Translations under genes and position numbers: made by a program
Assembly: GCA_014382245.1 (NCBI GenBank)
Contig: JACNKC010000048.1
Span: 2,032 to 66,031, forward strand
DNA from: Pseudomonadota bacterium
GTDB taxonomy: Bacteria > Desulfobacterota > Binatia > UBA1149
Reading direction: 5' to 3'
Length of the DNA: 64,000 bases
Part shown: in pieces, positions 1 to 64,000 of the stretch
Layout: the number at the start of each line of letters is the position of its first letter
Position numbering within the stretch: the first letter of the stretch is position 1
The notes under the pieces: generated by a model
Databases searched by the model: none
What the model was told of the DNA's origin: nothing
What the model saw: only the letters and a program-made list of their open reading frames with translations

Positions 1-557
1 TGGATGAAGATAAACCAGCAAGGGTAGCGGTAACTGTCACCGTAAACGGCCGCCGCTTGTCGGCCGAACTTGAGCCACGCACGACGCTCGCCGATTTTCT
101 GCGCGTGGACCTGGGACTCACCGGTACCCACCTGGGCTGTGAGCACGGCGTCTGCGGCGCCTGCACCGTGTTGCTCGATGGGCGCGCGGTGCGCAGCTGT
201 ATAATGCTGGCCGTGCAGGCCGCCGGCCACGAGGTGACCACTATCGAGGCGCTGGCCAACGAGGGCGAGCTGCATCCGCTGCAGCAGGCCTTTGTCGACA
301 AGCACGGTCTGCAGTGCGGCTTCTGTACGCCGGGTTTCATCATGGCCGCCGCCGAGTTGCTCGAGCGCGACCCCGACCCCACCGAGCAGGCGCTGCTCGA
401 AACACTGGGCGGCCAGGTGTGCCGTTGCACGGGTTACGAGGCCATCATCGAGTCGGTGCGCGACGCGGCTGAAAAATTACGCCAGCAAGGCGTGGGCCCG
501 CTCGAGCTTCTGGCCGCGGCCCTCGAAAAGAATGCGGCGCCCGGGGGCGGCGAGTGA
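1..557 (+). CDS. (2Fe-2S)-binding small subunit of a molybdenum hydroxylase (CoxS/xanthine dehydrogenase family), probably 5' partial
   Basis: Has CGACTV...C and QCGFCTPG...CRCTGY cysteine motifs typical of two 2Fe-2S clusters. The frame is open to the window edge (VAVTVTVNGRRL precedes the tracked TTG). Its stop overlaps the start of the large subunit gene. Confidence 0.85.
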   Translation, partial: DEDKPARVAVTVTVNGRRLSAELEPRTTLADFLRVDLGLTGTHLGCEHGVCGACTVLLDGRAVRSCIMLAVQAAGHEVTTIEALANEGELHPLQQAFVDKHGLQCGFCTPGFIMAAAELLERDPDPTEQALLETLGGQVCRCTGYEAIIESVRDAAEKLRQQGVGPLELLAAALEKNAAPGGGE

Positions 558-2965
558 GCGGTAGCATTCCCAACAGTCTCGAGGAGCTGCCGGTAAGCGA
601 GATCCGCTGGATAGGCAAGGGCGTTGAGCGCCTCGAAGACCCGTCGCTGGTGACCGGCCGCACCGAGTTCATCGACAACGTGGTGCTGCCCGGCATGCTT
701 CACTGCGCCATCCTGCGCAGCCCCTACGCCCACGCACGAATCGTTTCGATCGACAGCTCGGCGGCCGAAGAGATGGAGGGCGTGTATGCAGTGATCACCG
801 GCAGCGACGCCGCGCGCCTGACCAACCCGGCCACCACTGCACCCGAGGGCTGGGGCGGCTACTGCCTGGCCCACGAGAAGACCCGCTTCGTGGGCGAGCC
901 CGTTGTTGCGGTGGCGGCAACGAATCGCTACCTGGCCGAGGACGCCCTTGAACTCATCATCGTTGAGTACGAGGAGCTGCCGGTGGTGGCCAACGCGCAA
1001 GCCGCGCTGGCGGCCGACGCGGCGCTGTTGTTCGAGGAACACGGCAGCAACGTGATGCTCCAGCGCAAGTTTACCTGGGGCGAGGTCGACGAGGCGTTTG
1101 ACCAGGCCGACCTCGTGGTCTCAGACGACTACCGCTGGAACCGCCTGGGCGCCAATCCCATGGAGACCTTCGGCTGCGTGGTTGACTGGAACCCGGCCGA
1201 CGACATGCTCACCTGCCGGGGCTCCTTCCAGTCGCAGTCGCACATGGGACTGGCGCGTTCGCTGGTGCTCGGCCTGCCTTCGAACCAGGTGCGCATGATC
1301 AGTCACCCGCACGGCGGCAGCTTCGGTGGCAAGGGCGGGTTTCGAGGCGTGGACATCTGTGCGCTGCTTTCCAAGGCCGCCTCCGGCCGACCGGTGAAGT
1401 GGATGGAAGACCGACTGGAATACCTGCTCGCGGGTGCCGGGCAGAGCTGGGACCGGGAGTACAGGCTGCAGCTGGCACTCAAGAAGGACGGCACCGTGAC
1501 CGGCCTGCGCGTGAAGTTGCTCGACGACATGGGAGGAACCGCCGAGGCTTTCGGCGCCGTGTCGGCAGCCAAGCCGCTGGCCGCTTTCACCGGTTGTTAC
1601 GCCATACAGGCGGCCGAGTACGATCTCACGCTGGTGGCCACCAACAAGATTCCGCAGAGTCCCTACCGCGGCATGGGACCGCCGCCGCACAACTGGGTGC
1701 TCGAGCAGACCATGGACAAGGCCGCGCGCGAGCTGGGGCTGGACCCCGCCGAGATCCGCAGGCGCAACTACATTCCGGCAGACGCGTTTCCCTACACCAT
1801 AGCCAGCGGTAACGAGTACGACTCGGGCAACTACGAGGCCGCGCTGGACGAGCTGCTCAACATGGCTGACTACGAGCGGCTGTGCGCGGAGCGTGACAGC
1901 GCGCAGGCTGAGGGCCGCCTGCTGGGTCTCGGCCTGGCCAACACCATAGAACCAGGCGTGTTTGACTGGAACGCCTACGCCATCGTCGGGCTCGAGAGCA
2001 CCGGCGTGCCCGAGGGCATAACGGTGGCCATCGATGTGATGGGTCGCATAACGGCGCGGCTGGGATTCTCGCTGGAGGGGCAGGGGCAGTACACGCTCGT
2101 GGCGCAGGTGCTGGCCGACTACTTTGCCGTCACTCCGGCCGATGTGAGCATCGTGTACCAGGACTCGCTGTCGGCGCCGCCACACTTCGGGCCGGGTGGC
2201 TCACGACTGGGCGTGGCCATAACCGGCGCCGCGCTGGGAGCCGCGCGCCTGCTCGAGCGCAAGCTGGCCCGCGTTGCCGCGGTGCTGTTGCAGTGCGGCC
2301 CCGACGATGTCGAGCTCATGGACGGTTTCCTGAGGGTGCGTGCCATGCCCGAGGCCAGGATGCACTTTGCCGAGGTGGCCGGCGCCATGCTCGCGCGCAG
2401 CGACCTGCTGCCCGAAGACAGCGACCCGCAGCCACAGGCCACCTACGTGTGGACGGCTCCCGGTCGCACCCCGGCCGACGAACAGGGCCGCGCGAAGAGT
2501 TACCTCACGGCCGCCAACGCCTGCCACCTGGTGAAGGTCGAAGTCGATCGCGACACCGGCACCGTGGATATACTGGGCTACTGGTTGGTCGACGATTGCG
2601 GCACCCGGCTGAACCCGGTCACTGTTGAAGGCCAGACCATGGGCGGCATCGCACAGGGCGTGGGCGCGGCGCTGCTCGAGGAGTACGTGTACGACGAGTC
2701 TGCCCAGCCGTTAACCTCGTCGTTCATGGACTACCTGCTGCCAAGCGTCTACGAGGTTCCGCGGGTAGAAAAAAAGGCACTGACCACCCCGTCGCCGTTT
2801 ACACCCCTGGGCGCCAAGGGCTGCGGCGAGGGCGCCATGCACACCACGCCGGCGGCAATCATGTGCGCCATAAACGACGCGTTGTCGCCGCTGGGCCTGT
2901 CGGCCCGCGAGGTGCCGGCCAGTCCGCGCAGGCTGTGGAAGCTGTTACACGAGAACGCCGATTGA
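554..2965 (+). CDS. Molybdopterin-binding large subunit of the xanthine dehydrogenase/aldehyde oxidase/CoxL family
   Basis: 803 aa, translationally coupled to the 2Fe-2S subunit. Family-typical stretches are SPYAHARI, GGSFGGKG and PYRGMGPP. There is no CSFR-type CODH active-site loop. Confidence 0.85.
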   Translation: MSGSIPNSLEELPVSEIRWIGKGVERLEDPSLVTGRTEFIDNVVLPGMLHCAILRSPYAHARIVSIDSSAAEEMEGVYAVITGSDAARLTNPATTAPEGWGGYCLAHEKTRFVGEPVVAVAATNRYLAEDALELIIVEYEELPVVANAQAALAADAALLFEEHGSNVMLQRKFTWGEVDEAFDQADLVVSDDYRWNRLGANPMETFGCVVDWNPADDMLTCRGSFQSQSHMGLARSLVLGLPSNQVRMISHPHGGSFGGKGGFRGVDICALLSKAASGRPVKWMEDRLEYLLAGAGQSWDREYRLQLALKKDGTVTGLRVKLLDDMGGTAEAFGAVSAAKPLAAFTGCYAIQAAEYDLTLVATNKIPQSPYRGMGPPPHNWVLEQTMDKAARELGLDPAEIRRRNYIPADAFPYTIASGNEYDSGNYEAALDELLNMADYERLCAERDSAQAEGRLLGLGLANTIEPGVFDWNAYAIVGLESTGVPEGITVAIDVMGRITARLGFSLEGQGQYTLVAQVLADYFAVTPADVSIVYQDSLSAPPHFGPGGSRLGVAITGAALGAARLLERKLARVAAVLLQCGPDDVELMDGFLRVRAMPEARMHFAEVAGAMLARSDLLPEDSDPQPQATYVWTAPGRTPADEQGRAKSYLTAANACHLVKVEVDRDTGTVDILGYWLVDDCGTRLNPVTVEGQTMGGIAQGVGAALLEEYVYDESAQPLTSSFMDYLLPSVYEVPRVEKKALTTPSPFTPLGAKGCGEGAMHTTPAAIMCAINDALSPLGLSAREVPASPRRLWKLLHENAD

Positions 2966-2995
2966 GAGAACGCCGATTGAGAGAACGCCAGGATT
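2951..2995. repeat. 15-bp tandem repeat (GAGAACGCCGATTGA x2 plus a diverged third copy) that includes the stop codon of the preceding CDS
   Basis: Direct reading gives gagaacgccgattga gagaacgccgattga gagaacgccaggatt. Confidence 0.85.
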
Positions 2996-3018
2996 AACGA
3001 CTGAAAGGAGACGAAGTC

Positions 3019-4032
3019 ATGCCAGTAGAAAAAGACTACTTCGTGGCGCTCTCGGAGTGCCACTTCATGAACCCCGAATCGATGGAAGAGATGTCCTACT
3101 ACCCGGGCTACGAGCGCTGGTGGAAGAGTATCGACGGGGTCATGCGCGCCTGGGGTGGTGACCGCGACCTGGCGGGTGGTGACGCCATGCCCGAGCCGCG
3201 CGCGCACGCGTTGATAGAGTGGATGGACAAGGCCGAGGTCGACGTCTGTTTTGCACTGCGCGAGTCGATGATGGACGTGGCCGACTACAGCACCTGCATG
3301 TCGACCAACGCCTTCATGCTCAAGGAGATCGAACCCTACCCCGAGCGCATGTACCTCGAGTGCAACTGCGGCCCCATACTCCGGCGCGGAGTCGACAAGG
3401 CGATCTGGGAACTGGAGTACCTGTTCAACGAGCGTAACGCGCGCCTGTGCAAGGTCTACGCGCCAGAGGACGGCCCTCTCAACGACAAGCGGTTGTGGCC
3501 CTTCTACGAAAAGTGTTGCGAGCTGGGCATAGCCATCACCGTGCACACGGGTATGAGCTACGTCTGCCCGCAGCCGAGCAAGTACTCAATGCCTGTATTG
3601 CTCGATGACGTGTGCCTCGACTTTCCGGAACTCAAGGTCATCGCCTATCACATGGGCTGGCCCAACACCGAGGAACTGATCGGCCTGGCCGGCAAGCACG
3701 TCAACCTGTACCTGAGCCTGTCGGGCATTCTCGGCTGGCTGGCGCGCTCGCCCTACCGCGCCTATCACATGATAGGCACCGCGCTGCAGTGGGTCAGTGA
3801 CGAAAAGATCGTCATGGGACTGGACCTCGCGTTTGACGACATGCCGTTGGTGGTCGACTTCATTCGTAACTTCCAGATTCCCGAGCAGCTGCGCGAAGAG
3901 TGGGGTTACAAGGAGATAACCGAGCAGATGCGCGCCAACATGCTGGGGCTCAACCTCGCAAAACTGGCCGGCATAGAGCCGACCCGCCGCGTGGGTAAGG
4001 GCAAGGGCAAACCGGGGGCCCTGTCCTCCTGA
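3019..4032 (+). CDS. Amidohydrolase-2 (TIM-barrel metal-dependent hydrolase/decarboxylase) family protein
   Basis: 337 aa with an AAGGAG-like RBS (gaaaggagacgaagtcATG). HTG, YHMGWP and DLAFDD-type metal-ligand patterns fit the amidohydrolase_2 family. Confidence 0.65.
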   Translation: MPVEKDYFVALSECHFMNPESMEEMSYYPGYERWWKSIDGVMRAWGGDRDLAGGDAMPEPRAHALIEWMDKAEVDVCFALRESMMDVADYSTCMSTNAFMLKEIEPYPERMYLECNCGPILRRGVDKAIWELEYLFNERNARLCKVYAPEDGPLNDKRLWPFYEKCCELGIAITVHTGMSYVCPQPSKYSMPVLLDDVCLDFPELKVIAYHMGWPNTEELIGLAGKHVNLYLSLSGILGWLARSPYRAYHMIGTALQWVSDEKIVMGLDLAFDDMPLVVDFIRNFQIPEQLREEWGYKEITEQMRANMLGLNLAKLAGIEPTRRVGKGKGKPGALSS

Positions 4033-4054
4033 CCGGCCTTCCGGGCGAGCGGCG

Positions 4055-5215
4055 ATGAAAGACAAGGCCTGTATCGTTGGCGTGGGCGCCACCGGGTTCT
4101 GCCGCGGCGAGGGCTCGGGCAAGAGCCTGCACGGGCTGCAACTCGAGGCCGCGCTGACCGCGCTGGCCGATGCTGGCCTGCGGGCGGGGCAGGTGGACGG
4201 CATCATGCCGTTTCCCAACCTGGGTACGGCCGAGGGTTTTGCCGCCAGCCTCGGCTGCGAGAACCTTAGGTTTGCCACCACGGTCAACATGGGCGGCGCG
4301 GCGCCGGTGGCGTCGCTGGGTGTCGCGGCCGCGGCTGTGACATCGGGGCTGGCCGACTACGTGCTCATGCCCGCGGGTTGGAACGGCTACTCGGGATCGC
4401 GGGCTGGCGCCATCGTGCAGGAGATGACGGCTTCGATTCCCGGCGGGGCGATCGCCCGCGACTTCTACCTGCCGCACGGACTGGTGGCTCCCCCGCAGTG
4501 GTACGCGCTCATCGCCCGCCGCCACATGCACGAGTACGGCACCACGGCAGAGCAGCTGGGCGCGGTCGCACTGGCGATGCGCAAGCACGCGCAGCTCAAC
4601 CCGGCCGCCGTCATGCACGACAAGTCGATGACCATGGAGCAGTACCTGGCCTCGCCGATGATCACCGACCCCTACCGCTTGTTCGACTGTTGCCTGGAGA
4701 CCGACGGCGCAGCGGCCTGCGTGGTTACGACCACCGAGCGGGCGCGCGACCTCGCCCGGCCGCCCGTGTACATAAGCGGGGTGGCCTCGGCCCAGCCCTA
4801 TCCGGCCGACGAGATTACCGGCAGGGAAGATATTTTTCGCACCGGGCTCACGGTGGCCGCTCCCCGGGCCTTCGAGATGGCCGGCGTAGAACCGGCGGAC
4901 GCCGATTTTGCCCAGGTGTACGACTGCTTCACCTTCGAGGTCGTCCAGCAGCTCGAAGAAGCCGGCTTCTGCACGCGTGGCGAGGGCGGTGCTTTCGTAG
5001 AGGGCGGGCGCATAGAGCTGGGCGGCGAGCTGCCCGTCAACACCCACGGTGGCCTGTTGAGCGAGGCCCACGTGCTGGGCATGGGCCACGTTGTGGAGGC
5101 CGCGCGGCAGTTGCGCGGCGAAGCAGCCGGGCGGCAGGTGGCCGACGCCAGCCTGGGAGTGGTGACCGGCTGGGGCGATTTCGGCGACGGCTCTATTGCC
5201 GTGTTGAGGAACTGA
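4055..5215 (+). CDS. Thiolase-like protein (SCP-x / lipid-transfer-protein type)
   Basis: 386 aa with thiolase-fold C-terminal motifs (NTHGGLLSEAH, GWGD). It is followed by a DUF35 partner gene. Confidence 0.75.
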   Translation: MKDKACIVGVGATGFCRGEGSGKSLHGLQLEAALTALADAGLRAGQVDGIMPFPNLGTAEGFAASLGCENLRFATTVNMGGAAPVASLGVAAAAVTSGLADYVLMPAGWNGYSGSRAGAIVQEMTASIPGGAIARDFYLPHGLVAPPQWYALIARRHMHEYGTTAEQLGAVALAMRKHAQLNPAAVMHDKSMTMEQYLASPMITDPYRLFDCCLETDGAAACVVTTTERARDLARPPVYISGVASAQPYPADEITGREDIFRTGLTVAAPRAFEMAGVEPADADFAQVYDCFTFEVVQQLEEAGFCTRGEGGAFVEGGRIELGGELPVNTHGGLLSEAHVLGMGHVVEAARQLRGEAAGRQVADASLGVVTGWGDFGDGSIAVLRN

Positions 5216-5221
5216 CAAGCG

Positions 5222-5713
5222 ATGGCTGATTCTGGAAAGAAAAAGGCAGCGGGGCTGCCGCTGCCCTTGATGCAGGGATTGCACGGTGAGTTTTATCGGC
5301 ACTGCGCCGCGGGCCGATTGAGTTTTCAGCGCTGCTCGGACTGCGGCCGCTGGCGCCACGTGCCGCGCGAGATATGCCCGGCCTGCAGCTCGTGGAACTG
5401 GAGCTGGGAGCAGTCGAGCGGGCGCGGCACCGTGTACACTTACACCATCGCTGAGCGCCCCATGCACCCCTCCTTTGCCGAGCGTTGCCCTTACGCCGTG
5501 GCGGTGGTCGAGATGGAAGAAGGCGTGCGCGTGCTGAGCCAGGTCGTTGATTGCCCGCCCTCTGAACTCGAGATCGGCGCGGCAGTGACGGTGGACTATC
5601 TCAGCGTTGGGCCCGAGCGCACCGGCGCCAACGACCGCCAAGGCGAAGAAGCCGGTGACGCGGGAGCTAGCGATTCGGAAGGGATCGTGCTGCCCGTGTT
5701 TCGCCTGGCCTGA
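5222..5713 (+). CDS. DUF35 OB-fold / zinc-ribbon protein, partner of the thiolase-like protein
   Basis: Has a CSDCGRWRHVPREICPAC four-Cys ribbon followed by an OB-fold-like region, and is adjacent to the thiolase-like gene. Confidence 0.7.
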   Translation: MADSGKKKAAGLPLPLMQGLHGEFYRHCAAGRLSFQRCSDCGRWRHVPREICPACSSWNWSWEQSSGRGTVYTYTIAERPMHPSFAERCPYAVAVVEMEEGVRVLSQVVDCPPSELEIGAAVTVDYLSVGPERTGANDRQGEEAGDAGASDSEGIVLPVFRLA

Positions 5714-5743
5714 AGCAGCCGCGCGCTTGATCCTGCCCGCGCG

Positions 5744-8299
5744 TCAGTAAATCCTGAGGTACACCGAGCCGTAGGCCGGTACGGTAACAACCGGCAGCGT
5801 ACTGCCGGCACCCACGCTGAACGAGTCGCTGGGCGTGCGTATGGCGTTCCACAGCAGGTCACGCTTGTTTTGCCACCATGAATCGCTGAGCGCGTCAATC
5901 TGCTGGGTCAAGGTCGAAGTACAGCTGTCCTGTCCCTGCTGGGGGCCGTCGCTCGTATGCCACAGGGTAGAGGTGCTGGTGGACTGGTCTATACGGTGTA
6001 CGTCCACGCGCAGCGAAGAGGCGCAAGGCAGGTTGTCCAGCGTGATACCGACGGTGGCCTCGGTGGATTCCAGGGGCTGGCGTTCTGCCGCAGCCACCAG
6101 GCCAGCGAGCAGGGCGGTTACCTGGTCTGCGGCCAACGAGGGACAGTAAGCGGCCAGGGCCGAGTCGGGGTCCGGGTCGGAAGCGGCCGCCAGGAACTTG
6201 CACTCCAGGCATTCCTTGTAGTCAACGCAGGCGCCGCCCGTCCCCGAACCGCAACCGCAGGCGGCTACGTCGGGGGCCGTGCCGCAGCCGCAGTCGGTGG
6301 GCAGGGCGGTGGGGTCGTAGCCTGCCGCGGTGTAACTGCGCGCAAAGTGATCTTCGTGGTTGCTGTCCATCTGGCCGATGAGCAGGTGCACCACGCCCTC
6401 GGGGTCGGCGGCTGCTATCCAACCCAGGCTGCGGTCGCCCAGCACTTCCTGGTCGCTGCCGAGCAGGCGCCAGTCCATGTGCGACAGGGCCCACAGCACG
6501 CCGGCCTGTGGCTTGGGCAGGCCGTGTCTCGTGACCACGCCCATGCCGTTATCAAACATGTCGCAGGGGGCGAGGTCGCCGCGCTCAAGCAATTCGAACT
6601 GCGAATGCCTGAGGTCGGGGGGTTCGCCCATGTAGCCCGCCAGCATGTAGGCCAGGTAACCCGCGCCGCGGTGGTCGCAGCCGTTACCCGCACTGGAGCC
6701 GCCCAGCGGCGCTTGTATGCCGGGCGTCGAGGGGTCGGCGTCGTCACAAGTGGGTGTGCCCAGCGCTGTAGCCCACTCGTTGATATCGAGCACGGGCGTG
6801 TCCCATCCGACTGGTATCATGGCTCGAAGTTGGCCAATAGTGTCGGCGGCAAACAACAGGCCAGGTTCCTGGCTGTAGTAATGGGCCGACACGAAGTCGA
6901 GGCTTCCGCCGTTGGCGTCGACGGTGTTGAGCAGGGTTTCCAGTGTCGGTGGTCGCGCGGGGTCATTGAAACCCACCTGTCCGTCGATCGTAGACATCGC
7001 CGGGCCCCCGATTTTTATCTCGTCGGCCACGTCTGCGAGCAGGGGGTCGTTGGCGCGCACCAGCTCCAGCACCGCGCGCAGGTTCTCGAAGTAATCGATG
7101 AACAGCGCTTCGGTGTCCGACCCGGGAACAGACGGGTCACCGTTGAAGAGCTGGTCGGGCTCGTTGTAGATCTCGAAGCGACGCACACCCTTCAAGGCGT
7201 AGTGCTGCATCACGCAGGCCCAGTGTTGTTGCCACTCGTTCGAATAAGAGCTGGGTATGACGTAGGGCCAGAACGATTCGCCGGCCGTGCAGCTGCACTG
7301 CCCGGCTACCTCGATCATCTTGCCGTTGGCGGCGCAGTCAGCCGAACATGCCTTGGAGAAGGCCGCTGGTGTCCCCACCAGGGTGAGCAGTACGTCGTCG
7401 CCGGCCTGGGCGAAGTGGTCCACTATGAAGTCCAGCCTCGGCTGGGTATCGCCGGCCGGGTACGCGCATAGCCCGGTAACAGGATCGAGTTCAAACAGGT
7501 TCTCGGGCCAGTGCACCGGGTTGTACCACAGCCGTACCTGGCGGCCAGCTGCCTGGTTGCCGGGACCGAAGACCTCGTCGCTCAGGGTTGGTATGTCCGA
7601 CGACACCACGGTCTGCTGCTGCACGTTGAAGGCCCGCAGGCGCTGGGGAAAGACCTGGCTCGTGGCCAGGTCCAGGGTTATTTCCCTGTCGGTGCTCCCG
7701 GGTGATGCGAGCGAGACCGGCTCGCAACGGTCGGGGCATTTAACCTTGCGATCACTGTTGGTCTTGCATCCGCTGAAGGTAGCTTCAAGGCAGCGTCCCG
7801 AAGAGTCGGTCAGGCGCATGCGGAGTGGCCAGGCCAGCGGCGCGGTCAGCCCCACGAGGTCGGCACCGCGGCCCTTGACGGCCAGCGACTTGTCGCTGCT
7901 CTTGATCGAGTCTACTCCGTCGCTGCTGGAGGGGTCGTCCTTGCCACGGTACTTCCACTTGCGCACCGGGTTGCCCGAACCCTTCCAGCCCGGGGTCGAG
8001 CCTGGGCCCAGGGTGGCAGTGAGCAGCAGTCCGTCCTGGTCAAATAGCTCCACGGTGGTGTCGCCAGCGGTAGGGTCGGCGATGAGCAGGTCTACCAGGC
8101 GGTCCTTTGATTTCCACTGCAGCTTGTTTTTGTCGGGGCGGTCGGCGTCGTACTTGACCGTGAGCTTGGTGGCTTCAATGGCCTCGCACTGGGCGAGCGC
8201 GCAGACGGGGGCCACGAGCAGGGCTATCGCCAGCAGGGCGGTCGTCAAGCTTGAAAGACAGCGGGGTGGTTTCAACTCTACAGCCTGGCCCGTGGACAT
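5744..8299 (-). CDS. Large secreted Cys-rich protein with a probable clan GH-A glycoside hydrolase core
   Basis: Has an N-terminal signal peptide (LLAIALLVAPVCALA). FEIYNEPD (candidate NEP acid/base) is followed roughly 125 residues later by DINEWA (candidate nucleophile). The C-terminal third is Cys-rich (CGCGTAPDVAACGCGSG). Confidence 0.55.
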   Translation of the reverse strand: MSTGQAVELKPPRCLSSLTTALLAIALLVAPVCALAQCEAIEATKLTVKYDADRPDKNKLQWKSKDRLVDLLIADPTAGDTTVELFDQDGLLLTATLGPGSTPGWKGSGNPVRKWKYRGKDDPSSSDGVDSIKSSDKSLAVKGRGADLVGLTAPLAWPLRMRLTDSSGRCLEATFSGCKTNSDRKVKCPDRCEPVSLASPGSTDREITLDLATSQVFPQRLRAFNVQQQTVVSSDIPTLSDEVFGPGNQAAGRQVRLWYNPVHWPENLFELDPVTGLCAYPAGDTQPRLDFIVDHFAQAGDDVLLTLVGTPAAFSKACSADCAANGKMIEVAGQCSCTAGESFWPYVIPSSYSNEWQQHWACVMQHYALKGVRRFEIYNEPDQLFNGDPSVPGSDTEALFIDYFENLRAVLELVRANDPLLADVADEIKIGGPAMSTIDGQVGFNDPARPPTLETLLNTVDANGGSLDFVSAHYYSQEPGLLFAADTIGQLRAMIPVGWDTPVLDINEWATALGTPTCDDADPSTPGIQAPLGGSSAGNGCDHRGAGYLAYMLAGYMGEPPDLRHSQFELLERGDLAPCDMFDNGMGVVTRHGLPKPQAGVLWALSHMDWRLLGSDQEVLGDRSLGWIAAADPEGVVHLLIGQMDSNHEDHFARSYTAAGYDPTALPTDCGCGTAPDVAACGCGSGTGGACVDYKECLECKFLAAASDPDPDSALAAYCPSLAADQVTALLAGLVAAAERQPLESTEATVGITLDNLPCASSLRVDVHRIDQSTSTSTLWHTSDGPQQGQDSCTSTLTQQIDALSDSWWQNKRDLLWNAIRTPSDSFSVGAGSTLPVVTVPAYGSVYLRIY

Positions 8300-8607
8300 G
8301 ATTTCGAGCTTAACGGATAAATTGCAGCCATGTCCAGAGAAACTGCGTTCAGCGAGATATTATTTTAGCTTGTAGCGCGCCGCTTTCGTCAGTCGGGGAA
8401 TAGTATCCCCACCAACATGAAGCCGGCGACCAGAACCAGCATAGTATCCATCGCGTTTGCTCCTGCCCCGAACCTTCCCGCATCCTTTGTCCACCCATAG
8501 GGTGGGTATGGTCAAGGTAGTTTTTTTGTGGCTGGCTACTGCGTTACGCGGCCCGTATGGTCACCTGTAGCGATTTTTTTGGCCGCGGCCACCCGGCGAG
8601 GAGCGAA

Positions 8608-9387
8608 ATGACAGTAAAACTTCCCGACACGTTTAGCTGTGAAAGACACGGCCAGGTGGCCGTGATGACCATCAACCGTCCGGAGGCCATGAACGCCTTT
8701 ACGGCCGACATGCTGCGCGGTATGGACGCCTGCTTTGAGGATTTCAACGAGGACGATGATCTCAGGGTGGCCATTCTTACCGCGGTAGGAGACAAGGCTT
8801 TCTCCTCGGGCATGGATCTCAAGGAAGCCATCCCGATGTTGCAGTCCGGTGACGAGATGGGTTACGAGGACCACAGCAAGCGGCCGTTCTCCGACGTGTT
8901 CAAGCCCATCATTTGTGCCGTCAACGGCTTTTGCATAGCCGGCGGCATGGAGTTTCTGCAGGGTACCGATCTGCGTATCGCTGCCGAGCACGCGACCTTC
9001 GGCCTGGGTGAAGTGCGCTGGGGAATAATTCCGACCGGCGGTTCGCACATAAGGCTGCCCGTGCAGATTCCCTGGGCGGTGGCCATGGAGATGCTGCTAA
9101 CGGGCAAGCCCATAAGCGCCGCGCGTGCCTACGACATAGGGCTGGTCAACAAGGTTGTACCCGCCGACCAGCTCATGGACGAAGCCATGGAACTGGCAGA
9201 GACCATTTGTAGAAACGGTCCCCTGGCCGTGCGCACGGCGAAGGAGATAGCCGTGCGCGCGCTCAACCTGGAGCCTGGCTTCGTGATGGAAAAGGATCTC
9301 GGGCAGCGCGTGATGGACAGCGACGACGCGCGCGAAGGTCCGGCGGCCTTCGCCGAAAAGCGCGCGCCCGTATTCAAGGGACGCTGA
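8608..9387 (+). CDS. Enoyl-CoA hydratase/isomerase (crotonase) family protein
   Basis: Starts at an ATG with a GAGGAG RBS, 17 codons inside the tracked ORF. Has the FSSGMDL oxyanion-hole motif, CIAGGMEF, and a C-terminal EGPAAFAEKRAP. Confidence 0.85.
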   Translation: MTVKLPDTFSCERHGQVAVMTINRPEAMNAFTADMLRGMDACFEDFNEDDDLRVAILTAVGDKAFSSGMDLKEAIPMLQSGDEMGYEDHSKRPFSDVFKPIICAVNGFCIAGGMEFLQGTDLRIAAEHATFGLGEVRWGIIPTGGSHIRLPVQIPWAVAMEMLLTGKPISAARAYDIGLVNKVVPADQLMDEAMELAETICRNGPLAVRTAKEIAVRALNLEPGFVMEKDLGQRVMDSDDAREGPAAFAEKRAPVFKGR

Positions 9388-9421
9388 TTCGCGGCGCGCT
9401 GCCCCGCGCCGCTTCTTGTAC

Positions 9422-10690
9422 ATGTCCGGACGGATACTTCACCTGCTCTCGCAGAGGCCCCTGCTCACCGGTAGTGGCATCACCCTTGACGCCCTGGTCT
9501 CCAACGCGACCGCGGCGGGCTGGAAGCAACGCGTACTCGTGGGCGTGCCCGGCGATCGCGTTCCGGCTGGCGTCGGCGGCCTGCCGAGCGCCGACGTGGC
9601 CTGCGTGACCTTTCAAGCAGTGGATGGGCAGGCGGCCGCCGTCCCCGGCACGACCGATCTCGACTTCGCCCTGCCGGGCATGAGCGACGTGATGCCCTAC
9701 GCGAGCTCGCGCTTCAGCGAGCTCGCACCCGCGCAGCTGGCCGCTTACCGCGATGCCTGGCGTGAGGCCATACGAAAGCAGCTGGAGGATTTCAGCCCCG
9801 ACCTCGTGCACGCTCACCACGCCTGGATAGTGGCGTCGCTGGTCAAGGACGTGGCTCCCTCGTTGCCGGTGGTCATGCACGCGCACGGCACCTGTCACAG
9901 GCAGATGTCGCTCTGTCCCGGCCTTGCCGATTCCTTGCGTAGCAGCCTCGTGCGCAACGAGCGCCTGCTCGTGCTGCACCGGCAGCAGTCGGGCGAGTAC
10001 CAGCGCGCGCTGGGCTTTGCACCCGGGCGGGTGGAGGTCGTAGGCGCCGGCTACAACGATGCCCTGTTTAATCTGCAGGGGCGTGAGCCCGACCCCGGGC
10101 CGGTGTTGTTGTACGCCGGCAAACTGGCCGCGGCCAAGGGACTGCCTCAGTTGCTCGACGCGGTTGAGGTGTTGGCCGCGCGCGTGCCCGGCCTTCTGTT
10201 GCAGGTGGCCGGCGGCGGGCAGGGCCGCGAGGCCGATGCGCTGCGGCGGCGTATGAAAGAAATGTCGCCGCTGGTAAAATTTCATGGTCGGCTTGACCAG
10301 CCCGAGCTGGCCGCGCTCATGCGGCGCTCGGCTGTGTTCGTGCTGCCGTCGTTCTACGAGGGGCTGCCCCTGGTGCTGGCCGAGGCACTTGCCTGCGGCT
10401 GCCGCCTGGTCGCCACCGACCTGCCGGGCTTGCGCGAGGCCATGGCCGCAAGGCTGGGCGAGGCCCTGGCACTGCTGCCGGCCCCGGCCATGAAGGCGGT
10501 GGACACGCCGCGCGAAGACGCCCTGCCGGCCTTCGTGCGGGCGCTCACCGACACGCTGGAAGCGGGCTTGGCCGCCGGCGCTCTCAAGCCCGAAACGCTG
10601 GCCGACAGCCTGGCGGCCTTCTCCTGGAAGGCAGTGTTTGAGCGGGTGCAGTCGGCCTGGATCGAAGCGAGCGAGGCGGCCGGCCGCTAG
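9422..10690 (+). CDS. GT4-type (group 1) glycosyltransferase
   Basis: Has the C-terminal GT-B signature PSFYEGLPLVLAEALACGCRLVATD. The first ATG is at 9422. Confidence 0.8.
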   Translation: MSGRILHLLSQRPLLTGSGITLDALVSNATAAGWKQRVLVGVPGDRVPAGVGGLPSADVACVTFQAVDGQAAAVPGTTDLDFALPGMSDVMPYASSRFSELAPAQLAAYRDAWREAIRKQLEDFSPDLVHAHHAWIVASLVKDVAPSLPVVMHAHGTCHRQMSLCPGLADSLRSSLVRNERLLVLHRQQSGEYQRALGFAPGRVEVVGAGYNDALFNLQGREPDPGPVLLYAGKLAAAKGLPQLLDAVEVLAARVPGLLLQVAGGGQGREADALRRRMKEMSPLVKFHGRLDQPELAALMRRSAVFVLPSFYEGLPLVLAEALACGCRLVATDLPGLREAMAARLGEALALLPAPAMKAVDTPREDALPAFVRALTDTLEAGLAAGALKPETLADSLAAFSWKAVFERVQSAWIEASEAAGR

Positions 10691-10722
10691 GGCTGTGCAG
10701 GCTCTGCTGGAGTCCCCGTCGC

Positions 10723-11934
10723 CTACAGTACCGAGCCGTCTTTCTTGCCCTCGGCAATCTCATCCCAGTCCAGGCCCAGCTCGAGCAGCACCTGCTCGGT
10801 GTGCTCGCCGTGCTCGGGTGCGCGCGTGAGGGTGGGCGGGGTTTCGTCGAACTGTACCGGGTTGGCCACCAGGCGCACCTGCCGGCCGTTGACCTCGATC
10901 TCGGGCAGGTAGCCATTGGCCTCGGTCTGCGGGTCGGCCAGCACCTCGGGCGTGGTCTGGTAGGGTGCCCACGCGCCCTCGGCGTCGGCCAGGGCTTCGC
11001 ACCACTGGGCCAGCGTGCGCGAGGCAAAGATCGCGTCGAGCTCGGCCACGCAGGCCTCGGCGTTGTGGTAGCGCGACACCGCGTCTTTGAAACGCTCGTC
11101 GGTGATGAGGTCTTCGCGGTCCATGCGGCGGCACAGGTCGGGCCACCAGCGGTCGGCCTGCAGGTAGTTGAACATGATCCAGCGGCCGTCTTTCGTTCCG
11201 TAAGTGCCTACAACGGGGTTGGGACTGCTGCCGTGGTCAAACGACGGCATGGCGCTGCCGGTGAGATCGGCAGCCACGAGATCGGCGCCCAGCGACCACA
11301 TGGCCGTGCCCATCAGCGATACGTCGACCACCGAGGGTTCGCCGCTGCGCTCGCGCTTGAGCAGGGCCGCGGCTATGCCACCGGCTATGGTCATGGCGCC
11401 GATCGAATCGCCCAGCGCTGCGCGCGGCATCACCGGGTATTCCATCCAGTCCCGTGTTATGGCCTGGCCCACGCCGCCCCGGCTCCAGAAAGCCGTGCCG
11501 TCGTAGCCGGCCTTTTCGGCGTCTGGTCCGCGGACTCCTTGTCCGCTGCCACGCACGTAGATGATGTCGGGGTTGACCGCGCGTATGTCGGCCAGGTCAA
11601 TGGCCAGCTTGCGGCGCGCGGGGGTGAGGAAGTTGGTGAGAAACACGTCGCTGCTCTTGGCCAGGCGGTAGAGTATCTCGCGGCCGCGCTCGGTGGCGAG
11701 GTCGAGCCCGACGCTGCGCTTGCCGCGGTTGGATTGCTCCATCATGAAGTTAACGCCGCTGGTGTCGCCCGGTATCAGGCCCGAGGCTACAAGCCCGCGC
11801 TGCCCGTCACCGCTCACCGGGTGCTCGATCTTGATGACGTCCGCGCCCCAGTCGGCCAGCACGGCACCGGCGGCGGGCACGAACCACCACTGGGCTACTT
11901 CGAGCACCCGGATACCCTTGAGATGATCCTGCAT
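10723..11934 (-). CDS. Family III CoA-transferase (CaiB/BaiF type)
   Basis: Has N-terminal GIRVLEVAQWWFVPAAGAVLADWGADVIKIE and a GYD catalytic-Asp region. Confidence 0.85.
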   Translation of the reverse strand: MQDHLKGIRVLEVAQWWFVPAAGAVLADWGADVIKIEHPVSGDGQRGLVASGLIPGDTSGVNFMMEQSNRGKRSVGLDLATERGREILYRLAKSSDVFLTNFLTPARRKLAIDLADIRAVNPDIIYVRGSGQGVRGPDAEKAGYDGTAFWSRGGVGQAITRDWMEYPVMPRAALGDSIGAMTIAGGIAAALLKRERSGEPSVVDVSLMGTAMWSLGADLVAADLTGSAMPSFDHGSSPNPVVGTYGTKDGRWIMFNYLQADRWWPDLCRRMDREDLITDERFKDAVSRYHNAEACVAELDAIFASRTLAQWCEALADAEGAWAPYQTTPEVLADPQTEANGYLPEIEVNGRQVRLVANPVQFDETPPTLTRAPEHGEHTEQVLLELGLDWDEIAEGKKDGSVL

Positions 11935-11994
11935 GGGCTGGGTTTACTACTCCGCCACCCGGGGAGCAAGGCCTGCAGTTGAGGCTGGCAGGGC

Positions 11995-13425
11995 TTACTG
12001 TTTGCCGTCGTCCAGGTAGCCCAGCGCCCGCAGGGCCTCGCGCTGGCGGTCGCTGAGCGGTAGCGGGGCTTTTTCGCGCGAGCCGTCGCCGGCCTGTTCG
12101 CCGACGGTGGCCACCAGGGCCTCGCGCAGTTTGCGCGATTCGTCGAGCCGTCGCTGCATCCGATCGCGAAGCAGCAGGGCCAACGCGCCTTGTCCGCGTG
12201 CGATGTCGTGCTGCTCCAGCGGGTCGGCCGCCAGGTTGTAAAGGCTTGTCCGGCCGCCGCGGCGGTCGACGATGAGTTTCCAGGGTGGCGCGCGCAGGGC
12301 CCTGAGTGGTCGGTAACCCCAGGCGGCCACGGCGTCGAGCCTGGGGTCGGCGCCGCCGCGCGCGAGCTCCAGCAGCGAGTGGCCCTGCAACATACCCGAG
12401 GACTCAAGGCCCATGAGCTCGAGCAGGCTCGGCAGCACGTCGACCAGCCGCACCTGGGCGGTCACCCGCACGCCCTCCTTCAGCCTTCCCGCTGCGCGCA
12501 CTATCAGCGGCACGTGCAACTGGTCGTCGAACAGGGTCAGGCCGTGGCGCCGGTCGAGCGCCCCGTGCTCGCCGAAGGCTTCGCCGTGATCGGAGGTGAG
12601 CAGCACGATGGTGTTGTCGTCGAGGCCGGCCGCGGCCAGCGAATCGAGTACCCGGCCCACGGCCGAATCAACGTAGTGTATCTCGCCGTCGTAAAGTGGC
12701 AGGTCGCGTTTCACTTCGGGGTAGGGGCTGTCGTAGTCCACCGCCGCGAACAGCCGCGCGTGTTCGGCGGGGGGGGTGTAGGGCTCGTGCGGGTCGAGGT
12801 AGTGCAGGTAGAGGAAGAACGGTGAGCGGGCACTGTCGCGCTCGGCCAGCCAGGCCCGGGCCCTGTCGGTGACGTCGCGGGTGGTCGTGTCCTCCCACTC
12901 AAAGCTGCTCCAGTCGGCGCGGGCCTGCATGTCGTGGGTGAGATCGGGAAACACGCTGGCGAATTCGTCGTAGCCCTGGGCGAAGCCGAACAGCGAATCC
13001 ACCTGTATGTTGGCCACCACGGCCGCCGTGTCGTAGCCGGCCGCCGCCAGGCGCTCGGCCAGTGTCAGGGCGCCCGCGGGCAGCACGTCGCAGCCCTCGC
13101 GTGGCAGGTTGTGGCTGGCGCAGGTAAGCCCGAGGGATTCAGGCAGCAGCCCGGTCAACAGGGTTGCGGCCGATGGCCTGGTCCAGGGGGCGGGCGCGAT
13201 GGCCTGCTCAAAGAGCACGCCCTGCTCGGCCAGCGCGTCGATTGCCGGGCTGGTCGCAAGGGGGTAGCCGTAGCCCCCGAGGTGGTCGGCGCGCAGGGTG
13301 TCGACCACGATCAGCAACAGGTTCGGCTTAGCGGGTTCCGACCGCGTGCAGCCCCCGGTTGAGAGCGCGACCAGTAACAAGGCCAGGCAGCTTGTTTCAA
13401 AGAATCCAGGCCTTCTCATCCCCAA
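11995..13425 (-). CDS. Sulfatase-like alkaline-phosphatase-superfamily lipoprotein
   Basis: Has a signal with lipobox-like STGGC, a metal-binding VVDTLRADHLGGYGY motif and a later SDHGE motif. The usual C/S-x-P-x-R position reads T-R-P-S-A (see findings). Confidence 0.7.
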   Translation of the reverse strand: MGMRRPGFFETSCLALLLVALSTGGCTRSEPAKPNLLLIVVDTLRADHLGGYGYPLATSPAIDALAEQGVLFEQAIAPAPWTRPSAATLLTGLLPESLGLTCASHNLPREGCDVLPAGALTLAERLAAAGYDTAAVVANIQVDSLFGFAQGYDEFASVFPDLTHDMQARADWSSFEWEDTTTRDVTDRARAWLAERDSARSPFFLYLHYLDPHEPYTPPAEHARLFAAVDYDSPYPEVKRDLPLYDGEIHYVDSAVGRVLDSLAAAGLDDNTIVLLTSDHGEAFGEHGALDRRHGLTLFDDQLHVPLIVRAAGRLKEGVRVTAQVRLVDVLPSLLELMGLESSGMLQGHSLLELARGGADPRLDAVAAWGYRPLRALRAPPWKLIVDRRGGRTSLYNLAADPLEQHDIARGQGALALLLRDRMQRRLDESRKLREALVATVGEQAGDGSREKAPLPLSDRQREALRALGYLDDGKQ

Positions 13426-13584
13426 CAGGTGTTACCCGGCGGCGCGGTGGGAGCAAGAACGGGTTGGGCGACCCCGCAACTGGGGGGGGCTTGAACGCGA
13501 AACTAACGCGCTGGCGGGCTGGGAGGCAATTTTTACCCACATGAGGGGTGGTCTGGACAGGAGAACCCTGGTTATAGTGTCCTT

Positions 13585-14661
13585 ATGTTCTCGCAGGTCC
13601 GGGGAGGGGTCCGGGTGCGCGCCTTGTTGTGTGCCCTCGGTGTGGCGTTGTGCGTTCCTGGCGTGGCGAAGGCGCAGGTTCTGCCCTGGCCGGGGGACGC
13701 CGGCATAGAAATCGCTGCCGTGGGCGATCCTGGCGGGCTGCCGGCTGCCTACGAACCCAGCGGTGCGGTGTGGCACACTCGCCTGGACGCGTTGTTCGTT
13801 GTCAGTGACCGCGGTGACGTGAGCCGCCTTGATGCCAACGGCGGCAACGTGACCACCTGGTCGCCCGGTGGCGATCTCGAGGCCGTTACGCTGATCGATC
13901 CTGCCACTGACCTGCTTTATCTCGGCCGCGAAAATCCCGACGCCATACTCGAATTCGACTTCGTGACGGGCACGCTAACCGGCGAGCAGTGGGACCTGAC
14001 ACCGTGGATGAACGGTGCGGCCAACCAGGGACTGGAGGGCCTGACCTGGGTCGACGGCCTGTTCTACGCATCGCATCAGGGCGAGGGTAACGTGTACGTG
14101 TTCGAGCTGTCGGCTGGTGGTGTAGCCCAGTTGGTAAACCTGTTTCCGGCTCCCGGTGGCAGGACCGACATGGCGGGCATGCACTACGACGCCGACGCCC
14201 AGGTTCTTTACGGCATACACGACGGTGATAACGTTCTGGTCGAAATGGAGCGGCACGGGGCCCTGTTGCGCGAAACCTTTCTGCCCGGCAACACCCAGGA
14301 AGGCATAGCCCTGTTACCCGACTGCGCGACCGGCCTGTCGACAGTATTCCTCAGTGAGGACGCCGGCGCGGTGGTTAGCTACGAGTGGTTCCCGGTCACC
14401 TGTGTTGACCCGGCGGTGACGCTCTCGCCCTGCGGTGACGTAAACGGAGATCTGATCATCAACGTTATCGACGCGATGCTGACCGCCCAGTTCCAGGTGG
14501 GCCTGCGTGTCTGCCAGTCGATGTCGCGCTTCGATCTCTGCGACATCACTCCGGCGCCCGGCGATGGCCTGTGCAACGTGGTCGACGCCATGCGAATGGC
14601 CCAGTGCAGTGTCGGCCTGGTTTCCTGTAACTTTACCTGCGCGGTACTTGGTTGTCCCTGA
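13585..14661 (+). CDS. Secreted protein with a C-terminal dockerin-like calcium-binding repeat pair
   Basis: Has a signal peptide ending VAKA. The C-terminus carries GDVNGDLIINVIDAMLTAQ and a second degenerate copy (GDGLCNVVDAMRMAQ). The N-terminal body looks like a beta-propeller with weak resemblance to SdiA-regulated/YjiK-type domains. Confidence 0.55.
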   Translation: MFSQVRGGVRVRALLCALGVALCVPGVAKAQVLPWPGDAGIEIAAVGDPGGLPAAYEPSGAVWHTRLDALFVVSDRGDVSRLDANGGNVTTWSPGGDLEAVTLIDPATDLLYLGRENPDAILEFDFVTGTLTGEQWDLTPWMNGAANQGLEGLTWVDGLFYASHQGEGNVYVFELSAGGVAQLVNLFPAPGGRTDMAGMHYDADAQVLYGIHDGDNVLVEMERHGALLRETFLPGNTQEGIALLPDCATGLSTVFLSEDAGAVVSYEWFPVTCVDPAVTLSPCGDVNGDLIINVIDAMLTAQFQVGLRVCQSMSRFDLCDITPAPGDGLCNVVDAMRMAQCSVGLVSCNFTCAVLGCP

Positions 14662-14681
14662 ACAAACCCACCGGCAGGCCT

Positions 14682-14861
14682 CCCTACCCAGCTCCCCGGA
14701 CGGGAAGCCCTACCCAGCTCCCCGGACGGGAAGCCCTACCCAGCTCCCCGGACGGGAAGCCCTACCCAGCTCCCCGGACGGGAAGCCCTACCCAGCTCCC
14801 CGGACGGGAAGCCCTACCCAGCTCCCCGGACGGGAAGCCCTACCCAGCTCCCCGGACGGGG
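14682..14861. repeat. Perfect 26-bp tandem repeat (CCCTACCCAGCTCCCCGGACGGGAAG), about 6.9 copies, intergenic between convergent genes
   Basis: Direct reading shows units starting at 14682, 14708, 14734, 14760, 14786, 14812 and 14838. All are identical and there are no spacers. Confidence 0.95.
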
Positions 14862-14917
14862 ATACGCACCTTTTTTTTTACAGGCTCGCGCCTGTCACAA
14901 AAAAGAGAGCGCATCCC

Positions 14918-16033
14918 CTAGAACTTGACGTTGATGTCCAGCCGGGCGCGCCAGTCGTCGTCGTTCGGTGACCCAAGGGCATCGTCGGCCCGCGACACCA
15001 GCAACCAGGGATGCACGTCAACGTTGTCGAAAGCCTTGTAGTGCAATCCAACGATATGCGCGCGCAGGTTTGTCTGCACTGTCATGTCGTCCTGCGAAAC
15101 CACTGACAACACCGCGTCCTGCCCCACGACCTGCCATTGGTAGTAACCCTGCATGTCGCCGACCTCGTTCTTGCTGCCGGCCTTTACGCCCAGCGACCAA
15201 CCGTAGTCCTCGTCGGGCTCGGCCCCGGTGTTGGCTATGAATTCACCCGACATCGTGACGGGCAGGCCGTTGTGGTCGCAGCTCACCGAAAACGAGGGGT
15301 TAATGATGTCGAAGTCGGACAGGAAATCATTGCCAGCCATGTCGGTGCGATTTCCCGAGTTGTCGGCGAATACCGTCTGGTCACCGCCCGGCGTCAAGTC
15401 ACTGTAGTGATAGTAATTCAACGCAGCCTTCACGGCAGCCTGGCCGACGGTGGTCGAGGCCGACACCCCGGCGGTCACAGCGGTCACCTCGTTACCATTG
15501 CCGTTTTCATTGAGAATGTAGGTGGTTACCGCGGCCCTGACGTTGTCGAGTTTACCCAGGCTACCGGCCGAGTACACCAGCGCGATGCCCTCGGGTTGCA
15601 CGTCGCCGTCCCAAACCAGCTCGTTGTACACCGCGTAGTTTTTCAGTACGTGCGAAAACTTGCCCGCCGTGATCGAAAGGCCTTCTGCCGCGGCCGGTTT
15701 CCAGCCGATCCACGCCCGGTCGAGGGCCACGTCCCAGTCGTTGAAGCTACTGCCGAAGGTCTGGTGGCTGCTGTTGGGGTCGTCGGTGTTACCTGTTACC
15801 AGGCGGGCCCCCAGCGTTATCTCGTCATTGATCGAGTAGGTGGCGCCTATGCGAGCACGCACGCGCTCGCGGTGCCGGTCACGGCCTGTTTCCACGAAGG
15901 TGCTTTCGTGGCGCAGGCGGAAATCGCCTGACAGGTCGAGCCCGTCAACAGCGCTGATGGCCGGGATTGGCAGGGCCGAAGTGGCGCCCACGAGCAACGC
16001 GGTGAATGCAACCGTAGCAATGATCCTGTTCAT
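14918..16033 (-). CDS. Outer-membrane porin-like beta-barrel protein
   Basis: Has a signal peptide, alternating amphipathic strands rich in G/Y/D/N, and a C-terminal NVKF. It is the last gene of the Mo-enzyme operon. Confidence 0.6.
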   Translation of the reverse strand: MNRIIATVAFTALLVGATSALPIPAISAVDGLDLSGDFRLRHESTFVETGRDRHRERVRARIGATYSINDEITLGARLVTGNTDDPNSSHQTFGSSFNDWDVALDRAWIGWKPAAAEGLSITAGKFSHVLKNYAVYNELVWDGDVQPEGIALVYSAGSLGKLDNVRAAVTTYILNENGNGNEVTAVTAGVSASTTVGQAAVKAALNYYHYSDLTPGGDQTVFADNSGNRTDMAGNDFLSDFDIINPSFSVSCDHNGLPVTMSGEFIANTGAEPDEDYGWSLGVKAGSKNEVGDMQGYYQWQVVGQDAVLSVVSQDDMTVQTNLRAHIVGLHYKAFDNVDVHPWLLVSRADDALGSPNDDDWRARLDINVKF

Positions 16034-16066
16034 GGTACTCTCCTTTTTTTCAGACGGTTTCGAAGT

Positions 16067-16702
16067 TCAGCGTAGCAGCTCTATTTCAACTCCAGGGGTC
16101 TTGCCCCCGGTGACGTTCACGCTCACCGGTTCGGCCCTCATGCGTTCGTTCCATATCTCGAGTTCGTAGTCACCCGGTGGAACGTTGTCGATGGTGAACG
16201 CGCCAGCGCTATCGGTGACCGAGAAGTAGGGGTTGTCGCGTACCACGACGTAGGCCACCATCAGGGCGTGCAGTTTGCACAGCTGGGTGTAAGTGCCGGT
16301 CTCCTTGAAAGTCCAGGTTTTTGAACCACCCTGCCCCCAGCTTCCGAGGTCGTAGGACTCACCGTCGGGTGAGAACACCGTGTGCTCGGCTGCATCGCTG
16401 TTCACGAATTTGACAGTCGTACCCTTGAGCACGGGCAGTACCCTGGGTACGAACTGCATGTCTTTCTGGTCCATCACCGGTTGTTCGGTCGGTGTCTTGA
16501 AATCTCCAGCTATGGCCTTGATGGCGACGACGGTGTTTTTTACATAGCGCTCGCGCCCAACCACCTTGCCGCTGATGGTTCCGGCGGCCGCCTGTTCTGC
16601 GCCCAGCAACAGCAAAGCTGACATGCCCAGCAACAACGCGGGGCGCAATCGGTGGCCGATGGACGGGCGGGACGAGTAACGATGGGCGGAGATGTTTTTC
16701 AT
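16067..16702 (-). CDS. Periplasmic type-1 copper (cupredoxin, amicyanin-like) protein embedded in a CarboxypepD_reg-like fold
   Basis: Has a signal peptide. Candidate copper ligands are H in AAEHTV and C-K-L-H-A-L-M (C-x2-H-x2-M spacing). Flanking GTISGKVVG and FTIDNVPPGDYELEIW segments are typical of carboxypeptidase-regulatory-like domains. Its start overlaps the stop of the Mo subunit gene. Confidence 0.55.
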   Translation of the reverse strand: MKNISAHRYSSRPSIGHRLRPALLLGMSALLLLGAEQAAAGTISGKVVGRERYVKNTVVAIKAIAGDFKTPTEQPVMDQKDMQFVPRVLPVLKGTTVKFVNSDAAEHTVFSPDGESYDLGSWGQGGSKTWTFKETGTYTQLCKLHALMVAYVVVRDNPYFSVTDSAGAFTIDNVPPGDYELEIWNERMRAEPVSVNVTGGKTPGVEIELLR

Positions 16703-19380
16703 ACGGTCTGTCCTATGTCGCGTGACTTGAAGGTCATTTTCTCAAGTGATTCCTTGTATTCCGATTCGCCGATCTTGCGCAACTTGCCCGACGCGAGCTT
16801 GAAGCGGTAGTTATTGGCAATAGGGTCACACACCCGCGGCACCAGGCTGTTGGCCGCCGCCTTGGGGTCGAGAAAGTACATGAACGCAACGCCGGGCTTG
16901 GGCACCGGCATCACCACCGCTACCGCTCTTACCGAGGCGCTGGTCATTTCTATGTGGCCGTTTTCTACCAGCTTGGAGAACAGGGCGTCCTCTGTGTCAC
17001 GGGCGACGAAGCCGGACTTCTGCACGGCCACGCGGTCGCTTTCGGCCACCACGTAGTCTCCGCTTTCTATGCCGAGACGTTCAGCATCGTCAGGGTGCAG
17101 CTCGATGAAGTTCTCGGGCCAGCGCCGCGTGATGTAGGGACGACGCTCCACGTCGTCGAAACCCGACTGCCAGATCTCGTTGACACGGCCGTTGATTACC
17201 CACAGTTCGCCGTCCTTGGGCCGGATATACTCGTAGTAGTCGGCGAACAGCCACCACGGCGACTTGATGAAGTTAGCCTTGCCCGACTGCGTGTTGAAAC
17301 CATTGAGTTTCTTGTTGTGTACGGTGGGTCCCTGCGGTCCCGTGGCCGGCAACTTGAGCGTGGAATCGTGCAGGCGCTTGGTGCCCAACAACTCGCCGTC
17401 TTCCCAGCGCACCGGTCCTTGTATGCCCGTGGTGCCGTAGCTGCGCAGCAGCTCGTGGCCCTTTACGCCGTCTTTCTTGGCCTTCCAGACCAGGGGGTAG
17501 TAGTCCTTGCGACTGCCCCTCGTGTGGCGCGCCGCCTCTTCGAAGACATCGTTGGATTCTTTCCACTCAAAGTCTGCAAAACCCATTCGCTGGCCGATCT
17601 GGCCGGCTATCCACCAGTCGGGCCTGGCGTCCCCGGGTGGGTCATAAAACTTGGAGTACACGCGCAGGCGACGCTCGCCGTTGGCCCTGACCAGGTCTTC
17701 TTCTCCCCAGCCGGCCGCCGGCAGAACGATGTCGGCGATCTCGGCTCCGATGGGGTTGCGCAAGTAAATATCCTGGTTGACCACCACCGTGCCACCCGAA
17801 TCGACGCGCTTCTTGAGCGTGCGGATGATGCTGCTCTTGCGGCTGCTCGTGACCTGGTTGGGATTGCGCCGCGTGAGATCGAGGAAGGTCTCGTGCAGGG
17901 CTCCACTGGCTGTCATGCCGGCCGTCCAGGTAGTCCCTATAACGTAAGCAAAACGGACGTTGCCGTTCTCGACCCAGCGGTCGAGGTCCAGGGTCTTGCG
18001 CCTACGACCGGCGAATTTTTCGGGCGAGCGTTCGAGCGGGTAACGACCCGCCTTTACGCCGCCACGCTGGTGACCACCCATGCGGCCGATCATCTGGCCG
18101 GGGCGGTTGCCCGCGCCGCACAAGAGTCCGAGCGAAGCGTAGGACGCCGAGTTGGTGTAGTTGTTGGACCAGTAGTTGCCCTTTTCGAGCACCAGCATGG
18201 TCCTGGGCCGGTTGCCGTTTTTGCGCGGGCGCGCCATGAGTTCGGCGGCCCTGTGGATATCGTCGGCGTCAAGCCCGCAAGTCCGGGCCGCGAAATCGAG
18301 CTTGGATTCATCTATCGAGAGAATCCACTCCTTGAAGCCAGCGTAGTCTTTCGCTTCGAACTTGCCCCAGGTGGTACGCCACTGCCACGGAGTGTTGCGC
18401 GTACCCTGGCCGAAACCTGACTCGATCTCCCATTTGTTAGACGTGTACTTCTTTATCCAGTCTGAATCTTCCCAGCCGTTTTCAATAATGATACGTGCAA
18501 GCGCGAGATGCAGCACGGTGTCGGTGCCCGGCGTGATCCACAGGTGCAGGCCGCCGGTTTCCTCGGCGAAGGTGCAGCCGGCCGTCTTGCGCGGGTTGAT
18601 CATTATGATCTTGGCCCGGTGACCCGACACGCCCTTCATGATCCAGTGATTGAAAAGAACGGTCTTGGTCTCGAAGGGATCGGTTCCCGAGATGACCAGG
18701 GTTTCGGCCAGCGAGTAGTCCTCGTAGCTGGGACCGAAGTTGTCGATGCCCACGTCGCGGAAGCCAGGCGTGGACGAGGTGACCGAGGGGTTGTCGTGCC
18801 ACGCGAAGGCCGGCGTGCGGATGCCCACGAGCGCGAGCTTGGTGAGCGCGTAGGTGTTCTCGAAGTAGTGGTAGGAGAACATCTTCTGTGCCCAGGAGTG
18901 CACGCCGTACTTGTCGATGACGTACTTGGAAACCTCGGCAAAAACGTCGAGGGCCGTGTCCCATGACACCTCCCTGAGCTCGCCGTCGATGCGAATCATG
19001 GGGTGCTTCAGCCGGTCGCGCGTGGGCGTCTCGGGGTTGTAGCATTTCTGGGCTATGCAGCCGCCGCGAATGCTGTGGTTGCCGTTAACGTTGACAACGG
19101 TCGCGTCCTGGTCCGGCGCCACTATCACGTTGTGGGGCTTGCCTTCGTGGCTGACCACGTTGTGCATGTTGGGGGTGAGCCACCCGCCTTTCTCAAGCTC
19201 GACCGGGTAGTCCAGGCCCAGGGCGTTTTCGTCGGCGCGCGGGCCGCCCTCCTTGCCCACAGGCCAGCGATAGACCTTGTAGCCACAAGCGACAATGCAG
19301 TAATCGCAAGCGGTGGTTATGACGTCGGCGTCTTTTGGCGGAAGCGGTACCCGGTCGGTTGCCCTGTTCTTGTCTGACAT
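16699..19380 (-). CDS. Mo-bisPGD large subunit of the arsenite oxidase AioA / iodate reductase IdrA clade
   Basis: 893 aa with no signal peptide. The N-terminal CDYCIVACGYKVYRWP...ENALGLD has the C-x2-C-x3-C 3Fe-4S pattern of AioA-type enzymes. It also has RMGGHQRG, NGERRLRVYSKFYDPPG and INGRVNEIWQS, recalled as AioA-like blocks. Confidence 0.85.
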   Translation of the reverse strand: MSDKNRATDRVPLPPKDADVITTACDYCIVACGYKVYRWPVGKEGGPRADENALGLDYPVELEKGGWLTPNMHNVVSHEGKPHNVIVAPDQDATVVNVNGNHSIRGGCIAQKCYNPETPTRDRLKHPMIRIDGELREVSWDTALDVFAEVSKYVIDKYGVHSWAQKMFSYHYFENTYALTKLALVGIRTPAFAWHDNPSVTSSTPGFRDVGIDNFGPSYEDYSLAETLVISGTDPFETKTVLFNHWIMKGVSGHRAKIIMINPRKTAGCTFAEETGGLHLWITPGTDTVLHLALARIIIENGWEDSDWIKKYTSNKWEIESGFGQGTRNTPWQWRTTWGKFEAKDYAGFKEWILSIDESKLDFAARTCGLDADDIHRAAELMARPRKNGNRPRTMLVLEKGNYWSNNYTNSASYASLGLLCGAGNRPGQMIGRMGGHQRGGVKAGRYPLERSPEKFAGRRRKTLDLDRWVENGNVRFAYVIGTTWTAGMTASGALHETFLDLTRRNPNQVTSSRKSSIIRTLKKRVDSGGTVVVNQDIYLRNPIGAEIADIVLPAAGWGEEDLVRANGERRLRVYSKFYDPPGDARPDWWIAGQIGQRMGFADFEWKESNDVFEEAARHTRGSRKDYYPLVWKAKKDGVKGHELLRSYGTTGIQGPVRWEDGELLGTKRLHDSTLKLPATGPQGPTVHNKKLNGFNTQSGKANFIKSPWWLFADYYEYIRPKDGELWVINGRVNEIWQSGFDDVERRPYITRRWPENFIELHPDDAERLGIESGDYVVAESDRVAVQKSGFVARDTEDALFSKLVENGHIEMTSASVRAVAVVMPVPKPGVAFMYFLDPKAAANSLVPRVCDPIANNYRFKLASGKLRKIGESEYKESLEKMTFKSRDIGQTV

Positions 19381-19408
19381 GACTTTCCTCTCTTTACTCG
19401 CCTGTTGA

Positions 19409-19993
19409 TCAGGAGTTAGCGCTGCGGCCGTACACCAGGCCCTGCAGCCCGGTCGCGTAGATGTCGTTTCCGTCGGTTTCGAGCACTACCTGCACCAGGC
19501 TCTGGGTGGCGTGACCCGATACGATCATGCCGTGACGGGTGAGGTCGAAGGTACTCAGGTGGGTGGGGCAGGGCCCCATGACCTTGCTGTCGCTCTTGTA
19601 CGAGGAGGCCAGTATTCCTCCCATGTGCGTGCACAGGGTCGAGAAAGCCACCACGTCGCCGTCCTTGCCAACACCTCCGCCGGCCTTCTCGCCGAGCTTG
19701 ATGAGCAGGTGGTTTGAGTAGGTCGCGTTGTCGTCCGGGTAGCGGAAGGGTATCGGTTTGTTGGTCACCAGTTCGTCGAGACCGGCTATGCGCTTGCGCG
19801 GGTACGGGGTACGCGTGGCTGCCACGGCACGGGTAGCACCGCCCCAGGGCGAGGTGACCAGGAGGGTGACGGTGATGGCACCGGCTCCCTCGAGGAAGCG
19901 GCGGCGTGAGATACGGCAGGGCGATTGGCCGGGGTCTGTTTCTAACCTGGCTTCGTGTTCGTCGACTTCGGGCTTCTGTATTACATCACTCAT
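19409..19993 (-). CDS. Tat-exported Rieske [2Fe-2S] small subunit (AioB/IdrB-like)
   Basis: Has a twin-arginine motif (SRRRFLEGAG) and Rieske boxes CTHMGG and CPTH. It lies immediately upstream of the Mo subunit gene. Confidence 0.8.
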   Translation of the reverse strand: MSDVIQKPEVDEHEARLETDPGQSPCRISRRRFLEGAGAITVTLLVTSPWGGATRAVAATRTPYPRKRIAGLDELVTNKPIPFRYPDDNATYSNHLLIKLGEKAGGGVGKDGDVVAFSTLCTHMGGILASSYKSDSKVMGPCPTHLSTFDLTRHGMIVSGHATQSLVQVVLETDGNDIYATGLQGLVYGRSANS

Positions 19994-21210
19994 TCGAAAA
20001 CTCCGTACCTGGGTAGTTCGGGGGGCTCCATGGTCAATTCCTCGCCGGTGAGCGATTCGAGAAAGGCGATGAGATCCTGTTTTTCGTCGTCGGCCAGCCC
20101 GAGGGGTCTTAGCACCGGCGTCTTGGTGGCCGTGCCTGTCAATAGTTTCGCGTGGTCGTCGCCGCCGCCCTGGTCGTAGAAGTCGATGACTTCCTCGAGC
20201 GTGAAAAACACGCCGTTGTGCATGTAGGGGGGCGTAAAGACCAGGTAGCGAAGCGTCGGCACCCTGAACTTGGCGATGTCGTGCTCCTGCTTGGTGCGGT
20301 AGTAGAGTCCCAGGTCTATCTTGGTGCGGCGGTATAGGTCTTCGCTCACTCCCTTGGCGAACTGCTCGAAGCGGAAGGTAATCTGCTTGAGCGGATCATC
20401 GTCGAAGACATCGTTCGGTGGCACCCCGAGGTTGTAGTACTTCTCGTTGCTGAACAGTGCGCCGTCGTGGCACTCTATGCAGCGAGCCTTGCCCTCGAAA
20501 AGTTCCTTGCCGCGCAACTCGGCTGGCCCCAGCGCGTTCTTGTCTCCGAGCATGTAGAGATCAAATGGCGTGTCTCGCTGTACGAGGGTGCGCTCGAAGG
20601 CCGCGATAGCCTTCCAGGCGTCGGGTAGCTCAGGACGCGCGTTACCGAAGACCTTCTTGAACCGCTTGTTGTACTCGGGGATTTGTCGCAGGCGTTCTTC
20701 CATCACGTCGCGCTCACCGTTTCCGGCCACGCCGCCGCGGGCGGCAGAAGGGGCCTGGGATTCGAGACTTTTTGCCGAGCCGGCCCAGAACAGCTTGCGG
20801 TAGTAAGCCGAGTTGATGATGGACTGGCAATTGCGCCAGTGGCTGGTCCCCGGGTAGCCCCGGCAGACCTCGGCACCGTCCTGCCAGCCTATGGCCGGGT
20901 CGTGGCAGGTTGCGCACGACAGGCTCACGTCGCCCGAGAGCCTGGGATCAAAGAACAGCAGCTTGCCCAGCTCTACCTTGGCAGCCGTGATCGGGTTATC
21001 GGCGGGAACCGGCGGCGGGCCGAGCGCCGCAAGGGGAGTGACGGCGCCCGGGCCCCCGTCGGTCGCCGGGCCGGTAGCGGCATCGGCAGCCACGGGGAGA
21101 AGAACCAGTCCCACCGCCGGTAGGATGGACAACAGGCCGGTAAGAATTGCTGGGCCTGCACTTGCTCGTATTTTCATGGCCAGGGAGCTCCTTGTTCTGT
21201 CGCGGCTCAT
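19990..21210 (-). CDS. Dihaem cytochrome c peroxidase (CCP/MauG family), copy 2
   Basis: Has a signal peptide and two haem motifs, CATCH and CIECH. Its stop overlaps the Rieske gene start. Confidence 0.85.
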   Translation of the reverse strand: MSRDRTRSSLAMKIRASAGPAILTGLLSILPAVGLVLLPVAADAATGPATDGGPGAVTPLAALGPPPVPADNPITAAKVELGKLLFFDPRLSGDVSLSCATCHDPAIGWQDGAEVCRGYPGTSHWRNCQSIINSAYYRKLFWAGSAKSLESQAPSAARGGVAGNGERDVMEERLRQIPEYNKRFKKVFGNARPELPDAWKAIAAFERTLVQRDTPFDLYMLGDKNALGPAELRGKELFEGKARCIECHDGALFSNEKYYNLGVPPNDVFDDDPLKQITFRFEQFAKGVSEDLYRRTKIDLGLYYRTKQEHDIAKFRVPTLRYLVFTPPYMHNGVFFTLEEVIDFYDQGGGDDHAKLLTGTATKTPVLRPLGLADDEKQDLIAFLESLTGEELTMEPPELPRYGVFE

Positions 21211-22328
21211 CAGTTGGGTACCGAGCGCCAGTCGGCTATGGCCTCGTAGGGTGGCAGGTCTATTTCACCTACCTCTATGGCGTCGCCCGACAGCGCTTCG
21301 AGGAAGGCGAGCAGGTCGGTCTTTTCGGCTGCGTTGAGATCGAGCGGCTTGAGCAAGGGGTCCCGGCCCTCGGCCGTACCGCCGCCGGCGTTGTAGAAAT
21401 CTATGACCTCCACCAGCGTGGCGATGGTGCCGTTGTGCATGTAGGGAGCGGTCCTGGACACTTCACGCAGGGTGGGAGTCACGAACTTGCCGCGGTCTTC
21501 TTCCTGCTTGCTGACGGTGAAGAAGCCAGGGTCTTCGCGGATAATCTCGAAGCCGGGCACGCCCATGAACTTGGCGAAGGATCTCAGGGTGAGATGCCTC
21601 AGCGGATCCCTGGTGATCTCGGGGTTTCCGGCCACGCCGGTGCGATGGGGCTGGTAGTCGCTCAGCATCGGCCCTTCGTGGCACTGTATGCAGCCCCCCT
21701 TGCCTTCGAACAATTGCTGCCCGCGGGTGGCCGAAGCAGACATGTTTCCCTCGTCGAAGGGCACGTTGCGCGACACGAGGGTTTTCTCGTAGGCCGAGAT
21801 GGCCTTCAGCGTCGCCCCGAAAGACGGCTCGGCGTTCATCGCCGACCTGAAGCGCTTGACGTACCCGGGTACCTGCTTGAGTCGTTCGAGCATGACGCGG
21901 CCGTCCATGTTCTGAAAATGCGACTCGGTGATCGAGTCACGCACCTGCGTCGGCATGTCCTTGCCCGTCAGGCGGCCGTCCCAGTAAAAATAGCGCGCGT
22001 GCGCCGCGTTGAGCACTGACTTCGTGTTGCGAAAGTACAGCGTGCCCGGGTAGGCGATGCCCAGCTGCTGGCCGTCGGTCCAGCCGGCCTCGGGGCGGTG
22101 GCAGGACCCGCAGGCCAGGACCGCGTCGCCCGAAAGACGCTGGTCGAAGAACAGGAGCTTACCCAGCTCGGCCAGTTCTGCCGAAGGGGCCTCGATGGCG
22201 GGCAGGGGACCGAGTGCCCGGGGTTGCGTTGTTGCTGCCGTGGCCCGATCCGCGGTGACCGCAAAACTCAAAACCAAACCGGCAAAGGCGATTCTAAGAA
22301 GACTACTGGGTCTTGTGGACATGCTCAC
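21210..22328 (-). CDS. Dihaem cytochrome c peroxidase (CCP/MauG family), copy 1
   Basis: Has a signal peptide and two haem motifs, CGSCH and CIQCH. There is a 1-nt stop/start overlap with the next peroxidase gene. Confidence 0.85.
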   Translation of the reverse strand: MSMSTRPSSLLRIAFAGLVLSFAVTADRATAATTQPRALGPLPAIEAPSAELAELGKLLFFDQRLSGDAVLACGSCHRPEAGWTDGQQLGIAYPGTLYFRNTKSVLNAAHARYFYWDGRLTGKDMPTQVRDSITESHFQNMDGRVMLERLKQVPGYVKRFRSAMNAEPSFGATLKAISAYEKTLVSRNVPFDEGNMSASATRGQQLFEGKGGCIQCHEGPMLSDYQPHRTGVAGNPEITRDPLRHLTLRSFAKFMGVPGFEIIREDPGFFTVSKQEEDRGKFVTPTLREVSRTAPYMHNGTIATLVEVIDFYNAGGGTAEGRDPLLKPLDLNAAEKTDLLAFLEALSGDAIEVGEIDLPPYEAIADWRSVPN

Positions 22329-22386
22329 TCCTTGGGGCTTTGACCGCTGCGGGTACTGTTGGTCAGCCGCTGGCCTGCAGGCTGTA

Positions 22387-22403
22387 AAGCAAGATACTTG
22401 CCG
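22387..22403 (-). promoter_or_regulatory. Candidate sigma54 (-24/-12) promoter upstream of the peroxidase/Mo-enzyme operon
   Basis: The minus strand reads cGGCAA-GTATC-TTGCt against the consensus TGGCAC-N5-TTGCW, with two mismatches. It lies about 60-75 nt upstream of the first CDS. Confidence 0.35.
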
Positions 22404-22657
22404 AATGCTGCCGCACGGCGCTGTAACCCTGAAGCTATGCTCGTTGCGAACATAAGGTTTTCTACCGCTGAAAACGGGTAGGTATTACAGGGACTTTTGT
22501 TGCTCGTCCTGCTCCCTGGAGTGGCCAGGTCGTCGAAACGCTCTTCTGGAGGGCCACCCGGCTGGTGTTCCCAAGCTCGGAATTTTTCCACCCGTGAGAA
22601 AATCCAGCGGACCGGTTTCCGGTGTCAGGGAAGAAATCGCCGGGGAGTGTGGCTGGA

Positions 22658-24745
22658 TCAGGGTTGTTGCCAGGAACGTATGAAGGAGACCAGGTCGAGT
22701 ATCTCGCCCGGTTTCAGCCACACCCCGGCGCCGGCTCCTTCGCCGAAGGCCGGCATGGGGGTGCCCGCGCGGCCACGGGCTATGGTGGCCAGCAGGAAAC
22801 CGTCGTCGGCTGCCTGCAGGAATTCAGGGTTGTTGATGGCCGGCGCGTACTCCGCATCGCCTCCACGCTTGCCTTTGCCTTTTTCGCCGTGGCAGGGGGC
22901 GCAGTAGCGTAACCAACTTGCCTTTCCGGCGGTCACGGCTTTCGCCGAGTCGTCGACCATGGGGCGGTGAATTCTCCAGGATTCGGGCTGTTCCCACTGA
23001 CGTATCCAGGCCACAAGGTCGGCTATGTCGCGGTCGGGCGTGTCGTTGTTGGATCCGACGGCGCTCATGATCTCGGCCAACGGCTGCATGGCTGTCCCGG
23101 CGCGGCCCGTCTCTATGGTCGCGGCCAACAGGGCGTCCGAAGCGTTGCGCAGCAACGATACGTTGTTGAGCTGGGAGCCCCGCGGGCTGCCCTGTCCCTG
23201 GCTGCCGTGGCAATCGGCGCAGAGTTTTTCGTAGAGCACACGGCCGCGTGTTTGGTCACCGGGTGCTGCTCGGGGAAGGGGAAGCCGCGACGGCGACTGT
23301 TGCCAGTCCCTTAGAAAGGCGAGCAGGTCGTTGAGCTGAGCGGCTTCAAGATCGCGGTGCGAAGGCATCGCTGTGCCCGGTCGACCGGAGACGATGGTCC
23401 GGGCGAGGAAGGTATCGTCGACAAGGGCCAGCAGGCCACTGGATCCGATAGCGTTGCCTATGCCTCCCTCGCCGTCCCAGCCGTGGCAGCCCATGCAGCG
23501 CGCCTCGTAGATCATCTCACCGTTGCCGGCGTTGCCCGCGCTTGAATCTGCGACGCCGGGATCCGGTCCCGTCGGTTCCCAGGAGCGCAGGTGTGCCACT
23601 ATGCGATCGATCTCGTCGCGTGCCAGGTTGCCGTGCCCGGCCCCCCAACGGGGCATTCCCGTGCCACTGCGCCCTTTCTCTATTATGAATCGATAGAAAT
23701 CGTCGCCCGCCACGGCCAGCGCCGACGGCAGGTTGAGTGTTGGGGTGTTGATCGCGTCCACGCGCCCGCCCAGCCCGTTGTCGCCGTGGCAGGCCGAGCA
23801 GAAGCCCTGGTAGAGCGTGGCGCCGTCGGCCCGGCTCGTGGCGGGGCCACGTCCGGCGGGGGCCCAGGAGTACTCGGCCGGCCCCGAGCGGCCCAGCGAC
23901 ATCATGTAGGCCGTGAGCGCCCGCGCCTCCGCTTCGCTCACGGTGGCCGGCATCACGCTGCCAGGTGATACCGAGGCCGGGTCGAGGAAGTGTCGGCTCA
24001 GCCAGCCCTCTACGTTTCGCGGGGCGTTGGAACCGATGGTAGAAAAATCAAAATCGTGGATCACGCTGTCGCCCACGTCGCTCAGGTCGGGGCCGCGCCT
24101 TCCGCCCCTGCCGTCTATGGCGTGGCAGCCCATGCAGCCCTGCTCGTTGAACAGCTGGCGTCCGCGCGAGAGCAACAGCGCGTTCTCGTTGCTGCCACGA
24201 TCGGCCCGCGTCATCAGCCCGGCGTCGCCGTGCAGGTCGGGTTCGAGGTGGCAGCGGCTGCACCTCGCTCGCAGGTGCTCGGTCGCCAGCATGGGCCGCT
24301 CCCAGTGAGCCACGCGGCCGTGTGCGTCGTCGGTTTCAGTGGCACGGCCCTGGCCCTGGTGGCAGACGGTGCAGCCGAACTTTTCTGGTGGGTGAAACTC
24401 CACGTGGCGGCCCGGGTGGGCGGCGAAGGGCCGGGGTTGGTCGGCCATGCGCGGGTCTTCGAGGCCCGCGTGGCAGGTTATGCAGCGGTCGGCTACGTCC
24501 AGCCGTGGTAGGTAGTTCTGCTGTATCTCCACGCGAAAGCCTGCCGCCGCCTGCTTGCCCGCGTCGTCGGTGGCCATCTCGTTGAGCAACAGGGCGTAGC
24601 GACTGCGCAGTCGGTACCAGTCGGCGAAGCGGTTTTCCTGGAGCGCGGCCACTACCAGCGTGGCGATGGTGGCGAGGCTGGTGACGAGCAGCGCCACCTT
24701 CATGCGTCGGTCGCTGCGGCGGGTCCTTGGGTCGAGCTCAGCCAT
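22658..24745 (-). CDS. Membrane-anchored octahaem c-type cytochrome
   Basis: Has one N-terminal TM helix and eight CxxCH motifs (CITCH, CTVCH, CSRCH, CMGCH, CSACH, CMGCH, CADCH, CAPCH). The last five sit in class-I-like modules with G(T/S)xMP Met-ligand motifs. Confidence 0.85.
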   Translation of the reverse strand: MAELDPRTRRSDRRMKVALLVTSLATIATLVVAALQENRFADWYRLRSRYALLLNEMATDDAGKQAAAGFRVEIQQNYLPRLDVADRCITCHAGLEDPRMADQPRPFAAHPGRHVEFHPPEKFGCTVCHQGQGRATETDDAHGRVAHWERPMLATEHLRARCSRCHLEPDLHGDAGLMTRADRGSNENALLLSRGRQLFNEQGCMGCHAIDGRGGRRGPDLSDVGDSVIHDFDFSTIGSNAPRNVEGWLSRHFLDPASVSPGSVMPATVSEAEARALTAYMMSLGRSGPAEYSWAPAGRGPATSRADGATLYQGFCSACHGDNGLGGRVDAINTPTLNLPSALAVAGDDFYRFIIEKGRSGTGMPRWGAGHGNLARDEIDRIVAHLRSWEPTGPDPGVADSSAGNAGNGEMIYEARCMGCHGWDGEGGIGNAIGSSGLLALVDDTFLARTIVSGRPGTAMPSHRDLEAAQLNDLLAFLRDWQQSPSRLPLPRAAPGDQTRGRVLYEKLCADCHGSQGQGSPRGSQLNNVSLLRNASDALLAATIETGRAGTAMQPLAEIMSAVGSNNDTPDRDIADLVAWIRQWEQPESWRIHRPMVDDSAKAVTAGKASWLRYCAPCHGEKGKGKRGGDAEYAPAINNPEFLQAADDGFLLATIARGRAGTPMPAFGEGAGAGVWLKPGEILDLVSFIRSWQQP

Positions 24746-24749
24746 ATAG

Positions 24750-26312
24750 TCAGTGCACCGGCCAGTGGGAGCGGCTCCAGTAAAAATCCCAGTTTGGACC
24801 GCGCAACTCCATGCCGACGTAGGTCATCACGACGAAGCCGGCCACGAAGCAGGTAAACAGGGCGATGGCGCCCAGTCGTGTTGAGCCGGTGTTGCGCAGT
24901 ATGACCAGCGACCAGGCGGCGTAGCCCAGCGTGAGCAGCGAGCCGGGGTTGACGAAGATGATGACGATCTGAGGTATGCCGGGGAACCAGTTGCGCAGCC
25001 AGCCGAAGTTAACCGGTATGGCCACCCAGGCCACGGCCAGCAGCACCGCGAAGGCGAGGCTCTGCAGGGCGATCTTGCGCCCGGCACGCCCGCTCATGTA
25101 GACCCCGGCCGGTTCTGCTTCGCGGTCCAGGTAGGGAATCAACGCCAGGCCGACCATGGCGACAGCGGGTATTACCAGTCCTCCCATGAAGGCCGAGTAC
25201 GAGACCATTTCCTGCAGGCCGAGGAAGTACCACGGCGCCTTGGCCGGGTTCTCGGGTACGTTGGGGTTGGCGATTTCCTTGAGCGGAGCGTCGTACAGCA
25301 CTCCCAGTACCAGGCAGGCCAGCGTACAGAGCATGAACACGACCAGCTCGCCCCTGAGCAGGTAGGGCCAGGTGGCGACGGTGTCGCCCGGCTCGTTGTC
25401 GGTGGCCGCCGAGCGGTCGCGTACAACCGCCATCAGCGACCAGGTCTTGTCGTTTTCGCCACCCGGTGGCGGCACGAGGTCGGGTGCCTGCCCGACAGCC
25501 CCGCTGGTCTGCTCGGCTTGCGGTCGGCCCAGGCCTCCGTCCTTGCGTATGCGCCAGAAGTGAACAGAGGCCAGCATTACCAGGACGATGGGCAGCAGCA
25601 TTACGTGCAGCAGGTAGAAACGCGTGAGCGCGTCCTGCCCGACTTCACCGGCACCGAGTAACAGCTCTTTCTGTAAGCCGCCCGGGTCGAACCATTGGGT
25701 AATTCCCAGCGCATCGGTCAACTCTCTTGGCGAGGAGGCTATGTTGGCGCCTATGGTGATCGCCCAGTAGGCCAACTGGTCCCAGGGCAGGAGGTAGCCG
25801 GTGAACGACAGCGCCAGGGTGACGACGAATAGAGCCATGCCCAGTAACCAGTTGAACTCGCGCGGGGCCTTGTAGCTGGCGGTGTAGAACACCCTGCACA
25901 TGTGCAGCATGACCACGATGACCATCAGGTGCGCGCCCCAGCGGTGGACGTTGCGTATCAGCCGGCCCGAGGGAACCACGTAGTGGATGTCCTTCATGCT
26001 GTTGTAGGCCAGCTCGGTTGACGGGGTGTAGTAGACCATCAGCAGGATGCCGGTGACCAGCAGTATGATGAAGAACGAAAGCGCGGCGATGCCCAGGCCG
26101 AAGGTCGCCGTCAATCCCAGCGTGCGAACGTGCACGCGGGTGGGGTGCAGGTGCAGGAACAGGCTTGAGAACACTGCCTGCGACCTGCCGCGTTCGGAGC
26201 GCGGACGGCCGTGGCGGAAAATCGAGTAGCTGAGCGTGTCGGGGAGACGGCGCAGGTTGGCTAGGAAAGCAGCCAGGCCACGCTTCTGGTCGAACCGTTT
26301 CATACCCGCCAC
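24750..26312 (-). CDS. Fused cytochrome b (b6-like N-part plus subunit-IV-like C-part with extra helices)
   Basis: Has conserved His pairs (RNVHRWGAHLMV, HVMLLP...SVHFW). The Qo-motif region reads KAPWYFLGLQE. Confidence 0.85.
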   Translation of the reverse strand: MAGMKRFDQKRGLAAFLANLRRLPDTLSYSIFRHGRPRSERGRSQAVFSSLFLHLHPTRVHVRTLGLTATFGLGIAALSFFIILLVTGILLMVYYTPSTELAYNSMKDIHYVVPSGRLIRNVHRWGAHLMVIVVMLHMCRVFYTASYKAPREFNWLLGMALFVVTLALSFTGYLLPWDQLAYWAITIGANIASSPRELTDALGITQWFDPGGLQKELLLGAGEVGQDALTRFYLLHVMLLPIVLVMLASVHFWRIRKDGGLGRPQAEQTSGAVGQAPDLVPPPGGENDKTWSLMAVVRDRSAATDNEPGDTVATWPYLLRGELVVFMLCTLACLVLGVLYDAPLKEIANPNVPENPAKAPWYFLGLQEMVSYSAFMGGLVIPAVAMVGLALIPYLDREAEPAGVYMSGRAGRKIALQSLAFAVLLAVAWVAIPVNFGWLRNWFPGIPQIVIIFVNPGSLLTLGYAAWSLVILRNTGSTRLGAIALFTCFVAGFVVMTYVGMELRGPNWDFYWSRSHWPVH

Positions 26313-26316
26313 TGCT

Positions 26317-26784
26317 TCAGGCCCTGAACCAGGTGCCCGCGGGCACTTCGCGGCCGGAGTCGACCGTGAGTCGTCCGTCGATGCTGCGGCTGACCTCGAG
26401 CCAGCGCAGCCCGCGCGGCGCCGGTCCGGCTACCACCGAGCCGTCCTTGGCAAAAGAAGAGCCGTGGCAAGGGCAGGCGAACCCCGTTTCGCTGCGATCG
26501 ACGATGCAGCCGAGGTGGGTGCACACCATGGATATGGCCGCGAAACCTTCCCGGCGTGACACCAGCAGGACGTTCTTGTCGGGAACAACCTGCATGCTGC
26601 CCACCGGGTAGTCCCGGCTGCGGCCGATCCTGAACCTGCGCGATGTTTCGGGCAACACGCGGGGGTTGGGCAGGCGTACCATGCCCGCCAAGGAGCCGAG
26701 CACGGCCAGTGCCGCGGTCCACCAGCCGGCAAGGCCGAGGAAGTCCCTGCGGGCAATGGGTTCGGGTTCAAGTCGTCCCGCCAC
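26317..26784 (-). CDS. Rieske iron-sulfur protein of the bc-type complex
   Basis: Has RRDFLGLAG, a TM anchor, and CTHLGC...CPCHGS. Confidence 0.85.
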   Translation of the reverse strand: MAGRLEPEPIARRDFLGLAGWWTAALAVLGSLAGMVRLPNPRVLPETSRRFRIGRSRDYPVGSMQVVPDKNVLLVSRREGFAAISMVCTHLGCIVDRSETGFACPCHGSSFAKDGSVVAGPAPRGLRWLEVSRSIDGRLTVDSGREVPAGTWFRA

Positions 26785-28696
26785 TTGTTTCCTCCTGCCG
26801 CGGAGCAGGTTCTACCTGCACCGGTTCTCGCTTGAACACGTAGCGTTCCATGGTTATCGCGCCTTCGGGGCAGCGCTGGGCGCAGAGCGCGCAGCGTATG
26901 CAGGCGCTTTCGTCCTTGATCAGTGCCGAGGCTTCGGTTGCGGGTAGCTGGCCCAGGCGATCGTGGACGGTGGCGGTGAGGCCTGCGTTGCCCTGGAGCC
27001 TTTCTATGCCGACGATGCGCAGGCAGTCCGACGGGCATACGTCTACGCACCCACCGCAGAGGATGCACGTGCTGCCGTTGAAAATTGTGTTGACACCGCA
27101 GTCGAGGCAGCGCGAGGCTTCGCGGCGTGCCTGCGCGTGGTCGAAACCCAGGTCCACTTCGGCAGACTGCGACAGGCTGCGTTGCCCGGCGGTGACCACT
27201 GGCGGGTCGCAGCGGCTTATTGATTCGTAGCCCTGCTCACGTTGATAGTCGGCCAGCACGATGTGCAGTTCGGTGTCGTGAACGCCGAGCTCGCGACCCG
27301 AGATGTCATGGTAGATAGAGCGCGCAGTTCGCTTGCCCGACGCTACGGCGTCGATGAGCAGGCGGGGGCCGTAGGCCAGGTCGCCGGCTACGTAGATGCC
27401 CTGCGTTCTGCTGCGGCCGCTGTCGGCGTCGCAGGGCAGCAGGCCGCGCTCATCGAGTTCTATGCCGTCGCGTTCGGGATCAATGAACGACAAGTCCACG
27501 GCCTGCCCGGCGGCGACGATGACAGTGTCGCAGGCTATGGTAACGGTGTCCGCGGCGTCGAAACTGGGAGAGAAACGGCCCTCGGAGTCGAAGCAGCTCG
27601 TGCAGCGCAGCATGGTGATGGCCGTTATGAACCCTTGCTCGTCCCGGTGTATCTCGCCCGGACCCAGTCCGTTGTGGCGCACGATTCCTTCCTCGGCTCC
27701 CTCTATGATTTCGACATCGTCGGCGGGCATTTCTTCCAGCGACTCGAGTGAGCACAGGTGGATCTCGGAGAAACGCTGCTGTCTCAGCGCGGTACGCGCG
27801 GCGTCGAGGCTGGTCTGCCTGACCACGGTGCGGCCCACGTCGTAGGCTACGTTACCGCCGCCTATGACAACGATGCGGTGGCCCAGCCGGGTCGTGTTGC
27901 CGAGCGCGACATCGCGCAGGAACTCAACGCCGCCGAGCACGCCTGGCCCTTTTGAACCCGGAAAATCCAGCATGCGGGAGCGCTTGGCTCCCACCGAAAG
28001 CAGCACCGCGTCGTGGCGCTGCCTGAGCTCGGCTACGCTCACGTCGCTGCCCACGCGGCAGCCGGTCATGGCGCGCACGCCCAGTTCTTCTATGACGGCT
28101 ACCTCGGCGCGGATGAGGTCGCGCGGCAGTCGGTACTCGGGTATTCCCAGCGCGAGCATGCCGGCGAGTACGGGTTCGCTTTCGTACACGGTTACCTCGA
28201 AGCCCAGCAGCGCCAGGTCGTGAGCGGCAGCGAGACCCGCTGGACCGCCCCCGACTATCCCCACCGACTTGCCGGTGACTGGTGTGACCTCGCCGCGCGA
28301 GATCGAGCGCAGCAGCGGCAGGAGTTCTTCGCGGCCCTCGCAGTCGTGCTCGCTGTTGCGGGCGGCGCTGCTGCGCAGGAAGTCAACCAGGTCGCCACCG
28401 TAGGAGTGATGGGTGAGAAAACTGTCGCAGGCAAAGCGCTTGAGCGCCCGGATGGCCACCGGCTTGTCAATCTCGCCGCGGCGGCAGGCTTTCTCGCAGG
28501 GAGCGCCGCAGACCCGTCCACAGATCGAGGCCAAGGGGTTGGGGCCGCGGGCTATGAGGTAGGCCTGTTCCAGCTCGCCGCTTGCTATGGCCCGCACGTA
28601 GCCGCGCGCGTCGGTGCCCACCGGGCAGGCGGACTGGCACTTCACCTGTTCTTTCCAGTACCCGTTGAGGGGTACTCTTGTGTTGATTGCTTGCAC
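26768..28696 (-). CDS. GltD/SudA-like NAD(P)-binding FAD flavoprotein with N-terminal Fe-S region and C-terminal 2x[4Fe-4S] ferredoxin domain
   Basis: Has CQSACPVGTD...CGRVCGAPCEKAC, GIVGGGPAGLAAAHDLALLGFEVTVYE...GIPEYRLP, and C-terminal CILCGGCVDVCP and CIRCALCAQRCP. The start is set at an in-frame GTG (28696) because a sigma54 box lies inside the tracked TTG extension, so the start is uncertain. Its stop overlaps the Rieske gene start by 17 nt. Confidence 0.75.
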   Translation of the reverse strand: MQAINTRVPLNGYWKEQVKCQSACPVGTDARGYVRAIASGELEQAYLIARGPNPLASICGRVCGAPCEKACRRGEIDKPVAIRALKRFACDSFLTHHSYGGDLVDFLRSSAARNSEHDCEGREELLPLLRSISRGEVTPVTGKSVGIVGGGPAGLAAAHDLALLGFEVTVYESEPVLAGMLALGIPEYRLPRDLIRAEVAVIEELGVRAMTGCRVGSDVSVAELRQRHDAVLLSVGAKRSRMLDFPGSKGPGVLGGVEFLRDVALGNTTRLGHRIVVIGGGNVAYDVGRTVVRQTSLDAARTALRQQRFSEIHLCSLESLEEMPADDVEIIEGAEEGIVRHNGLGPGEIHRDEQGFITAITMLRCTSCFDSEGRFSPSFDAADTVTIACDTVIVAAGQAVDLSFIDPERDGIELDERGLLPCDADSGRSRTQGIYVAGDLAYGPRLLIDAVASGKRTARSIYHDISGRELGVHDTELHIVLADYQREQGYESISRCDPPVVTAGQRSLSQSAEVDLGFDHAQARREASRCLDCGVNTIFNGSTCILCGGCVDVCPSDCLRIVGIERLQGNAGLTATVHDRLGQLPATEASALIKDESACIRCALCAQRCPEGAITMERYVFKREPVQVEPAPRQEETSGGTT

Positions 28697-28769
28697 TTTG
28701 CGCCGCGAGACCGCATGCCGCGCGCCGCGGTCGACCGGCGGCCGATCGCGGGGGCGACAGGCGGTGGCA

Positions 28770-28784
28770 GCAAGCCCTGTGCCA
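28770..28784 (-). promoter_or_regulatory. Consensus sigma54 (-24/-12) promoter upstream of the Rieske/cyt b operon
   Basis: The minus strand reads TGGCAC-AGGGC-TTGC-T, an exact match to TGGCAC-N5-TTGCW. It lies about 75 nt upstream of the GTG at 28696. Confidence 0.5.
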
Positions 28785-28975
28785 CAGGGCGCAGCCGGGT
28801 CCGGCCCCAGCGATAGCAAACAGAATGGGGCTTTGCACGCATAGGAAAGGCAGGCAAACAGCGGTCGGATTCCGCCTTGTGCCAAGCAAACGGTTTTGTA
28901 TTCCCAGTATTGAGAAAATGAAACGTGGCCGGCTGGAGCCAGGCTCCGCCCCCGGCCAACTCGCTGGCAAGCTCC

Positions 28976-30676
28976 CTACTTGCGCAGGCGGGCCCAGGCG
29001 TCGCGCAGGGTGACCGTGCGGTTGAACACCGGCAGGTCTGCCGTGGAGTCGGGGTCGAGGCAGAAGTAGCCCTTGCGCTCGAACTGGCAGGTCACTCCGG
29101 CCTTGAGGTCGGCGGCCGCTGGTTCCAATCGGCTTTGGCTGAGTTCCAGCAGCGAGTCGGGGTTGATGGCGTCGCCAATCTTGTTGCCGTCTTTGCCGCT
29201 GGCAGCGACCTGGGCCAGCGGGTTTTCGGCCGTGAACAGCCGGTCGTACAGGCGCACGCGGGCAGGCACCGACTGCTCGGCCGATACCCAGTGCAGGGTG
29301 GCCTTCACCTTGCGGCCATCGGGCGAGTCGCCGCCCCTGGTAGCCGGGTCGTAGCTGCACAGCAACTCGATGACCTCGCCCTCGTCGTTCTTGACGACCT
29401 CGTTGCAAGTAACAAAGTAGGCGTAGCGAAGGCGTACTTCGCGGCCGGGCGAGAGGCGAAAAAACTTGCGCGGCGGGTCTTCCATGAAGTCCTCGCGTTC
29501 GACGTAGAGGCTGCCGCTGAAGGGCAGCTCGCGCGTTCCGGCCGACTCGTCCTCGGGATTGTTGATGGCCGTGAGTTGCTCGACCTTACCCTCGGGCCAG
29601 TTGGTGATAGTGAGCTTCAAGGGGTCGAGCACGCCCATCAGTCGAGTAGCGCTGCTGTTGAGCTCCTGCCGCAGCTCGTGCTCGAGTTGCTCGTACTGCA
29701 CCGTGTTGTCGCTGCGGGTCACGCCAACGCCGAGGCAGAAGTTCCGTATGGCCGCCGGCGGGTAGCCGCGCCTGCGCATGCCCGAGAGCGTGGGCATGCG
29801 TGGGTCGTCCCAGCCCGACACCTTGCCCTCTTCTACCAGGCCGCGCAGCACGCGCTTGCTCATCACGGTGTGGGTCAGGTTGAGGCGCGCAAACTCGATC
29901 TGTTGCGGGTGACACTCGCTGTCAAGAGCGTCGAGCACCCAGTCGTACAGCGCCTTGTTATCGGCAAATTCAAGCGTGCACAGCGAGTGGGTGATGCCTT
30001 CAAAGGAGTCGCTCAGGCAGTGGGCGAGGTCGTACATGGGGTACACGCACCAGTCGTCGCCGGTGCGGTGGTGGCTGGCGCGCTGTATTCGGTAGAGCAC
30101 CGGGTCGCGCATGACGATGCGCGGGCTGGCCATGTCGATGCGTGCCCGGAGAGTGTGGCTGCCTGCTTCGAATTCGCCTGCGCGCATGCGTCGGAAAAGA
30201 TCGAGGCTTTCCTCGGCCGAGCGCTCGCGCCAGGGGCTGTCGCTGCCCGGACGGGTCAGCGTGCCGCGCTGCTCTCTTACCTGCTCGGCAGACAGCTCGC
30301 ATACGTAGGCTCGGCCTCGGCGCACGAGCTCCTCGGCGCAGTCATACAGGCGCTGGTAGTAGTCCGACGCAAAGTACAGGTGTTGGCCCCAGTCGAAGCC
30401 CAGCCAGGCTATGTCGGCCTTGATGGAATCAACGTACTCCGTGTCCTCGGCGCTCGGGTTTGTGTCGTCGAACCTGAGGTGGCAACGGCCACCGAACTCG
30501 CCGGCCAGGCCAAAATTGAGGCAGATGGATTTCGCGTGGCCGATGTGGAGATAGCCGTTTGGTTCGGGCGGAAAACGCGTGACGATCTCGTCGTGCCTGC
30601 CTTCGGCGAGCTCCTTGTCTATGAGCTTGCGGACAAAGTCGCGCGGCTTATCGGCCTTGTCTTCGCTGCTACCCAT
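28976..30676 (-). CDS. glnS: Glutaminyl-tRNA synthetase
   Basis: Has the class I HIGH motif (PEPNGYLHIGHAKS), VMSKR (KMSKS-like) and GlnRS-typical length and blocks. Confidence 0.92.
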   Translation of the reverse strand: MGSSEDKADKPRDFVRKLIDKELAEGRHDEIVTRFPPEPNGYLHIGHAKSICLNFGLAGEFGGRCHLRFDDTNPSAEDTEYVDSIKADIAWLGFDWGQHLYFASDYYQRLYDCAEELVRRGRAYVCELSAEQVREQRGTLTRPGSDSPWRERSAEESLDLFRRMRAGEFEAGSHTLRARIDMASPRIVMRDPVLYRIQRASHHRTGDDWCVYPMYDLAHCLSDSFEGITHSLCTLEFADNKALYDWVLDALDSECHPQQIEFARLNLTHTVMSKRVLRGLVEEGKVSGWDDPRMPTLSGMRRRGYPPAAIRNFCLGVGVTRSDNTVQYEQLEHELRQELNSSATRLMGVLDPLKLTITNWPEGKVEQLTAINNPEDESAGTRELPFSGSLYVEREDFMEDPPRKFFRLSPGREVRLRYAYFVTCNEVVKNDEGEVIELLCSYDPATRGGDSPDGRKVKATLHWVSAEQSVPARVRLYDRLFTAENPLAQVAASGKDGNKIGDAINPDSLLELSQSRLEPAAADLKAGVTCQFERKGYFCLDPDSTADLPVFNRTVTLRDAWARLRK

Positions 30677-30763
30677 CGGCCCATTAAAGGGGGATACGGG
30701 CCTATTAGCAAAAAAGTAAGGGGGAGGTCTTTGAGCCTCGCTGCCTTTGCGCCCGGCGCTCGC

Positions 30764-33496
30764 CTATCCCGCTTGGAGAGCGGCGAGGATCCTGTGGGCG
30801 TGCTGTTCGTAGTAGACAGCACCGCAGGCATGAAAGCGGCCCGCGGCCAGCTCCAGTAGTTCGGTCGCCGAACGCGTACGCCCGGTTTTGATTTTCAACT
30901 CGGCCAGGGCCACGGCAGCGTGGGACGCCACGAGCGGCGCGCGCATGCTCAAGGCTGACTCCAGTGCGCGTTGCAGGTAGCCCTCGGCCGCTTCGAAGTC
31001 GCCGGTCGTTGTTGCCAGCTGTCCCAGCCTGAGCGTCACCGGCCCGGTGTAGTCTACGCCCACCCCCGTGCAGACGTGGCTGTCGGCCCAGGGCTCCAGG
31101 ATGGTGGCGATCCTGCGGGCTCCATCGACGTCTTCGAGCGCCGTGGCGAGGTCGGCCAGCGCCGCTATGGTAGCCAGCCATACCATGTCTACGGGCAAGT
31201 CATTCATCCCGTCCATCAGCTCGTGGTAGTAGGGTTCGGCTTCGGCGGTGCGGTCGAGTTCGACGAGCAACAAGGCCAGGCTCGACTTGACGGGAACCAG
31301 CTCGGGCCTGTTTGCCAGGATATCGCGCAGTGGTTGTTCGAGTTCGGCTTGTTGCCCCCGGCAGCGCCAGATGCCGAACACGTGCACCTGGTACTTGAGC
31401 GTGGCTGTCGAGGCATCCACCTTGAGGCCGTAGTCCAGCTCGGACTCGGCCCAGCGCAGGGCCTGCTCGAGGTCACCGTCGAGCATCGCGCGCAGGGACC
31501 GGGCACTGTCGGCACGCCAGCGAGCCCATGGCTGACCGGTCCTTCGCGCCAGCTCCTCGATGCTTTCCATCTCGGCTTCGGCTTTTTCGCGGGAGCCCAT
31601 TTCCAACAAGGTGCCGGCGCGGGCCGTGCGGCCAACTACTTCCATCATCCAGTCTTTTCTCCGCGCCGCGAGAAGGATGAGCCGCTCAGAGGTGTCCAGT
31701 CGCGCGGAGGAGTCGGCCGGACCCCACAACACCCACAGTCTCGAAGCCAGTGCCTGTATGAGCACATCGGTGTTTCCCAGTGCCTCGGCTTCGGCCACAG
31801 CGCTTTCGCTCAGCTTCCCGGCTTCGGGGTCGCTGGCGGCACCCAGCATCATGGCCAATCGCGATATCAACATAACCCTGATCTTTGACGAGCCTTGGTC
31901 GAGCGCTTCGAGTGCTTCGCGCAGCATGGCAAGGGCCTTCGGGTTGCCACCCGAGGGTGCTTGCCAGGAGGCGGTGTAGCCGTAGCCCAGGGACGCGCGG
32001 GCGAGCGAGAGGGTGTCGCCGTTATCGCGTGCGGCGGCCGCCGCCTCGACAAAAAGCGCGTCGGCCTTTTTCGATTCGCCCATGAGGCGATAGCATTCGG
32101 CCTGGGCCAGTCCGTATAAAAGGTTGGCCCGATCGTCGGCGTCGATGGCAGACTGCAGATAGGCTACCGCGTTTTCGTAGGCAGTCGATGCCATGGCTTC
32201 GCGCGCCGCCTGCTCCAGGCTCCACACGAGCTTGTCTCGGTCAGCCAGGCTACCGCTATCCTGGAACTGGCCCGCGATTGCGGCAGCGCTTACCGGCTCG
32301 CCGGCGGTAGCGCGCTCGTACAGGGTGGTCGCCACGGCCAGGTGTAACTTGCGGCGGATCTCCTTGTCTATGTCGTCGTAGAATGCGTCGCGCATTATCG
32401 CGTGGGAAAAACTCCAGCCCGGCAAGCCCTCTTCGTCGGGCACGACAAGTTCGGCCTCGTTGGCCTTGGCGATAGCCTCGGCCACCACTGCGGGGGCGTC
32501 GCTGCCCTTCAGCAGCCCCGAGGCCTTGCAGACCGAGGCCAGCATCTCGCGGTTAAACCCCTGGCCAATTACAGCGGCTGTCCCGAGTATCTTGCGATGC
32601 AGTTCGCTGCTCCCTCCCATGCGCGACACGAGTACGCGCCGCAGGCTCACCGGGGTCTTGAGGTCCAGGGAGGCCAGGCGATCAACCCTCTGCGCCTGCC
32701 CCGATCCGGGCTTGAGCAGTTCGGTAATATAAAGGGGATTGCCGCCGGTGTAGCGGTCGATCAGCTCCACCTGGGCCGGCCCGGCGTGCCGCCCGGTCAG
32801 CGATGAGACCAGCAAACCGATTTCCTGCTTGCCCAGCCCCTGCAGCTTGAGATCTACTATCGGGTCGGGGAGGACGGCCCTCCATGGACTACCCTCGGCA
32901 CGCTCCCTGCCCACCAACAGCACCATGAGTTGTCCTGGAAGCCGAGCGCGTAGCAGATGGCGCAGCAGGTATCCCGACGCGGGGTCGGCTCCCTGGGCGT
33001 CGTCGATGACCATGAGCAGCGGGGAGTGTCGCAGCAGGTCGGTGAGAAGGGAGGTCACGGCTTCGAACAGGGCCACGCGGGCGTCGGTCGTGGTGGAGGG
33101 GGTAGAGCGGGAGGGGGAGCCATTGGCCGATCCGCCTACCCAGCCAGGGGCGATGCGTTCGATCAGCGAGTCGGGCCCGCGGTGTTTCGCGGCCAGGTCA
33201 TCGAGCCCGGGCGGGAGCGAAGAAAGCAGGCGACTCCATATGAGAAAAGGCGGCCCGTTCTGACCTGCCCAGCAGCAGGCGCGCCAGACCATTGCGCCGC
33301 GGTCGTTGGCGCCGTCGGCAAAGCGCGCCGCGAGCGAGGTCTTGCCCATGCCCGCGGGGCCGACCAGGTAGCCTACGCCGGCGCCGTTATTATTGGCCAG
33401 GGCTTCGTCGAGTTGCGACAGCTCCCTGCTGCGGCCCACGAAGGTCGTGCCGGCGCCAGCCGGAGCGGCCGGCGATTGTTTGCGATTGTCGGCCAT
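30764..33496 (-). CDS. STAND-type ATPase (AAA_16-like P-loop) with long TPR/helical-repeat C-terminus
   Basis: Has FVGRSRELSQLDEAL...GPAGMGKTSLA (Walker A), LLMVIDDAQ (Walker B) and a C-terminal repeat-rich helical region. No recognisable HTH or effector domain was seen. Confidence 0.6.
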   Translation of the reverse strand: MADNRKQSPAAPAGAGTTFVGRSRELSQLDEALANNNGAGVGYLVGPAGMGKTSLAARFADGANDRGAMVWRACCWAGQNGPPFLIWSRLLSSLPPGLDDLAAKHRGPDSLIERIAPGWVGGSANGSPSRSTPSTTTDARVALFEAVTSLLTDLLRHSPLLMVIDDAQGADPASGYLLRHLLRARLPGQLMVLLVGRERAEGSPWRAVLPDPIVDLKLQGLGKQEIGLLVSSLTGRHAGPAQVELIDRYTGGNPLYITELLKPGSGQAQRVDRLASLDLKTPVSLRRVLVSRMGGSSELHRKILGTAAVIGQGFNREMLASVCKASGLLKGSDAPAVVAEAIAKANEAELVVPDEEGLPGWSFSHAIMRDAFYDDIDKEIRRKLHLAVATTLYERATAGEPVSAAAIAGQFQDSGSLADRDKLVWSLEQAAREAMASTAYENAVAYLQSAIDADDRANLLYGLAQAECYRLMGESKKADALFVEAAAAARDNGDTLSLARASLGYGYTASWQAPSGGNPKALAMLREALEALDQGSSKIRVMLISRLAMMLGAASDPEAGKLSESAVAEAEALGNTDVLIQALASRLWVLWGPADSSARLDTSERLILLAARRKDWMMEVVGRTARAGTLLEMGSREKAEAEMESIEELARRTGQPWARWRADSARSLRAMLDGDLEQALRWAESELDYGLKVDASTATLKYQVHVFGIWRCRGQQAELEQPLRDILANRPELVPVKSSLALLLVELDRTAEAEPYYHELMDGMNDLPVDMVWLATIAALADLATALEDVDGARRIATILEPWADSHVCTGVGVDYTGPVTLRLGQLATTTGDFEAAEGYLQRALESALSMRAPLVASHAAVALAELKIKTGRTRSATELLELAAGRFHACGAVYYEQHAHRILAALQAG

Positions 33497-33576
33497 TGGT
33501 CAGAGCTCTTCGTCCGGTTGTAGCGCCGAGGCAGGGCTGTTGGTAGTAACCACCATCGCTGGCAAGGATCTGGTGC

Positions 33577-33990
33577 TCACTGTCCCGCGATCAGTTGCAC
33601 CGACACGCGGCGCAGTTGCCTCGGGCCGTCCAGCTCCACCAGCATCAGTGCCTGCCAGGTGCCGAGCAGCAGCTCGCCGTCTACGACCGGCACGGTTTCG
33701 GACGGGCCCAGCATCGAGGCGAGGATGTGAGACTGGGCATTGTTGTCTACGCGGTCGTGCAACCAGTTGTCGTGTTCGGCCACGGCCGTGTCGAGTGCGC
33801 GCAACAGGTCGACGCCGATGTTGGGGTCGTCGTTTTCGTTGATGATGACGGCCGCCGTGGCGCCCAGCACCATCACGTGGCACAGCCCGTTGGTTACCCC
33901 GCTGTCGCGCACTGCCTCCCGCACCGCGCCAGTCAGGTCCAGGCATTCTTTGTGGGCGTTTGTAGAGACGCTGAGTAGGACCGCGGGCAT
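33577..33990 (-). CDS. YjbQ/UPF0047 family protein (secondary thiamine-phosphate synthase-like)
   Basis: Has family blocks TAAVIINENDDP, DNNAQSHILASMLG and LGTWQALMLVELDGPR. The start is moved to the ATG at 33990, because the tracked N-terminal extension is only the antisense of a neighbouring repeat. Confidence 0.8.
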   Translation of the reverse strand: MPAVLLSVSTNAHKECLDLTGAVREAVRDSGVTNGLCHVMVLGATAAVIINENDDPNIGVDLLRALDTAVAEHDNWLHDRVDNNAQSHILASMLGPSETVPVVDGELLLGTWQALMLVELDGPRQLRRVSVQLIAGQ

Positions 33991-34069
33991 GGGCCGACAG
34001 TTTGCGCCGGTTGGCGGCCGGTTCCAAGCGGGCGCCCGGCCGCGCGGCTGAAAAAGAAACGGGGGGGGG

Positions 34070-35068
34070 TCAGCCGATGGGAGGAAAGCCACCCGGGAAT
34101 GGGCCACCGGGCACCTGGCCACCGGGCACCTGGCCACCGGGCACCTGGCCACCGGGCACCTGGCCACCGCCACCGGGTGAAGGTCCGACAGGCGGCGCAG
34201 GGGGCACTGCAGGCACGGTGGTCGTGGTGACAGGCACCGTGGTCGTGGTTACTGGCACCGTGGTCGTGGTGACAGGCACGGTGGTCGTGGTTACATTATC
34301 GTCATAGCCGTCGTCGTCGCAGTCCTCATCTTCGTCGAGGATACCGTCGTCATCGTCGTCCGCGTCGTCCTCGTCTGGTACGCCGTCACCGTCATCGTCT
34401 TCGTCCACATGGTCGGGGCTGCCGTCGTTGTCGGTGTCCTCGCTGCGTACCTTGCGGGCCAGCAGTTCGCAGCCGTCGCTCTCGAGCTTGATTTCGACGT
34501 GTTCGCCGCCGTTGTGGGCTACCCGCCACGCCAGCTCTTCGCAGCTGTCGGCGCCCTTGAAGCGCGTGGCCGAAGTCAACACTACCTCTATGCACAGCAC
34601 CCGCAGAAAACCGTCGGTACTTGCCACCGGGCACTGAATTGACTCCACCGGCCCCGAAAGGCTGGCGTCGAGTTCGTCTGTCGGGTCGAGGTCGTACCCA
34701 TCGACGTACCCATCGTCGTCGCTGTCCGGGTTCGTGGGGTCGCTGCCCAGCTCGACTTCCTCACCGTCTTCCAGCCCGTCATCGTCGCTGTCCGGGTCAA
34801 GAGGATCGCAACCCAACTCCAGTTCGTCGCCGTCGTCGAGGCCATCGTCATCGCTGTCCTTGTTCTTCGGGTCTGTGCCGAGCTCCTTCTTTTCGAGGCA
34901 GTTACTGAGTCCGTCCTGGTCGCGATCGTAGCGCCCTTTTCGTTCGGTCAGCTCCTGTTGCTCCTCGCAGCTCGCCGATGCGGGCAGGGCTGTGATCGGG
35001 GCCAGCAGCAGGGCTACGGTGGCTGCGAAGGTGGCGAGAATAGCGTTAATATTTTGTCGATACGTCAT
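34070..35068 (-). CDS. Secreted acidic calcium-binding-repeat protein (thrombospondin type 3-like D-x-D-x-D-G repeats) with a repetitive C-terminus
   Basis: The ATG at 35068 is preceded by an AAGGAG RBS, and the signal peptide ends PASA. Has repeated DSDDDGLxDGxE motifs and a C-terminal (TTTTVPV)x4 and (GQVPG)x4. Confidence 0.65.
   Translation of the reverse strand: MTYRQNINAILATFAATVALLLAPITALPASASCEEQQELTERKGRYDRDQDGLSNCLEKKELGTDPKNKDSDDDGLDDGDELELGCDPLDPDSDDDGLEDGEEVELGSDPTNPDSDDDGYVDGYDLDPTDELDASLSGPVESIQCPVASTDGFLRVLCIEVVLTSATRFKGADSCEELAWRVAHNGGEHVEIKLESDGCELLARKVRSEDTDNDGSPDHVDEDDDGDGVPDEDDADDDDDGILDEDEDCDDDGYDDNVTTTTVPVTTTTVPVTTTTVPVTTTTVPAVPPAPPVGPSPGGGGQVPGGQVPGGQVPGGQVPGGPFPGGFPPIG
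34102..34295. repeat. In-frame coding tandem repeats: 15-bp unit x4 (34102-34161) and 21-bp unit x4 (34212-34295)
   Basis: Direct reading shows ggccaccgggcacct x4 and ggcac(c)gtggtcgtggt(g/t)ac(a/t) x4. Confidence 0.9.
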
Positions 35069-35253
35069 GGTGTTTACTCCTTTTTCTGCGCCCCCCGGGG
35101 GCCAGGTCGCTGTTGTCGCGGCAAAACAACCGAACTGCAGAGGCGGGGGCGGGCTGGGGAGGTTGAATGCAAGCGGTGTGCCGATATGGGCAGCACGCGG
35201 GGAAAGGGCGGAGAGCATCCGTCCTTGAGGACTGGTTACACGCCTGGTGCCGG

Positions 35254-36888
35254 TCAGCCCTGTAGCTCGCCGGTGGCTACGCGCAGAGCCCAGCGGTAGT
35301 CGGGCTTGCCGCTGGGCGCCCGCTCCACGGTCTCCACCAGGTGAAGTTCGCGCGGCAGCTTGTAGCCGGCGATGCGGCTGCGACAATGTTCCTGCAGCGA
35401 CTCGAGGGTGAGCTCGCGATTTTTGCGGGCTTGCACGACCGCGGCCACGCGGTTGCCCCAGCGCTCATCGGGTACGCCGACCACCACGCAGTCAAAAGCG
35501 TCGGGGTGCGACTTGACCGCCGCCTCGACTTCCTCGGGGTAGATCTTTTCGCCACCCGAGTTGATCGACACCGAGCCTCTACCGAGCAGCGTGATGGTCC
35601 CGTCTTCTTCGAGCGTGGCCCAGTCGCCGGGCATCGAGTAACGCCGGCCGTCGGCACCGGTTATGAAGGTTTCGGCCGACTTGGCCGGGTCCTTGTAATA
35701 CTCGAGCGGAATGTCGCCGCTGCGCGCTACCTTGCCTACCTCTCCCGAACCGGCCACGACCGGCTCGAGAGTTTCGGGGTTGAGCACGGTCGCGTCGCGG
35801 CCGGCCTGTACGGTGGGGCCGCCGCCCTTCATGGCGGTATTGCCCTTGGTGATCATGGCCATTCCGTTGTTGCCTGATTCGGACGAGCCGATGCTGTCTA
35901 TGATTATGAGGCCAGGAAAGCGTTCGAAGAACGCGTCCTTCACCGTGGGCGAAAATACCGCGGCGGTGCTCACCAGCACGAACAGCGAGGAGCTGTCGTG
36001 GCGGGCGACCTCGGGCTGCTCGAGAGCTTCGACCAGCGGGCGGCCCATGGCGTCGCCGGTGATCATGATGGTGTCCACCTTCTGCTCGGCCACCAGTCGC
36101 CAGACCTCGGCCGGGTCGAAGCGTGCCATAAGCACCACCTTGCGGCCCAGGAAGGACCCCCCCATGACCGACCACTGCGTGGCCCCGTGCATGAGCGGCG
36201 CGATGGGCAGTTGCACCGAGCGGCCGGCGTCGGCCTGGGCGCGCTTGACCATGTCGCCCGGGTGGGTCGCCCGCACGCCGGTCTGCGGGTCGTTGCCGCC
36301 GCCCAGTGCGAAGAACACGTCCTCGTGCCGCCACACCACGCCCTTGGGCATTCCCGTGGTGCCGCCGGTGTAAAGAATATAGTGATCGTCGGCCGACCTC
36401 GGGCCGAAGTCGCGTTCGGGCGAACCGCTGAGCATGGCTGCTTCGTAGTCCACCGGGGGAGGCGACAGCAGCCCGGTGTCGGCGTCGGAGCCGTCGTCCA
36501 CAACAACCGTGAATCGCAGGTCGGGCAGCGAGTCGATCACGGCCGCCACCCGGGGCGTAAACTCGCGCGCGAAGACAAGCCCTACGAGGTCGGCGTTCTC
36601 GAACAGGTAGGCCAGTTCGTCTTCGACGTAGCGGTAGTTGATGTTGATCCATACCGCGCGGACCTTGAACACTGCCCACAGGGTTTCGACCCACTCCAGC
36701 GAGTTGTAGGCGTATATGCCCACGTGGTCGCCCGGCTGCACGCCCTGCTCGATGAGGAAGTGCGCCAGGCGGTTGGCGCGCTGTTCCATCTCGGCGTAGC
36801 TGCAACTGCGGCCGTCTACCTGCAGGTAGTCGCTGTCGCCGAAGTGGTCGACGGTGTTCTCAAAAAGATCGGCCAGGTTGAATTCCAC
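35254..36888 (-). CDS. Acyl-CoA synthetase (AMP-dependent synthetase/ligase)
   Basis: Has the YTGGTTGMPKGV AMP-binding motif and a C-terminal SGKPDYR-type motif. Confidence 0.85.
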   Translation of the reverse strand: MEFNLADLFENTVDHFGDSDYLQVDGRSCSYAEMEQRANRLAHFLIEQGVQPGDHVGIYAYNSLEWVETLWAVFKVRAVWININYRYVEDELAYLFENADLVGLVFAREFTPRVAAVIDSLPDLRFTVVVDDGSDADTGLLSPPPVDYEAAMLSGSPERDFGPRSADDHYILYTGGTTGMPKGVVWRHEDVFFALGGGNDPQTGVRATHPGDMVKRAQADAGRSVQLPIAPLMHGATQWSVMGGSFLGRKVVLMARFDPAEVWRLVAEQKVDTIMITGDAMGRPLVEALEQPEVARHDSSSLFVLVSTAAVFSPTVKDAFFERFPGLIIIDSIGSSESGNNGMAMITKGNTAMKGGGPTVQAGRDATVLNPETLEPVVAGSGEVGKVARSGDIPLEYYKDPAKSAETFITGADGRRYSMPGDWATLEEDGTITLLGRGSVSINSGGEKIYPEEVEAAVKSHPDAFDCVVVGVPDERWGNRVAAVVQARKNRELTLESLQEHCRSRIAGYKLPRELHLVETVERAPSGKPDYRWALRVATGELQG

Positions 36889-36918
36889 GGCTCGTGCTCC
36901 CCCGGCGCTCGGCGCCGA

Positions 36919-39351
36919 TCAGTAGATTACCTTTTCTTCGACCAGGCGGGCGTACTCGGCCTCGTCCATGCCCAGGGTGTCGACAAACACGCGGTGGTTG
37001 TCCTGCCCCATTGCCGGACCCGGCTTGACTACTACCCGGCTGCTGCCCATTTTTACATAACTGCCGTAAATCGTTTCGTTGAAGCCCAGCGGATGGGTGA
37101 CCTCGATGAAGGTATCGCGTGCTTTCCAGTGTGGGTCGGTGAGCAGGTCGCCCACGTTGAGCACCGGCGTGGCGGCTACTCCAACCGCCTGCAGGCGCTC
37201 AACGAGCTCGCGGTCGCCGCAGCCGGCCGTCCACGCACCCAGCTGCTCGTGCAGCCTGTCTAGATCTTCCAAGCGACCCGCGCTGCTCTCGTAGCGTTCT
37301 TCGGCGGCCCAGTCGGGGTCGCCCATGGCCCCGGTGAGTGCGCGCCACTCGAGGTCGTTGCTCACGGCGATGGCTATCCAGCGGTCTTCGCCGGCGCAGG
37401 GGAACACCCCGTGCGGCGCGGCTGCAGCCGTAGGGTGGCGGTTGCCCAGCGGGCCGGCCACGCGGCCGTTGAGTTCAAAGTCCATGTAAGCGGGGCCCAC
37501 CAACTGCATGGCGGCTTCCTGCTGCGAGTAGTCAACGTGCTGTCCTTCGCCGCTGCTGCGTCGCCAGGCGAGCGCGGCCAGTATGGCGTAGGCACCCAGT
37601 ATGCCGTTCATGGGGTCGCAGAAGGCGTTCTCCATGGGCACCGGCGGACCATCGGCGTATCCGTTGAGACTGTCCAGGCCGGTGAGGCTCGACAGGCTCA
37701 TGCCGTAGGTGCGCACGTCCTTGAGCGGGCCGTACTGCCCGGCGGCGGGCATCGAGAACAGGATCACGTCTTCGCGCACGCGCTTGAGTTCGTCGTAACC
37801 CAGCCCGAGGCGTTGCATGACGCCGGGGCCGAAGTTTTCGATCACCACGTCGCAGCTGGCCACCAGCTCGCGCGCCAGCTCCAGTCCACGCTCCTGCTTG
37901 AGGTCGAGTGTAACGCTGCCGTTGCCGGCCCAGCAGGCGTGGTTCGAAAGACTGCGATCGGGGCTGGCTTCGCCATCGGCAAAAGGAGGCAGCGTGCGAG
38001 TGAGGTCAACGCGGGTGCGCGACTCGACCTTTATGACATCAGCACCCAGGAAGGCCAGGGTCTGCCCGGTCACCGGCCCCGCCCACACCCAGCCGAAATT
38101 GGCCACGCGCAGCCCTTCGAGCGGCAGGCGTCCGCTGTCCGTGGGAGTCGCGGCGTCCGGAGCCGAGGCATCCGGAGTCGCGGCACGGGGAGCGGCGGCT
38201 GCGAGGATTTCGTCGTGGTGCTCACCGAGCAGCGGCGCCGCGGTCACGGCGCCACCGGGGCAGGCCGGCAGCTTGAAGGGTGCCCCCAGCGTGGTTACGC
38301 GTCCGAGCTCGGCGTGTTCGAGTTCGACCATGAAGCCGCGCTCGCGCAGGTGCTCGTGGCGGGCCGCTTCGGCCACCGTGAACACGGCCGTAACCGGCGC
38401 GCCCACGGCCTGGCAGCGGTCCATCAACTCGAACTTGCCCTGCTGGATGGTCCACTCTTCGAGCATGGAGTAGATGAGGTCGGAGTTCTGCGCCCTGGTG
38501 AACATGTCCTGGAAAATTTCGAGCTGCGCCCAGTCGGGGTTGCCCATGACCTCGACCAGCCCGTTCCACTGCGCGGCCTCCAGCGCTAGCACCCAGGCGT
38601 GACCGTCCTTGCAGGGCATGATCGTGGCGGGCGCGGCCAGCGACATGCCCACGCCGGTTCTCGAGTCGAAGACGCCGTCCTGTGCCAGCGCGCCTATGTT
38701 CTGGCCGCCGGTGAAGGTGGCCGCGATCGCCTCGGCCGAAGACACGTCGAGCTGCTGTCCACTACCCACCTTGTCGCGTCCCAGGGTGGCGGCCAGTCCC
38801 CAGGCCGCGCCCGTAATGGCCCCGTAGAAGTCGGCGGCAAAGGTTCCGATCTCGAGCGGGGCCTGGTCAGGCTTTCCACAGTAACGACTGCCCGCGCCCG
38901 TCATGTGCCAGGCGTTAAGATCGACGGCCTTCCACTCGGCGGCCGGCCCGGTCTGCCCCAGCGGGGTGATCGAGACCACGACCAGTTGCGGGTTTACGGC
39001 CGCGAGGGCGGCGTAGTCGATGCCGAGCTCGCGTTTCTTCGCGGGCGACTGGTTCTCGACGAGCATGTCGGCCGTGCGCAACAGGTCGAAGAAGAGTTCG
39101 AGACCTTCGCCGCTGTCGAGGTCGAGCACGACGCTGCGCTTGTTGCTGTTCAGAAAAAAGAACAACCCGCTTTTCTCGGGGTGGGCTTCGTCACCCGGAA
39201 AAGGCCCCAGCGCACGGGCCGGGTCGCCACCCGGGGGCTCCACCTTGACGACGTCGGCGCCGTAGTCGGCCAGCAGCTTGGCGCAGAAGGGTGCAGAGAC
39301 GCCTTCGCCAAGCTCGATTACGCGAATTTCCGAAAGGGCTTCCTTGCTCAT
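36919..39351 (-). CDS. Tandem fusion of two family III CoA-transferase (CaiB/BaiF) domains
   Basis: Has two N-terminal-type signatures, IRVIELGEGVSAPFCAKLLADYGADVVKVE and LRVANFGWVWAGPVTGQTLAFLGADVIKVE, about 430 aa apart. The start is set at the ATG at 39351. Confidence 0.8.
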   Translation of the reverse strand: MSKEALSEIRVIELGEGVSAPFCAKLLADYGADVVKVEPPGGDPARALGPFPGDEAHPEKSGLFFFLNSNKRSVVLDLDSGEGLELFFDLLRTADMLVENQSPAKKRELGIDYAALAAVNPQLVVVSITPLGQTGPAAEWKAVDLNAWHMTGAGSRYCGKPDQAPLEIGTFAADFYGAITGAAWGLAATLGRDKVGSGQQLDVSSAEAIAATFTGGQNIGALAQDGVFDSRTGVGMSLAAPATIMPCKDGHAWVLALEAAQWNGLVEVMGNPDWAQLEIFQDMFTRAQNSDLIYSMLEEWTIQQGKFELMDRCQAVGAPVTAVFTVAEAARHEHLRERGFMVELEHAELGRVTTLGAPFKLPACPGGAVTAAPLLGEHHDEILAAAAPRAATPDASAPDAATPTDSGRLPLEGLRVANFGWVWAGPVTGQTLAFLGADVIKVESRTRVDLTRTLPPFADGEASPDRSLSNHACWAGNGSVTLDLKQERGLELARELVASCDVVIENFGPGVMQRLGLGYDELKRVREDVILFSMPAAGQYGPLKDVRTYGMSLSSLTGLDSLNGYADGPPVPMENAFCDPMNGILGAYAILAALAWRRSSGEGQHVDYSQQEAAMQLVGPAYMDFELNGRVAGPLGNRHPTAAAAPHGVFPCAGEDRWIAIAVSNDLEWRALTGAMGDPDWAAEERYESSAGRLEDLDRLHEQLGAWTAGCGDRELVERLQAVGVAATPVLNVGDLLTDPHWKARDTFIEVTHPLGFNETIYGSYVKMGSSRVVVKPGPAMGQDNHRVFVDTLGMDEAEYARLVEEKVIY

Positions 39352-39425
39352 CGTGAATTGGACATCGGCGCCCGGCGGGCACCGTGAGCCGCGAATATAG
39401 GGGGTATACAGCATGCTGTCCAGCA

Positions 39426-39445
39426 GAATAGAACTTGTTCTATTC
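39426..39445. promoter_or_regulatory. Palindromic operator candidate (GAATAGAAC-TT-GTTCTATTC) in a divergent promoter region
   Basis: Has 9-bp perfect inverted arms. The core TAGAACTTGTTCTA fits TnnAACnnGTTnnA. Confidence 0.5.
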
Positions 39446-39514
39446 CAGTTACCCGGCTAGGTTCCCCGGTGTCGGGGCGTCCGTTCGCGACCCCGCGGGA
39501 GTGAGCTTTCAGAC

Positions 39515-40618
39515 ATGCCAAAGAACCCCCTGCACACGAAATTATGCGATATGCTCGAGATCGAGTTTCCGGTGATGGCCTTCACCCACTGCAAGGACGT
39601 GGTGGTGGCGGTTGTCAACGCGGGTGGTTTTGCCTGCCTGGGCGAGGCCATGCATCCGCCCGACCGCATCAGCCAGGACATCAACTGGATACGCGAGCGC
39701 GTGGGCGGCAAGCCCTTCGGCGTTGACCTCGTACTGCCGTCGTCGGCGCCGCCGGCGGGTACCGTGGACAAGCTGCACGAGGGCATTCCGGACGACTACT
39801 GGGCCTACGCCCGCAGCATTCTTGATAAGTACGACGTTCCCCCACCCAAGGCCGAGCAGGACCTGCACACCTGGGGCGGGCTCAACCAGGAGATCGCCCG
39901 CGAACAGATGGACGTGGTGCTGGAAGAAAAAGCACCTGTGTTCTGCTCGGGGCTGGGAAGCCCGCACTTCATGGTCGAGGCGGCGCACGAGCGTGGCATG
40001 AAGGTGATGGGGCTGGTGGGTAAGAAACGCCAGGCCGTGCGCGAGCTCGAGGCCGGTGTCGACGCGATCATCGCCCAGGGCTACGACGCCGCCGGCCACA
40101 CCGGGCCCATAGGCACCTTCTCGGTGGTTCCCGAGGTTGTGTCGGTGGCAGGCGACACGCCGGTGGTCGCTGCGGGTGGAATATCCACTGGTCAGCACCT
40201 GGCCGCTGCACTCTGCCTGGGCGCCGCCGGTGTGTGGACCGGGTCGATGTGGCTGTGCTCGCGCGAGTCGGACACCGACATGGTCATGAAAGAAAAACTC
40301 CTGGCCGCCGACGCCGACAGCACGGTTTACTCCAGCAGCATTTCGGGATTCTCGATGCGCGTGACGCGTTGCCCCTGGACCGACGAATGGGCCAAGGCCG
40401 ACGCGCTCAAGCCGCTGCACTCTCCCTACCAGATGCTGCTCAGCTCGGAGTACATACAGGGTGCCAACGACCACCGCCGCGGCGATCTCATGACCGAGGC
40501 AGCCGGCCAGGGCATAGGCTTCGTGACCGAGATGAAGCCGGCGCGGCAGATGATGTTCGACATGGTCGAAGAGGCGCTCGAAACCTTTGAGAACCTCACA
40601 GGCGTGATGCCCGGGTAA
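39515..40618 (+). CDS. Nitronate monooxygenase / NMO-family FMN oxidoreductase
   Basis: Has IIAQGYDAAGHTG and VVAAGGISTG blocks typical of the 2-nitropropane dioxygenase-like family. Confidence 0.8.
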   Translation: MPKNPLHTKLCDMLEIEFPVMAFTHCKDVVVAVVNAGGFACLGEAMHPPDRISQDINWIRERVGGKPFGVDLVLPSSAPPAGTVDKLHEGIPDDYWAYARSILDKYDVPPPKAEQDLHTWGGLNQEIAREQMDVVLEEKAPVFCSGLGSPHFMVEAAHERGMKVMGLVGKKRQAVRELEAGVDAIIAQGYDAAGHTGPIGTFSVVPEVVSVAGDTPVVAAGGISTGQHLAAALCLGAAGVWTGSMWLCSRESDTDMVMKEKLLAADADSTVYSSSISGFSMRVTRCPWTDEWAKADALKPLHSPYQMLLSSEYIQGANDHRRGDLMTEAAGQGIGFVTEMKPARQMMFDMVEEALETFENLTGVMPG

Positions 40619-40737
40619 GCGTGGCCGGTCCGAGCAACGAGATCCCCGGCCGCCGGGGCCTGGAACCATCGGCCGTCGACCGACGCGCCGAGTGCGAGGG
40701 CGGCGGGCCACTGCCGGGCACGCGCTGGGCGGCGCGC

Positions 40738-40974
40738 ATGGAGTTCACCGGTCGCCTGACGGGCGAGTACGTGGACCACGGTGACCCGCCGTGGCGCTGG
40801 TACCTGATGGTCGATCTTGAGAAGAAGCCCGACCAGTGGGAGTGGAAAAGCGCGTGGTGCGAGTCGTCGAGCCTCTACTACGACGACGACAGCGGACCGC
40901 CGGGCGCCCTGTCGGGCAGCGCGCCCGGCAGGGCGCCATCGCCCGGTGCAGAAACTTCAGAGGGCAAGGATTAG
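40738..40974 (+). CDS. Small hypothetical protein (78 aa)
   Basis: Begins at an internal ATG of a 117-aa tracked ORF. It has a host-like GC3-rich codon pattern, no recognisable family, and fills the gap between the NMO and etfB genes. Confidence 0.3.
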   Translation: MEFTGRLTGEYVDHGDPPWRWYLMVDLEKKPDQWEWKSAWCESSSLYYDDDSGPPGALSGSAPGRAPSPGAETSEGKD

Positions 40975-40978
40975 CGAC

Positions 40979-41794
40979 ATGAGAGTTGTAGTGTGTGCAA
41001 GGGAGGTGCTCGACCCCGACGCGGTGAGCAACTACGTGCTCGAGGGCAAGCTCGAGATCGGCGAGGACGGACGCAGCGTGGTCAACGCGAGCATCCCCCG
41101 TCTCATGAACGCTTACGACGAGCAGGCACTCGAAGCGGCGCTGCGACTCAAGGACAACGACGAGTCGGTGACGGTAGACGTCGTGAGCCTCGGTAGCGAT
41201 TCGGCCGACATACTCAAGCACGCCGCCGCCATGGGCGCCGACGGCATCTTTCATCTCGCTGCCGATCCCGCCGGTCTCGATTGCTCGGCCATAGGCCGAC
41301 TGCTCGGCGCGTGGGTGGGCAGCAGCGGCGGGGCCCAGCTGGTTCTCTGTGGTCGCCAGGCCTCCGACGATGACCAGGGCGTGGTTCCGGCCGTGTTGGC
41401 CGAGGCGCTGTCGTTACCGCTGGTGACCATAGCCCGCGACGTGGCCGTGGCCGGCGACGGCTGGAGGGTGATACGCGCGACCCCCGACGGCGACGAGACC
41501 GTGCAGGTGGACTGCAGCGCGGTGGTCACCATATCCAACGAACTCGGGGACCCGCGGTACCCCACGATGTCGAACAAGATGAAGGCACGCCGGCGCACGG
41601 CCGAAACCGTGGAGCCCTCTTCGCTGGGACTGTCGGCCGATGAGCTGGCCCCCCGTGTCGTGATGACCAGCACTTCGGTGCCCGAGCTGCACGGCCAGTG
41701 CGAGTTCATAGAGGGCGGCAGTGTCGACGAGCAGGCCGCGGCCCTGGTCGCGCGCCTGCGCCAGGACGAGGCCATCGCCGGGGGGAGCGCCTGA
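40979..41794 (+). CDS. etfB: Electron transfer flavoprotein beta subunit
   Basis: Has the MRVVVCAREVLDPD start and an EtfB-like layout. Its stop overlaps the etfA ATG (ATGA). Confidence 0.8.
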   Translation: MRVVVCAREVLDPDAVSNYVLEGKLEIGEDGRSVVNASIPRLMNAYDEQALEAALRLKDNDESVTVDVVSLGSDSADILKHAAAMGADGIFHLAADPAGLDCSAIGRLLGAWVGSSGGAQLVLCGRQASDDDQGVVPAVLAEALSLPLVTIARDVAVAGDGWRVIRATPDGDETVQVDCSAVVTISNELGDPRYPTMSNKMKARRRTAETVEPSSLGLSADELAPRVVMTSTSVPELHGQCEFIEGGSVDEQAAALVARLRQDEAIAGGSA

Positions 41795-42771
41795 TGGCTT
41801 CGCGCGACGTAGTGCTGTTGAGCATCGACAGCGGCCGCGACGGGCTGCCGTCAAACGCGTTGCGACTCGCCGCCATGGGTCGGCGACTGGCCGACCAACG
41901 CGGTGGACAACTGCGCTGGCTGGTGCTGGGAGATCTTCCAACGCAACTGGCGACGCTGGCGGGCAGCTACGGTGTCACCGCTGTTGACCACGCCGACGAT
42001 GACTCGCTCGGTGGCTGGGCCGGCGACGCGCAGGTGAACGCGGCGGCCAGCTATCTTGGCGACCGCCAGGGCGCGCTGCTGATCGCGGCCCAGACCTTTG
42101 ACTCGCGCTGTATCGTGCCGCGCATCGCCGCGCGCCTGGGCTGCGGCGTTGTGATGAACGTGGTCGACCTCGACTCCGACGACGACGGCCTCTCGCTTAC
42201 GGCTGCTGCTTATGGCGGTGACACGCGCTCGGGCTATCGTTTTGAAGGCGACGCCACCGCGGTGGTGGCGCTGGGCGACAACGTTGTCGACGCCGGTCCG
42301 GCCGGCTCGCAAGGAGAGGCACCGCTGGAGACCGTTTCGCTTGATTGTGGCGAGCCCGAGAGGGTGAGCGTGGTCGAGCGCGCGGTCACCGAGGGTCCGC
42401 GTCTCGAAGACGCCGAGGTCATAGTGGCCGGAGGTCGTGGGCTGCAGGACGCCGCCAACCTGGGGCTGGTAGAAGAGCTGGCCACCGCCCTGGGCGGCGT
42501 GGTGGGCGCGTCGAGGCCCATAGTAGACGACGGTTGGATAGACCGTTCGCAGCAGGTGGGGCTTACAGGAAGCATCACCAGGCCGCGCCTTTACATAGCC
42601 GCCGGTATTTCGGGCGCCAGCCAGCACATGGTCGGCTGCACTTCGGCCAAGACCCTGGTGGCCATCAACATAGACCCCGACGCGGCGGTGTTTCGCCAGT
42701 GCCGCTACGGGCTGGTGGGCGATTGCCTCGAGTTGTTGCCTGCCATTACCCGCGCGATCAAAGAAAGCTGA
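41794..42771 (+). CDS. etfA: Electron transfer flavoprotein alpha subunit
   Basis: Has the C-terminal FAD signature PRLYIAAGISGASQHMVGCTSAKTLVAINIDPDAAVF. Confidence 0.85.
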   Translation: MASRDVVLLSIDSGRDGLPSNALRLAAMGRRLADQRGGQLRWLVLGDLPTQLATLAGSYGVTAVDHADDDSLGGWAGDAQVNAAASYLGDRQGALLIAAQTFDSRCIVPRIAARLGCGVVMNVVDLDSDDDGLSLTAAAYGGDTRSGYRFEGDATAVVALGDNVVDAGPAGSQGEAPLETVSLDCGEPERVSVVERAVTEGPRLEDAEVIVAGGRGLQDAANLGLVEELATALGGVVGASRPIVDDGWIDRSQQVGLTGSITRPRLYIAAGISGASQHMVGCTSAKTLVAINIDPDAAVFRQCRYGLVGDCLELLPAITRAIKES

Positions 42772-42790
42772 ACCCCGGGAGGATTGACCA

Positions 42791-43228
42791 TTGCCCCAAG
42801 CTACTCCAGTCGTAGAAGGATTGTTCACCGACACGGCCAACGGCCCGCGGCTTACCGGCTCGCGCTGCGCGGGCTGCGACATGCCCTACCTGCCCGTCTC
42901 GGCGCTGTGTCACAACCCCGACTGCGACGCTCCCGACCTGCAGCCGGCCGAGTTCGGTCCCTGGGGAGTCATCTGGAGTCTCGCGCGGCAGGACTACCCG
43001 CCGCCCGCGCCGGTCAAGTTCGATGAACCGTACCAGGCTTACGCCATGGCGGTGGTCGATCTCGACGACGGCCTGCGCGTGCTCGGCCGCGTGGCCACCG
43101 ACGATCCCGAGTCGGTGGACGTGGGCCAGAGGGTAGAGTTGATCATAGACACGCTGGCCCACGATGAGGACGGCAAGGAACTCAGTACCTGGAAATTCAG
43201 GGTGGTAGAGCAGGGGGCGGGCGCTTGA
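42791..43228 (+). CDS. DUF35 OB-fold / zinc-ribbon protein
   Basis: Has a CAGCDMPYLPVSALCHNPDC ribbon. Its stop overlaps the next thiolase-like gene. Confidence 0.7.
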   Translation: MPQATPVVEGLFTDTANGPRLTGSRCAGCDMPYLPVSALCHNPDCDAPDLQPAEFGPWGVIWSLARQDYPPPAPVKFDEPYQAYAMAVVDLDDGLRVLGRVATDDPESVDVGQRVELIIDTLAHDEDGKELSTWKFRVVEQGAGA

Positions 43229-44412
43229 GAGACGTAGCGGTAATCGGCCTCGGGATGCACCCCTGGGGTAAGTTCAAGGACAAGTCAGTCGGGGATCTCT
43301 GCCGGGTGGCGGTAGACCAGGCGCTGGCCGACGCGGGCGTGGCGTGGCGTGAGATCGAGGGCGTGGCTGCGGCCAGCTCGCGATTTTCAGGTGGCCGCGG
43401 CTGGGGCCTGAACGGCAATGACGTGGTCGATGATCTCGGCAACACCGGCGTGCCGGTCTACAACCTGTCGGCGGGCTGCGCCGCTGGCGGCAACGCGTTC
43501 AACGTGGGTTGGTCGATGGTTGCCAGCGGCATACACGACGTGATGCTGGTGGTGGGTGGCGAAAAAATGCCCAAGGGCTTTATACAGACTTCGGGCGTGG
43601 AGGAGGTCACCGACCCCGAGTACCTGCGCCAGGTCTGCGTGGGAATGCCGGGCCCGGCTTTCTGGGGCGCCATGTGTCGGCGCCGCATGGCCAAGCACGG
43701 CACCACCGAGGAGCAGTTGGCCAGGATAGCCGTCAAGGCCCACGCCAACTCGGTTCACAACAAGTGGGCGCGCTTTCGCAAGGAGTTCACCCTCGAGCAG
43801 GTGCTGGGCTCGGCCATGGTGAGTTACCCGCTGCGACTGTTCGAAATCTGCCCGGTGAGCGACGGCGCGGCTGCCGTGGTGATCTGCTCGGCCGACATCG
43901 CCCGCGCCAACAGCCGGCGCCCGGTGTGGGTGGCGGGCAGCGCGGTGGCGACCGCCCGCTTCGACGACGGCATTCCGCGAGGCCTGGCCGGCCCGGTGCC
44001 GGCGCACGGCGAGGCCTACCACAGCGAAGCCGCGCTGGCGGTAGAAAAAGCCATGGCCATGGCAGGTGTGAACCCCCCCGAGGTGGATTTCATGGAGCTG
44101 CAGGACAACACGGTCTTCTACGAGCTCAGTTTTCCCGAGGAGTGGGGCTTCTGTAAACCCGGCGAGGCCGAGGGATTGATGGAGGCTGGCGAGACCACCC
44201 CCACCGGCAGCATGCCGATCAATCCCAGTGGTGGCTTCCAGAGTTTTGGCGAGGCCACCACTGCCCAGGGTATATGGCAGGTCTGCGAGTTGGTGACCCA
44301 GTTGCGCGGGGATGGCGGTGGCCGCCAGGTGCCGGGGGCCGGGGTGGGGCTTGCCCAGGCGCTCGGACTGGGTGGCAATGGCAGCGCCGTGGTGATGAGA
44401 AGCGAGCTGTAA
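43225..44412 (+). CDS. Thiolase-like protein (SCP-x / Ltp type)
   Basis: 395 aa with CAAGGNAF active-site-Cys context and NPSGG...GEATTAQG near the C-terminus. Confidence 0.8.
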   Translation: MRDVAVIGLGMHPWGKFKDKSVGDLCRVAVDQALADAGVAWREIEGVAAASSRFSGGRGWGLNGNDVVDDLGNTGVPVYNLSAGCAAGGNAFNVGWSMVASGIHDVMLVVGGEKMPKGFIQTSGVEEVTDPEYLRQVCVGMPGPAFWGAMCRRRMAKHGTTEEQLARIAVKAHANSVHNKWARFRKEFTLEQVLGSAMVSYPLRLFEICPVSDGAAAVVICSADIARANSRRPVWVAGSAVATARFDDGIPRGLAGPVPAHGEAYHSEAALAVEKAMAMAGVNPPEVDFMELQDNTVFYELSFPEEWGFCKPGEAEGLMEAGETTPTGSMPINPSGGFQSFGEATTAQGIWQVCELVTQLRGDGGGRQVPGAGVGLAQALGLGGNGSAVVMRSEL

Positions 44413-44447
44413 CAGGCCCCTATGACTGCCGCCGGGAGAACAGGATA

Positions 44448-46196
44448 GTGACAGGACAGGCAACAGCAGCAAGTGGAAACTGGGATCACGAAGTCGACCT
44501 GCTCGTGGTGGGCAGCGGCGCCGGGGCGATGGTGGCGGCGATGGCCGCCCACGACGGTGGCGCGAGCACGCTGATCATCGAGAAGACCGACGAGTATGGC
44601 GGCAACTCGGCCATGTCGGGCGGTGCCATGTGGATTCCCTGCAACTCGATGATGAAGAAAGAAGGTGTGGCCGACTCGCGTGACGAGGCGCTGGCCTACC
44701 TCGAAGCCATTACCGGCGGCGTGGTGGCGCGTGAAAAACTCGAGACCTATGTCGACCGTGCGCCCGAGATGCTCGACTGGCTGCACGACAACACCCACCT
44801 GCGCATGGAGTGCATGCTGACCTACCCCGACTACTACGCCGACGCGCCTGGCGGCAAGTCGGGTGGCCGTGCGCTGGAGCCCGAGCACTTTGATGCCCGC
44901 CGGTTGGGCGACGACTTCTACCTCCTGCGCGAACCGGCGCTGCAGGAGCTGGTGTTCGGGCGCATGTCGATGACGGCCACGGAGGCCCACCACATCCTGG
45001 CCCGTCACAAGGGCTGGATAAGCATGACCATGAAAATGATGGGGCGTTACTACGCTGACCTGAAAGGCCGGTTGCGCGGTAAGCGCGACCGCTGCCTGTC
45101 GCTGGGCAACGCGTTGGTGGCGCCGCTCAGGCTGTCACTGCTCGACCGCGAGCTTGATCTCTGGCTGAACACGGCGATGACCGAGCTGCTGGTCGAAGAC
45201 GGCCGCGTGGTGGGTGTGTTGGCCGAGCGCGAAGGTAAGGCGCTGCGGCTGCGCGGCAGGCAGGGCGTGCTGCTGGCCGCCGGTGGTTTTGAACGCAACC
45301 AGGAAATGCGCGATCGTTTTCTACCCTCGCCAAGCAAGGTGGAGTGGACCACTGGCAGTCCCGGCAGCACGGGCGACGCCATAGCCCTGGGAGAGAAAGA
45401 AGGCGCGGCGCTCGACCTCATGGAGCACGCGTGGTGGGGGCCGTGCACGGCCGTGCCCGGCGAGTGGAACGCGCGCATGCTGGTCATCGAAAAGGGCCTG
45501 CCGCACACCATCATGGTCAACCGCGCGGGCGCCCGTTTTGTGAACGAGGCGTCGCCCTATCTCGATATTGTCAATGCCATGTACGAGCAACAGCGCAGCG
45601 GCAACGACTGCGTGCCCGCGTTCATGGTCTTCGACTCGCAGTACCGCTCCAAGTATCCCTGCGGGCCTTTCCTGCAGTCATCGCAGCAGCCCGATTGGCG
45701 ATTGCCCAGGCAGTTGCGCGACGGCTACCTCTACAAGGCCGACACGGTCGAGGGGTTGGCCGAGCAGGCCGGCGTTGACCCGGCGGGCCTGGCATCTACG
45801 GTGTCGGCGTTTAACGACAACGCCAGGCGCGGCGTCGACCCCGACTTCAATCGCGGCGACGGACTGTTCGACAAGTTTTACGGCGACGAAAAGGTAAGCC
45901 CCAACCCCTGCCTGGGTGCCCTGGACAAGGCACCGTTCTACGCCATACGCGCCGAGGCTGGCGAGCTGGGCACCAAGGGTGGACTGGCCACCGACATCCA
46001 CGCGCGCGTACTGCGCGAGGACGGGTCACCGATAGACGGGCTGTTCGCGGTGGGCAACAACTCGGCTTCTGTCATGGGCACGAGCTACCCCGGGGCGGGT
46101 GCCACTATTGGCCCGGCCTGTACTTTTGGCTGGCTGGTGGGCAGGGATGCCGCCCAGCGAGCCACCCAGCGCGCGGCCCAGGGCGAGGCCGCCTGA
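44448..46196 (+). CDS. FAD-dependent oxidoreductase of the 3-ketosteroid-delta1-dehydrogenase / fumarate reductase flavoprotein family
   Basis: Has the dinucleotide fold DLLVVGSGAGAMVAA...IIEK and a C-terminal GELGTKGGLATD. The start is set at the in-frame GTG (44448) after a GGGAGAA RBS, downstream of the thiolase stop. Confidence 0.75.
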   Translation: MTGQATAASGNWDHEVDLLVVGSGAGAMVAAMAAHDGGASTLIIEKTDEYGGNSAMSGGAMWIPCNSMMKKEGVADSRDEALAYLEAITGGVVAREKLETYVDRAPEMLDWLHDNTHLRMECMLTYPDYYADAPGGKSGGRALEPEHFDARRLGDDFYLLREPALQELVFGRMSMTATEAHHILARHKGWISMTMKMMGRYYADLKGRLRGKRDRCLSLGNALVAPLRLSLLDRELDLWLNTAMTELLVEDGRVVGVLAEREGKALRLRGRQGVLLAAGGFERNQEMRDRFLPSPSKVEWTTGSPGSTGDAIALGEKEGAALDLMEHAWWGPCTAVPGEWNARMLVIEKGLPHTIMVNRAGARFVNEASPYLDIVNAMYEQQRSGNDCVPAFMVFDSQYRSKYPCGPFLQSSQQPDWRLPRQLRDGYLYKADTVEGLAEQAGVDPAGLASTVSAFNDNARRGVDPDFNRGDGLFDKFYGDEKVSPNPCLGALDKAPFYAIRAEAGELGTKGGLATDIHARVLREDGSPIDGLFAVGNNSASVMGTSYPGAGATIGPACTFGWLVGRDAAQRATQRAAQGEAA

Positions 46197-46252
46197 CACG
46201 GCGACCGGCGCCCCACCTGCTCGTGGGCTGAACAACTGGAGAATAATTGAAT

Positions 46253-47323
46253 ATGGGATTTCGCGTGGAAACGGGCTTGCTCAACCCCGACAAGGACCAG
46301 TACGCCGGTGACGGTGGTTCAATGATGAACCTGGCTTTCATAGCCTCCGAAGCGGCTCGGCTGGAATCGCTGGGCTTTGATTCGATAGCCGTACCCGAGG
46401 CGGGGCACGACCCGTTTCTCGCGCTGGTGGTGGCGGCCGAACACACCGAGCGCGTGGAGTTGGCCACCAACGTAGCCATTTCCTTTCCCAGGTCGCCGAT
46501 GGTGACCGCGCAGATGGCCTGGGACCTGCAACAGTACTCCGACGGTCGCTTCGTGCTCGGCCTTGGCACGCAGGTCAAGGGGCACAACAAGTTTCGTTAC
46601 GCCACCGCCTGGGACAGTCCGCCGGGCCCGCGCATGCGCGAGTACCTCGAGTGCCTGCGCGCGATCTACAACGCCTTTGCCGGGGCCGATGGTCCCACGA
46701 CCTTTGAAGGTGAGCACTACACCTTCACCATGCTGCCGCCGTTCTTCAATCCCGGCCCCATCGACCACGCGTTGCCCGGGCTCACTATCGCCGCGGTCAA
46801 TCCTTACATGTGCCGCCTGGCGGGCGAGTTGTGCGACGGCGTGCGCCTGCACCCCATAGGTACGTTTTCATACCAGCAGGAGGTCGTGCAGCCGCTGCTC
46901 GAAAAGGGCGCGGCCAGGGCCGGTCGCCCGGCCGACCAGGTCAACCGCATAGGCGCGCCCTTCGTGGCCGTTGGTCGCAACGACGAAGAGATCGCCTCGG
47001 CCCGCGAGGCGCTCAAGCAGGCCATATCCTTCTACGCGTCCACGCGCACCTACCACGGCGTACTCGATCACCACGGCTGGCAGGACGCCGGCGCCGAGCT
47101 GCACCGCTTGTCCAAGCAGGGTGGCTGGAAAGAAATGCCGGCTGTCATCAGCGACGACATGCTCGACCAGTGGGCCATCACCACCAGCTGGGACGACTTC
47201 GCCGTCAACATGACCGAGCGTTGCCGCGGAGTGTACGACACGGTGCTGGTGGATTTTCCGCCGCAGCTGTCGCGCGACGAAGACCACGTGCGCGAAATAG
47301 TCGCGGCCCTCAAGTCCCCCTGA
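46253..47323 (+). CDS. Luciferase-like (LLM) oxidoreductase, F420-dependent-type subgroup
   Basis: Has the LGLGTQVKGHN block and is a close paralogue of 57153..58232 (shared SFPRxPMVxAQxAWDLQ, PGPRMREYLxCLRAI). Confidence 0.75.
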   Translation: MGFRVETGLLNPDKDQYAGDGGSMMNLAFIASEAARLESLGFDSIAVPEAGHDPFLALVVAAEHTERVELATNVAISFPRSPMVTAQMAWDLQQYSDGRFVLGLGTQVKGHNKFRYATAWDSPPGPRMREYLECLRAIYNAFAGADGPTTFEGEHYTFTMLPPFFNPGPIDHALPGLTIAAVNPYMCRLAGELCDGVRLHPIGTFSYQQEVVQPLLEKGAARAGRPADQVNRIGAPFVAVGRNDEEIASAREALKQAISFYASTRTYHGVLDHHGWQDAGAELHRLSKQGGWKEMPAVISDDMLDQWAITTSWDDFAVNMTERCRGVYDTVLVDFPPQLSRDEDHVREIVAALKSP

Positions 47324-47390
47324 AGGGGAAGACGTACCTTTTCTCGGTTTCAGACGTGGTCTGGAAGGTGGAAAAGGTGGCAGGTCAGCC
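47322..47390 (+). promoter_or_regulatory. Conserved intergenic hairpin element, copy A (possible cis-regulatory RNA or REP-like repeat)
   Basis: A 21-nt block GAAGGGGAAGACGTACCTTTT is identical to copy B. The outer stem pairs ACCTTTTC (47336-47343) with GAAAAGGT (47371-47378). The inner stem pairs TTTCAGAC with GTCTGGAA (47348-47366). The strand assignment is tentative. Confidence 0.4.
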
Positions 47391-47432
47391 GCCGCAGCCG
47401 CAGTAAAGGAAGCAGCACGGGAGGAATAAGTA

Positions 47433-49157
47433 ATGTCAGCGAATACAGAAACGGGGCAGCTAAGCGGTGGCGAGTTGATCGCAAGGTGCCTTGCCGCCGA
47501 GGGTATCGAGCTGCTGTTCGGCTTGCCCTGCCCGGAAATTGAGCCTCTGCTTGTGTCACTTGACGACAACGGCATCCGGTTTTTCCCCGTACGCCACGAG
47601 GCTGCCGCCGTGCACATGGCCGAGGGTGTGTACAAGACCACCGGTCGCGTGGCCGCTGTGATCGGCAACCCGGGTCCCGGTTCTGCCAACCTTGTGCCCG
47701 GGGTCGTGACGGCAATGCACGAGGGCGTCCCGGTACTGGTGATGACCGCCCAGCACAGGCTGGGGCTTGTCTACCCGTCTACGCCGGCGACCTTCCAGGG
47801 CCAGGACCAGCTCGACCTGTTTCGCTCAACGGTGAAGTGGGGAGGGCCGGTGTTCGAGTGGTCTCGCATTCCCGAGGTCATGAGAATGGCCTTCCGTCAC
47901 ATGCTATCCGGGCGCCCGGGGCCCGTGCACCTGGAGTTACCGGCGCCCATTATAGCTGCCACCGGGGATGCGGCCTCGGCACCGGTCTGGCCGCCAGGCC
48001 GATCGCGAGCGCCGCTTTCCTGCGCGCCGGCCAGGCAAGTAGACGCTGTCACTGCCCTGCTGGCCGGCGCTTCCCGGCCCATGATCGTCTCGGGCGCGGG
48101 GGTTGACCGAGCGGGTGCGGCCGCCCGCCTGCTGGAACTGGTCGAGCTGCTCAACTGCCCGGTAATAACAACCACGTCGGGGCGAGCCACGTTTCCGTTC
48201 GATCACCCGAACGTTCGCGGTGGCTACGGCGAGGACGGTGACCGCGCCCGCCGCGAGGCCGACGTCGTGCTGGTGCTGGGCTCGCGCATGGGCAACGTCG
48301 ACCTTCCCTTCGACAAGTACTGGGGCCCGGCCGGCGCGTGCACCTTGGTGCAGGTGGACGTCGAGGCTGCCAACATCGGCGTTTCCCGTCCGGTTGACCT
48401 TGCCGTGGTGAGCGACGTGAGTTCGTTCCTCGACCTGCTGCTGACCGCCCTGCGCGAGCGCGGGGTGAACCGGCGCGGCGCGCAAGAGATGGACGGGCTG
48501 GCCCGGGAGTCATCTGCTTACTGGCAGGCCATGCTGGCGGACACCGTCGCGTGGAAAGGCGAGGGCATTCACCCGGCACACGCGTTGGCGATCGTCGGCG
48601 AAGTTTTCGGCGACGAACCCGTCTACCAGGTCGATGGCGGCATGACCTCCTTGTGGGCCGGCTGGTTCCTGCCCGCCACCCGGCCGCGTTCCTATCACGG
48701 CATAACAGAGCTGGGAATGCTGGGCACCGGTGTACCGGCGGCCGTGGGTGCGCGACTGGCCGACCCGGACCGCGAGGTTTTGTGCTTGACCGGCGACGGT
48801 GCCGCGGGTTTCAACTTCATGGAGTTGCAGTCCGCGGCCCGCGAGGGGGTCGATATCACGGTCGTCGTTTTTGCCGAGGGGTCATGGACCATGGAGGAAC
48901 CGAGCGAGCTGGCGGCATACGGCCGCACCTTCGGTACCGAGATGGGAGAGGTGCGCTGGGACCGCGTGGCCGAAGGCCTGGGTGCGTACGGCGAGTACGT
49001 GGACAGGCTCGACGAACTGGCGGCTGCTTTGACCCGGGCCCGGGAGCATCGCGGTCCGGCGGTGGTTTGCTTGCGAACCAGCGTGGAGGCAAACCGCGCG
49101 GTGCCCGGCGAAATGTTCCAGCGTTTCTTCGAGGTCTACTGGGGCCCGATGGCCTGA
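47433..49157 (+). CDS. Thiamine diphosphate-dependent enzyme (acetolactate synthase large-subunit-like family)
   Basis: Has an N-terminal PYR domain (GIELLFGLP...VRHEAAAVHMAEG) and the ThDP motif GDGAAGFNFMELQ...N. Confidence 0.85.
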   Translation: MSANTETGQLSGGELIARCLAAEGIELLFGLPCPEIEPLLVSLDDNGIRFFPVRHEAAAVHMAEGVYKTTGRVAAVIGNPGPGSANLVPGVVTAMHEGVPVLVMTAQHRLGLVYPSTPATFQGQDQLDLFRSTVKWGGPVFEWSRIPEVMRMAFRHMLSGRPGPVHLELPAPIIAATGDAASAPVWPPGRSRAPLSCAPARQVDAVTALLAGASRPMIVSGAGVDRAGAAARLLELVELLNCPVITTTSGRATFPFDHPNVRGGYGEDGDRARREADVVLVLGSRMGNVDLPFDKYWGPAGACTLVQVDVEAANIGVSRPVDLAVVSDVSSFLDLLLTALRERGVNRRGAQEMDGLARESSAYWQAMLADTVAWKGEGIHPAHALAIVGEVFGDEPVYQVDGGMTSLWAGWFLPATRPRSYHGITELGMLGTGVPAAVGARLADPDREVLCLTGDGAAGFNFMELQSAAREGVDITVVVFAEGSWTMEEPSELAAYGRTFGTEMGEVRWDRVAEGLGAYGEYVDRLDELAAALTRAREHRGPAVVCLRTSVEANRAVPGEMFQRFFEVYWGPMA

Positions 49158-49161
49158 GATA

Positions 49162-51054
49162 CTACGAGCCTGAGTGGTCGTTGGTCGGTGGTGACTGCCG
49201 CGGAGGTTCCTGAGAGGCGGCAGTGGCCGCGCTGGCCTGCGGGGCCGATCTGCCGCGGCGCTTGCGCTCGTGCGGGTCGAGCCAGCGCTTGCGCAGGCGT
49301 ACCGAGGTAGGCGTTACCTCAACGAGCTCGTCGTCGGCCACGTAGCTCATGGCCTGCTCGACGGTCATGCGCGTGGGCGGCGTGAGTTGTATGGCGTCGT
49401 CTTTGCCCGAGGCGCGCATGTTGGTCAGCTGCTTGCCCTTGAGCGGGTTTACGTCGAGGTCGCTGCCCTTGTTGTGCTCGCCGATTATCATTCCGCGGTA
49501 CACTTTCTCGCCCGGGCCGATGAACAGTGGGCCGCGTTCCTCGAGGTTCCAGAGCGCGTAGGCAACCGATTGCCCCTGCTCCATTGACACCAGGGTGCCA
49601 CAACGGCGCCCGGGCATATCGCCGGCCACCGGCTCCCAGTCGTGGAAGAGGCGGTGCATGACGCCGGTGCCGCGGGTGTCGGTCAAAAATTCGCCGTGGT
49701 AACCGATCAGCCCGCGCGATGGCACGTGGAACACGACCCTGGTCTTACCGCCACCCGAGCTCTGCATTTCGACCATGCGTCCGCGGCGCTGGGCCATTTT
49801 TTCGACGACCACGCCGGTAAAGTTATCGTCTACGTCAACCACCGCTTCTTCTACCGGTTCGCAGAGCACTCCCGTGTCGGGGTCCTCGCGGTAGAGAACG
49901 CGCGGCCGGCCTAGCGAAAGCTCGTAGCCCTCGCGGCGCATGATTTCCACGAGCACGCCCAGTTGCAGCTCGCCGCGGCCGGCTACTTCGAACACGGTCT
50001 TGTCGTCGGTGTCGGACACCCGCAAGGCCACGTTGCCCTCGGCCTCGCGCCACAGGCGCTCGCGTATAGCCCGGCTGGTCACCTTGTCGCCTTCCTTGCC
50101 GGCCAGCGGCGAGTCGTTGATGGCAAAGGACATGGCCAGCGTGGGTGGGTCAACGGGTTGGGCGGGCAGTGCCTGGCAGACGTCGGGTTCACAGATGGTG
50201 TCGGCCACCGTCGCGTCCTCGAGTCCGGCGATAGCCACGATGTCGCCCGCGGTGGCGCTGTCGAGCGAAGTGCGTTGCAGGCCGTCAAACGAAAGCACCT
50301 TGGTTATGCGCCCGGTCTCGACCATGCCCCCGTCGAGCGAGAGCACCTTAACCGCCATGTTTGACCGTACCGTGCCCGACTCCACGCGCCCGGTGAGTAT
50401 GCGCCCGAGCCACGGGTCGTACTCCAGGGTGGTGGCGAGCATGCGGAACGCGCCTGTATCGTCCAGGCGCGGCGCGGGCGTGTGGTCGACTATGAGTTCA
50501 AACAGCGGGCTCATGTCCACGCGCTCGTCGGCGAGGTCGTGGACGGCCCACCCCTGCTTGGCCGAAGCGTAGACGACGGGAAAATCGAGCTGGTCGTCGG
50601 TGGCCTCGAGGGCGGCAAAAAGATCGAAGATCTCGTTGAGCACTTCTTCGGCTCGCTGGTCGGGGCGGTCCACCTTGTTGATTACGACCAGCGGTTTCAG
50701 CCCCAGCCTGAGTGCCTTGCCCACCACGAAACGGGTCTGTGGCATGGGGCCCTCGGCAGCGTCCACGAGCACGCACACGCCGTCGACCATGCTCAGTATG
50801 CGTTCCACCTCGCCACCGAAGTCGGCGTGGCCCGGCGTGTCAACGATGTTTATGCGGGTGTCCTTCCAGGTTACCGACGTGCACTTGGCCAGTATGGTGA
50901 TGCCGCGTTCGCGCTCGAGGTCGTTGCTGTCCATGGCGCGGTCGACCAGCTCCTGGTGGTCGCCGAGCGCGCCGCCCTGCTGCAACAGCCGGTCCACGAG
51001 CGTGGTCTTGCCATGGTCGACGTGGGCGATGATGGCCGTGTTTCTTACGTTCAT
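49162..51054 (-). CDS. typA: Translational GTPase TypA/BipA
   Basis: Has RNTAIIAHVDHGKTTLVD, DTPGHADFGGEVER and NKVDR GTPase motifs. The start is set at the ATG at 51054. It has a basic/Pro-rich C-terminal tail. Confidence 0.92.
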   Translation of the reverse strand: MNVRNTAIIAHVDHGKTTLVDRLLQQGGALGDHQELVDRAMDSNDLERERGITILAKCTSVTWKDTRINIVDTPGHADFGGEVERILSMVDGVCVLVDAAEGPMPQTRFVVGKALRLGLKPLVVINKVDRPDQRAEEVLNEIFDLFAALEATDDQLDFPVVYASAKQGWAVHDLADERVDMSPLFELIVDHTPAPRLDDTGAFRMLATTLEYDPWLGRILTGRVESGTVRSNMAVKVLSLDGGMVETGRITKVLSFDGLQRTSLDSATAGDIVAIAGLEDATVADTICEPDVCQALPAQPVDPPTLAMSFAINDSPLAGKEGDKVTSRAIRERLWREAEGNVALRVSDTDDKTVFEVAGRGELQLGVLVEIMRREGYELSLGRPRVLYREDPDTGVLCEPVEEAVVDVDDNFTGVVVEKMAQRRGRMVEMQSSGGGKTRVVFHVPSRGLIGYHGEFLTDTRGTGVMHRLFHDWEPVAGDMPGRRCGTLVSMEQGQSVAYALWNLEERGPLFIGPGEKVYRGMIIGEHNKGSDLDVNPLKGKQLTNMRASGKDDAIQLTPPTRMTVEQAMSYVADDELVEVTPTSVRLRKRWLDPHERKRRGRSAPQASAATAASQEPPRQSPPTNDHSGS

Positions 51055-51077
51055 GGTCAAGGGTGGGCGCGATGCGC

Positions 51078-51848
51078 TCAGGTGGAGGACAGCTCCTGCA
51101 TCCGATGGTACCACGGCCCGGCCAGCGCATGGTTCTCCACGAGGTCGAAGCCGCGCAGGCCCTGGGTCGAGCGCAGTATGCCGTAGTTGGCAAAGTCGCC
51201 ACCGTTGGGCTGCGCGCCACCGAGAAAGCCGGGAGTGAACGCGGCCGACAACTTGTCGAGCTGGGCGGTGAGGTTTTCTTCGGGCGGCAGGTCAAACAGT
51301 TTCGCCCGGCTGCGGCCTATCATGCGCATGACGATGGCGCCCAGCCACTTGGCCTTGAGCGCCTGCCAGCGTGAGAACTGCTCCACGCTGGTCACGTATT
51401 TCATCGCTGCAACGCTCGAGCGCAGGCTGCCGTAGACCACCGGCACGATGGACTTGGCCATCACCTCGTCGCTGAACGCCATCCAGCGGTCCTGCTCGGC
51501 GTCGGCGCCTTCGCGTGCAAAACGGGCCGGGCCGCCCAGTTGTTCGTCGACGTAGTGCAGTATCTGGTTCGAGTCGTTGACCTGGGTGCCGTTGGCGTCC
51601 ACGAACACTGGCACCGCCTTCCAGTTGGCCCACTTGATCTCGGCCTTGGTCATGGGGTCGACCTCCACCGGGCTGTAGTCCACGCCCTTCCAGTTGAGGA
51701 GGCTGCGCACCTTCCAGCAGAAGGGGCAGGTCTGGAAACCGTAGAGCGTGGGCTTGTTGTCTACCGCCCTTTCCTGGACGCGGGTTTCCTGCACCCCGGC
51801 GCTGGCGGCGCTATCGTTGGCTGGTTGATCGGTGTTGGCGGCGGCCAT
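51078..51848 (-). CDS. Glutaredoxin-like/GST-fold protein (Grx2 or PGES2-like)
   Basis: Has LYGFQTCPFCWKVR (a CPFC redox motif) followed by a GST-C-like helical part. The ATG at 51848 is preceded by an AAGGAGA RBS. Confidence 0.65.
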   Translation of the reverse strand: MAAANTDQPANDSAASAGVQETRVQERAVDNKPTLYGFQTCPFCWKVRSLLNWKGVDYSPVEVDPMTKAEIKWANWKAVPVFVDANGTQVNDSNQILHYVDEQLGGPARFAREGADAEQDRWMAFSDEVMAKSIVPVVYGSLRSSVAAMKYVTSVEQFSRWQALKAKWLGAIVMRMIGRSRAKLFDLPPEENLTAQLDKLSAAFTPGFLGGAQPNGGDFANYGILRSTQGLRGFDLVENHALAGPWYHRMQELSST

Positions 51849-51924
51849 GCGTGGGTCTCCTTGTCGCGCCCGTGCGCTGACAATCCCGCCACGCTGGCAC
51901 GGAAAATCTCCCCACTCAAGGGGT

Positions 51925-53037
51925 TCAGTCGGCGCGCAGCACCGCGGCAAGCGATGACAGGGCCGTAACCCGGCGCGGTTGCCTGGCCTGGTGGCGGTCG
52001 TGGCCGCCGGTCAGGTAGGCGAACGACAGCCCCGAGTCGGGGTCGGCCCAGGCCACCTGCCCTCCGGCACCGCCGTGGCCGAAGGCGCGCGCAGAAACCG
52101 TGCGCCCGAAGCCTCGCAAGTGGGGGTCGGTTTCGCCTGCCCGCACCAGGCCCAGCGTGCGGCAAGCGGGCACGCCCGTGCTTAGACCTTTCATGTTCTG
52201 GCGCACGTTGGCGCGCGCATCTTCGAGTACGGCCGGGTCCCAGGCGCCGGCCGGGTCGTGCAGCAGGGCCTGGTAAAACATCGCCAGGTCGGTGGCCCGG
52301 GCAAAGCCACCCGCGCCGGGAACGCCCAGCTCGCGGATATCGGGCAGGTTGAAGGCCTGCACCATTTCCTCGGTCACTTCGCTTTCCGGTAGTTCGCGCA
52401 TCCCGAACGCAGCCTCGAGCTCGTCGGCGTTGGCCGCTTCGCCCACCGGTGCCACCGGGGCCAGGTTGGCTTGCGCGTCATGGGCGATCCCGAGCAAGCG
52501 CGGCAAGCCGCAGGGCGAAGTCACGCGCTGCTCCACGAGGTCGCGAAAGTCGCTTCCGCTCACGCGTTCGAGTACCTCGGCCAGTACCCAGTGAGCCGAG
52601 GTAGCGTGGTAGTCGAAGGCCGAACCCGGTTGCCACTCAAGGCGCCAGCGCGCGAAGTTCTCGAGCCGTCCCTCGCGCGTGCTCCAGAGGGGCGGGCCCA
52701 TGGCTGCGCTGGGAAACCCCGAGGTGTGCAGCATGACCTGCTCCAGGGTTACCTCGTCTTTGCCGTTGCTGCCGAACTCGGGGATCCACTCGACCACCGG
52801 CCTGCCAACGTCGAGCAGCCCGTCGCCCATCAGCGCCCAGGCGGCGGCCGCGAGCAGTGGCTTGCTGGACGAAAAAATACAGAAGCGCGTGTCGTCGTCG
52901 GCGTCGCCAAGCGTCAGAGATTCTACGATCTCGCCCTCGTAGCCCACGGCCAGCTGGCAGGACGGCAGCAGGCCCTGGTCGATTTCGCGCCGCGCCCGCT
53001 CGACGAGCGCCGCCAGTTTCTGATTGTCCAAACTCAT
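51925..53037 (-). CDS. Serine hydrolase of the beta-lactamase (class C/esterase) family
   Basis: Has the S-x-x-K motif (FSSSKP) and a C-terminal HGGAGG box. The start is set at the ATG at 53037. Confidence 0.75.
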   Translation of the reverse strand: MSLDNQKLAALVERARREIDQGLLPSCQLAVGYEGEIVESLTLGDADDDTRFCIFSSSKPLLAAAAWALMGDGLLDVGRPVVEWIPEFGSNGKDEVTLEQVMLHTSGFPSAAMGPPLWSTREGRLENFARWRLEWQPGSAFDYHATSAHWVLAEVLERVSGSDFRDLVEQRVTSPCGLPRLLGIAHDAQANLAPVAPVGEAANADELEAAFGMRELPESEVTEEMVQAFNLPDIRELGVPGAGGFARATDLAMFYQALLHDPAGAWDPAVLEDARANVRQNMKGLSTGVPACRTLGLVRAGETDPHLRGFGRTVSARAFGHGGAGGQVAWADPDSGLSFAYLTGGHDRHQARQPRRVTALSSLAAVLRAD

Positions 53038-53046
53038 CTTGTTGCG

Positions 53047-53115
53047 GAAGGGGAAGACGTACCTTTTGCAGGTTTGAGACGTAGTCTCAAAGGCCGAAAA
53101 GGTAGCAGGTCTGGC
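53047..53115 (+). promoter_or_regulatory. Conserved intergenic hairpin element, copy B
   Basis: Has the same 21-nt 5' block as copy A. The inner stem pairs TTTGAGAC with GTCTCAAA (53073-53091) and carries a compensatory C-G to G-C swap relative to copy A. It lies between divergent genes, just upstream of the 53132 operon. Confidence 0.4.
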
Positions 53116-53131
53116 CGTTGCCCGCGGGGGC

Positions 53132-54649
53132 GTGTATTCTCTCGCGACCGTCATGGACGCCGCCCCCGAGATAGAATCTTCCCCGGACGCCGGGCCCTCG
53201 CAGTTGCCAGCGAACGGGCTCGTGGCATTCGTCAAGCGCGACTGCCCTACCTGCGAGCTCGTCGGGCCGGTGCTGGCCGAGCTGGCCGCCGCCGCAAAAA
53301 CATCTGCCAGCCCACTCACGGTTTACAGCCAGGACGATCCGTCGTTTCCCGAGGGCCTGCACCCGCGCGACGACCGCGAGCTGGCGGCCTCCTGGCGCAA
53401 CAAGATCGAAACCGTGCCCACGCTGCTGCGCCTGGACGACGGCCGTGAAACCGGCCGCGTGGTGGGCTGGCATCGCGCAGAGTGGCAAGAGCTTACGGGC
53501 GTTACGCGGCTTGGCGAGGCCCTGCCCGATAGCCGACCCGGTTGCGGCTCGCTGTCGGTCGATCCCGCGCGCGAGTCGCAACTCAGGGCGCGTTTTGAAA
53601 GCGGCCGCCTGTCGGCACGACGAGTTCAACTCGCCGAACTCGAAGACGAGTTCGAGCTGGCCCACGAGCGCGGTTGGAGCGACGGCCTTCCCGTCGTGCC
53701 GCCCACCGAGCGACGCGTGCTCGACATGCTCGAGGGTACTGAACGCGACCCCGCCGAGATCGTGGCCACGGTGCCGCCTGACCTCGTTGACTGCACGGTA
53801 GAAAAAGTAGCCATCAACGCTGTCATGGCAGGCTGCCGACCCGAGTACCTGCCGGTAGTGCTGGCCGCCGTTGAAGCCGTGTGCAGCGACGAGTTCAACA
53901 TGCACGGCGTGCTGGCCACGACCATGGGCGTTGGCCCTGTCTTGATCGTCAACGGCCCGCTGCGCCGCCGCATAAACATGAACTCCGGCGTCAACGTGCT
54001 CGGCCAGGGCAACCGCGCCAACGCGACCATCGGCCGCGCCCTGCAACTGGTCATCCGCAACGTGGGCGGCGGCCGCCCCGACGGGGTAGACCGCGCGACC
54101 TACGGCAACCCCGGCAAGCTGGGGCTGTGTTTTGCCGAGGGTGAAGAAGACTCGCCGTGGCAGTCGCTGGCCGTTGACCGTGGCTTCGACCCCTCGGCGA
54201 ACACCGTCACCGTGTTTACCGGCGAGGCGCCGCGCACGGTGGTCGACCAGCTGTCGCGCGAACCCGGGTCGCTGGCGCGCTCGCTGGCCGCCGGCCTCAT
54301 GGGCGTGCTACATCCCAAGCTGGGTTTCTTCATGGACGCCATGCTGGTCATCGGCCCTGAGCACGCGCGCGTGTTTGCCGACGCGGGTTGGGGCAAGCAG
54401 CAACTCATCGACCGCCTGCACGAGCTCACCACCGTGCCGGCCAGCGAAATGAGCCGCGGCACGGGTGGCATTGAAGAGGGCCTGCCGCTGCCCGCCGAAA
54501 TGGCCGACCAGCCCGTGGGTAAGTTCGTGCCGGGTGCGCTGCACCTGGTTTTTGCCGGCGGCGGCGCGGGGCTTTTCTCGGTCGTCATCGGCGGCTGGCT
54601 CAACGGCGACGCGGGCAGCCGCATGACCACGAGGGAGATAGGCAGATGA
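53132..54649 (+). CDS. Thioredoxin-fold (CPTC) N-terminal domain fused to a large conserved domain of unknown function
   Basis: Has VAFVKRDCPTCELVGPVL, followed by about 380 aa with no family I can name. An alternative start is the ATG at 53153. Its stop overlaps the next ATG (ATGA). Confidence 0.55.
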   Translation: MYSLATVMDAAPEIESSPDAGPSQLPANGLVAFVKRDCPTCELVGPVLAELAAAAKTSASPLTVYSQDDPSFPEGLHPRDDRELAASWRNKIETVPTLLRLDDGRETGRVVGWHRAEWQELTGVTRLGEALPDSRPGCGSLSVDPARESQLRARFESGRLSARRVQLAELEDEFELAHERGWSDGLPVVPPTERRVLDMLEGTERDPAEIVATVPPDLVDCTVEKVAINAVMAGCRPEYLPVVLAAVEAVCSDEFNMHGVLATTMGVGPVLIVNGPLRRRINMNSGVNVLGQGNRANATIGRALQLVIRNVGGGRPDGVDRATYGNPGKLGLCFAEGEEDSPWQSLAVDRGFDPSANTVTVFTGEAPRTVVDQLSREPGSLARSLAAGLMGVLHPKLGFFMDAMLVIGPEHARVFADAGWGKQQLIDRLHELTTVPASEMSRGTGGIEEGLPLPAEMADQPVGKFVPGALHLVFAGGGAGLFSVVIGGWLNGDAGSRMTTREIGR

Positions 54650-55179
54650 ACGAAGAACAAACGGCCACGCGAACCATACTCGACCCGGGTAACGAGCGCG
54701 TCCCGGGGCAGCGACCGGCCGCGCCCAGGCTCGGTGGCATCGAGGGCCGAACGGTCGGCCTGCTCGATATTTCCAAGCCCCGCGGCGACGTCTTTCTCAA
54801 CACCCTCGAGGCGCTGCTAACGGAGCGCGGCGCGCGCGTGCTGCGCTACGCCAAGCCCACCTTCACCAAGCCCGCGCCGGTGGACCTGAGGCAGAAGATC
54901 GCCGTGGAGTGCGAGGCCGTCGTGGAGGCCCTGGCCGATTGAGGCAGCTGCACGACGTGCAGTGTGCACGACATCGCAGATCTTGAATCACGCGGCATCC
55001 CGGGCGTATACGTGGCCACGGTGGAGTTTGAGCAGGCCGGTCATGGGCAGGCCGCGGCGCTGGGCGCGACCGAGGCCGGCGTGTTCGTGGCCCACCCGGT
55101 ACAGGATCGCAGCGACGAAGAAATGAAAGAGATGGCCAGGCTCGCAGTCGATGGCCTGATGGGGAGAATAACAGGATGA
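54646..55179 (+). CDS. Putative selenoprotein with an in-frame UGA (54940-54942) in a U-G-S-C motif
   Basis: The tracked ORFs 54646..54942 and 54964..55179 are in the same frame and separated only by a TGA. Read-through gives ...VVEALAD-U-GSCTTCSVHDIADLESRGIPGVYV.... Hairpins follow the TGA, and both ends are translationally coupled to neighbouring genes. Confidence 0.6.
54947..54970 (+). other. Candidate bacterial SECIS hairpin(s) downstream of the in-frame UGA
   Basis: GCTGCAC-GAC-GTGCAGT spans 54947-54963. An alternative hairpin, CGTGCA-GTG-TGCACG, spans 54956-54970 with a G-containing apical loop about 20 nt after the UGA. Confidence 0.35.
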
Positions 55180-56204
55180 CACAAACAGCGCCTTACACGT
55201 TGATTGACCCGCTTCTCGGTGACTCGGAGGCCGCCGAGCTGCTCGAGCTGTTCGAGCGTTTTGGCAGCTACGGCATGTACTCAGAGGAAGGCCTGAACGA
55301 GGGCATAGGCGAGGGCCTGCCGCAGCGGTTCGACGCGGCGTTCAACTTCGTCAACACCGGCGGACGTTTTGGCCGCCACGAGGAGCTCGAGGTACTCGTG
55401 GCGCGCACCAACTACTTTCGCGAAACCTACTGCTACGGCGACGAGGTGGCGGCACCCGGCATAGAAATAATGCGCGATCATCCCGCGCTCATCGAGGCCG
55501 CGCGCAAACTGTACGGCCACGACGTGATCGTGCCGGCCATAGTGTACGCCAACGTACTCGTGCCGGGGCAGGAGCTTGCCGTGCACACCGACGTGCCCGA
55601 GTTCCGCGGCGCCAACCGCAAGACCAACCCCGAGTGGCTGCTGGTGGTGATGCACCACAGCGGCTTGTTCGAACAGTGGCGCATGCCTATCGCCACCGCC
55701 GTGGCCTGGTTCCAGCGCGCCGAGGGCGGTGAGTTCGCGTTCTACCCCCGCGGCGCCGGGGGCGGCCCGAGCACGGTGCCGGCCTCGTTCAACACCGCGG
55801 TGGTCATAGACACCGACTCGGTGTTTCACGGCGTGGACCGCGTGCGCCAGACCACGGTCGAAATGCCCCTGCTCAAGCCGGGCATGCGCATGGTGAGCGA
55901 TGGCCCTGGTACGCAACGCTGGCGCGTTAAGACCGAAGACGGTGAGCTGGCGGCGTGGGACTTCGACGAGATCAGGCTGTCGATTTCCTGGAAGGCTTAC
56001 TGCTTTGCCGACCAGGCCGAGCGGCAGGCCTGGGTCGACGGCAGCGACGACATCGATCTCGATACAATACTCGACACGCTGCTCGACGATCTGCGCGGTC
56101 GCGGCCGCCTTAAAGGAGACCGCCCCGGGTCGAACCAGGACCTGGCCGAAATGCTGGTGGACGAGTACATAAAGTTTCCGCCCGCTGAGCAGGTGGCGGC
56201 CTGA
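55176..56204 (+). CDS. Hypothetical protein, possible non-haem Fe(II) oxygenase fold
   Basis: Has H-x-D (AVHTDVPEF) and a distal His (VFHGVDRV). No family was recognised with confidence. Its ATG overlaps the upstream stop. Confidence 0.45.
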   Translation: MTQTAPYTLIDPLLGDSEAAELLELFERFGSYGMYSEEGLNEGIGEGLPQRFDAAFNFVNTGGRFGRHEELEVLVARTNYFRETYCYGDEVAAPGIEIMRDHPALIEAARKLYGHDVIVPAIVYANVLVPGQELAVHTDVPEFRGANRKTNPEWLLVVMHHSGLFEQWRMPIATAVAWFQRAEGGEFAFYPRGAGGGPSTVPASFNTAVVIDTDSVFHGVDRVRQTTVEMPLLKPGMRMVSDGPGTQRWRVKTEDGELAAWDFDEIRLSISWKAYCFADQAERQAWVDGSDDIDLDTILDTLLDDLRGRGRLKGDRPGSNQDLAEMLVDEYIKFPPAEQVAA

Positions 56205-56229
56205 GCTAACCTGCGAGGAGTGTCCCGAT

Positions 56230-57132
56230 ATGCCTGAACTCGAAGTAAGACACCTTCCCGCCGACTCGGCGCCCGAAGACATAGCCGCCCGCCTGGCCGA
56301 AGACGGCGCGGTGGTCATAGACAAGCTCGTCGATGACGCCAGCATGGACCGCCTGGCCGATGAACTGGCGCCGGCAATGAAGGCCTCGCGTACCGGCCCC
56401 GACGAGTTCTCGGGTCACAGCACCCGCCGCACGGGAGCGCTGATAGCCCATTCCCAGGCCGCGCGTGAGCTGGTCATGAACGAGAAAATCCTGGCCACCG
56501 TGGGCAAGGTGCTGGGCCACGCAACCAATTTCCAGTTGCACCTGACGCAGATCATCGCCATCGGTCCGGGTGGCGAGGCGCAGCCGGTACACCGCGACCA
56601 GTGGGCCTTCGACTTTTTTCCTTTCCCCGACGGTTACGAAGTGCAGTGCAATACCATCTGGGCGATGACCGATTTCACCGAAAAAAACGGCGCTACCCGG
56701 GTCGTGCCGGGTAGTCACCGTGCCGGTGACGGCCGTCGTTACGAACTCGAGGACACCGTGCCGGCCACCATGCAACGCGGCTCGGTGCTGCTGTACACCG
56801 GCAGCGTCTACCACGGCGGTGGCAACAACAAGTCCGACGCCACGCGCTGCGGGGTCAACATAACTTACAACCTGGCGTGGCTCAGGCAGGAAGAGAACCA
56901 GTACCTGTCGGTGCCAACGGAAATAGCCCGCGAGCTGCCCGACGACCTGCTGAGGGTGATGGGCTACGCGCGCGGTGCCTACGCGCTGGGTTACGTGGGC
57001 AACCTGGAAGACCCTCTCAAGGCGCTGCGCGGCGAACACGCCACGGTCGAAAGCACCGGCCTGGGCACCTACGAGCAGGCCATCGAGCGAGCCGAGAAAA
57101 TGCGCGCCGAGCCCTTGGGCAAGAGCGACTGA
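56230..57132 (+). CDS. Phytanoyl-CoA dioxygenase (PhyH) family Fe(II)/2-oxoglutarate oxygenase
   Basis: Has the HRDQW (H-x-D), TRVVPGSHR and YHGGGNN pattern typical of PhyH proteins. Confidence 0.8.
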   Translation: MPELEVRHLPADSAPEDIAARLAEDGAVVIDKLVDDASMDRLADELAPAMKASRTGPDEFSGHSTRRTGALIAHSQAARELVMNEKILATVGKVLGHATNFQLHLTQIIAIGPGGEAQPVHRDQWAFDFFPFPDGYEVQCNTIWAMTDFTEKNGATRVVPGSHRAGDGRRYELEDTVPATMQRGSVLLYTGSVYHGGGNNKSDATRCGVNITYNLAWLRQEENQYLSVPTEIARELPDDLLRVMGYARGAYALGYVGNLEDPLKALRGEHATVESTGLGTYEQAIERAEKMRAEPLGKSD

Positions 57133-57152
57133 GCGGGCGGCCGGGCCTGCCT

Positions 57153-58232
57153 ATGAAAGTCGGAATCGCTGTAATCGAGGGCTACAGCTTCACCGATCAT
57201 CCGGTTGAGCTGGGCACCGCGGGACTGGCCGAGGCCGCCGCCAGGGCCGAGCAGCTTGGCTTCGACGTTCTCATCTCGCCCGAGACCGCCGGCCACGATC
57301 CGTTCTTTCCGCTGGTGCTGGCCGCCGAGCACACCAGCCGCATTGAGTTGGCCACCGGTGTCGCGGTTTCGTTTCCGCGCGCGCCCATGGTGGTGGCCCA
57401 GTCGGCCTGGGACCTGCAGCGTTTTTCGGGAGGGCGCTTTACTCTCGGACTGGGCACGCAGGTGAAGGGCCACAACGAGCGGCGCTACGGCGTGCCCTGG
57501 ACCGGCGCGCCCGGCCCGCGCATGCGCGAGTACCTCGACTGCCTGCGTGCAATTTTTTACACCTTTCAGCACCCCGATGACCCGCGTTACTTCGAGGGCG
57601 AGCATTATCGTTTTACCCTGGCCGCCGAGGTGTTCATGGCCGCGCCACTCGAGCACCCGCGTATCCCCTTGCAGATAGCGGCGGTCAACCGCTACATGCT
57701 CGGCCTGGCCGGCGAAGTCTGTGACTCGGTGTTCGTGCATCCCTGTTGCACGCCGCGCTACCTGCGCGAAGTCGTGCTGCCCACGGTGGCCGAAGGCGCG
57801 CAACGTGTCGGTCGTAGCGCAGGCGAAGTGGCGGTGGTGGGCGCGCCCATCGTGGTGACGGCCGACAACGAAGAGGACATGGCCCGCGAGCGCGTGCTGC
57901 TCAAGCGGCGCGTGGCGTTCTACGGCTCAACGCGCTCCTACCACCGCGTGTTCGAAGTCGAGGGAGTACTCGATCTCGCCGAGCAACTGCACGAGATGTC
58001 GCGTGAGAAACGCTGGCGCGAAATGGAAGAGCTTGTGCCCGACGACGTGGCCGATCTCTTCGGCTGCATATCGCCGCCCGACGCCGGCGCCGACGACCTC
58101 GCCGAGCAGCTCAGGGCGAGCTGGGGCGGCCTGCTCGACGTGCTCAACCTGCCCAGCGACTTCCCCCTGGCCGGCGCCAGGGCCGAGCAGCGCGCAGCTG
58201 ATCTCCTCGCGGCCCTGCACGCGGCGGGCTGA
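57153..58232 (+). CDS. LLM oxidoreductase, F420-dependent-type subgroup (paralogue of 46253..47323)
   Basis: The start is set at the ATG at 57153. It shares long blocks with the other copy (LGLGTQVKGHNERRYG, PGPRMREYLDCLRAI). Confidence 0.75.
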   Translation: MKVGIAVIEGYSFTDHPVELGTAGLAEAAARAEQLGFDVLISPETAGHDPFFPLVLAAEHTSRIELATGVAVSFPRAPMVVAQSAWDLQRFSGGRFTLGLGTQVKGHNERRYGVPWTGAPGPRMREYLDCLRAIFYTFQHPDDPRYFEGEHYRFTLAAEVFMAAPLEHPRIPLQIAAVNRYMLGLAGEVCDSVFVHPCCTPRYLREVVLPTVAEGAQRVGRSAGEVAVVGAPIVVTADNEEDMARERVLLKRRVAFYGSTRSYHRVFEVEGVLDLAEQLHEMSREKRWREMEELVPDDVADLFGCISPPDAGADDLAEQLRASWGGLLDVLNLPSDFPLAGARAEQRAADLLAALHAAG

Positions 58233-58289
58233 GGGCGGGCCTGGTGGCAGACTGGCGTTCACCCGGACTCCTTGCTACTAGAACGCTAC

Positions 58290-58303
58290 TAGAACACGTT
58301 CTA
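58290..58303. promoter_or_regulatory. Palindromic operator candidate TAGAACACGTTCTA upstream of the crotonase gene
   Basis: Fits TnnAACnnGTTnnA exactly. It is preceded by a direct copy of CTACTAGAAC (58275-58284) and lies about 40 nt upstream of the GTG start at 58341. Confidence 0.5.
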
Positions 58304-58340
58304 CCCGTCGGTCGGCAGGGCAAACAGGGGGAGCAAAGCG

Positions 58341-59171
58341 GTGGCAGACGACAGCTATAAGTACCAGGCCCAGGGCGGTGTCGGCGTCATCACGCTCAAC
58401 CGGCCGAAAAAACTCAACCCCATCGACTGGGATCTGAGCGAAGCCCTTTGCGGGCTGTTCCGCCGACTGCGCGAGGACGACGACATCCGCGCCATCGTTC
58501 TCACCGGCGCCGGCCGCGGTTTTTCGGCAGGCGGCGACGCCGAGTGGCTCAGCGGCAAGGCCGAGCGCGTTATACCCGGCATCTCACCGCGCGAGCGCGA
58601 GCAGGACATGCCGCGCTACCAGCGCAAGACCCCGGTGGGCCCTATAGGCGAGGTGATTCGCTGGATTTTTGATGTCGACAAGCCGGTTATCGCGGCCCTG
58701 CACGGGCCGGTGATGGGCGCCGGCCTGGCCTTCGCACTGGCCTGCGACCGTCGCTTTGCCGATCCCAGCACCCAGATGTGTGCTGCCATGGTGCGGCTTG
58801 GTTTTGCCCCCGACTGCGGCGTGTCGTGGCTGCTGCCGCGCGTGACCAGCCTGTCGACTTCGCTGCGCATGGTAACCACGGGCGACATCCTGCTCGCCGA
58901 CGAGTGCAAGGCCGAGGGTTTGATAGACGAACTGGTAGAGGAGGGCGGCGCACTTGAAGCCGCCACCGCCTACGCGGCGAGATACGCCCAGGCACCGGCC
59001 GTGGGCGTTGAGCTGGCCCGCCGTTTTGTGCACCGCTCGCTGACCGCGCGCCTCGACGAGATGATAGAGTACGAGGCCGCGCACGCGGTGTTGTCGGCGC
59101 ATACGCACGACGCACCGGAGGGCACTTCGGCTTTTGTTGAAAAACGCAAGCCGGGCTTCAAGGGACACTGA
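58341..59171 (+). CDS. Enoyl-CoA hydratase/isomerase family protein
   Basis: Has GFSAGGD, VMGAGLAFALACD and a C-terminal EGTSAFVEKRKP. Confidence 0.85.
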   Translation: MADDSYKYQAQGGVGVITLNRPKKLNPIDWDLSEALCGLFRRLREDDDIRAIVLTGAGRGFSAGGDAEWLSGKAERVIPGISPREREQDMPRYQRKTPVGPIGEVIRWIFDVDKPVIAALHGPVMGAGLAFALACDRRFADPSTQMCAAMVRLGFAPDCGVSWLLPRVTSLSTSLRMVTTGDILLADECKAEGLIDELVEEGGALEAATAYAARYAQAPAVGVELARRFVHRSLTARLDEMIEYEAAHAVLSAHTHDAPEGTSAFVEKRKPGFKGH

Positions 59172-59192
59172 CGTAAAGGAGAACAAACGACT

Positions 59193-59501
59193 ATGGCTGA
59201 ACTCAAGGCTGGGACCCGCTTGCAGAGCGCGGTCTGTGACAGCGAGGTAATGGTGATCTCGGCACCGGCGGGTGACGCCGACCTTGCTTGTGGTGGCTCG
59301 TCAATGATCGCGATGGACGCCGACAAGTCGGGCGGCGCTCCCGACGCGGCGCAGTCCGACGGCACGCAGCTGGGCAAGCGCTACGTCAACGAGGCCGGCG
59401 ACCTGGAGCTGCTCTGCACCAAGCCGGGCGCGGGTTCGTTGTCGTTGGCCGCCGAGACCCTGGTGCTTAAAGAAGCCAAGCCGCTGCCGAGCTCTGACTG
59501 A
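59193..59501 (+). CDS. Small conserved hypothetical protein
   Basis: 102 aa with an AAGGAGA RBS and host-like codon usage. The LGKRY...LLCTKPG...AKPLPSSD pattern is recalled from small ORFs next to acyl-CoA ligases. Confidence 0.5.
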   Translation: MAELKAGTRLQSAVCDSEVMVISAPAGDADLACGGSSMIAMDADKSGGAPDAAQSDGTQLGKRYVNEAGDLELLCTKPGAGSLSLAAETLVLKEAKPLPSSD

Positions 59502-59537
59502 AGGCGGCCGCGTTTCGCGCGGCGGGACTGTATCAAG

Positions 59538-61055
59538 ATGAACATCACTATGCTGCTGGAGATGGCCTCGTCGGGTTTTGCCGACCGCGTGGCGGTGCAG
59601 GAGGGCGACCGTGCGTTGACCTACGGGCAGTTGTTCGCGGCTGCCGGTTCGGCTGCGCGCTGCTTGCGCGAAAGCGGCGCTGAGCACCTGGCGTTGCTCG
59701 ACAGCAGCAGCCCGGCAGTGGCGGTGGCCCTGTTCGCATCGGCATGGGCGGGCGTGCCCTACGTGCCCCTTAACTATCGCCTTACGGGAGACGAGCTCGA
59801 CTCCCTGCTCGAGCGCGTTACGCCCACCATGCTCGTGACCGACGCCGAGCGCGCGGCCGATCTTGCCGGGCGCGAAGGCATCACGGCGATCAGCAGCGCC
59901 GACTTTCTCGAGCAGTCGGCCTCGGGCGAGCCCTTGGCCGAGCCCTGGGCAATGGACGGCGACGACATCGCCATTCTTCTTTTTACCAGCGGCACCACCG
60001 GCGCTCCCAAGGCCGCCGTGCTCAGGCATCGCCATCTTGTCAGTTACATTTTCAGCTCGGTTGAGTTCGGCGGCGCGGCCGACAGCGACGCCGCGCTGGT
60101 GAGCGTGCCGCCCTACCACGTAGCCGGGGTGGCCTCGCTGCTGAGCTCGGTCTACTCGGCGCGGCGGGTCGTGCAGCTGCCCGCCTTTTCGGCCGCCGAG
60201 TGGCTGCGGCTGGCCCGCGAGCAGCAGGTGACCAACGCTTTCGTGGTACCGACGATGTTGTCGCGCATCGTCGAGGAGCTCGAGAACAACGGCGCCAGCG
60301 ACCCAGGCCTGCCCGCGCTGGCCGCGTTGAGTTACGGCGGCGGCAAGATGCCCCTGGCGGTCATAGAAAAGGCCATGCGGTTTTTCCCTGGCACTGGTTT
60401 CACCAACGCCTATGGTCTGACCGAAACCAGTTCGACGATTACCCTGCTCGATCCCGACGACCATCGCAGTGCCTCGGCGAGCGACGACGCGGCCGTGAAA
60501 CGACGCCTGGTGTCGGTGGGCCGCCCGCTTCCCGGTGTCGAGTTGCAGGTGCGCAACGACGAAGGCGCGACCCTGGGCGCCAACGAGTCGGGCGAGATCT
60601 ACGTGCGCGGCGAGCAGGTGTCGGGCGAGTACCTGGGCCTCGGCACGCGGGTGGAGGGAGACGGTTGGTTTCCTACCCGCGACGGCGGATCCATTGATGA
60701 AGAAGGTTATCTTTTCATAGAGGGGCGGGTTGACGACGTCATCGTGCGCGGCGGCGAGAACATGTCGCCCGGCGAGATAGAGGACGTGCTGCTCGAGCAC
60801 CCCTCGGTGGCCGACGTGGCCGTGGTCGGCGTGCCCAGCGTCGAGTGGGGCGAGGCCGTGGCCGCCATGGTGGTGGCGCGCGGCGAACACCCGGAAGTCG
60901 CCGACCTGCAGGCGCTGGTCAAGCAACGCCTGCGCTCGTCGCGCGTGCCCGGCCGCATAGAATTCATCAACGAGCTTCCCTACAACGAAACCGGCAAGCT
61001 GCTGCGCCGTCGTGTACGCGAGTTGCTGGCCGACAGCGCCGGGGTCGCTGAGTAG
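59538..61055 (+). CDS. Acyl-CoA synthetase (AMP-dependent synthetase/ligase)
   Basis: Has FTSGTTGAPKA, YGLTETS and GWFPTRDGG motifs and a C-terminal GKLLRR. Confidence 0.85.
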   Translation: MNITMLLEMASSGFADRVAVQEGDRALTYGQLFAAAGSAARCLRESGAEHLALLDSSSPAVAVALFASAWAGVPYVPLNYRLTGDELDSLLERVTPTMLVTDAERAADLAGREGITAISSADFLEQSASGEPLAEPWAMDGDDIAILLFTSGTTGAPKAAVLRHRHLVSYIFSSVEFGGAADSDAALVSVPPYHVAGVASLLSSVYSARRVVQLPAFSAAEWLRLAREQQVTNAFVVPTMLSRIVEELENNGASDPGLPALAALSYGGGKMPLAVIEKAMRFFPGTGFTNAYGLTETSSTITLLDPDDHRSASASDDAAVKRRLVSVGRPLPGVELQVRNDEGATLGANESGEIYVRGEQVSGEYLGLGTRVEGDGWFPTRDGGSIDEEGYLFIEGRVDDVIVRGGENMSPGEIEDVLLEHPSVADVAVVGVPSVEWGEAVAAMVVARGEHPEVADLQALVKQRLRSSRVPGRIEFINELPYNETGKLLRRRVRELLADSAGVAE

Positions 61056-61058
61056 CCG

Positions 61059-62072
61059 ATGCTGACCGCTGCCGAGGCGCTCGCGTGCCTGGCCGCACCC
61101 TCGTGGGCCGAGGATTGGTCGCCGCTCAACGGCAGCAGCCCGCTGGTCATTGACCTTGCAACGGCCGACCCGGCCTTGCCCTTGCCGCCTGCCGTTGCGC
61201 GCGCGTTGCGAGAGCTCGCCTGCGCGTCGGTTGCTTTCTGCCCGACCGTCCAGGCCGCCGACTCAGCGCTGGCACGGGCCGCGGATCTCGTGGTCATTGA
61301 CAGCGAGTCGCTGGCCACCGTAGAGGAGGCGGTTGCCCGCAACCCCATCGCTTCGTTGGTGCTCGTGCAGTCGTTGCGCGCCGAGGGCCACTCATTGCAC
61401 GAGGCACTGGTCGCGGAGTCGCTGGCCTATTCCACCCTGCAGGCCGGTCCCGAGTTTGCGCGCTGGCTCGCGCAGGCCGGCGAGGCTGCGCGTGGCAAGC
61501 CCACCGACGAGGGTGACATCACGGCGGCGGTCGAGGCGACGCGAGAGGGAGAGTTGCTCAGGCTTGAGCTCAATCGCCCGCAGCGCCACAACGCGTTCTC
61601 TACTGCCCTGCGCGACGCCCTGGCCGAGGCCCTGGCGGTGGTGGTGGCCGACGATTCTATAGGCCGCGTTGAGCTGCGCGGTCGTGGCCCGTGTTTTTCG
61701 AGCGGCGGTGACCTGGCCGAGTTCGGCACGCTGGATGATCCGGCAACTGCCCACGCGGTGCGAAGCACGCGCAACGTGGGCAGGTTGATGGCGGCTTGCG
61801 GCGACCGGGTGACAGCCTTCGTGCACGGTCACAACCTGGGCGCGGGTCTAGAGCTGCCGGCCTTTGCCGGCCGCGTGGTGGCCCGCGCCGACACGAGCTT
61901 CGCGTTACCCGAACTCCAGATGGGCCTGCTGCCGGGGGCCGGCGGCACAGCGAGCCTGCCCGCGCGCATAGGCCGACAGCGCACGGCCTGGCTGGCCTTG
62001 AGCGGGGTGACGATTACTGCCCAAACGGCACTGGACTGGGGATTGGTGGACGAAATATGCAACTGGGATTGA
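61059..62072 (+). CDS. Atypical crotonase-fold protein (degenerate half-domain followed by a truncated crotonase core)
   Basis: Residues about 160-337 carry NAFS...CFSSGGDL...GAGLELPAFA. The N-terminal 150 aa resemble only the distal part of a crotonase (ESLAYSTLQAGPEFARWL). Confidence 0.6.
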   Translation: MLTAAEALACLAAPSWAEDWSPLNGSSPLVIDLATADPALPLPPAVARALRELACASVAFCPTVQAADSALARAADLVVIDSESLATVEEAVARNPIASLVLVQSLRAEGHSLHEALVAESLAYSTLQAGPEFARWLAQAGEAARGKPTDEGDITAAVEATREGELLRLELNRPQRHNAFSTALRDALAEALAVVVADDSIGRVELRGRGPCFSSGGDLAEFGTLDDPATAHAVRSTRNVGRLMAACGDRVTAFVHGHNLGAGLELPAFAGRVVARADTSFALPELQMGLLPGAGGTASLPARIGRQRTAWLALSGVTITAQTALDWGLVDEICNWD

Positions 62073-62977
62073 ACCTTCCGATCATGGTGCCGGGCCTCGA
62101 CCGCGACCGCTTGCTCGACTGGGCCCGCCGCATTGACGCCGGGCCGTTCAGCAGTATAGCCGCGGGTGAGCGCATATTTTTTCCCAACCCGGAGATCATG
62201 ATTGCCCTGACCGCGGCCGCGGCCGTCACCGAGCGGGTTGCCTTGCAGAGCTCGGTGGTGGTGTTGCCCATGCACGCCGAGTTGCACGTGGCCAAGCAGG
62301 TAGCCACGCTCGACATGTTGTCAGAAGGTCGCGTGGTACTGGGCGTGGGCGTGGGTGGTCGCCCAGAGGACTACCGCGCGTTCGGCCGTCCCTACGATCG
62401 GCGGCGCCTGCGTCGCATGCAGGAGCAGGTGGCCGTCATGCGGGCGGCGTGGCGCGGCGAGGAGACAGTGGAAGCCCTGCGGCCGATCGAACCGCGCTGC
62501 GTGCAGGAAGGCGGGCCGCCGGTGCTCGTGGGCGCCATCGATCCGCGCTCGATTGAACGCGCTGCCGCGTGGGCCGATGGCATATCGGGCTTCAGTTTCG
62601 GACCTTCGAGCGAAGAAACGGAGCTTGCCTGGAACACCGCGCGCGAGGCCTGGAAGGCCGCCGGTCGCGACAGCGCACCGCGCCTGGTCACGTCCTTCTG
62701 GTACGCGCTGGGGGCGGGCGCCCGCGACCAGCTCGACCAGGTGTTGCGTCGCTACCTGGCCTTCATGGGCCCTGAAATGGTGGACGCCATCGTGCCCATG
62801 GTGTTGATCGACTCGGCCGACAAGCTACGCGACGCCGTGCGGCGCATGGAAGACCTCGGGACCGACGAAGTGTTGCTGGTGCCCAGTACCACCGACCCCG
62901 ACGATGTTGATCGCGTGGCAGACATCCTGGGCGGCATGGTAGAGGCAGGCCCGGCGGCGCAGCCCGACAAGAGCTGA
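62057..62977 (+). CDS. Luciferase-like (LLM) flavin/F420-dependent oxidoreductase
   Basis: The start is set at the ATG at 62057, overlapping the previous gene by 16 nt. It has the LLM-typical block LSEGRVVLGVGVGGRPEDY. Confidence 0.7.
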   Translation: MQLGLNLPIMVPGLDRDRLLDWARRIDAGPFSSIAAGERIFFPNPEIMIALTAAAAVTERVALQSSVVVLPMHAELHVAKQVATLDMLSEGRVVLGVGVGGRPEDYRAFGRPYDRRRLRRMQEQVAVMRAAWRGEETVEALRPIEPRCVQEGGPPVLVGAIDPRSIERAAAWADGISGFSFGPSSEETELAWNTAREAWKAAGRDSAPRLVTSFWYALGAGARDQLDQVLRRYLAFMGPEMVDAIVPMVLIDSADKLRDAVRRMEDLGTDEVLLVPSTTDPDDVDRVADILGGMVEAGPAAQPDKS

Positions 62978-62982
62978 CAACA

Positions 62983-63423
62983 ATGGAGGATACGCAGATG
63001 GCAGAAGAACACCCGGCGCGTGCGGCGTCGCAACGCTCGATGAAACTGGTGCAGGAAAAACCCGAGGGCGCGCGCGAACAGTGGATTGCCTTGTTTGCAG
63101 ACGACGGTTGGATCGAAGACCCGGTCGGTGTTTCGCCACTCGACCCCGAGGGCAAGGGGCACCACGGGCCCGAGGGTATAGGCGCGTTCTGGGACGCGAC
63201 CATCGCCACCACCGGCATAAACTTTGAACTGGTCGATTCGTTTTCCTGTGGCAACGAGGTCGCCAACATCGGCCGCATTCACACCACCCAGCCCGACGGC
63301 AGCACGGCACTGTGCGAAGGCGTGTTCGTCTACCGCGTCAACGACGATGGTAAGCTGCAGTGCCTGCGGGCTTTCTGGGAGTTCGACCGCATGATGGCTA
63401 CCTTTGCGAGCCCGCCTGGATGA
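62983..63423 (+). CDS. NTF2-like (SnoaL / ketosteroid isomerase-like) protein
   Basis: 146 aa. The WIALFADDGWIEDPVG...GPEGIGAFWD pattern is typical of KSI/SnoaL-fold proteins. Confidence 0.6.
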   Translation: MEDTQMAEEHPARAASQRSMKLVQEKPEGAREQWIALFADDGWIEDPVGVSPLDPEGKGHHGPEGIGAFWDATIATTGINFELVDSFSCGNEVANIGRIHTTQPDGSTALCEGVFVYRVNDDGKLQCLRAFWEFDRMMATFASPPG

Positions 63424-63441
63424 TCGTTCCCGCCCGGGTGA

Positions 63442-64000
63442 TCAATTCCGCGCGAAGCTGACGCGGCCGCGGGTAACGGTAGTACGCACCATCGAACTCG
63501 ACAGCTCGTCGCGGGCTCGTGACCACTTGCGGTCGAGCACGACGAGGTCGGCCGGTTCTCCGGCCGCCAGCCGTCGCGGCGGCCCACCCGGGTTATGTGG
63601 CCAGCCGGTAAAAAGCTCCAGGGCCTGCTCGGGCGTAAGGCTCTCGTCGATGCCGAGGCCGCGGCCTCCGGACGTCTGCCTGTCGACCGCCGCCTGCATG
63701 GCCAGCCAGGGATCGGCGTCGCCGAAGGGCGCGTCGGTGCCCGCGCCCAGCCTGACGCCGCCATCCACGAAGCCCCGGCAGCGGTAGAGCAGGGGATGGT
63801 CGCTGCGTTCGACCTCGCGCAGGTAGGCGTCGCCGCGGCTGCGCACGAAGCCCGGCTGGGTGACCACCGCAAGGCCGAGTCCGCGCGCCAGTTGTACCGC
63901 TTCGTCGGGGCAGACCGATGCGTGTTCGAGGCGATCGCCTGGCACGGCGCCCGCCTGTTCGAAAGCCGCGAGCGCCAGGAACAACTCCACGCGGGTCACG
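63442..64000 (-). CDS. Amidohydrolase-3 (YtcJ-like metal-dependent hydrolase), C-terminal part, with its start outside the window
   Basis: Has LEHASV, GAGTDAPFGDADPW and GEPADLVVLD blocks. The ORF is open at the window edge. Confidence 0.7.
   Translation of the reverse strand, partial: VTRVELFLALAAFEQAGAVPGDRLEHASVCPDEAVQLARGLGLAVVTQPGFVRSRGDAYLREVERSDHPLLYRCRGFVDGGVRLGAGTDAPFGDADPWLAMQAAVDRQTSGGRGLGIDESLTPEQALELFTGWPHNPGGPPRRLAAGEPADLVVLDRKWSRARDELSSSMVRTTVTRGRVSFARN

Follow-up and report, generated by a model that had tools for sequence, protein, structure and literature searches.

Known dissimilatory iodate reductase (Idr) systems are those of Pseudomonas sp. SCT, Denitromonas iodatirespirans IR-12, Azoarcus sp. 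DN11, Aromatoleum toluclasticum TC-10 and Azonexus hydrophilus NCP973, and a further Idr is predicted in Ca. Methylomirabilis iodofontis. The canonical published gene order is idrP2,P1,B,A (PMC10989891), and the two peroxidases are the published discriminator between idr and the arsenite oxidase (aio) loci (PMC8692401). Iodate respiration has been demonstrated in the isolate A. hydrophilus NCP973 (PMC13455634), IdrA has been activity-stained in Roseovarius azorensis (PMC11445184), and heterologous expression has been reported for one alphaproteobacterial and one SAR324 MAG cluster (PMC13455634). Ruegeria halocynthiae and Roseibium album are among the idr carriers in Table S3 of PMC8692401, where idr is described as a mobile island, and in Azonexus we find it to be plasmid-borne, with TnsA and IS21 genes as neighbors. 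The published Idr model has the housekeeping bc1 complex supplying the electrons via cytochrome c551.

Two other described systems bear on the locus reported here. Arsenite oxidase (Aio), for which our named comparators are those of A. faecalis, Pseudorhizobium banfieldiae NT-26 and Thermus thermophilus HB8, likewise pairs a Tat-Rieske small subunit with a Mo-bisPGD large subunit that carries a 3Fe-4S cluster, the small-subunit gene lying upstream, and it too uses a small soluble carrier (azurin or cytochrome c). The Kuenenia-type complexes are NAD(P)-oxidoreductase-containing Rieske/cytochrome b complexes of anammox bacteria, in which a multihaem cytochrome c replaces cytochrome f or c1 (PMC12954380). 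We analysed a 64-kb stretch of DNA (the window) from a bacterium filed under Pseudomonadota and probably belonging to Binatota.

Composition of the idr block

Six co-directional minus-strand ORFs occupy positions 14918-22328. The original prediction had described six linked genes at 14918-22403, and ORF, Pfam and NCBIfam analyses agree with its family calls and with every motif it quoted:

14918..16033, minus strand: outer-membrane porin of the Porin_5 family, 371 aa, with a signal peptide and a C-terminal Phe
16067..16702, minus strand: secreted type-1 (blue) copper protein, 211 aa, Copper-bind and CarboxypepD_reg (Pfam); copper binding predicted
16699..19380, minus strand: idrA, Mo-bisPGD catalytic subunit with 3Fe-4S motif, 893 aa; CDYCIVACGY, FSYHYFEN, RMGGHQRG
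19409..19993, minus strand: idrB, Tat-exported Rieske small subunit, 194 aa; SRRRFL, CTH, CPTH
19990..21210, minus strand: idrP1-type dihaem cytochrome c peroxidase (CCP), 406 aa (395 aa by the gene callers' start); CATCH, CIECH
21210..22328, minus strand: idrP2-type dihaem CCP, 372 aa (370 aa from the ATG at 22322); CGSCH, CIQCH

The genes are tightly packed. The 28- and 33-nt gaps given in the original prediction are present, but its count of four overlaps among the five junctions is one too many: we count three, of 1, 4 and 4 nt, one of the 4-nt overlaps joining the start of the cupredoxin gene to the idrA stop codon. With the gene callers' 395-aa start for the second CCP, the 1-nt CCP/CCP overlap becomes a 32-nt gap. 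The boundaries of the unit also need revision. No start codon lies at 22403, where the 5' end had been placed; the earliest possible start of idrP2 is the GTG at 22328, with the ATG at 22322 as an alternative, and a weak sigma-54-like site falls at position 22403. Nor does the run of genes end at the first CCP, since the next four genes upstream, at 22658-28885, are respiratory and run in the same direction.

Family models agree with these assignments. Both CCPs match PF03150 (120 bits for the idrP2 type, 146 bits for the idrP1 type), the small subunit matches NCBIfam arsenite_ox_S (123 bits, cutoff 96), and the Mo subunit matches arsenite_ox_L (462 bits) together with Pfam PF18465 (Rieske_3, 127 bits), PF00384 and PF01568. 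The C25-x2-C28-x3-C32 motif for the 3Fe-4S cluster is kept in 83 of 84 Mo-subunit sequences. The porin is identified by a single Pfam match, to PF16930 (79 bits, cutoff 22).

Placement of the core among Idr and arsenite oxidase

All four core proteins have their orthologues in the Azonexus idr cluster, and in the same order, which supports an Idr-type reading. Each CCP has its top match in the Azonexus CCP at the corresponding position, which for the idrP2-type CCP is the first of that cluster (42.6% identity, 287 bits), and the idrP1-type CCP, small subunit and Mo subunit are 56.8%, 50.9% and 54.1% identical to the second CCP, IdrB and IdrA of A. hydrophilus NCP973, respectively. The Mo subunit is 62-63% identical to IdrA of Ca. 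M. iodofontis (locus L026) and 57% identical to the proteins of R. halocynthiae and R. album, and the members of its immediate subclade, from KSB1, Calditrichaceae and Desulfobacterales, reach 67-70%. Verified or tested Idr systems are 54-58% identical to that of the window. With AioA from NT-26, T. thermophilus HB8 and four others, the Mo subunit shares 27-33% identity. The P2-P1-B-A synteny holds in 76 of 80 related species loci. The original prediction had called the layout Idr-like, and the resemblance stands, but "like" undersells it: because CCP-CCP-B-A is the published canonical order, the core is by its sequence of an already known kind, typical of an iodate-respiration cluster, down to the Tat signal on IdrB and the cysteine motif in IdrA.

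A neighbor-joining tree of the 893-aa protein (90 sequences, 84 Idr-type and six AioA; 888 columns; 100 bootstraps) leads to the same placement. The 84 Idr-type sequences, which include the window, Azonexus NCP973, Ca. M. iodofontis, R. halocynthiae and R. album, form a clade split from the six AioA in 100 of 100 bootstraps. Azonexus NCP973 supplies the only isolate IdrA in this tree, those of Denitromonas IR-12 and Pseudomonas SCT having been left out, and nodes inside the tree are weak (8-60%), such that the position of the window among the subclades is not fixed by it. Membership in AioA is rejected, as the large subunit falls outside verified AioA in the tree and Glu203 is replaced.

The active site tells a similar story. 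We take the arsenite-site residues to be His195, Glu203, Arg419 and His423 (A. faecalis numbering). Glu203 of AioA is Ser in the window and is Glu in none of the 84 Idr-type sequences, so that the arsenite-site residues are not all conserved; the other three are retained as His195, Arg433 and His437. Asn196, Arg197 and Tyr200, invariant in AioA, are altered in the Mo subunit of the window, and the AioA motif GGHQ-E-G-Y reads GGHQ-R-G-G, as in 83 of the 84 Idr-type proteins. The window shares GGHQRG and Ser203 with the alphaproteobacterial Idr type, and differs from Azonexus IdrA at several positions adjacent to the active site (e.g., GGHQC in Azonexus vs GGHQR here).

The competing interpretation is an AioBA with unusual neighbors, which would oxidize As(III) and pass electrons to the blue-copper protein in the way that A. 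faecalis Aio passes them to azurin. Its appeal comes from the known cupredoxin partner of Aio, from the three retained arsenite-site residues, from NCBIfam models that name both subunits arsenite oxidase above curated cutoffs, and from AioA being the only solved relatives, and the closest solved structure, of the Mo subunit. Against these stand the low identity to verified AioA compared with 54-70% to Idr-type proteins, the fully supported split, the changes at Glu203, Asn196, Arg197, Tyr200 and GGHQEGY, and the two peroxidases, which aio loci lack and which serve as the published discriminator (PMC8692401). Gene neighborhoods point the same way: the reference aio loci of NT-26, Burkholderia, Hydrogenophaga and Nitrobacter have aioXSR, ars or AioX-type neighbors, whereas none of aioXSR, ars genes and phosphonate-type AioX neighbors is found in the 64-kb window, and the cytC-moeA context of the reference loci is absent from it as well. 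The arsenite-oxidase reading is already largely refuted, and we give it very little chance of being correct; the view that the enzyme is more likely Idr-type, as originally predicted, is upheld by identity, clade, synteny and Ser203. The reaction in the window presumably runs in the opposite direction to that of Aio.

Copper protein, porin and the upstream Rieske/cytochrome b module

Where the window departs from known Idr systems is in what surrounds the core. The gene after idrA encodes the blue-copper protein rather than a monohaem cytochrome c, and the porin gene comes next. Neither moaA nor the sensor kinase and sigma-54 regulator are adjacent, and genes for a Rieske/cytochrome b complex lie directly upstream. 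The copper gene occupies the position that a small or monohaem cytochrome c has in Azonexus, Thiothrix and SAR324-type idr loci and in aio loci. In its product, a CarboxypepD_reg-like beta-sandwich holds a cupredoxin domain of the amicyanin type. The C-x2-H-x2-M loop is short, as in amicyanin, and the putative copper ligands H107, C142, H145 and M148 are invariant in 35 homologues and five paralogues. In Foldseek searches with an AlphaFold2 model (pLDDT 88.9), the top matches are amicyanin, plastocyanin and pseudoazurin, at TM 0.7-0.8 over the cupredoxin domain. The cupredoxin fold and His-Cys-His-Met ligands are those of a type-1 copper protein, and copper binding is predicted from them. The copper site is the same as in amicyanin, pseudoazurin and plastocyanin, and the difference is that the cupredoxin of the window is embedded in or fused to the beta-sandwich, an architecture for which we found no characterized member; in the sources it goes by no name more specific than 'plastocyanin' or 'carboxypeptidase regulatory-like domain-containing protein'.

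The copper protein and porin had been flagged as accessories unfamiliar from aio or idr loci. This holds insofar as we found no paper describing an idr-linked copper protein, porin or Rieske/cytochrome b accessory, but they are not unique to the window and recur in many non-proteobacterial idr loci. Of 36 non-proteobacterial-type idr loci, 26 encode similar copper proteins and 13 have Porin_5 genes; Porin_5 genes are present in 15 of the 80 related idr loci, and also in loci L093, L095, L096 and L097.

The Rieske/cytochrome b complex is a larger feature that the original prediction missed. Its genes and the associated promoter-like sites are:

22388..22403, minus strand: weak sigma-54-like site cGGCAaGTATCTTGCT, in the 329-nt gap upstream of idrP2
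22658..24745, minus strand: membrane-anchored octahaem cytochrome c, 695 aa, with eight CxxCH and an N-terminal TM
24750..26312, minus strand: cytochrome b, 520 aa, 8 predicted TM helices, b6-like and subunit-IV-like parts fused
26317..26784, minus strand: Rieske 2Fe-2S subunit, 155 aa, N-terminal membrane anchor; Pfam Rieske
26768..28885, minus strand: NAD(P)-binding FeS flavoprotein (GltD-like) subunit, maximal ORF 705 aa
28769..28784, minus strand: exact sigma-54 -24/-12 consensus TGGCACAGGGCTTGCT, ~73 nt upstream of the probable true start of the flavoprotein

Homologues of the flavoprotein align from residue 64 of the 705-aa ORF, and its true start is likely the GTG near 28696, giving ~642 aa. 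It matches Pfam Fer4_20, Pyr_redox_2, NAD_binding_8 and Fer4_7 and NCBIfam PRK12771 ('NAD(P)-binding protein', 384 bits), and its counterparts in idr loci L093 and L094 share 50-52% identity with it. Cytochrome b matches Pfam Cytochrome_B and Cytochrom_B_N_2 as well as NCBIfam ExtP (246 bits) and ExtQ (55 bits), and its top PDB matches are cytochrome b6. The octahaem cytochrome c carries Cytochrom_C and Cytochrome_CBB3 repeats (Pfam), and its N-terminal 305 aa are homologous to the multihaem cytochrome c that closes the same module in L093 and L098. Among 74 PDB matches of the Rieske subunit, 9rk4 (Kuste4569 of Kuenenia) is best (E 4.6e-23) and 9rk3 (Kustd1480) third.

By its subunit set the module is of the Kuenenia type, the sequence comparison with Kuenenia covering the Rieske protein alone. 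As in Kuste4569-4574 and Kustd1480-1485, a Rieske protein and a b6-like cytochrome b plus a subunit-IV-like part are accompanied by a multihaem cytochrome c (hexa- or octahaem) anchored in the membrane and by an NAD(P) oxidoreductase of the FeS/FAD kind. The module of the window differs in that cytochrome b and subunit IV are fused and in having no HAO-like octahaem protein, and the genes linked to it are those of a Mo enzyme and a cupredoxin, not anammox genes. The same module type adjoins idr in L004, L006, L008, L021, L050 and L095 (five other species), and module-linked idr loci come from KSB1, Calditrichaceae, Desulfobacterales, Nitrospinota and one unclassified metagenome contig. No such module stands next to idr in any of 44 marine alpha/gamma-type loci. 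In those six loci the module lies downstream of idrA, and in the window it lies upstream of idr; because the position differs, the linkage of module and idr has survived rearrangement.

Of the two promoter-like sites, TGGCACAGGGCTTGCT is the sole exact match to TGGCAC-N5-TTGCW in the 64-kb window. cGGCAaGTATCTTGCT has two mismatches, retains GG and GC, and is by itself no better than chance; it may be an internal promoter. In Azonexus, TGGCACAGTGACTGCA lies 66 nt upstream of idrP2. A sensor kinase and a sigma-54-dependent regulator beside idr are common, not defining: they occur in Azonexus, Thiothrix, Calditrichaceae and Desulfobacterales, and tblastn with both finds nothing in the 64-kb window.

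Proposed electron supply, substrate and coupling

We propose, with a probability of roughly 0.7, that the locus encodes an Idr-family iodate reductase with its own electron supply, running from quinol through the Rieske/cytochrome b complex and the copper protein to IdrB, with anion entry through the porin. By homology, IdrA and IdrB would reduce IO3- to HIO or I- in the periplasm, and the two dihaem peroxidases would remove H2O2 or other oxidants arising in the reaction. The membrane complex, built from the Rieske protein, the fused b6/subunit-IV cytochrome b, the anchored octahaem cytochrome c and the cytoplasmic NAD(P)-binding FeS flavoprotein, would oxidize quinol as a dedicated supply for the idr core. 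The high-potential electron could then pass via the octahaem cytochrome c to the secreted amicyanin-like blue-copper protein, which would stand in for the monohaem cytochrome c of proteobacterial idr and reduce the Rieske center of IdrB. In favor of this model, members of the copper-protein family also stand next to the same module in L098 and L100, where idr is not nearby. The Porin_5 channel is a likely entry route for the anion, and expression of the locus is probably sigma-54 dependent. A dedicated electron route had been suggested from the copper protein and porin, and the adjacent complex is now the best support for that idea.

The complex could instead be a general respiratory complex of this organism beside a horizontally inserted idr island, with no dedicated coupling. 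The GC content of the idr block (61.3%) is 4.5 points below that of the Rieske/cytochrome b block and both flanks (65.8%), and between the blocks lies a 329-nt gap that contains a weak promoter-like site; given the difference in GC together with the gap, the two blocks may be transcribed separately and differ in origin. The mobility of idr (PMC8692401), seen also in its plasmid setting in Azonexus, fits such an insertion, and the copper-protein family adjoins the same module with no idr nearby in L098 and L100. However, the association of this module type with idr in six other loci under a different gene order, its absence beside idr from all 44 marine alpha/gamma-type loci, and the placement of the copper gene, whose start overlaps the idrA stop codon and which stands apart from the Rieske/cytochrome b genes, all weigh against chance adjacency, and we consider an uncoupled complex rather unlikely.

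A true member of the Idr clade might also act on a high-potential oxyanion or oxidant other than iodate (such as bromate, chlorate, selenate or nitrate), or run as an oxidase. The clade is broad (54-70% identity) with few members tested, the subclade of the window carries other accessories and departs from Azonexus in positions close to the active site, and the cytochrome b of the window shows similarity to ExtP/ExtQ, from a Geobacter operon for which the NCBIfam name refers to selenite/tellurite reduction. This possibility is countered by the GGHQRG and Ser203 shared with the alphaproteobacterial type, members of which have experimental support (PMC11445184, PMC13455634), and by the retention of two peroxidases across the whole clade. 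The idr sensor kinases of Calditrichaceae and Azonexus are moreover homologous over their full length (30% identity, E 7e-99), which argues for a common inducer. A different substrate or direction therefore strikes us as improbable, and on the basis of homology we infer that this locus reduces iodate.

Under the proposed iodate-reductase reading, what is unusual in the window is the joining of an idr core to a blue-copper carrier, a porin and what would be a dedicated quinol-oxidizing membrane complex.

Core genes and identity of the molybdoenzyme

The six co-directional minus-strand genes of the original prediction are all present, as is every motif quoted for them, and each assignment is backed by Pfam and NCBIfam. 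Details of the unit, which had been drawn with four overlapping junctions, a 5' end at 22403 and six genes only, require revision. There are three overlaps and two gaps; no start codon lies at 22403, the earliest possible start being a GTG at 22328; and the co-directional array runs on upstream to about 28.7 kb.

Genes of the idr block, with the basis of each assignment
21210-22328, minus strand: dihaem cytochrome c peroxidase IdrP2 (motifs and Pfam)
19990-21210, minus strand: dihaem cytochrome c peroxidase IdrP1 (motifs and Pfam)
19409-19993, minus strand: Tat-Rieske protein IdrB (motifs, Pfam and NCBIfam)
16699-19380, minus strand: Mo-bisPGD subunit IdrA, 893 aa (motifs, Pfam and NCBIfam)
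16067-16702, minus strand: cupredoxin, here the copper protein (Pfam)
14918-16033, minus strand: porin (Pfam PF16930)

Both molybdoenzyme subunits are named arsenite oxidase (Aio) subunits by NCBIfam, and the sole solved relatives of IdrA are AioA proteins, at about 310 bits. The top NCBIfam matches of IdrP1 and IdrP2 are MauG/MbnH-type families, far under the cutoffs. Among the matches listed, IdrA has ~120 relatives of roughly 890 aa at 56-69% identity, and scanning one genome per species gave 574, of which the best 80 were examined. The nearest, sharing 67-70% identity with it, come from MAGs of KSB1, Calditrichaceae and Desulfobacterales.

The proposal of an Idr-like (dissimilatory iodate reductase) enzyme rather than an arsenite oxidase is supported by phylogeny, orthology with Azonexus, gene order and active-site columns, which all agree. 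A neighbor-joining tree (84 Idr-type proteins and 6 AioA, 888 columns, 100 bootstraps) splits Idr-type proteins from AioA with 100% support. Isolate IdrA is represented in this tree by Azonexus, without Denitromonas IR-12 or Pseudomonas SCT, whose IdrA appear neither in the best 80 of 574 genomes nor among the top 120 relatives found with a homologue from a betaproteobacterial MAG. The window IdrA is nested, with weak inner nodes, among Azonexus, Ca. Methylomirabilis iodofontis (locus L026), Ruegeria halocynthiae and Roseibium album, the last two being named idr carriers (PMC8692401 Table S3). Searching plasmids with IdrA by tblastn gives a bimodal result, with three Idr-type matches at about 54% and ~59 AioA matches at 27-31% that take in NT-26, Sinorhizobium M14 and Thermus thermophilus HB8. 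One of the three is Azonexus hydrophilus NCP973, which is among five isolated dissimilatory iodate reducers and for which iodate reduction has been demonstrated (PMC13455634). All four core proteins of the window have the same-position Azonexus protein as their top match, and the published order idrP2,P1,B,A (CCP-CCP-Rieske-Mo; PMC10989891) is kept in 76 of the best 80 loci.

In the active-site columns, the window IdrA retains His195, Arg433 and His437. AioA Glu203 is replaced by Ser, and Glu occurs there in none of the 84 Idr-type proteins; the AioA-invariant N196, R197 and Y200 are altered, and GGHQEGY becomes GGHQRGG. The AioA Ala199 column corresponds to the position from which other DMSO-reductase-family enzymes ligate Mo through Ser, Cys or Sec. 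Ser stands there in the window IdrA (residue 199) and, across the Idr-type set, in 54 of 84 proteins, against Gly in 14, Thr in 8 and Ala in 8. No aioXSR, ars, cld or moaA genes were found within the 64-kb window. The large subunit thus stands apart from AioA instead of falling inside the verified enzymes with arsenite-site residues intact, and therefore the Idr reading stands; with the 100% split, the loss of Glu203 and no aioXSR or ars genes in the window, we reject arsenite oxidase. Judged from its sequence, the core is an ordinary idr cluster in a taxonomically new setting and a member of a known family.

Public naming obscures this family. Among the public records listed, Idr-type large subunits are essentially all called ‘arsenate reductase (azurin) large subunit’ or ‘arsenite oxidase large subunit’, and they exceed the cutoff of NCBIfam TIGR02693 (462 against 359 bits for the window IdrA). 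This is a systematic mislabel across the Idr clade, and annotation pipelines that use ‘arsenate reductase (azurin)’ for these genes mislead.

Related loci from other genomes vary around the core. L097 (4031-8726; IdrA 66% identical) carries four tandem dihaem peroxidase genes, then idrB-idrA, then a Porin_5 gene directly, and L011 has similarly doubled peroxidase genes. L096 (4147-18517; IdrA 67% identical) has the order dihaem c, idrB, idrA, CCP, CCP, copper protein, followed by a 683-aa protein without Pfam matches and three cytochrome c genes. The Azonexus hydrophilus NCP973 locus (L084; NZ_CP151407.1, 236976-255648) sits on a 319-kb plasmid, where a TnsA-like gene and an IS21 element flank the idr cluster, a setting in line with the idea of a mobile ‘iodate reduction island’. 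Nearly all marine alpha/gamma-type loci (L030, L035-L083) have a 720-800-aa haem-free ORF directly after idrA, which its size and the annotation in Azonexus and Thiothrix suggest is probably a sensor kinase.

Copper protein and porin

The copper-protein gene overlaps the stop codon of idrA. Its 211-aa product carries a Sec signal, and His107 and Cys142-x2-His145-x2-Met148 are invariant across 35 homologues, a predicted type-1 copper site that is complete and has a short amicyanin-type loop. In an AlphaFold model from the 35-homologue alignment (pLDDT 88.9), the cupredoxin domain matches amicyanin, plastocyanin and pseudoazurin, and the remainder is a CarboxypepD_reg-like sandwich. A monohaem cytochrome c instead fills this slot in the idr loci of Azonexus, Thiothrix, a Nitrospinota MAG and a SAR324-like group, and the same position in the aio loci of NT-26, Burkholderia and Hydrogenophaga. 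Given this positional replacement and the Aio-azurin precedent, the copper protein is likely the electron donor to IdrB. Among the best 80 of 574 species loci, 27 have a gene of this family within 10 kb of idrA, and these are distributed as 26 of 36 non-proteobacterial-type loci versus 1 of 44 marine alpha/gamma-type loci. Relatives often encode two paralogues: the one that precedes idrP2 has ~250 aa, the one that follows idrA has ~192 aa, and each carries the four Cu ligands.

The porin matches PF16930 (Porin_5) at 79 bits and has a signal peptide and a C-terminal Phe. Porin_5 genes lie beside idr in 15 of the best 80 of 574 loci, 13 of them within the 36 non-proteobacterial-type loci, and are placed ahead of the upstream copper-protein gene or immediately downstream of idrA. 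No sequence relative was found in the PDB, a single-sequence AlphaFold model reached a pLDDT of only 29, and a function in iodate entry is something we infer only.

Copper protein and porin had been flagged as accessories unfamiliar from idr loci. Both recur in other idr loci, yet we found no paper describing either. More broadly, full-text searches, with most subscription journals outside their scope and thus not proof, returned no paper tying idr to a cupredoxin, such a porin or a Rieske/cytochrome b complex. The surroundings of idrABP1P2 are reported as poorly conserved (PMC8692401), and these three accessories go unmentioned in PMC13455634.

A perfect tandem repeat (14682-14860; 26-nt unit CCCTACCCAGCTCCCCGGACGGGAAG, 6.9 copies, 100% matches) lies in the interval where the porin gene and a 358-aa plus-strand gene converge. 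Same-locus contigs from two other samples stop ~30 nt beyond the porin stop, just short of the repeat, which is either real and assembly-breaking or an assembly artefact.

The upstream Rieske/cytochrome b module

Four same-strand genes upstream encode all the parts of a Rieske/cytochrome b complex, plus one additional subunit.

Genes of the upstream module, with the basis of each assignment
26768-28885, minus strand: NAD(P)-binding FeS flavoprotein, 705-aa ORF (domain searches)
26317-26784, minus strand: Rieske protein (domain searches)
24750-26312, minus strand: cytochrome b, 8 TM, with b6-like and subunit-IV-like halves (domain and TM prediction)
22658-24745, minus strand: octahaem cytochrome c, membrane-anchored (domain searches)

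This subunit composition is the same as that of the Kuenenia complexes Kuste4569-4574 and Kustd1480-1485, for which quinol-based bifurcation yielding NAD(P)H has been proposed (PMC12954380). The best solved relative of the window Rieske protein is Kuste4569 (9rk4), with Kustd1480 (9rk3) third. In KSB1, Calditrichaceae and Desulfobacterales species loci and a metagenome contig, the module follows idrA and the copper-protein gene, and in a Nitrospinota MAG it follows idrA and a cytochrome c. It is thus upstream in the window and downstream in relatives, and the linkage has therefore outlived rearrangement. Where idr is not in the vicinity, in Ca. Sulfotelmatobacter and an Omnitrophica MAG, the copper-protein family also adjoins the module, which seems to mark the copper protein as a carrier belonging to the complex itself. 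Module and copper-protein gene have as neighbor in L098 (5418-6953, Acidobacteria) and L100 (5511-6911, Omnitrophica) a secreted protein of 466-511 aa with one N-terminal CxxCH, no Pfam match and an aromatic C-terminus like that of outer-membrane proteins; the L098 and L100 proteins share 29% identity, and no homologue was found in the window.

The main rival to such dedicated coupling is that the idr block may have been inserted later and be transcribed separately. The block (14918-22328, with copper protein and porin) has 61.3% GC versus 65.8-66.2% in the Rieske/cytochrome b block and both flanks, in keeping with horizontal acquisition, and the two blocks are 329 nt apart. Linkage of the two blocks is observed; their co-transcription is presumed. 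The window has a single exact sigma-54 consensus (28769-28784), which falls within the N-terminal extension of the flavoprotein ORF, 73 nt upstream of the start used in homologues. Since the first 63 codons (28697-28885) have no counterpart in homologues and contain this consensus, our ORF lister and the public gene call both probably over-extend the gene. The exact site fits with the sigma-54 regulators that flank idr elsewhere; no such regulator was found in the window. Sigma-54 sites within 400 nt before idrP2 are not general (6 of 75 loci versus a 6% background); three of the six are exact matches, and Azonexus has a one-mismatch site. Rfam at the gathering threshold found nothing in the window, such as a Moco riboswitch, and a scan for sigma-70 promoters and terminators gave sites no commoner than in shuffled sequence.

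Elsewhere in the window, the GlnRS gene adjoining the locus (28976-30676) encodes a protein that clusters at at least 90% identity with MAG proteins labelled Candidatus Binatota or Deltaproteobacteria. Other Pfam-scanned genes are mostly CoA-transferases and acyl-CoA enzymes, with housekeeping GlnRS and BipA; they include several family-III CoA-transferases, an enoyl-CoA hydratase, a thiolase-like protein, ETF and a xanthine-dehydrogenase-family Mo enzyme. Four ORFs, the largest of 851 aa, have coding-like GC3 and no Pfam match at E<=1e-5.

ORFs in the window without a Pfam match
5744-8299, minus strand
41851-42882, minus strand
53132-54649, plus strand
55176-56204, plus strand

Proposed electron route and significance

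With iodate as the substrate and an order of carriers that we infer, the best-supported route is a quinol-to-iodate chain via the copper protein. Electrons would pass from quinol through the Rieske/cytochrome b complex to octahaem c, then through the blue-copper protein to the IdrB Rieske centre, and on through the IdrA 3Fe-4S cluster and Mo to iodate. The anion would enter through the porin, and IdrP1 and IdrP2 would clear peroxide or other oxidants. It is possible, though we think it unlikely, that the complex beside idr is a bifurcating one that splits quinol electrons, downhill to iodate and uphill to NAD(P)H. On the downhill branch, octahaem c, the copper protein and IdrBA would relay one electron to iodate (about +0.7 V); on the uphill branch, the other would cross the b haems and then the FeS clusters before reaching the flavoprotein, where NAD(P)H would form. 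To our knowledge, the anammox-type bifurcating complex has been proposed but never demonstrated, and no exergonic partner is known for Kustd1480-1485. If bifurcation does occur, the recurrent pairing of this complex and a copper carrier with a very high-potential reductase would identify the exergonic partner reaction.

Iodate reduction influences the iodide pool in oxygen-poor waters and iodine-rich groundwater, and the iodate reducers and models known to us so far come from Proteobacteria. In the proteobacterial models, Idr is assumed to be fed by the housekeeping bc1 complex via cytochrome c551, whereas here we see a blue-copper carrier that is frequently accompanied by a porin and, in some lineages, by a dedicated Rieske/cytochrome b complex carrying an NAD(P) oxidoreductase. 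With a copper carrier, a porin and, most notably, an NAD(P)-linked complex joined to a known idr core, this locus is a novel version of a familiar system. Its arrangement spans KSB1, Calditrichota, Desulfobacterota, Nitrospinota and probably Binatota, lengthening the roster of likely iodate reducers, and a defined terminal acceptor makes it testable what NAD(P)-linked Rieske/cytochrome b complexes do, a question also at issue in anammox bioenergetics.

Follow-up and report, generated by a model that had tools for sequence, protein, structure and literature searches.

What does a flavoprotein with a nucleotide-binding site do in a Rieske/cytochrome b operon? The question is raised by a locus in a 64-kb stretch of Binatia DNA (the window), in which four closely packed genes lie on the minus strand in the order flavoprotein, Rieske protein, cytochrome b, cytochrome c:

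26768-28696, minus strand: soluble cytoplasmic FeS-flavoprotein, 642 aa (domain matches, conserved motifs)
26317-26784, minus strand: Rieske [2Fe-2S] subunit, 155 aa (PF00355, 1.2e-11)
24750-26312, minus strand: fused cytochrome b, 520 aa (b6-like and subunit-IV-like parts)
22658-24745, minus strand: membrane-anchored multihaem cytochrome c, 695 aa (domain matches, TM prediction)
28769-28784, minus strand: sigma-54-type promoter consensus TGGCACAGGGCTTGCT, 72 nt upstream of the flavoprotein GTG

The flavoprotein stop overlaps the Rieske start by 17 nt (26768-26784), and gaps of 4 nt separate Rieske from cytochrome b (26313-26316) and cytochrome b from cytochrome c (24746-24749). These coordinates agree with the first-pass annotation of four linked genes, and the domain matches from profile searches place all four products as it had read them. 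The flavoprotein frame is open up to a TTG at 28885 (705 aa), which is the start on record for the contig. The GTG at 28696, the start taken in the first pass, matches the family length of 625-650 aa and keeps the promoter consensus out of the coding region. TGGCACAGGGCTTGCT is the sole perfect sigma-54 consensus match in the window, where 0.06 are expected by chance, and such a consensus is kept upstream of the homologous operon in loci L083, L003 and L005.

In the flavoprotein an N-terminal Fer4_20 domain (2.5e-19) is followed by FAD and NAD(P) Rossmann domains (Pyr_redox_2, 3.3e-23), an RCLDCG motif and a C-terminal 2x[4Fe-4S] ferredoxin domain (dicluster Fer4/Fer4_7). The top NCBIfam match is PRK12771, 'NAD(P)-binding protein' (1e-114), and no transmembrane (TM) segment was found by TM prediction. 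The protein carries motifs for four [4Fe-4S] clusters; all 17 cluster cysteines as well as GxGxxG and GGGNVA are invariant among 27 homologues. Among solved proteins it comes closest, in sequence and fold, to the NfnABC, StnABC, NfnB and GltD modules, with which it has the fold and the cofactor set in common (two N-terminal-type [4Fe-4S] clusters, FAD and a nucleotide site). The Rossmann domains are followed, like those of NfnABC and StnA, by an RCLxCG motif and a dicluster ferredoxin domain. In contrast to these systems, there is neither a formate-dehydrogenase-like fusion nor a partner of the NfnA or HydB type, the gene sits in a membrane bc operon, and the Y-R-R known from solved NADPH-binding homologues is replaced by S-L-E in the nucleotide motif, a hallmark of the family. 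Judged from this motif, the preferred nucleotide may be NADH rather than NADPH. S-L-E also occurs in non-bc paralogues and is therefore not specific to the bc complex.

The Rieske subunit has a Tat-like RRDFLG motif, one TM helix and the boxes CTHLGC and CPCHGSSF. Its box is of the S-F type, the commonest in the family, and this class is assigned a mid or high potential (classification in PMC4122944). Cytochrome b consists of a b6-like four-helix part (Cytochrome_B, 1.4e-37, N-terminal) and a subunit-IV-like part with about five hydrophobic segments (ExtQ/subunit-IV-like match at residues 314-432). The N-terminal half aligns best to b6 of cytochrome b6f (E about 1e-36) and keeps the four canonical haem His ligands, the C-terminal half resembles subunit IV, and the Rieske protein is PetC-like. 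Compared with cytochrome b6f (PetB/PetD/PetC/PetA), however, cytochrome f and Cys35 for haem cN are missing, APWY takes the place of PEWY as Qo motif, the b6 and subunit-IV halves are fused and have extra helices, and an additional N-terminal His and a cytoplasmic flavoprotein are present. The APWY motif (residues 359-362, invariant in the family) is common to the 'APWY clade' (Kao & Hunte 2014, PMC4122944), which includes b cytochromes of the Geobacter Cbc/ExtP-ExtQ type, has S-F/S-Y Rieske partners and likewise shows a patchy spread over many phyla. ExtP and ExtQ are the top NCBIfam matches of our cytochrome b but stay under the curated cut-offs (245.6 vs 290; 55.3 vs 150), and the flavoprotein subunit is not described in PMC4122944. 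The additional His54, part of an LHLHP motif, is invariant in the family and common to anammox cytochrome b. Gly72 occupies the position of the b6 haem cN cysteine, which is missing in the family; this is consistent with loss of a b6f-type Qn site but is no proof that a quinone-reducing site is absent.

The cytochrome c subunit begins with its only TM helix, continues with three haems at 37-residue spacing and ends in five class-I cytochrome c domains; the domain matches comprise five class-I stretches and a c7-like region. Eight CxxCH motifs are found at residues 88, 125, 162, 204, 316, 417, 509 and 615. The first-pass term octahaem cytochrome c is hence right in the number of haem motifs and the TM anchor, but the protein is modular. 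It is not an octahaem cytochrome of the HAO type; its layout of TM helix, trihaem module and class-I domains is family-wide, with 5-10 haems in total. The broader description, a non-canonical bc complex with a GltD-like flavoprotein and a multihaem cytochrome replacing c1 (or f), stands.

GltD-like proteins are common in many contexts, and the flavoprotein might be an independent cytoplasmic GltD/Nfn-like enzyme that lies beside the bc operon by chance. Homologues of less than 36% identity indeed have no bc link (0 of 8 loci adjoin Rieske/cytochrome b). Where species-representative genomes encode a flavoprotein of 36% identity or more, however, it directly adjoins Rieske and cytochrome b in 54 of 59 assessable loci, spread over many phyla and more than 15 taxon labels. 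Since the four-gene arrangement recurs in dozens of unrelated genomes, it is far beyond chance. The overlap with the Rieske gene, the insertion of the flavoprotein gene between Rieske and cytochrome b in anammox-type loci, and the co-migration of all subunits of a Kuenenia complex in a complexome study (as cited in PMC12954380) also make a chance neighbourhood very unlikely, and we regard it as the least probable of the readings. Separate transcription of the flavoprotein gene or missing synteny, either of which would speak against one module, is not indicated by the sequences: the sole strong promoter-like signal precedes this gene, whose stop overlaps the Rieske start, and the arrangement is conserved. 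In the closest subclade (flavoprotein identity at least 50%) the flavoproteins of different phyla are 50-66% identical, Rieske proteins 38-65% and cytochromes c 27-47%. The flavoprotein is about as conserved as cytochrome b and clearly more so than Rieske and cytochrome c.

The nearest described systems are the anammox complexes of Kuenenia stuttgartiensis, Kuste4569-4574 and Kustd1480-1485 (Kartal et al. 2013, as cited in PMC12954380). A resemblance to such Rieske/cytochrome b complexes with an NAD(P) oxidoreductase had been noted in the first pass, and all subunits are homologous: identities to the anammox type are 32-36% over the full length of the flavoprotein (E 1e-91 to 1e-121), 37-43% for Rieske, 46-49% for cytochrome b and 38-40% for subunit IV, and the top PDB match of our Rieske protein is the Kuenenia protein 9rk4 (4.6e-23). 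Both have colinear flavoprotein domains, a high-potential-type Rieske box, a b6-like cytochrome b with identical NPAKAPWYFLGLQE Qo and LHLHP His motifs, about five helices in the subunit-IV-like part, and a multihaem cytochrome held in the membrane by a TM anchor. In contrast to anammox, the gene order is flavoprotein, Rieske, cytochrome b, cytochrome c rather than Rieske, flavoprotein, cytochrome b, subunit IV, cytochrome c, and subunit IV is fused to cytochrome b instead of encoded separately. Gly72 replaces the cN cysteine that is present in anammox (TWCMGG), S-L-E stands against Y-R-R in L091 and L149 (Rieske closest to Kuste4569), the flavoprotein belongs to a separate, much larger sister clade, and the partner is an Idr-type molybdoenzyme, not an HAO-type one. 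The two Kuenenia Rieske proteins have potentials of +303 and +335 mV, and His43/His62 were modelled as ligands of an inter-dimer haem that feeds the flavoprotein (PMC12954380). Our His54 is plausibly equivalent to these residues. Such complexes had been called essentially uncharacterised, in accordance with our searches: solved-structure searches found none of a Rieske/cytochrome b complex with flavoprotein, and the only work found in the literature searched concerns anammox Rieske subunits and models (PMC12954380).

Downstream of the cytochrome c gene a second operon follows:

22329-22657, minus strand: intergenic spacer of 329 nt between bc operon and idr-like operon, holding a sigma-54-like site
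22388-22403, minus strand: the sigma-54-like site CGGCAAGTATCTTGCT within this spacer, kept in L083
19990-22328, minus strand: two dihaem cytochrome c peroxidase/MauG-family genes, IdrP1/IdrP2-like (CCP_MauG, 1e-34 and 1e-42)
19409-19993, minus strand: IdrB-like Rieske small subunit (domain matches)
16699-19380, minus strand: IdrA-like molybdopterin large subunit (domain matches)
16067-16702, minus strand: secreted cupredoxin (type-1 Cu motif H...CKLHALM, C-terminal CarboxypepD_reg-like domain)
14918-16033, minus strand: putative outer-membrane porin, last gene of the idr-like operon (Porin_5, 3.7e-22)

The spacer is 79% identical to that of L083; CGGCAAGTATCTTGCT has 2 mismatches to the sigma-54 consensus and, taken alone, is not significant. 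A porin homologue belongs to the same gene set in L022. Cupredoxin homologues occur in 13 of 80 species-representative loci, in 12 of them immediately upstream of the flavoprotein gene and in L012 downstream; the protein is a candidate periplasmic electron shuttle and may act plastocyanin-like.

The neighbour had been labelled Aio/Idr-type, and only the second half of this label applies. Its large subunit shares 54% identity with homologues from CCP-CCP-small-large (idrP-P-B-A-type) loci and only about 29-30% with bona fide AioA, although it clears the NCBIfam cut-off of the arsenite-oxidase family. Gene content and order of the peroxidase pair and the IdrB/IdrA-like genes match the Azonexus plasmid locus. 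An Idr-type neighbour favours electron flow towards this enzyme. A reverse operation, in which electrons from a periplasmic substrate oxidised by the Aio/Idr-type enzyme are driven through the complex to NAD(P)+, had been offered for this locus. Kao & Hunte (PMC4122944) speculated that complexes of the APWY clade run in reverse, and the arsenite-oxidase match would suit this reading. However, the reverse reaction of Rieske/cytochrome b needs a low-potential electron from the b-haem side, so that NAD(P)H is consumed, not made; the published bifurcation proposal has NAD(P)H arise when the anammox enzymes run forward and oxidise quinol (PMC12954380). Together with the grouping of the large subunit and the peroxidase pair, a typical feature of iodate reductase clusters, this makes reverse operation highly improbable.

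The idrABP1P2 island (Reyes-Umana et al. 2021, PMC8692401) likewise combines a pair of peroxidase genes with those for a molybdopterin large subunit and a Rieske small subunit, and is supplied by a bc1 complex and cytochrome c551. The supply of electrons from quinol through a bc-type complex agrees with our gene set, with the differences that cupredoxin and porin take the place of the small c-type cytochrome, that the bc-type supplier is encoded next to the idr-like genes and carries a flavoprotein, and that the host is not a proteobacterium, the nearest named matches of its GlnS being Ca. Binatia. Rieske, cytochrome b and cytochrome c could run a standard Q-cycle as an ordinary quinol:cytochrome c oxidoreductase of the Idr pathway, since the iodate-respiration model needs such a complex to feed IdrAB via a periplasmic carrier (PMC8692401). 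The bc module adjoins Idr genes in the window, L083 and L022. The flavoprotein would then be an accessory (redox sensor, safety valve against b-haem over-reduction, or assembly factor) outside the main route. We consider this improbable, because the flavoprotein is better conserved than an accessory would be, all its cofactor ligands are invariant, it almost never occurs apart from Rieske/cytochrome b, and the b6f-type Qn haem ligand is missing.

As the most likely function we tentatively propose the quinol-based bifurcation also put forward for the anammox complexes, here with iodate and NAD+ receiving one electron each. The four gene products would form a single membrane complex within the b6f-like 'APWY' lineage, with which we infer the flavoprotein to be physically associated. 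The Qn/haem cN quinone-reducing site would be replaced or short-circuited by this NfnB/GltD-type protein docked on the cytoplasmic side; this docking, an additional haem and low potentials of the b haems are modelled or deduced. After quinol oxidation at the Qo site, the high-potential electron would pass from the Rieske cluster through the trihaem module and the class-I haem domains to cupredoxin and/or IdrAB and on to iodate. The second would cross the membrane via haems bP and bN, then probably an extra haem between the two His54 of the dimer, and reach NAD+ through the four [4Fe-4S] clusters and FAD. The net reaction would be 2 QH2 + NAD+ + 2 oxidised acceptors -> 2 Q + NADH + 2 reduced acceptors, with protons released outside and charge separated across the membrane. 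Support comes from the overlapping or 4-nt-spaced genes behind a single sigma-54 consensus, the adjacency in 54/59 loci, the homology of all subunits to the anammox type including the Rieske match to Kuenenia, the S-F Rieske with APWY, His54, Gly72 for the cN cysteine, the 17 invariant cysteines with FAD/NAD motifs, and the likeness to bifurcating Nfn/Stn modules.

The direction of electron flow is deduced as well, and the same anatomy permits either. In the main rival reading, which we consider possible but rather unlikely, the flavoprotein is a built-in NADH dehydrogenase: electrons run from NADH via FAD, the FeS chain (and the extra haem) and haem bN to an N-side quinone, the quinol is then oxidised at Qo, and the complex serves by itself as an NADH:cytochrome c (or cupredoxin/iodate) oxidoreductase, using a Q-loop. 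NADH to quinone is strongly downhill, S-L-E, if it means NADH, suits a catabolic nucleotide, and this input was considered for the anammox enzymes in PMC12954380. It would also fit the wide spread in heterotrophs including Chlamydiota, which oxidise NADH rather than need to make it. However, our cytochrome b lacks the haem cN cysteine with which b6f-type enzymes form their Qn site, the high-potential Rieske with APWY points to very low b-haem potentials that would be unneeded here (PMC4122944; PMC12954380), and energy would be wasted relative to complex I, as argued in PMC12954380.

The family is frequent in presumed heterotrophs (Acidobacteriota, Planctomycetota, Verrucomicrobiota, environmental Chlamydiota), in which NADH from quinol would be without obvious benefit, an observation that goes against bifurcation. 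The complex in the window is a member of a large, experimentally uncharacterised family across many phyla, whose module is recurrently linked to periplasmic molybdoenzymes and a cupredoxin. Several classes of these molybdoenzyme partners, namely Idr-type, type II DMSO-reductase/Nar-Nxr-like and Nap-like, act on high-potential oxyanions and would supply the driving force that bifurcation requires.

The four genes lie on the minus strand, and their boundaries and close linkage, as drawn at first pass, were borne out by the open reading frames and by Pfam and NCBIfam searches:

26768-28696, minus strand, flavoprotein gene (642 aa, GTG start)
26317-26784, minus strand, Rieske gene (155 aa)
24750-26312, minus strand, cytochrome b gene (520 aa)
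22658-24745, minus strand, cytochrome c gene (695 aa)

The flavoprotein and Rieske frames overlap by 17 nt, and both later junctions are gaps of 4 nt. The flavoprotein frame is open up to a TTG codon at 28885, which gives a protein of 705 aa, the version on record for the source contig. Since flavoproteins of the family comprise 625-650 aa and start about 10 residues ahead of a conserved VP(D/L)xxYWK motif, and since the longer form would swallow a perfect sigma-54 consensus, the start at 28696 that had been assigned earlier is preferred. This consensus, TGGCACAGGGCTTGCT (28769-28784, minus strand), lies 72 nt ahead of the GTG, in the 280-nt gap that separates the flavoprotein gene from glnS. 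It is the sole perfect one in the 64-kb window, with 0.06 expected by chance, and is kept in three of the homologous loci fetched from other genomes (L083, L003 and L005). Together with the overlapping and nearly abutting frames, the putative promoter speaks for the flavoprotein gene heading the bc operon and against its being an independent unit.

A second sigma-54-like site precedes the iodate reductase (idr)-like genes downstream (22388-22403, minus strand; two mismatches) and is conserved in L083. It was dropped as promoter evidence because it is not significant on its own. No sigma-54 enhancer-binding protein was seen among the scanned neighbours; the idr locus of Azonexus has a gene for one next door. 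A generic scan for sigma-70 promoters and terminators gave sites no more numerous than chance, and Rfam gave no match in the window. Just upstream of glnS, a 910-aa protein combines an AAA_16 ATPase with TPR repeats (30764-33496, minus strand) in the architecture of MalT/LuxR-like large ATPases; no DNA-binding domain was detected in it. A very acidic ORF of 438 aa (34070-35386, minus strand) contains Asp-rich, calcium-binding-like repeats and, at its C-terminus, four TTTVPV and four GGQVP repeats; it was assigned to no family. The GC content of the window is about 65%, and the neighbouring GlnS is closest, among the named matches, to Ca. Binatia MAGs (70%), followed by Myxococcota (66%). The source is hence an uncultured, high-GC bacterium that may be close to the Binatota.

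The flavoprotein consists of Fer4_20, Pyr_redox_2 and a C-terminal dicluster ferredoxin domain (Pfam). Its top NCBIfam model is PRK12771 (1e-114), and hydrophobic segments are absent from it. An alignment of 27 homologues reveals two sets of invariant cysteines. Residues 20, 24, 59, 63, 67, 71, 530 and 533 correspond to two clusters of the NfnB/GltD type, and residues 544, 547, 550, 554, (558), 599, 602, 605 and 609 belong to the dicluster ferredoxin domain. The FAD motif GxGPAG and a second Rossmann motif, GGGNVA, are likewise invariant. The protein is predicted to hold four [4Fe-4S]-type sites, FAD and a nicotinamide nucleotide site. Its nearest solved relatives by sequence and fold are NfnABC from Caldicellulosiruptor (9bov), StnABC from Sporomusa (8oh5), NfnABC from Thermococcus (9n5u), NfnB/NfnI-L and GltD; these solved relatives are flavoprotein modules of flavin-based bifurcating enzymes. 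A fold search with an AlphaFold2 monomer model of moderate confidence (mean pLDDT 67.7, cluster loops low) returned the Nfn/GltD relationship again and nothing beyond it.

The window flavoprotein matches NfnB and GltD in its fold and its FeS and FAD motifs but differs from them at the putative nucleotide site. In all five aligned solved homologues, Y-R-R directly precedes an E-M-P-A motif, whereas the window protein has S316-L-E318, which is invariant in the family. In Rossmann folds, an acidic residue ending the second strand indicates NAD, and arginines indicate NADP. By this rule, the replacement of Y-R-R by S-L-E points to NADH as the probable nucleotide, and specificity for NADPH is doubtful. 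S-L-E is also found in some paralogues that are unlinked to bc genes and is hence not specific for the bc-linked clade.

The cytochrome b shows a Cytochrome_B/b6 match over residues 67-258 and an ExtQ/subunit-IV-like stretch over residues 314-432. Nine hydrophobic peaks are present, four in the b6-like and five in the subunit-IV-like part. The alignment with b6 retains all four haem ligands (His123, His137, His236 and His251). Cys35, the ligand of haem cN in b6, aligns to Gly72, so that the b6-type cysteine for this haem is missing from the window protein; in 59 family sequences the column contains G, Y, R or A. All 59 of these sequences also share a fifth histidine, His54, in an N-terminal FLHLHP motif ahead of helix A. 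The Qo motif APWY (359-362) lies inside the invariant NPAKAPWYFLGLQE stretch and is invariant in the family. Family members occur in fused (about 520 aa), shorter (about 445 aa) and split form (about 255 aa plus a separate subunit IV). In L006 (Abyssobacteria) and L009 (uncultured MAG), a cysteine is located one residue before the b6 cN-cysteine position (ATCGVG). A canonical b6-type cytochrome b from a Pirellulales locus unlinked to the flavoprotein, the single comparison of this kind, contains the cN cysteine and lacks the FLH motif.

The Rieske protein (PF00355) carries the boxes CTHLGC and CPCHGSSF and is thus of the 'S-F' type, which accounts for 47 family members beside 17 of the S-Y and one of the A-F type. 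Kao and Hunte (2014; PMC4122944) defined an 'APWY clade' of cytochrome b, which has no characterised member, predicted mid-to-high potentials for its Rieske partners and speculated that these complexes run in reverse. With APWY at 359-362 and an S-F Rieske partner, the window cytochrome b fits this clade at the level of sequence.

The cytochrome c comprises five class-I cytochrome c stretches and a c7-like region, with eight CxxCH motifs and one N-terminal transmembrane helix. Its layout is constant in the family: a membrane anchor is followed by three haems about 37 residues apart and by a fourth about 27-58 residues after the third (27-29 in most). The C-terminal class-I domains vary in number, which results in 5-10 haems in total. 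The first-pass annotation had described an octahaem cytochrome c. The eight motifs are confirmed, but because of this constant layout with a variable number of class-I domains, the protein is one modular variant of a variable-haem family and not an octahaem cytochrome of the HAO type. An apparently haem-less fourth gene in L001 (Latescibacterota, CP070763.1) was rejected as a consequence of a masked run of N in the record at about 14170-14270. The gene after cytochrome b in this locus begins like the anchored cytochrome, enters the N stretch and continues as an unrelated membrane protein.

Compared with cytochrome b6f, the window complex has a multihaem class-I/c7-like cytochrome in place of cytochrome f, Gly72 in place of the cysteine, APWY in place of PEWY and a fusion in place of split PetB/PetD. 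From canonical bc1 (complex III) it differs by the absence of a monohaem c1 homologue, and its cytochrome b scores higher against b6 (130 bits) than against bc1 cytochrome b (about 102 bits or less), with an alignment of the N-terminal half only. PDB sequence searches gave no solved complex of the flavoprotein-Rieske/cytochrome b type.

The best PDB match of the window Rieske protein is a Kuenenia Rieske protein (9rk4, 4.6e-23), and a further Kuenenia entry, 9rk3, is among the top three. The 9rk4 sequence was used as a query for anammox-type metagenome loci, whose Rieske domains are 65-84% identical, and in the following comparison of subunits these metagenome relatives stand in for Kuenenia's own genes. 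Their gene order is Rieske, flavoprotein, cytochrome b, subunit IV, cytochrome c. The window flavoprotein is 32-36% identical to its anammox-type counterpart and colinear with it over the full length (E values from 1e-91 to 1e-121). Identities amount to 37-43% for the Rieske protein, 46-49% for cytochrome b, 38-40% for subunit IV and 26-30% for the trihaem region. Hence, each subunit of the window has its match there, and the kinship to anammox Rieske/cytochrome b complexes with an NAD(P) oxidoreductase subunit that had been suggested earlier is substantiated. The anammox-type cytochrome b shares the LHLHP and NPAKAPWYF(L/A)GLQE motifs with that of the window but retains the cN cysteine (TWCMGG) where the window protein has Gly72. 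In a neighbour-joining tree of the flavoprotein, the anammox type is sister to all other bc-linked sequences, with non-bc paralogues outside. Subunit homology, motifs and tree together identify the predicted window complex as a homologue of the anammox type within a larger, simpler clade that has one fused cytochrome b, no cN cysteine and another gene order. Besides these features, the window copy is distinct in its NADH-type motif and its link to Idr and a cupredoxin. Anammox genomes already provide examples of this kind of complex, all of them uncharacterised.

Hauser et al. (2025; PMC12954380) reported that the two Rieske proteins of Kuenenia have potentials of +303 and +335 mV. In the AlphaFold3 models of the same work, His43 (Kuste4571) or His62 (Kustd1481) of both cytochrome b monomers binds an extra haem b at the dimer axis, which feeds the four FeS clusters and the FAD of the NAD(P) oxidoreductase; subunit IV has five helices. 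The paper also cites complexome data in which all subunits of the Kuenenia complexes co-migrate. His54 of the window is probably the equivalent of Kuenenia His43/His62. The nucleotide motif of the anammox-type loci occurs in two forms, Y-R-R (L091 and L149) and C-L-E-S (L123, L144 and L069), and the C-L-E-S loci encode an octahaem cytochrome with the trihaem spacing of the window family. The two forms may represent the two Kuenenia complexes, with differing preference for NADP and NAD.

Close relatives of the flavoprotein number in the thousands in databases; more than 120 are at least 59% identical, and where a source is named it is Latescibacterota, Eisenbacteria, Binatia, Planctomycetota or Verrucomicrobia. 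Independent look-ups found the four-gene set on a Latescibacterota chromosome and on further contigs. When one genome per species was scanned, 582 flavoprotein relatives were obtained, of which the best 80 were fetched and searched by tblastn with the four window proteins. At a flavoprotein identity of at least 36%, 51 of the 59 assessable loci have flavoprotein, Rieske and cytochrome b genes in this order. Three (L065, L066 and L069) have the order flavoprotein-cytochrome b-Rieske, with the exception that the Rieske gene of L069 is actually upstream of the flavoprotein gene. Rieske, cytochrome b and cytochrome c genes lie within 6 kb in three more; one locus has an unrelated arrangement and one has none. 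Below 36% identity, bc linkage was found in 0 of 8 assessable loci. Taxon labels include Acidobacteriota (many orders), Planctomycetota, Verrucomicrobiota, Chlamydiota (Waddliaceae, Parachlamydiaceae), Calditrichaceae, Nitrospirae, Ignavibacteriota, Acidimicrobiia, Omnitrophota, Hydrogenedentota, Abyssobacteria and 'Deltaproteobacteria' MAGs. Among the nearest relatives, conservation of the flavoprotein (50-66%) is similar to that of cytochrome b and exceeds that of the Rieske protein (38-65%) and cytochrome c (27-47%); in more distant subclades cytochrome b is the most conserved subunit. Two Capsulimonadaceae loci (L062 and L064) encode flavoprotein homologues inside the bc-linked clade of the tree, with no Rieske or cytochrome b genes within 10 kb. 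Such flavoproteins may have parted from bc genes secondarily or may serve another purpose.

Downstream of the bc operon, a 329-nt spacer is followed by six tightly packed genes:

14918-22328, minus strand, two dihaem peroxidase/MauG-family proteins, an AioB/IdrB-like Rieske protein, an AioA/IdrA-like molybdopterin protein, a secreted cupredoxin and a porin

The IdrA-like large subunit shares 54% identity with homologues encoded on plasmid-class replicons of Azonexus, Vibrio and Thiothrix, but only 29-30% with genuine AioA, including the NT-26 and Alcaligenes-type enzymes. In the Azonexus locus, two peroxidase genes are followed by those for the small subunit, the large subunit and a c-type cytochrome, and then by moaA. 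The iodate reduction island described by Reyes-Umana et al. (PMC8692401) has the same gene content, and in their model electrons are delivered from quinol via the bc1 complex and cytochrome c551. Because of these identities and the gene content and order of the island, the neighbour, previously left as 'Aio/Idr-type', is assigned to the Idr side and not to Aio. It is a predicted reductase with a very positive acceptor couple, by reference to the plasmid-locus homologues. The window thus contains a complete Idr-type set in a non-proteobacterial contig, with a cupredoxin where proteobacterial loci have a small c-type cytochrome.

The ten-gene combination of bc and Idr genes recurs twice. L083, an 81%-identical relative, has the order of the window as far as its contig reaches. 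In L022 (Calditrichaceae MAG CAYVXE010000042.1, 1794-15426) the ten genes are on one strand in the order porin, peroxidase, peroxidase, IdrB, IdrA, cupredoxin, flavoprotein, Rieske, cytochrome b, pentahaem cytochrome. The Idr block is here upstream of the bc block, opposite to the window, and the Idr proteins (56-69% identical) are nearer to those of the window than the bc proteins are (35-56%). This suggests that the Idr genes were transferred horizontally and became attached to a bc module already in place. A cupredoxin homologue was found in 13 loci, mostly of the Acidobacteriota subclade with split cytochrome b, and in 12 of these immediately upstream of the flavoprotein gene. From this recurrence, the cupredoxin counts as a repeated fifth component and is plausibly a plastocyanin-like acceptor.

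Elsewhere, the four-gene module is directly followed by an alpha-beta-gamma set of the type II DMSO-reductase family with an EB_dh haem subunit. This Nar/Nxr-like set is present in L004, L006, L008, L009, L015, L019-L021, L023, L024, L026, L028-L030, L067 and L084; in L084 its score exceeds the curated cut-off, and in L008 (66% identical) it comes near. Fourteen loci besides these two, mostly from Acidobacteriota, encode a divergent alpha form of 1145 aa. For the downstream molybdoenzyme and FeS genes of Acidobacteriota, alternative complex III (ActB) was rejected, since alpha, beta and EB_dh-gamma are encoded separately, in the manner of type II DMSO reductases. A Nap/Fdh-like molybdoenzyme with NapG/NapH-like FeS proteins follows the module in L002 and in seven species-representative loci (L003, L005, L011, L013, L014, L017 and L031). 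In the literature covered, the wider family is undescribed outside anammox bacteria, save for the APWY-clade paper, and no account of its breadth or of a systematic coupling to molybdoenzymes was found; this coverage leaves out several key reviews, earlier mention is possible and no priority is claimed.

The predicted redox centres form a continuous chain from the periplasmic haems to the cytoplasmic FAD. The reading best supported, which we rate as a serious possibility just short of probable, is bifurcation to NAD+, the scheme first proposed for anammox bacteria. Quinol would be oxidised at the Qo site. One electron would reach iodate by way of the Rieske protein, the multihaem cytochrome, the cupredoxin and Idr. 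The second would travel via bP and bN, probably through the haem ligated by His54, to the four FeS clusters, FAD and NAD+. This scheme is favoured by the homology to complexes with measured high Rieske potentials, the APWY and S-F Rieske signature, the loss of the b6f-type Qn haem ligand and the repeated coupling to enzymes with high-potential acceptors. It is also favoured by the strict conservation of the cofactor ligands in the flavoprotein, for which an accessory role is improbable. Reverse operation, which the first-pass annotation had considered as a way to make NAD(P)H from a periplasmic donor, is unlikely, because a reversal of Qo-site bifurcation consumes the low-potential electron and the neighbour is Idr-like.

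Weighing against bifurcation is the abundance of the family in heterotrophs, Chlamydiota among them, for which NADH made from quinol is of no evident use. The same observation speaks for the main rival, in which the wire is identical and its use opposite: NADH would feed the b haems and a bound quinone, and the complex would act as an NADH:cytochrome c/iodate oxidoreductase. We consider this reading less likely than bifurcation but a real possibility. If true, it would still describe a new kind of NADH:cytochrome c oxidoreductase.

Since complexes of this kind came to light in anammox genomes, it has been an open question whether they make NAD(P)H by quinol-based bifurcation, and anammox bacteria are difficult experimental subjects. 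Most members have the simpler machine, with one flavoprotein, a fused cytochrome b and no haem cN, and they are spread over many phyla, so that many more candidate systems are offered for biochemistry. The module is hard-wired to different periplasmic molybdoenzymes and twice joined to an iodate-reductase gene set. It would thereby provide a specific electron-supply module for Idr-type enzymes outside Proteobacteria. If bifurcation operates, NAD+ reduction should depend on the acceptor, each monomer should hold 2.5 b haems, and the potentials of the b haems should be very low. The long-standing question is widened well beyond anammox bacteria, which will be no categorical surprise to a bioenergeticist. 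Tentatively, the family may constitute a widespread, overlooked respiratory class, one that spans at least 15 taxon labels at phylum or class level and counts thousands of proteins in the databases. In this class, Qo bifurcation would make NADH from quinol without a Q cycle, an inter-dimer haem would replace Qn/haem cN, and the cost would be paid by high-potential periplasmic acceptors such as iodate, nitrate, chlorate-type oxyanions and copper proteins. If this is true, the complex would be no anammox curiosity but a third functional type of Rieske/cytochrome b complex beside bc1 and b6f.

Follow-up and report, generated by a model that had tools for sequence, protein, structure and literature searches.

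RAYT genes are flanked by REPs or REPINs, REP termini supply stop codons, and RAYT-like "TIRYT" genes carry moderately abundant palindromic repeats at their flanks (PMC3733652; PMC5581495; PMC3479197). Two tags, GTAG and CGTC, define REP superfamilies (PMC3733652, PMC3479197), and for RAYT groups 1 and 4 the flanking 16-mer occurs 12-14 times (PMC5581495). In Escherichia coli, REPs are also bound by host proteins (PMC3479197). Here, we compare with these systems a hairpin element found twice, as copies A and B, in a stretch of 64 kb that was analysed as a whole (the window). The element is an ordinary small mobile-DNA repeat of the known REP/RAYT kind and not a new regulatory RNA. Specifically, we estimate a probability of roughly 85% that A and B belong to a REP-type family of non-autonomous DNA elements whose cognate 223-aa RAYT is encoded outside the window. 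Family membership, palindromic architecture, intergenic spread, a RAYT gene flanked by copies, and a shared genome bin lend direct support to this reading.

Copies A (47322-47388) and B (53047-53113), both on the plus strand and placed as in the first-pass annotation of the window, are hairpin elements of about 66 nt. That annotation reported that they share an identical 21-mer and a series of blocks in the same order, and both search and alignment confirmed this. The window contains exactly two occurrences of the 21-mer, GAAGGGGAAGACGTACCTTTT, and still only two when up to three mismatches are allowed; none of 100 shuffles contained such a pair. In the pairwise alignment, the shared blocks were present as listed, and the likeness stopped at about 47387 in A and 53112 in B. 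The resemblance between the two copies is far beyond chance. RNA folding also recovered, in both, the described outer stem (ACCTTTT/AAAAGGT) and 8-bp inner stem, with z-scores for A and B of -2.6 and -2.0 on the plus strand and -3.0 and -4.7 on the minus strand. A third, outermost stem of 4 bp (AGAC/GTCT) is present in each.

The two copies are built alike. Each begins with the same 5' flank or "head", GAAGGGGAAGACGT (47322-47335 in A; 53047-53060 in B), which is single-stranded and conserved, with columns 5-14 invariant or nearly so among 15 copies; in copy A it is the positional counterpart of the guide or tag tetranucleotide at the foot of a REP hairpin. The hairpin of copy A (47336-47378) reads ACCTTTT CTCGG TTTCAGAC GTG GTCTGGAA GGTGG AAAAGGT, and its mispaired mid-stem block leaves an internal loop at a place where the family consensus forms a perfect 20-bp stem. 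The hairpin of copy B (53061-53103) reads ACCTTTT GCAGG TTTGAGAC GTA GTCTCAAA GGCCG AAAAGGT, with the mid block partly mispaired. The 3' flanks are GGCAGGTCA in A (47379-47387) and AGCAGGTCT in B (53104-53112). In A, GTCT in this flank base-pairs with AGAC in the head, and GCAG forms an asymmetric bulge; the family consensus here is AGYAGGTCT, and similarity between copies stops at this point.

A and B are not a private pair; they belong to a larger family, which two sequences could not have revealed. The family unit of about 66 nt consists of GGGAAGACGT, a 20-bp hairpin, ACCTTTTCGGGGTTTSAGAC-NNN-GTCTSAAACCCCGAAAAGGT, with a 3-nt loop, and then AGYAGGTCT. When metagenome contigs were scanned for the exact pattern, 16 loci matched, 15 of them genuine copies at a constant spacing of 49 nt, and a profile HMM and covariance model contributed two more. 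We aligned 15 distinct loci, at least 13 of them beyond A and B. Among the contigs of the four runs that hold the window, 10-12 copies per run align with copy A, and in every run the depth of the contigs that bear them matches that of the window (12-15x, about 190-230x, 56-62x, and 45-55x). The number of copies in this genome is roughly 15-20. The host is an uncultivated marine/subsurface bacterium of about 65% G+C that carries the NCBI label "Deltaproteobacteria bacterium". Within the 64-kb window, neither the profile HMM nor the covariance model with its filters off detected a further copy; marginal covariance-model matches at 14854-14921 were rejected, being another hairpin with a terminator-like stem that lies between two convergent genes. 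A pattern scan of GTDB representative contigs yielded three chance matches only (inside a Dehalococcoidia gene, in a Flavobacteriales contig, and in Ligilactobacillus), which indicates that the window's genome is absent among those representatives.

Pairing is well kept in parts of the element and lost in others. Across the 15 copies, standard pairs occupy 90.6% of pair cells, the outer heptamers are invariant, and so are the nucleotides AAGACGT 5' of the stem. In six pairs both partners change, and the covariation score is reached by 2 of 500 shuffles. The first-pass annotation had described compensatory changes between A and B, with a C-G pair in A replaced by G-C in B and a T.G pair by T-A. 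Both exchanges exist as described, but covariation in the family is modest: 7 of the 15 copies have no pair at the "compensatory" column. The mid-stem is unpaired in 3-7 of the 15 copies, and in a sister lineage the ortholog of copy B decays through stem-breaking changes that are not compensated. Copy A is missing from sister MAGs, although the whole adjoining cassette differs there. When we looked for empty sites in four lower-coverage runs, we recovered same-strain fragments and no joint that skipped A or B. Among the 15 full-length copies from which the covariance model was built, A (76.1 bits) and B (78 bits) both score in the lower third; the two copies at locus L008 (71.1 and 73.4 bits) and the one at L014 (77.8 bits) are as low or lower, and most others fall at 84-91 bits. 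A and B are somewhat decayed family members that have lost mid-stem pairing.

Every copy is intergenic, between open reading frames with a coding GC3 signature. The first-pass annotation had named many copies in varied orientations, some within genes, as the mark of a plain dispersed repeat; this largely held, with many copies in both orientations relative to flanking transcription and beside unrelated genes, but none inside a gene. Most copies follow the end of a gene or face a convergent gene instead of preceding a start. In 9 of the 15 copies, a co-oriented gene has its stop codon 0-4 nt before the head. Of these nine upstream genes, seven have Pfam support, and their families are mutually unrelated. 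At copy A, a luciferase-like monooxygenase gene (46247-47323, plus strand) ends in a TGA at 47321-47323 that overlaps the head. This stop codon and the C-run before it (47316-47320) make up a plus-strand segment, 47316-47323, that abuts and overlaps the head. Either this segment is a candidate context for targeting or cleavage (YCTGA), or the element itself extends 5' into it with loose conservation. A CCCCTGA-type context precedes 6-8 of the 15 copies, and over all copies the 20 nt ahead of the head consist of 48% C and 14% G. Two other copies lie antisense between tandem genes, and three, copy B among them, occupy divergent promoter regions. The head of copy B starts 9 nt from the ATG (53037-53035, minus strand) of a divergent beta-lactamase-family gene, and its 3' flank is 40 nt short of the start called at 53153 (plus strand) for a 498-aa gene, the first in a UGSC-family gene cluster.

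The element is accompanied by a transposase. At L008, outside the window, a gene on the minus strand (4055-4726) encodes a 223-aa HUH/Y1 protein with the HUH motif PNHFHMV and the motif YVERNP. Copies of the repeat flank it at 3972-4038 (plus) and 4784-4850 (minus), inverted and with their tails inward, which is the hallmark arrangement of REP/RAYT systems. The protein matches Pfam Y1_Tnp at 48 bits (cutoff 23). Its best and only NCBIfam match is REP_Tyr_transpos ("REP-associated tyrosine transposase", NF047646; E=2e-19), at 69.9 bits, below the curated equivalog cutoff of 80. The best PDB match, E. coli TnpA_REP (4ER8), is marginal (E=0.013), with the HUH motif and catalytic tyrosine aligned. 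By tblastn, the RAYT is absent from the window, and a second transposase copy was absent from about 170 kb of related sequence. Only one of the at least 15 loci carries the transposase, and its depth equals that of the window in all four runs, as expected of a single copy. On the basis of equal contig depth in four runs together with the shared repeats, the transposase gene is assigned to the genome bin of the window. With these dispersed loci and a RAYT-type gene between inverted copies in one bin, the structured REP-like element that the first-pass annotation had offered as one option is the identification that held.

How the element resembles and departs from described systems can be set out in some detail. 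Like the REPs and BIMEs of E. coli, the repeat is short and extragenic and folds into a hairpin, the unpaired nucleotides at the 5' foot of this hairpin are conserved, and the structure is asymmetrically imperfect, in this case through the GCAG bulge and column 30/42, which is often mismatched. As with TnpA_REP, inverted copies flank the HUH/Y1 gene. In contrast to E. coli REPs of roughly 35 nt, however, this unit has 66 nt and a 43-nt hairpin with a 20-bp stem, its foot nucleotides are GACGT and not GTAG, and it is present in about 15-20 copies, where classic REP families have hundreds. The protein, too, is longer than TnpA_REP (223 versus 165 aa). The REPINs of Pseudomonas fluorescens SBW25 (Bertels and Rainey 2011, PMC3116915) offer a parallel in that a non-autonomous palindromic unit, scattered extragenically, goes with a RAYT at single-copy depth, and the family is about as moderate in copy number as the 16-mers that flank RAYT groups 1 and 4 (PMC5581495). 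Unlike the REPIN doublet, each copy is one long hairpin with arms that are not in turn palindromic; a composite, head-to-head arrangement with a second, inverted head exists at L006 only. The TIRYT genes or "TIRtrons" (Di Nocera et al. 2013, PMC3733652) are similar as well, being tyrosine transposase genes with palindromic or inverted flanking repeats that also form moderately abundant dispersed families, whose termini abut or supply the stop codons of flanking reading frames and which lie mainly downstream of coding regions. Yet neither superfamily tag stands 5' of the stem here; CGTC is confined to the complementary strand, where it stands 3' of the hairpin, and CGTC families have stems of 8-9 bp (PMC3733652). 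The GGGGWSAS motif of some TIRs has only an approximate match, GGGGAAGAC. Finally, the ends of IS200/IS605 elements (IS608, ISDra2) share the transposase fold family, subterminal imperfect hairpins recognized as single-stranded DNA, and the lack of target duplication, and their insertion beside a short specific target is a proposed analogy for the YCTGA context; they differ in that the copies described here lack the transposase gene, which is at single-copy depth.

Relatives of the transposase point to a wider group. Homologs with about 50% identity and a length of about 227 aa come mostly from Planctomycetes (Schlesneria and others), where the Y1 genes are flanked and surrounded by dispersed AAAAGGTGTCAGGAACCTTTT hairpins built on the same AAAAGGT/ACCTTTT heptamer stem. 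At these genes, for example in Schlesneria paludicola JH636436, a hairpin repeat is found 35-60 nt before the start and also at the 3' end, and the heptamer stem stands beside GTC/GAC. The Planctomycete copies are dispersed, with at least seven in 20 kb, and some form inverted doublets about 120 nt apart. Their arm order is reversed relative to the family described here: AAAAGGT-loop-ACCTTTT in a 21-nt unit with a 7-nt loop, versus ACCTTTT-...-AAAAGGT enclosing a further 13 bp, and the flanks differ.

The main idea of the first-pass annotation was that the element is a cis-regulatory leader RNA, such as a riboswitch or attenuator. Both window copies share one orientation upstream of plus-strand genes for a ThDP enzyme and the UGSC/selenoprotein-like cluster, their folds are more stable than those of shuffled sequences, and there is the covariation described above. 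Over 15 loci, however, the downstream genes are unrelated, the element occurs in both orientations and mostly at gene ends or facing a convergent gene, and the two strands are equal in how well they fold, which is what a DNA palindrome should show. The structure, one long perfect hairpin, also lacks conserved loops or junctions that could make a ligand pocket, and the sister lineage shows stem-breaking drift. The Rfam scan of the whole window gave nothing at gathering thresholds, and permissive scans of both copies gave chance-level matches only (E>=0.96). We consider a leader RNA extremely improbable. A palindromic site for a host protein (an operator, or a site for a nucleoid-associated protein or gyrase), selected at the level of DNA, would suit the perfect 20-bp palindrome, the invariant outer heptamers, and the host-protein binding of E. 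coli REPs. It would leave the Y1 transposase association unexplained, and the preference for gene 3' ends and convergent regions over promoters, the unrelated neighbours, and decay in the sister lineage make it highly improbable. Other candidates were rejected. An intrinsic-terminator scanner reported none at A or B, and no T-tract is present, the 3' flank reading AGCAGGTCT on one strand and ACGTCTTCCC on the other; a promoter scan was negative at both copies. Integron attC sites (no GTTRRRY core) and CRISPR repeats (no array) were set aside, the neighbours being ordinary metabolic genes in mixed orientation.

A different kind of mobility would be that of a MITE moved by a DDE-type transposase, or of the ends of a multicopy IS200/IS605 insertion sequence. 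The element is a short palindromic repeat dispersed in intergenic DNA, and inverted hairpins around a Y1 gene also resemble IS200/IS605 ends. Target-site duplications, however, were not above control (longest shared flank word, mean of 4.0 nt versus 3.98 nt in mismatched controls), the transposase has the distribution and depth given above, and each solitary copy is a complete hairpin unit, not a left or right end. This origin is very unlikely. The remaining alternative concerns function and is compatible with a REP/RAYT origin: a co-opted 3'-UTR hairpin in which the 20-bp stem, about 15-21 nt past the stop codon, protects the upstream mRNA from 3' exonucleases or modulates translation termination or ribosome release; effects of this kind have been reported for some REPs in E. 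coli. Liang, Rudd and Deutscher (Mol Cell 2015) reportedly found that REPs at most about 15 nt from a stop codon lower translation. The nine sense copies just past co-oriented stops favour such a role, as do the stable RNA fold of extended copies (-20 to -49 kcal/mol) and the observation that REPs are mostly downstream of coding regions and plausibly transcribed (Di Nocera et al., PMC3733652). The antisense copies and those in divergent promoter regions argue against it, along with the unpaired mid-stem in a third to half of copies and the uncompensated decay of the copy B ortholog. Metatranscriptome contigs cover parts of the flanking genes and not the element. On balance, a 3'-UTR role seems unlikely.

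For the REP/RAYT reading, catalysis, target choice, and any effect at the RNA level are what we infer, the mechanism by analogy with E. coli TnpA_REP and IS200/IS605. In single-stranded DNA, the element would fold into its hairpin, and the RAYT would recognize three features, namely this hairpin, the asymmetric flanks beside it, and the nucleotides conserved at the hairpin foot. The catalytic tyrosine would then cleave nearby and the strand would be transferred, so that copies could spread without target-site duplication. A C-rich ...CTGA context, often the stop codon of a gene, appears to be favoured for insertion. Inserted copies would drift thereafter, as A and B may have done in losing mid-stem pairing, and any effect of a 3'-UTR hairpin on the upstream mRNA would be a by-product or a secondary exaptation. 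As a more speculative extension, and a doubtful one, a target-specific RAYT might set the element directly 3' of C-rich ...CTGA, usually a stop codon, thereby fixing the hairpin 15-21 nt past the A site of the terminating ribosome, and the host might have come to use at least some copies of this stop-codon-homing REP to tune translation termination or mRNA 3'-end stability.

Our findings strike a candidate "new structured RNA" off the list and give it an ordinary explanation. The abutment of the head to stop codons provides a small, testable lead on how RAYTs choose their targets, which is poorly understood even in E. coli. More generally, a REP/RAYT pair is now documented in an uncultivated marine/subsurface lineage and is linked to a large, mostly Planctomycete clade of Y1 transposases of about 227 aa with flanking hairpins on AAAAGGT/ACCTTTT stems. 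That link is a useful handle on the co-evolution of RAYTs and their repeats.

Our results place the hairpin element in a family of REP-type mobile palindromes (REP, repetitive extragenic palindrome) that has its own RAYT-like transposase (RAYT, REP-associated tyrosine transposase), and the two copies in the window are ageing members of that family. Both copies lie on the plus strand, as the first-pass annotation had described, copy A at 47322-47388 and copy B at 53047-53113. The identical 21-mer that they were said to share, GAAGGGGAAGACGTACCTTTT, occurs exactly twice in the window, still only twice when three mismatches are tolerated, and in none of 100 dinucleotide-preserving shuffles. Aligned similarity between the copies is about 66 nt long and ends abruptly at GGTC(A/T). 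Folding reproduced the two-stem structure reported for both copies, with an outer stem of ACCTTTT/AAAAGGT and an 8-bp inner stem, and predicted an extra 4-bp closing stem, in which AGAC of the 5' flank pairs with GTCT of the 3' flank. The first two bases of copy A are also the final two of the TGA codon that terminates a luciferase-like monooxygenase gene (46247-47323), and the copy ends 45 nt before a ThDP-enzyme gene (47433-49157). Copy B is found inside a 115-nt divergent region between a minus-strand beta-lactamase-family gene (ATG at 53037) and a gene for 498 aa, the first of a cluster with two UGSC-family ORFs. These small adjacent ORFs (54646-54942 and 54964-55179), which match the Pfam UGSC family, are what had been called a selenoprotein operon.

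The element is not just a pair. The runs that contain the window are marine, subsurface, and hydrothermal metagenomes. When contigs of four of them, with the window at 100%, were mapped to copy A at ≥80% likeness, 10-12 different contigs per run matched the element, and its unique flanks were covered by one contig only. Run by run, the element-bearing contigs matched the depth of the window (about 13x, about 200x, about 60x, and about 50x). An outer-stem search pattern, AGACGTACCTTTT N20-40 GAAAAGGT, gave chance hits only among GTDB representative genomes. In metagenome contigs it recovered 16 loci, 15 of which are real copies with a constant spacing of 49 nt; the remaining match (L018) differed in spacing and was rejected as due to chance. 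Two more copies, both degenerate, came from searches with a profile HMM and a covariance model, neither of which detected a third copy in the 64-kb window. With the same locus from different samples merged, there are 15 distinct loci, and both the repeat and the hairpin are genuine: the consensus, GGGAAGACGT + ACCTTTTCGGGGTTTSAGAC-NNN-GTCTSAAACCCCGAAAAGGT + AGYAGGTCT, is a perfect 20-bp hairpin between conserved asymmetric flanks, a head and a tail. In a covariance model built from the 15 full-length copies, copies A (76.1 bits) and B (78 bits) score in the lower third of those 15. The two copies of locus L008 (71.1 and 73.4 bits) and the copy at L014 (77.8 bits) are as low or lower, and most of the rest reach 84-91 bits. 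Decay of a stem that was originally perfect is the best reading of the internal loops in A and B.

Some copies and lookalikes have features of their own. At L006 (6778-6873), a composite copy has its tail abutted by a second, inverted head (GAACGGGAAGACGTACCTTTTCC), forming a larger palindrome with a head flank on each side, the sole doublet-like arrangement that we observed. A degenerate 73-nt copy at L016 (4970-5042), in which homopolymer runs (T10 then G8) replace the stem interior, still sits immediately 3' of a stop codon. Between convergent ORFs at window positions 14800-14920, about 2.4 tandem repeats of a 26-nt unit (CCGGACGGGAAGCCCTACCCAGCTCC) precede a hairpin, ACAGGC-TCGC-GCCTGT, which has T9 and A-rich runs on its sides. 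The covariance model gave marginal hits here, but the feature resembles a bidirectional terminator and has no relation to the REP family.

A candidate transposase is encoded at L008 (contig JACKQG010000864.1), where two inverted copies, tails inward, bracket an ORF of 223 aa. Its product has an HUH motif (PNHFHMV) and the motif YVERNPLRAGL, and its match to Pfam Y1_Tnp, at 48 bits, clears the cutoff of 23. The sole NCBIfam match is "REP-associated tyrosine transposase" (E=2e-19), at 69.9 bits, below the equivalog cutoff of 80. The closest solved relative is TnpA_REP of E. coli (4ER8), with which the HUH motif and the catalytic tyrosine align, at a marginal E of 0.013. The window itself contains no Y1 transposase gene of this kind. 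We assign the L008 gene to the window's genome, since the depth of its locus equals that of the window in all four runs (12.4, 204, 60, and 49.4) and a Logan contig with part of the locus also carries further copies of the element. A RAYT gene flanked by its own repeat is the defining arrangement of REP/REPIN systems, in which a REPIN is a REP doublet (PMC5581495; PMC3733652). The element has neither the GTAG/CGTC tag nor the REPIN doublet, and it is therefore placed in the REP/RAYT kind but in no named family.

Homologs of the 223-aa protein number in the thousands; they are about 227 aa long and about 50% identical to it, and the named ones are from Planctomycetes. We inspected three homologous loci, in Schlesneria paludicola and on two metagenome contigs. 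In each, an inverted pair of hairpins, AAAAGGTGTCAGGAACCTTTT and its complement, encloses the gene, one lying about 36-60 nt upstream of the start codon and the other at the stop. On the Schlesneria contig JH636436 (L020, 3982-13650), at least seven copies of this 21-nt hairpin occur within 20 kb, surrounding a homologous Y1 transposase gene, some of them paired as inverted doublets with a separation of about 120 nt. This cultured planctomycete appears to have a REP/REPIN-like system. Its hairpins resemble the window element in that an AAAAGGT/ACCTTTT heptamer adjoins GTC/GAC, but the order of the arms is reversed. Judging from sequence, the common heptamer may represent recognition determinants inherited within one transposase clade.

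The first-pass annotation had proposed either a cis-regulatory RNA or a structured REP-like element, with structure and not sequence alone being conserved. The 15 loci and the flanked RAYT-like gene favor the latter. The former is unsupported: an Rfam scan, which had been suggested, matched no family; the genes downstream of the copies have no common function; and the architecture is one long perfect helix with no conserved loops or junctions. An intrinsic terminator was also rejected, because no T-run follows the hairpin on either strand. The metatranscriptome contigs that matched the region were sparse and reached parts of the flanking genes but not the element. Covariation is modest. Across the 20 stem pairs of the 15-copy alignment, standard pairs fill 90.6% of pair cells and 11 pairs are invariant. 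Six pairs change on both sides (e.g., CGGGG/CCCCG versus CGCCCA/TGGGCG in the L007 copy), with a score matched by 2 of 500 column shuffles, but 3-7 of the 15 copies lack pairing in the middle block (columns 23-26 with 46-49). Likewise, the C-G pair of copy A does face a G-C pair in copy B, yet that column pair (30/42) is unpaired in 7 of the 15. Furthermore, the reverse strands of A and B fold at least as well as the forward strands (z = -3.0 and -4.7), which is how a DNA palindrome behaves and is not specific to RNA. Several mispaired copies (L014, both at L008, A, and B) look like chimeras with arms from different subtypes. The hairpin loop (columns 35-37; window 47356-47358 and 53081-53083) is GTG-like at 8 loci and the complementary CAC-like at 6-7, so the palindrome core flips relative to its flanks, which suggests inversion or template switching inside the palindrome. 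At the RAYT gene, the inner palindromes of the two flanking copies are almost exact flips of each other. Together, chimeric arms and core flipping are easier to reconcile with DNA-level palindrome dynamics than with selection for an RNA structure. At one locus seen in two populations that are 98.8% identical (L011 820-886 and L019 871-937), the elements differ only in the loop region (GAGACTACGTCTC versus GAGACCAGGTCTC), showing that substitution is still ongoing at the hairpin tip.

Both copies were compared with sister MAGs (L029-L031; 94-96% identity to the window on both sides). Copy B is kept at the orthologous site, where its stems carry five substitutions and a 2-nt deletion has eliminated the outer arm on the 3' side, all without compensation; this argues against the cis-regulatory reading. 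Copy A is missing, and the whole segment 47314-49233, which includes copy A, the ThDP gene, and the final ~24 TypA codons, is replaced by genes for a TetR regulator and a fatty-acid desaturase (L029 11822-13383). Copy A therefore coincides with one junction of a cassette that varies between strains; this left junction is within ~10-30 nt of its head, and the comparison isolates no insertion event. The last 10 monooxygenase codons are far more diverged from the sister MAGs than the rest of the gene. The nearest named relatives of TypA are from "Deltaproteobacteria bacterium" MAGs (98% and 84-86%) and one "Candidatus Krumholzibacteriia" (87%), followed by Alphaproteobacteria at ~70%.

ORFs were called from their length and GC3 signature, and all 15 copies fall between them. 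Many further copies at random orientations and positions, including inside genes, had been named as the mark of a plain dispersed repeat, which would refute the proposal; this largely applies here, with 15 loci in varied orientations, although none is inside a gene. In nine copies, the stop codon of a gene in the same orientation ends 0-4 nt before the head, which puts TGA 1-7 nt before GGGG. Seven of these nine genes have Pfam support, from mutually unrelated families: luciferase-like monooxygenase, glycosyltransferase, FAD monooxygenase, short-chain dehydrogenase, alkyl-sulfatase-like, seryl-tRNA synthetase, and thiolase. Three copies, including B, occupy divergent regions, two are antisense between tandem genes, and one has an undefined left neighbor. 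Distance from tail to gene is looser (11-23 nt). C makes up 48% and G 14% of the 20 nt upstream of the head, versus ~33% each in the genome, and the sequence there often reads CCCCTGA. Such C-rich flanks (e.g., window 47302-47321, L011, L008, L007, and L016) can pair with the GGGG of the head, forming an additional small hairpin whose loop contains the stop codon. Window copy B, L005, and L012 instead have CTCATCT, whose CAT is the divergent gene's start codon in B and L005. No target-site duplication flanks the copies.

REP termini that abut or supply stop codons have been noted earlier (PMC3733652). The stop adjoining copy A is at the monooxygenase gene's native position and was not imported by the element, since in the sister MAGs (TypA 98% identical), where no element follows this gene, the gene stops at the same codon position with other sequence (...GCG GCC TAG). 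We hypothesize that the head end may be placed beside a YCTGA-like motif, often a stop codon, much as IS200/IS605 elements use short targets and TnpA_REP cleaves at a CT site (PMC3479197). The exact abutment of stop codons, together with the C-rich upstream sequence, is the one mildly unusual feature of this family, and it could reflect either target choice or secondary use of the hairpin in 3' UTRs.
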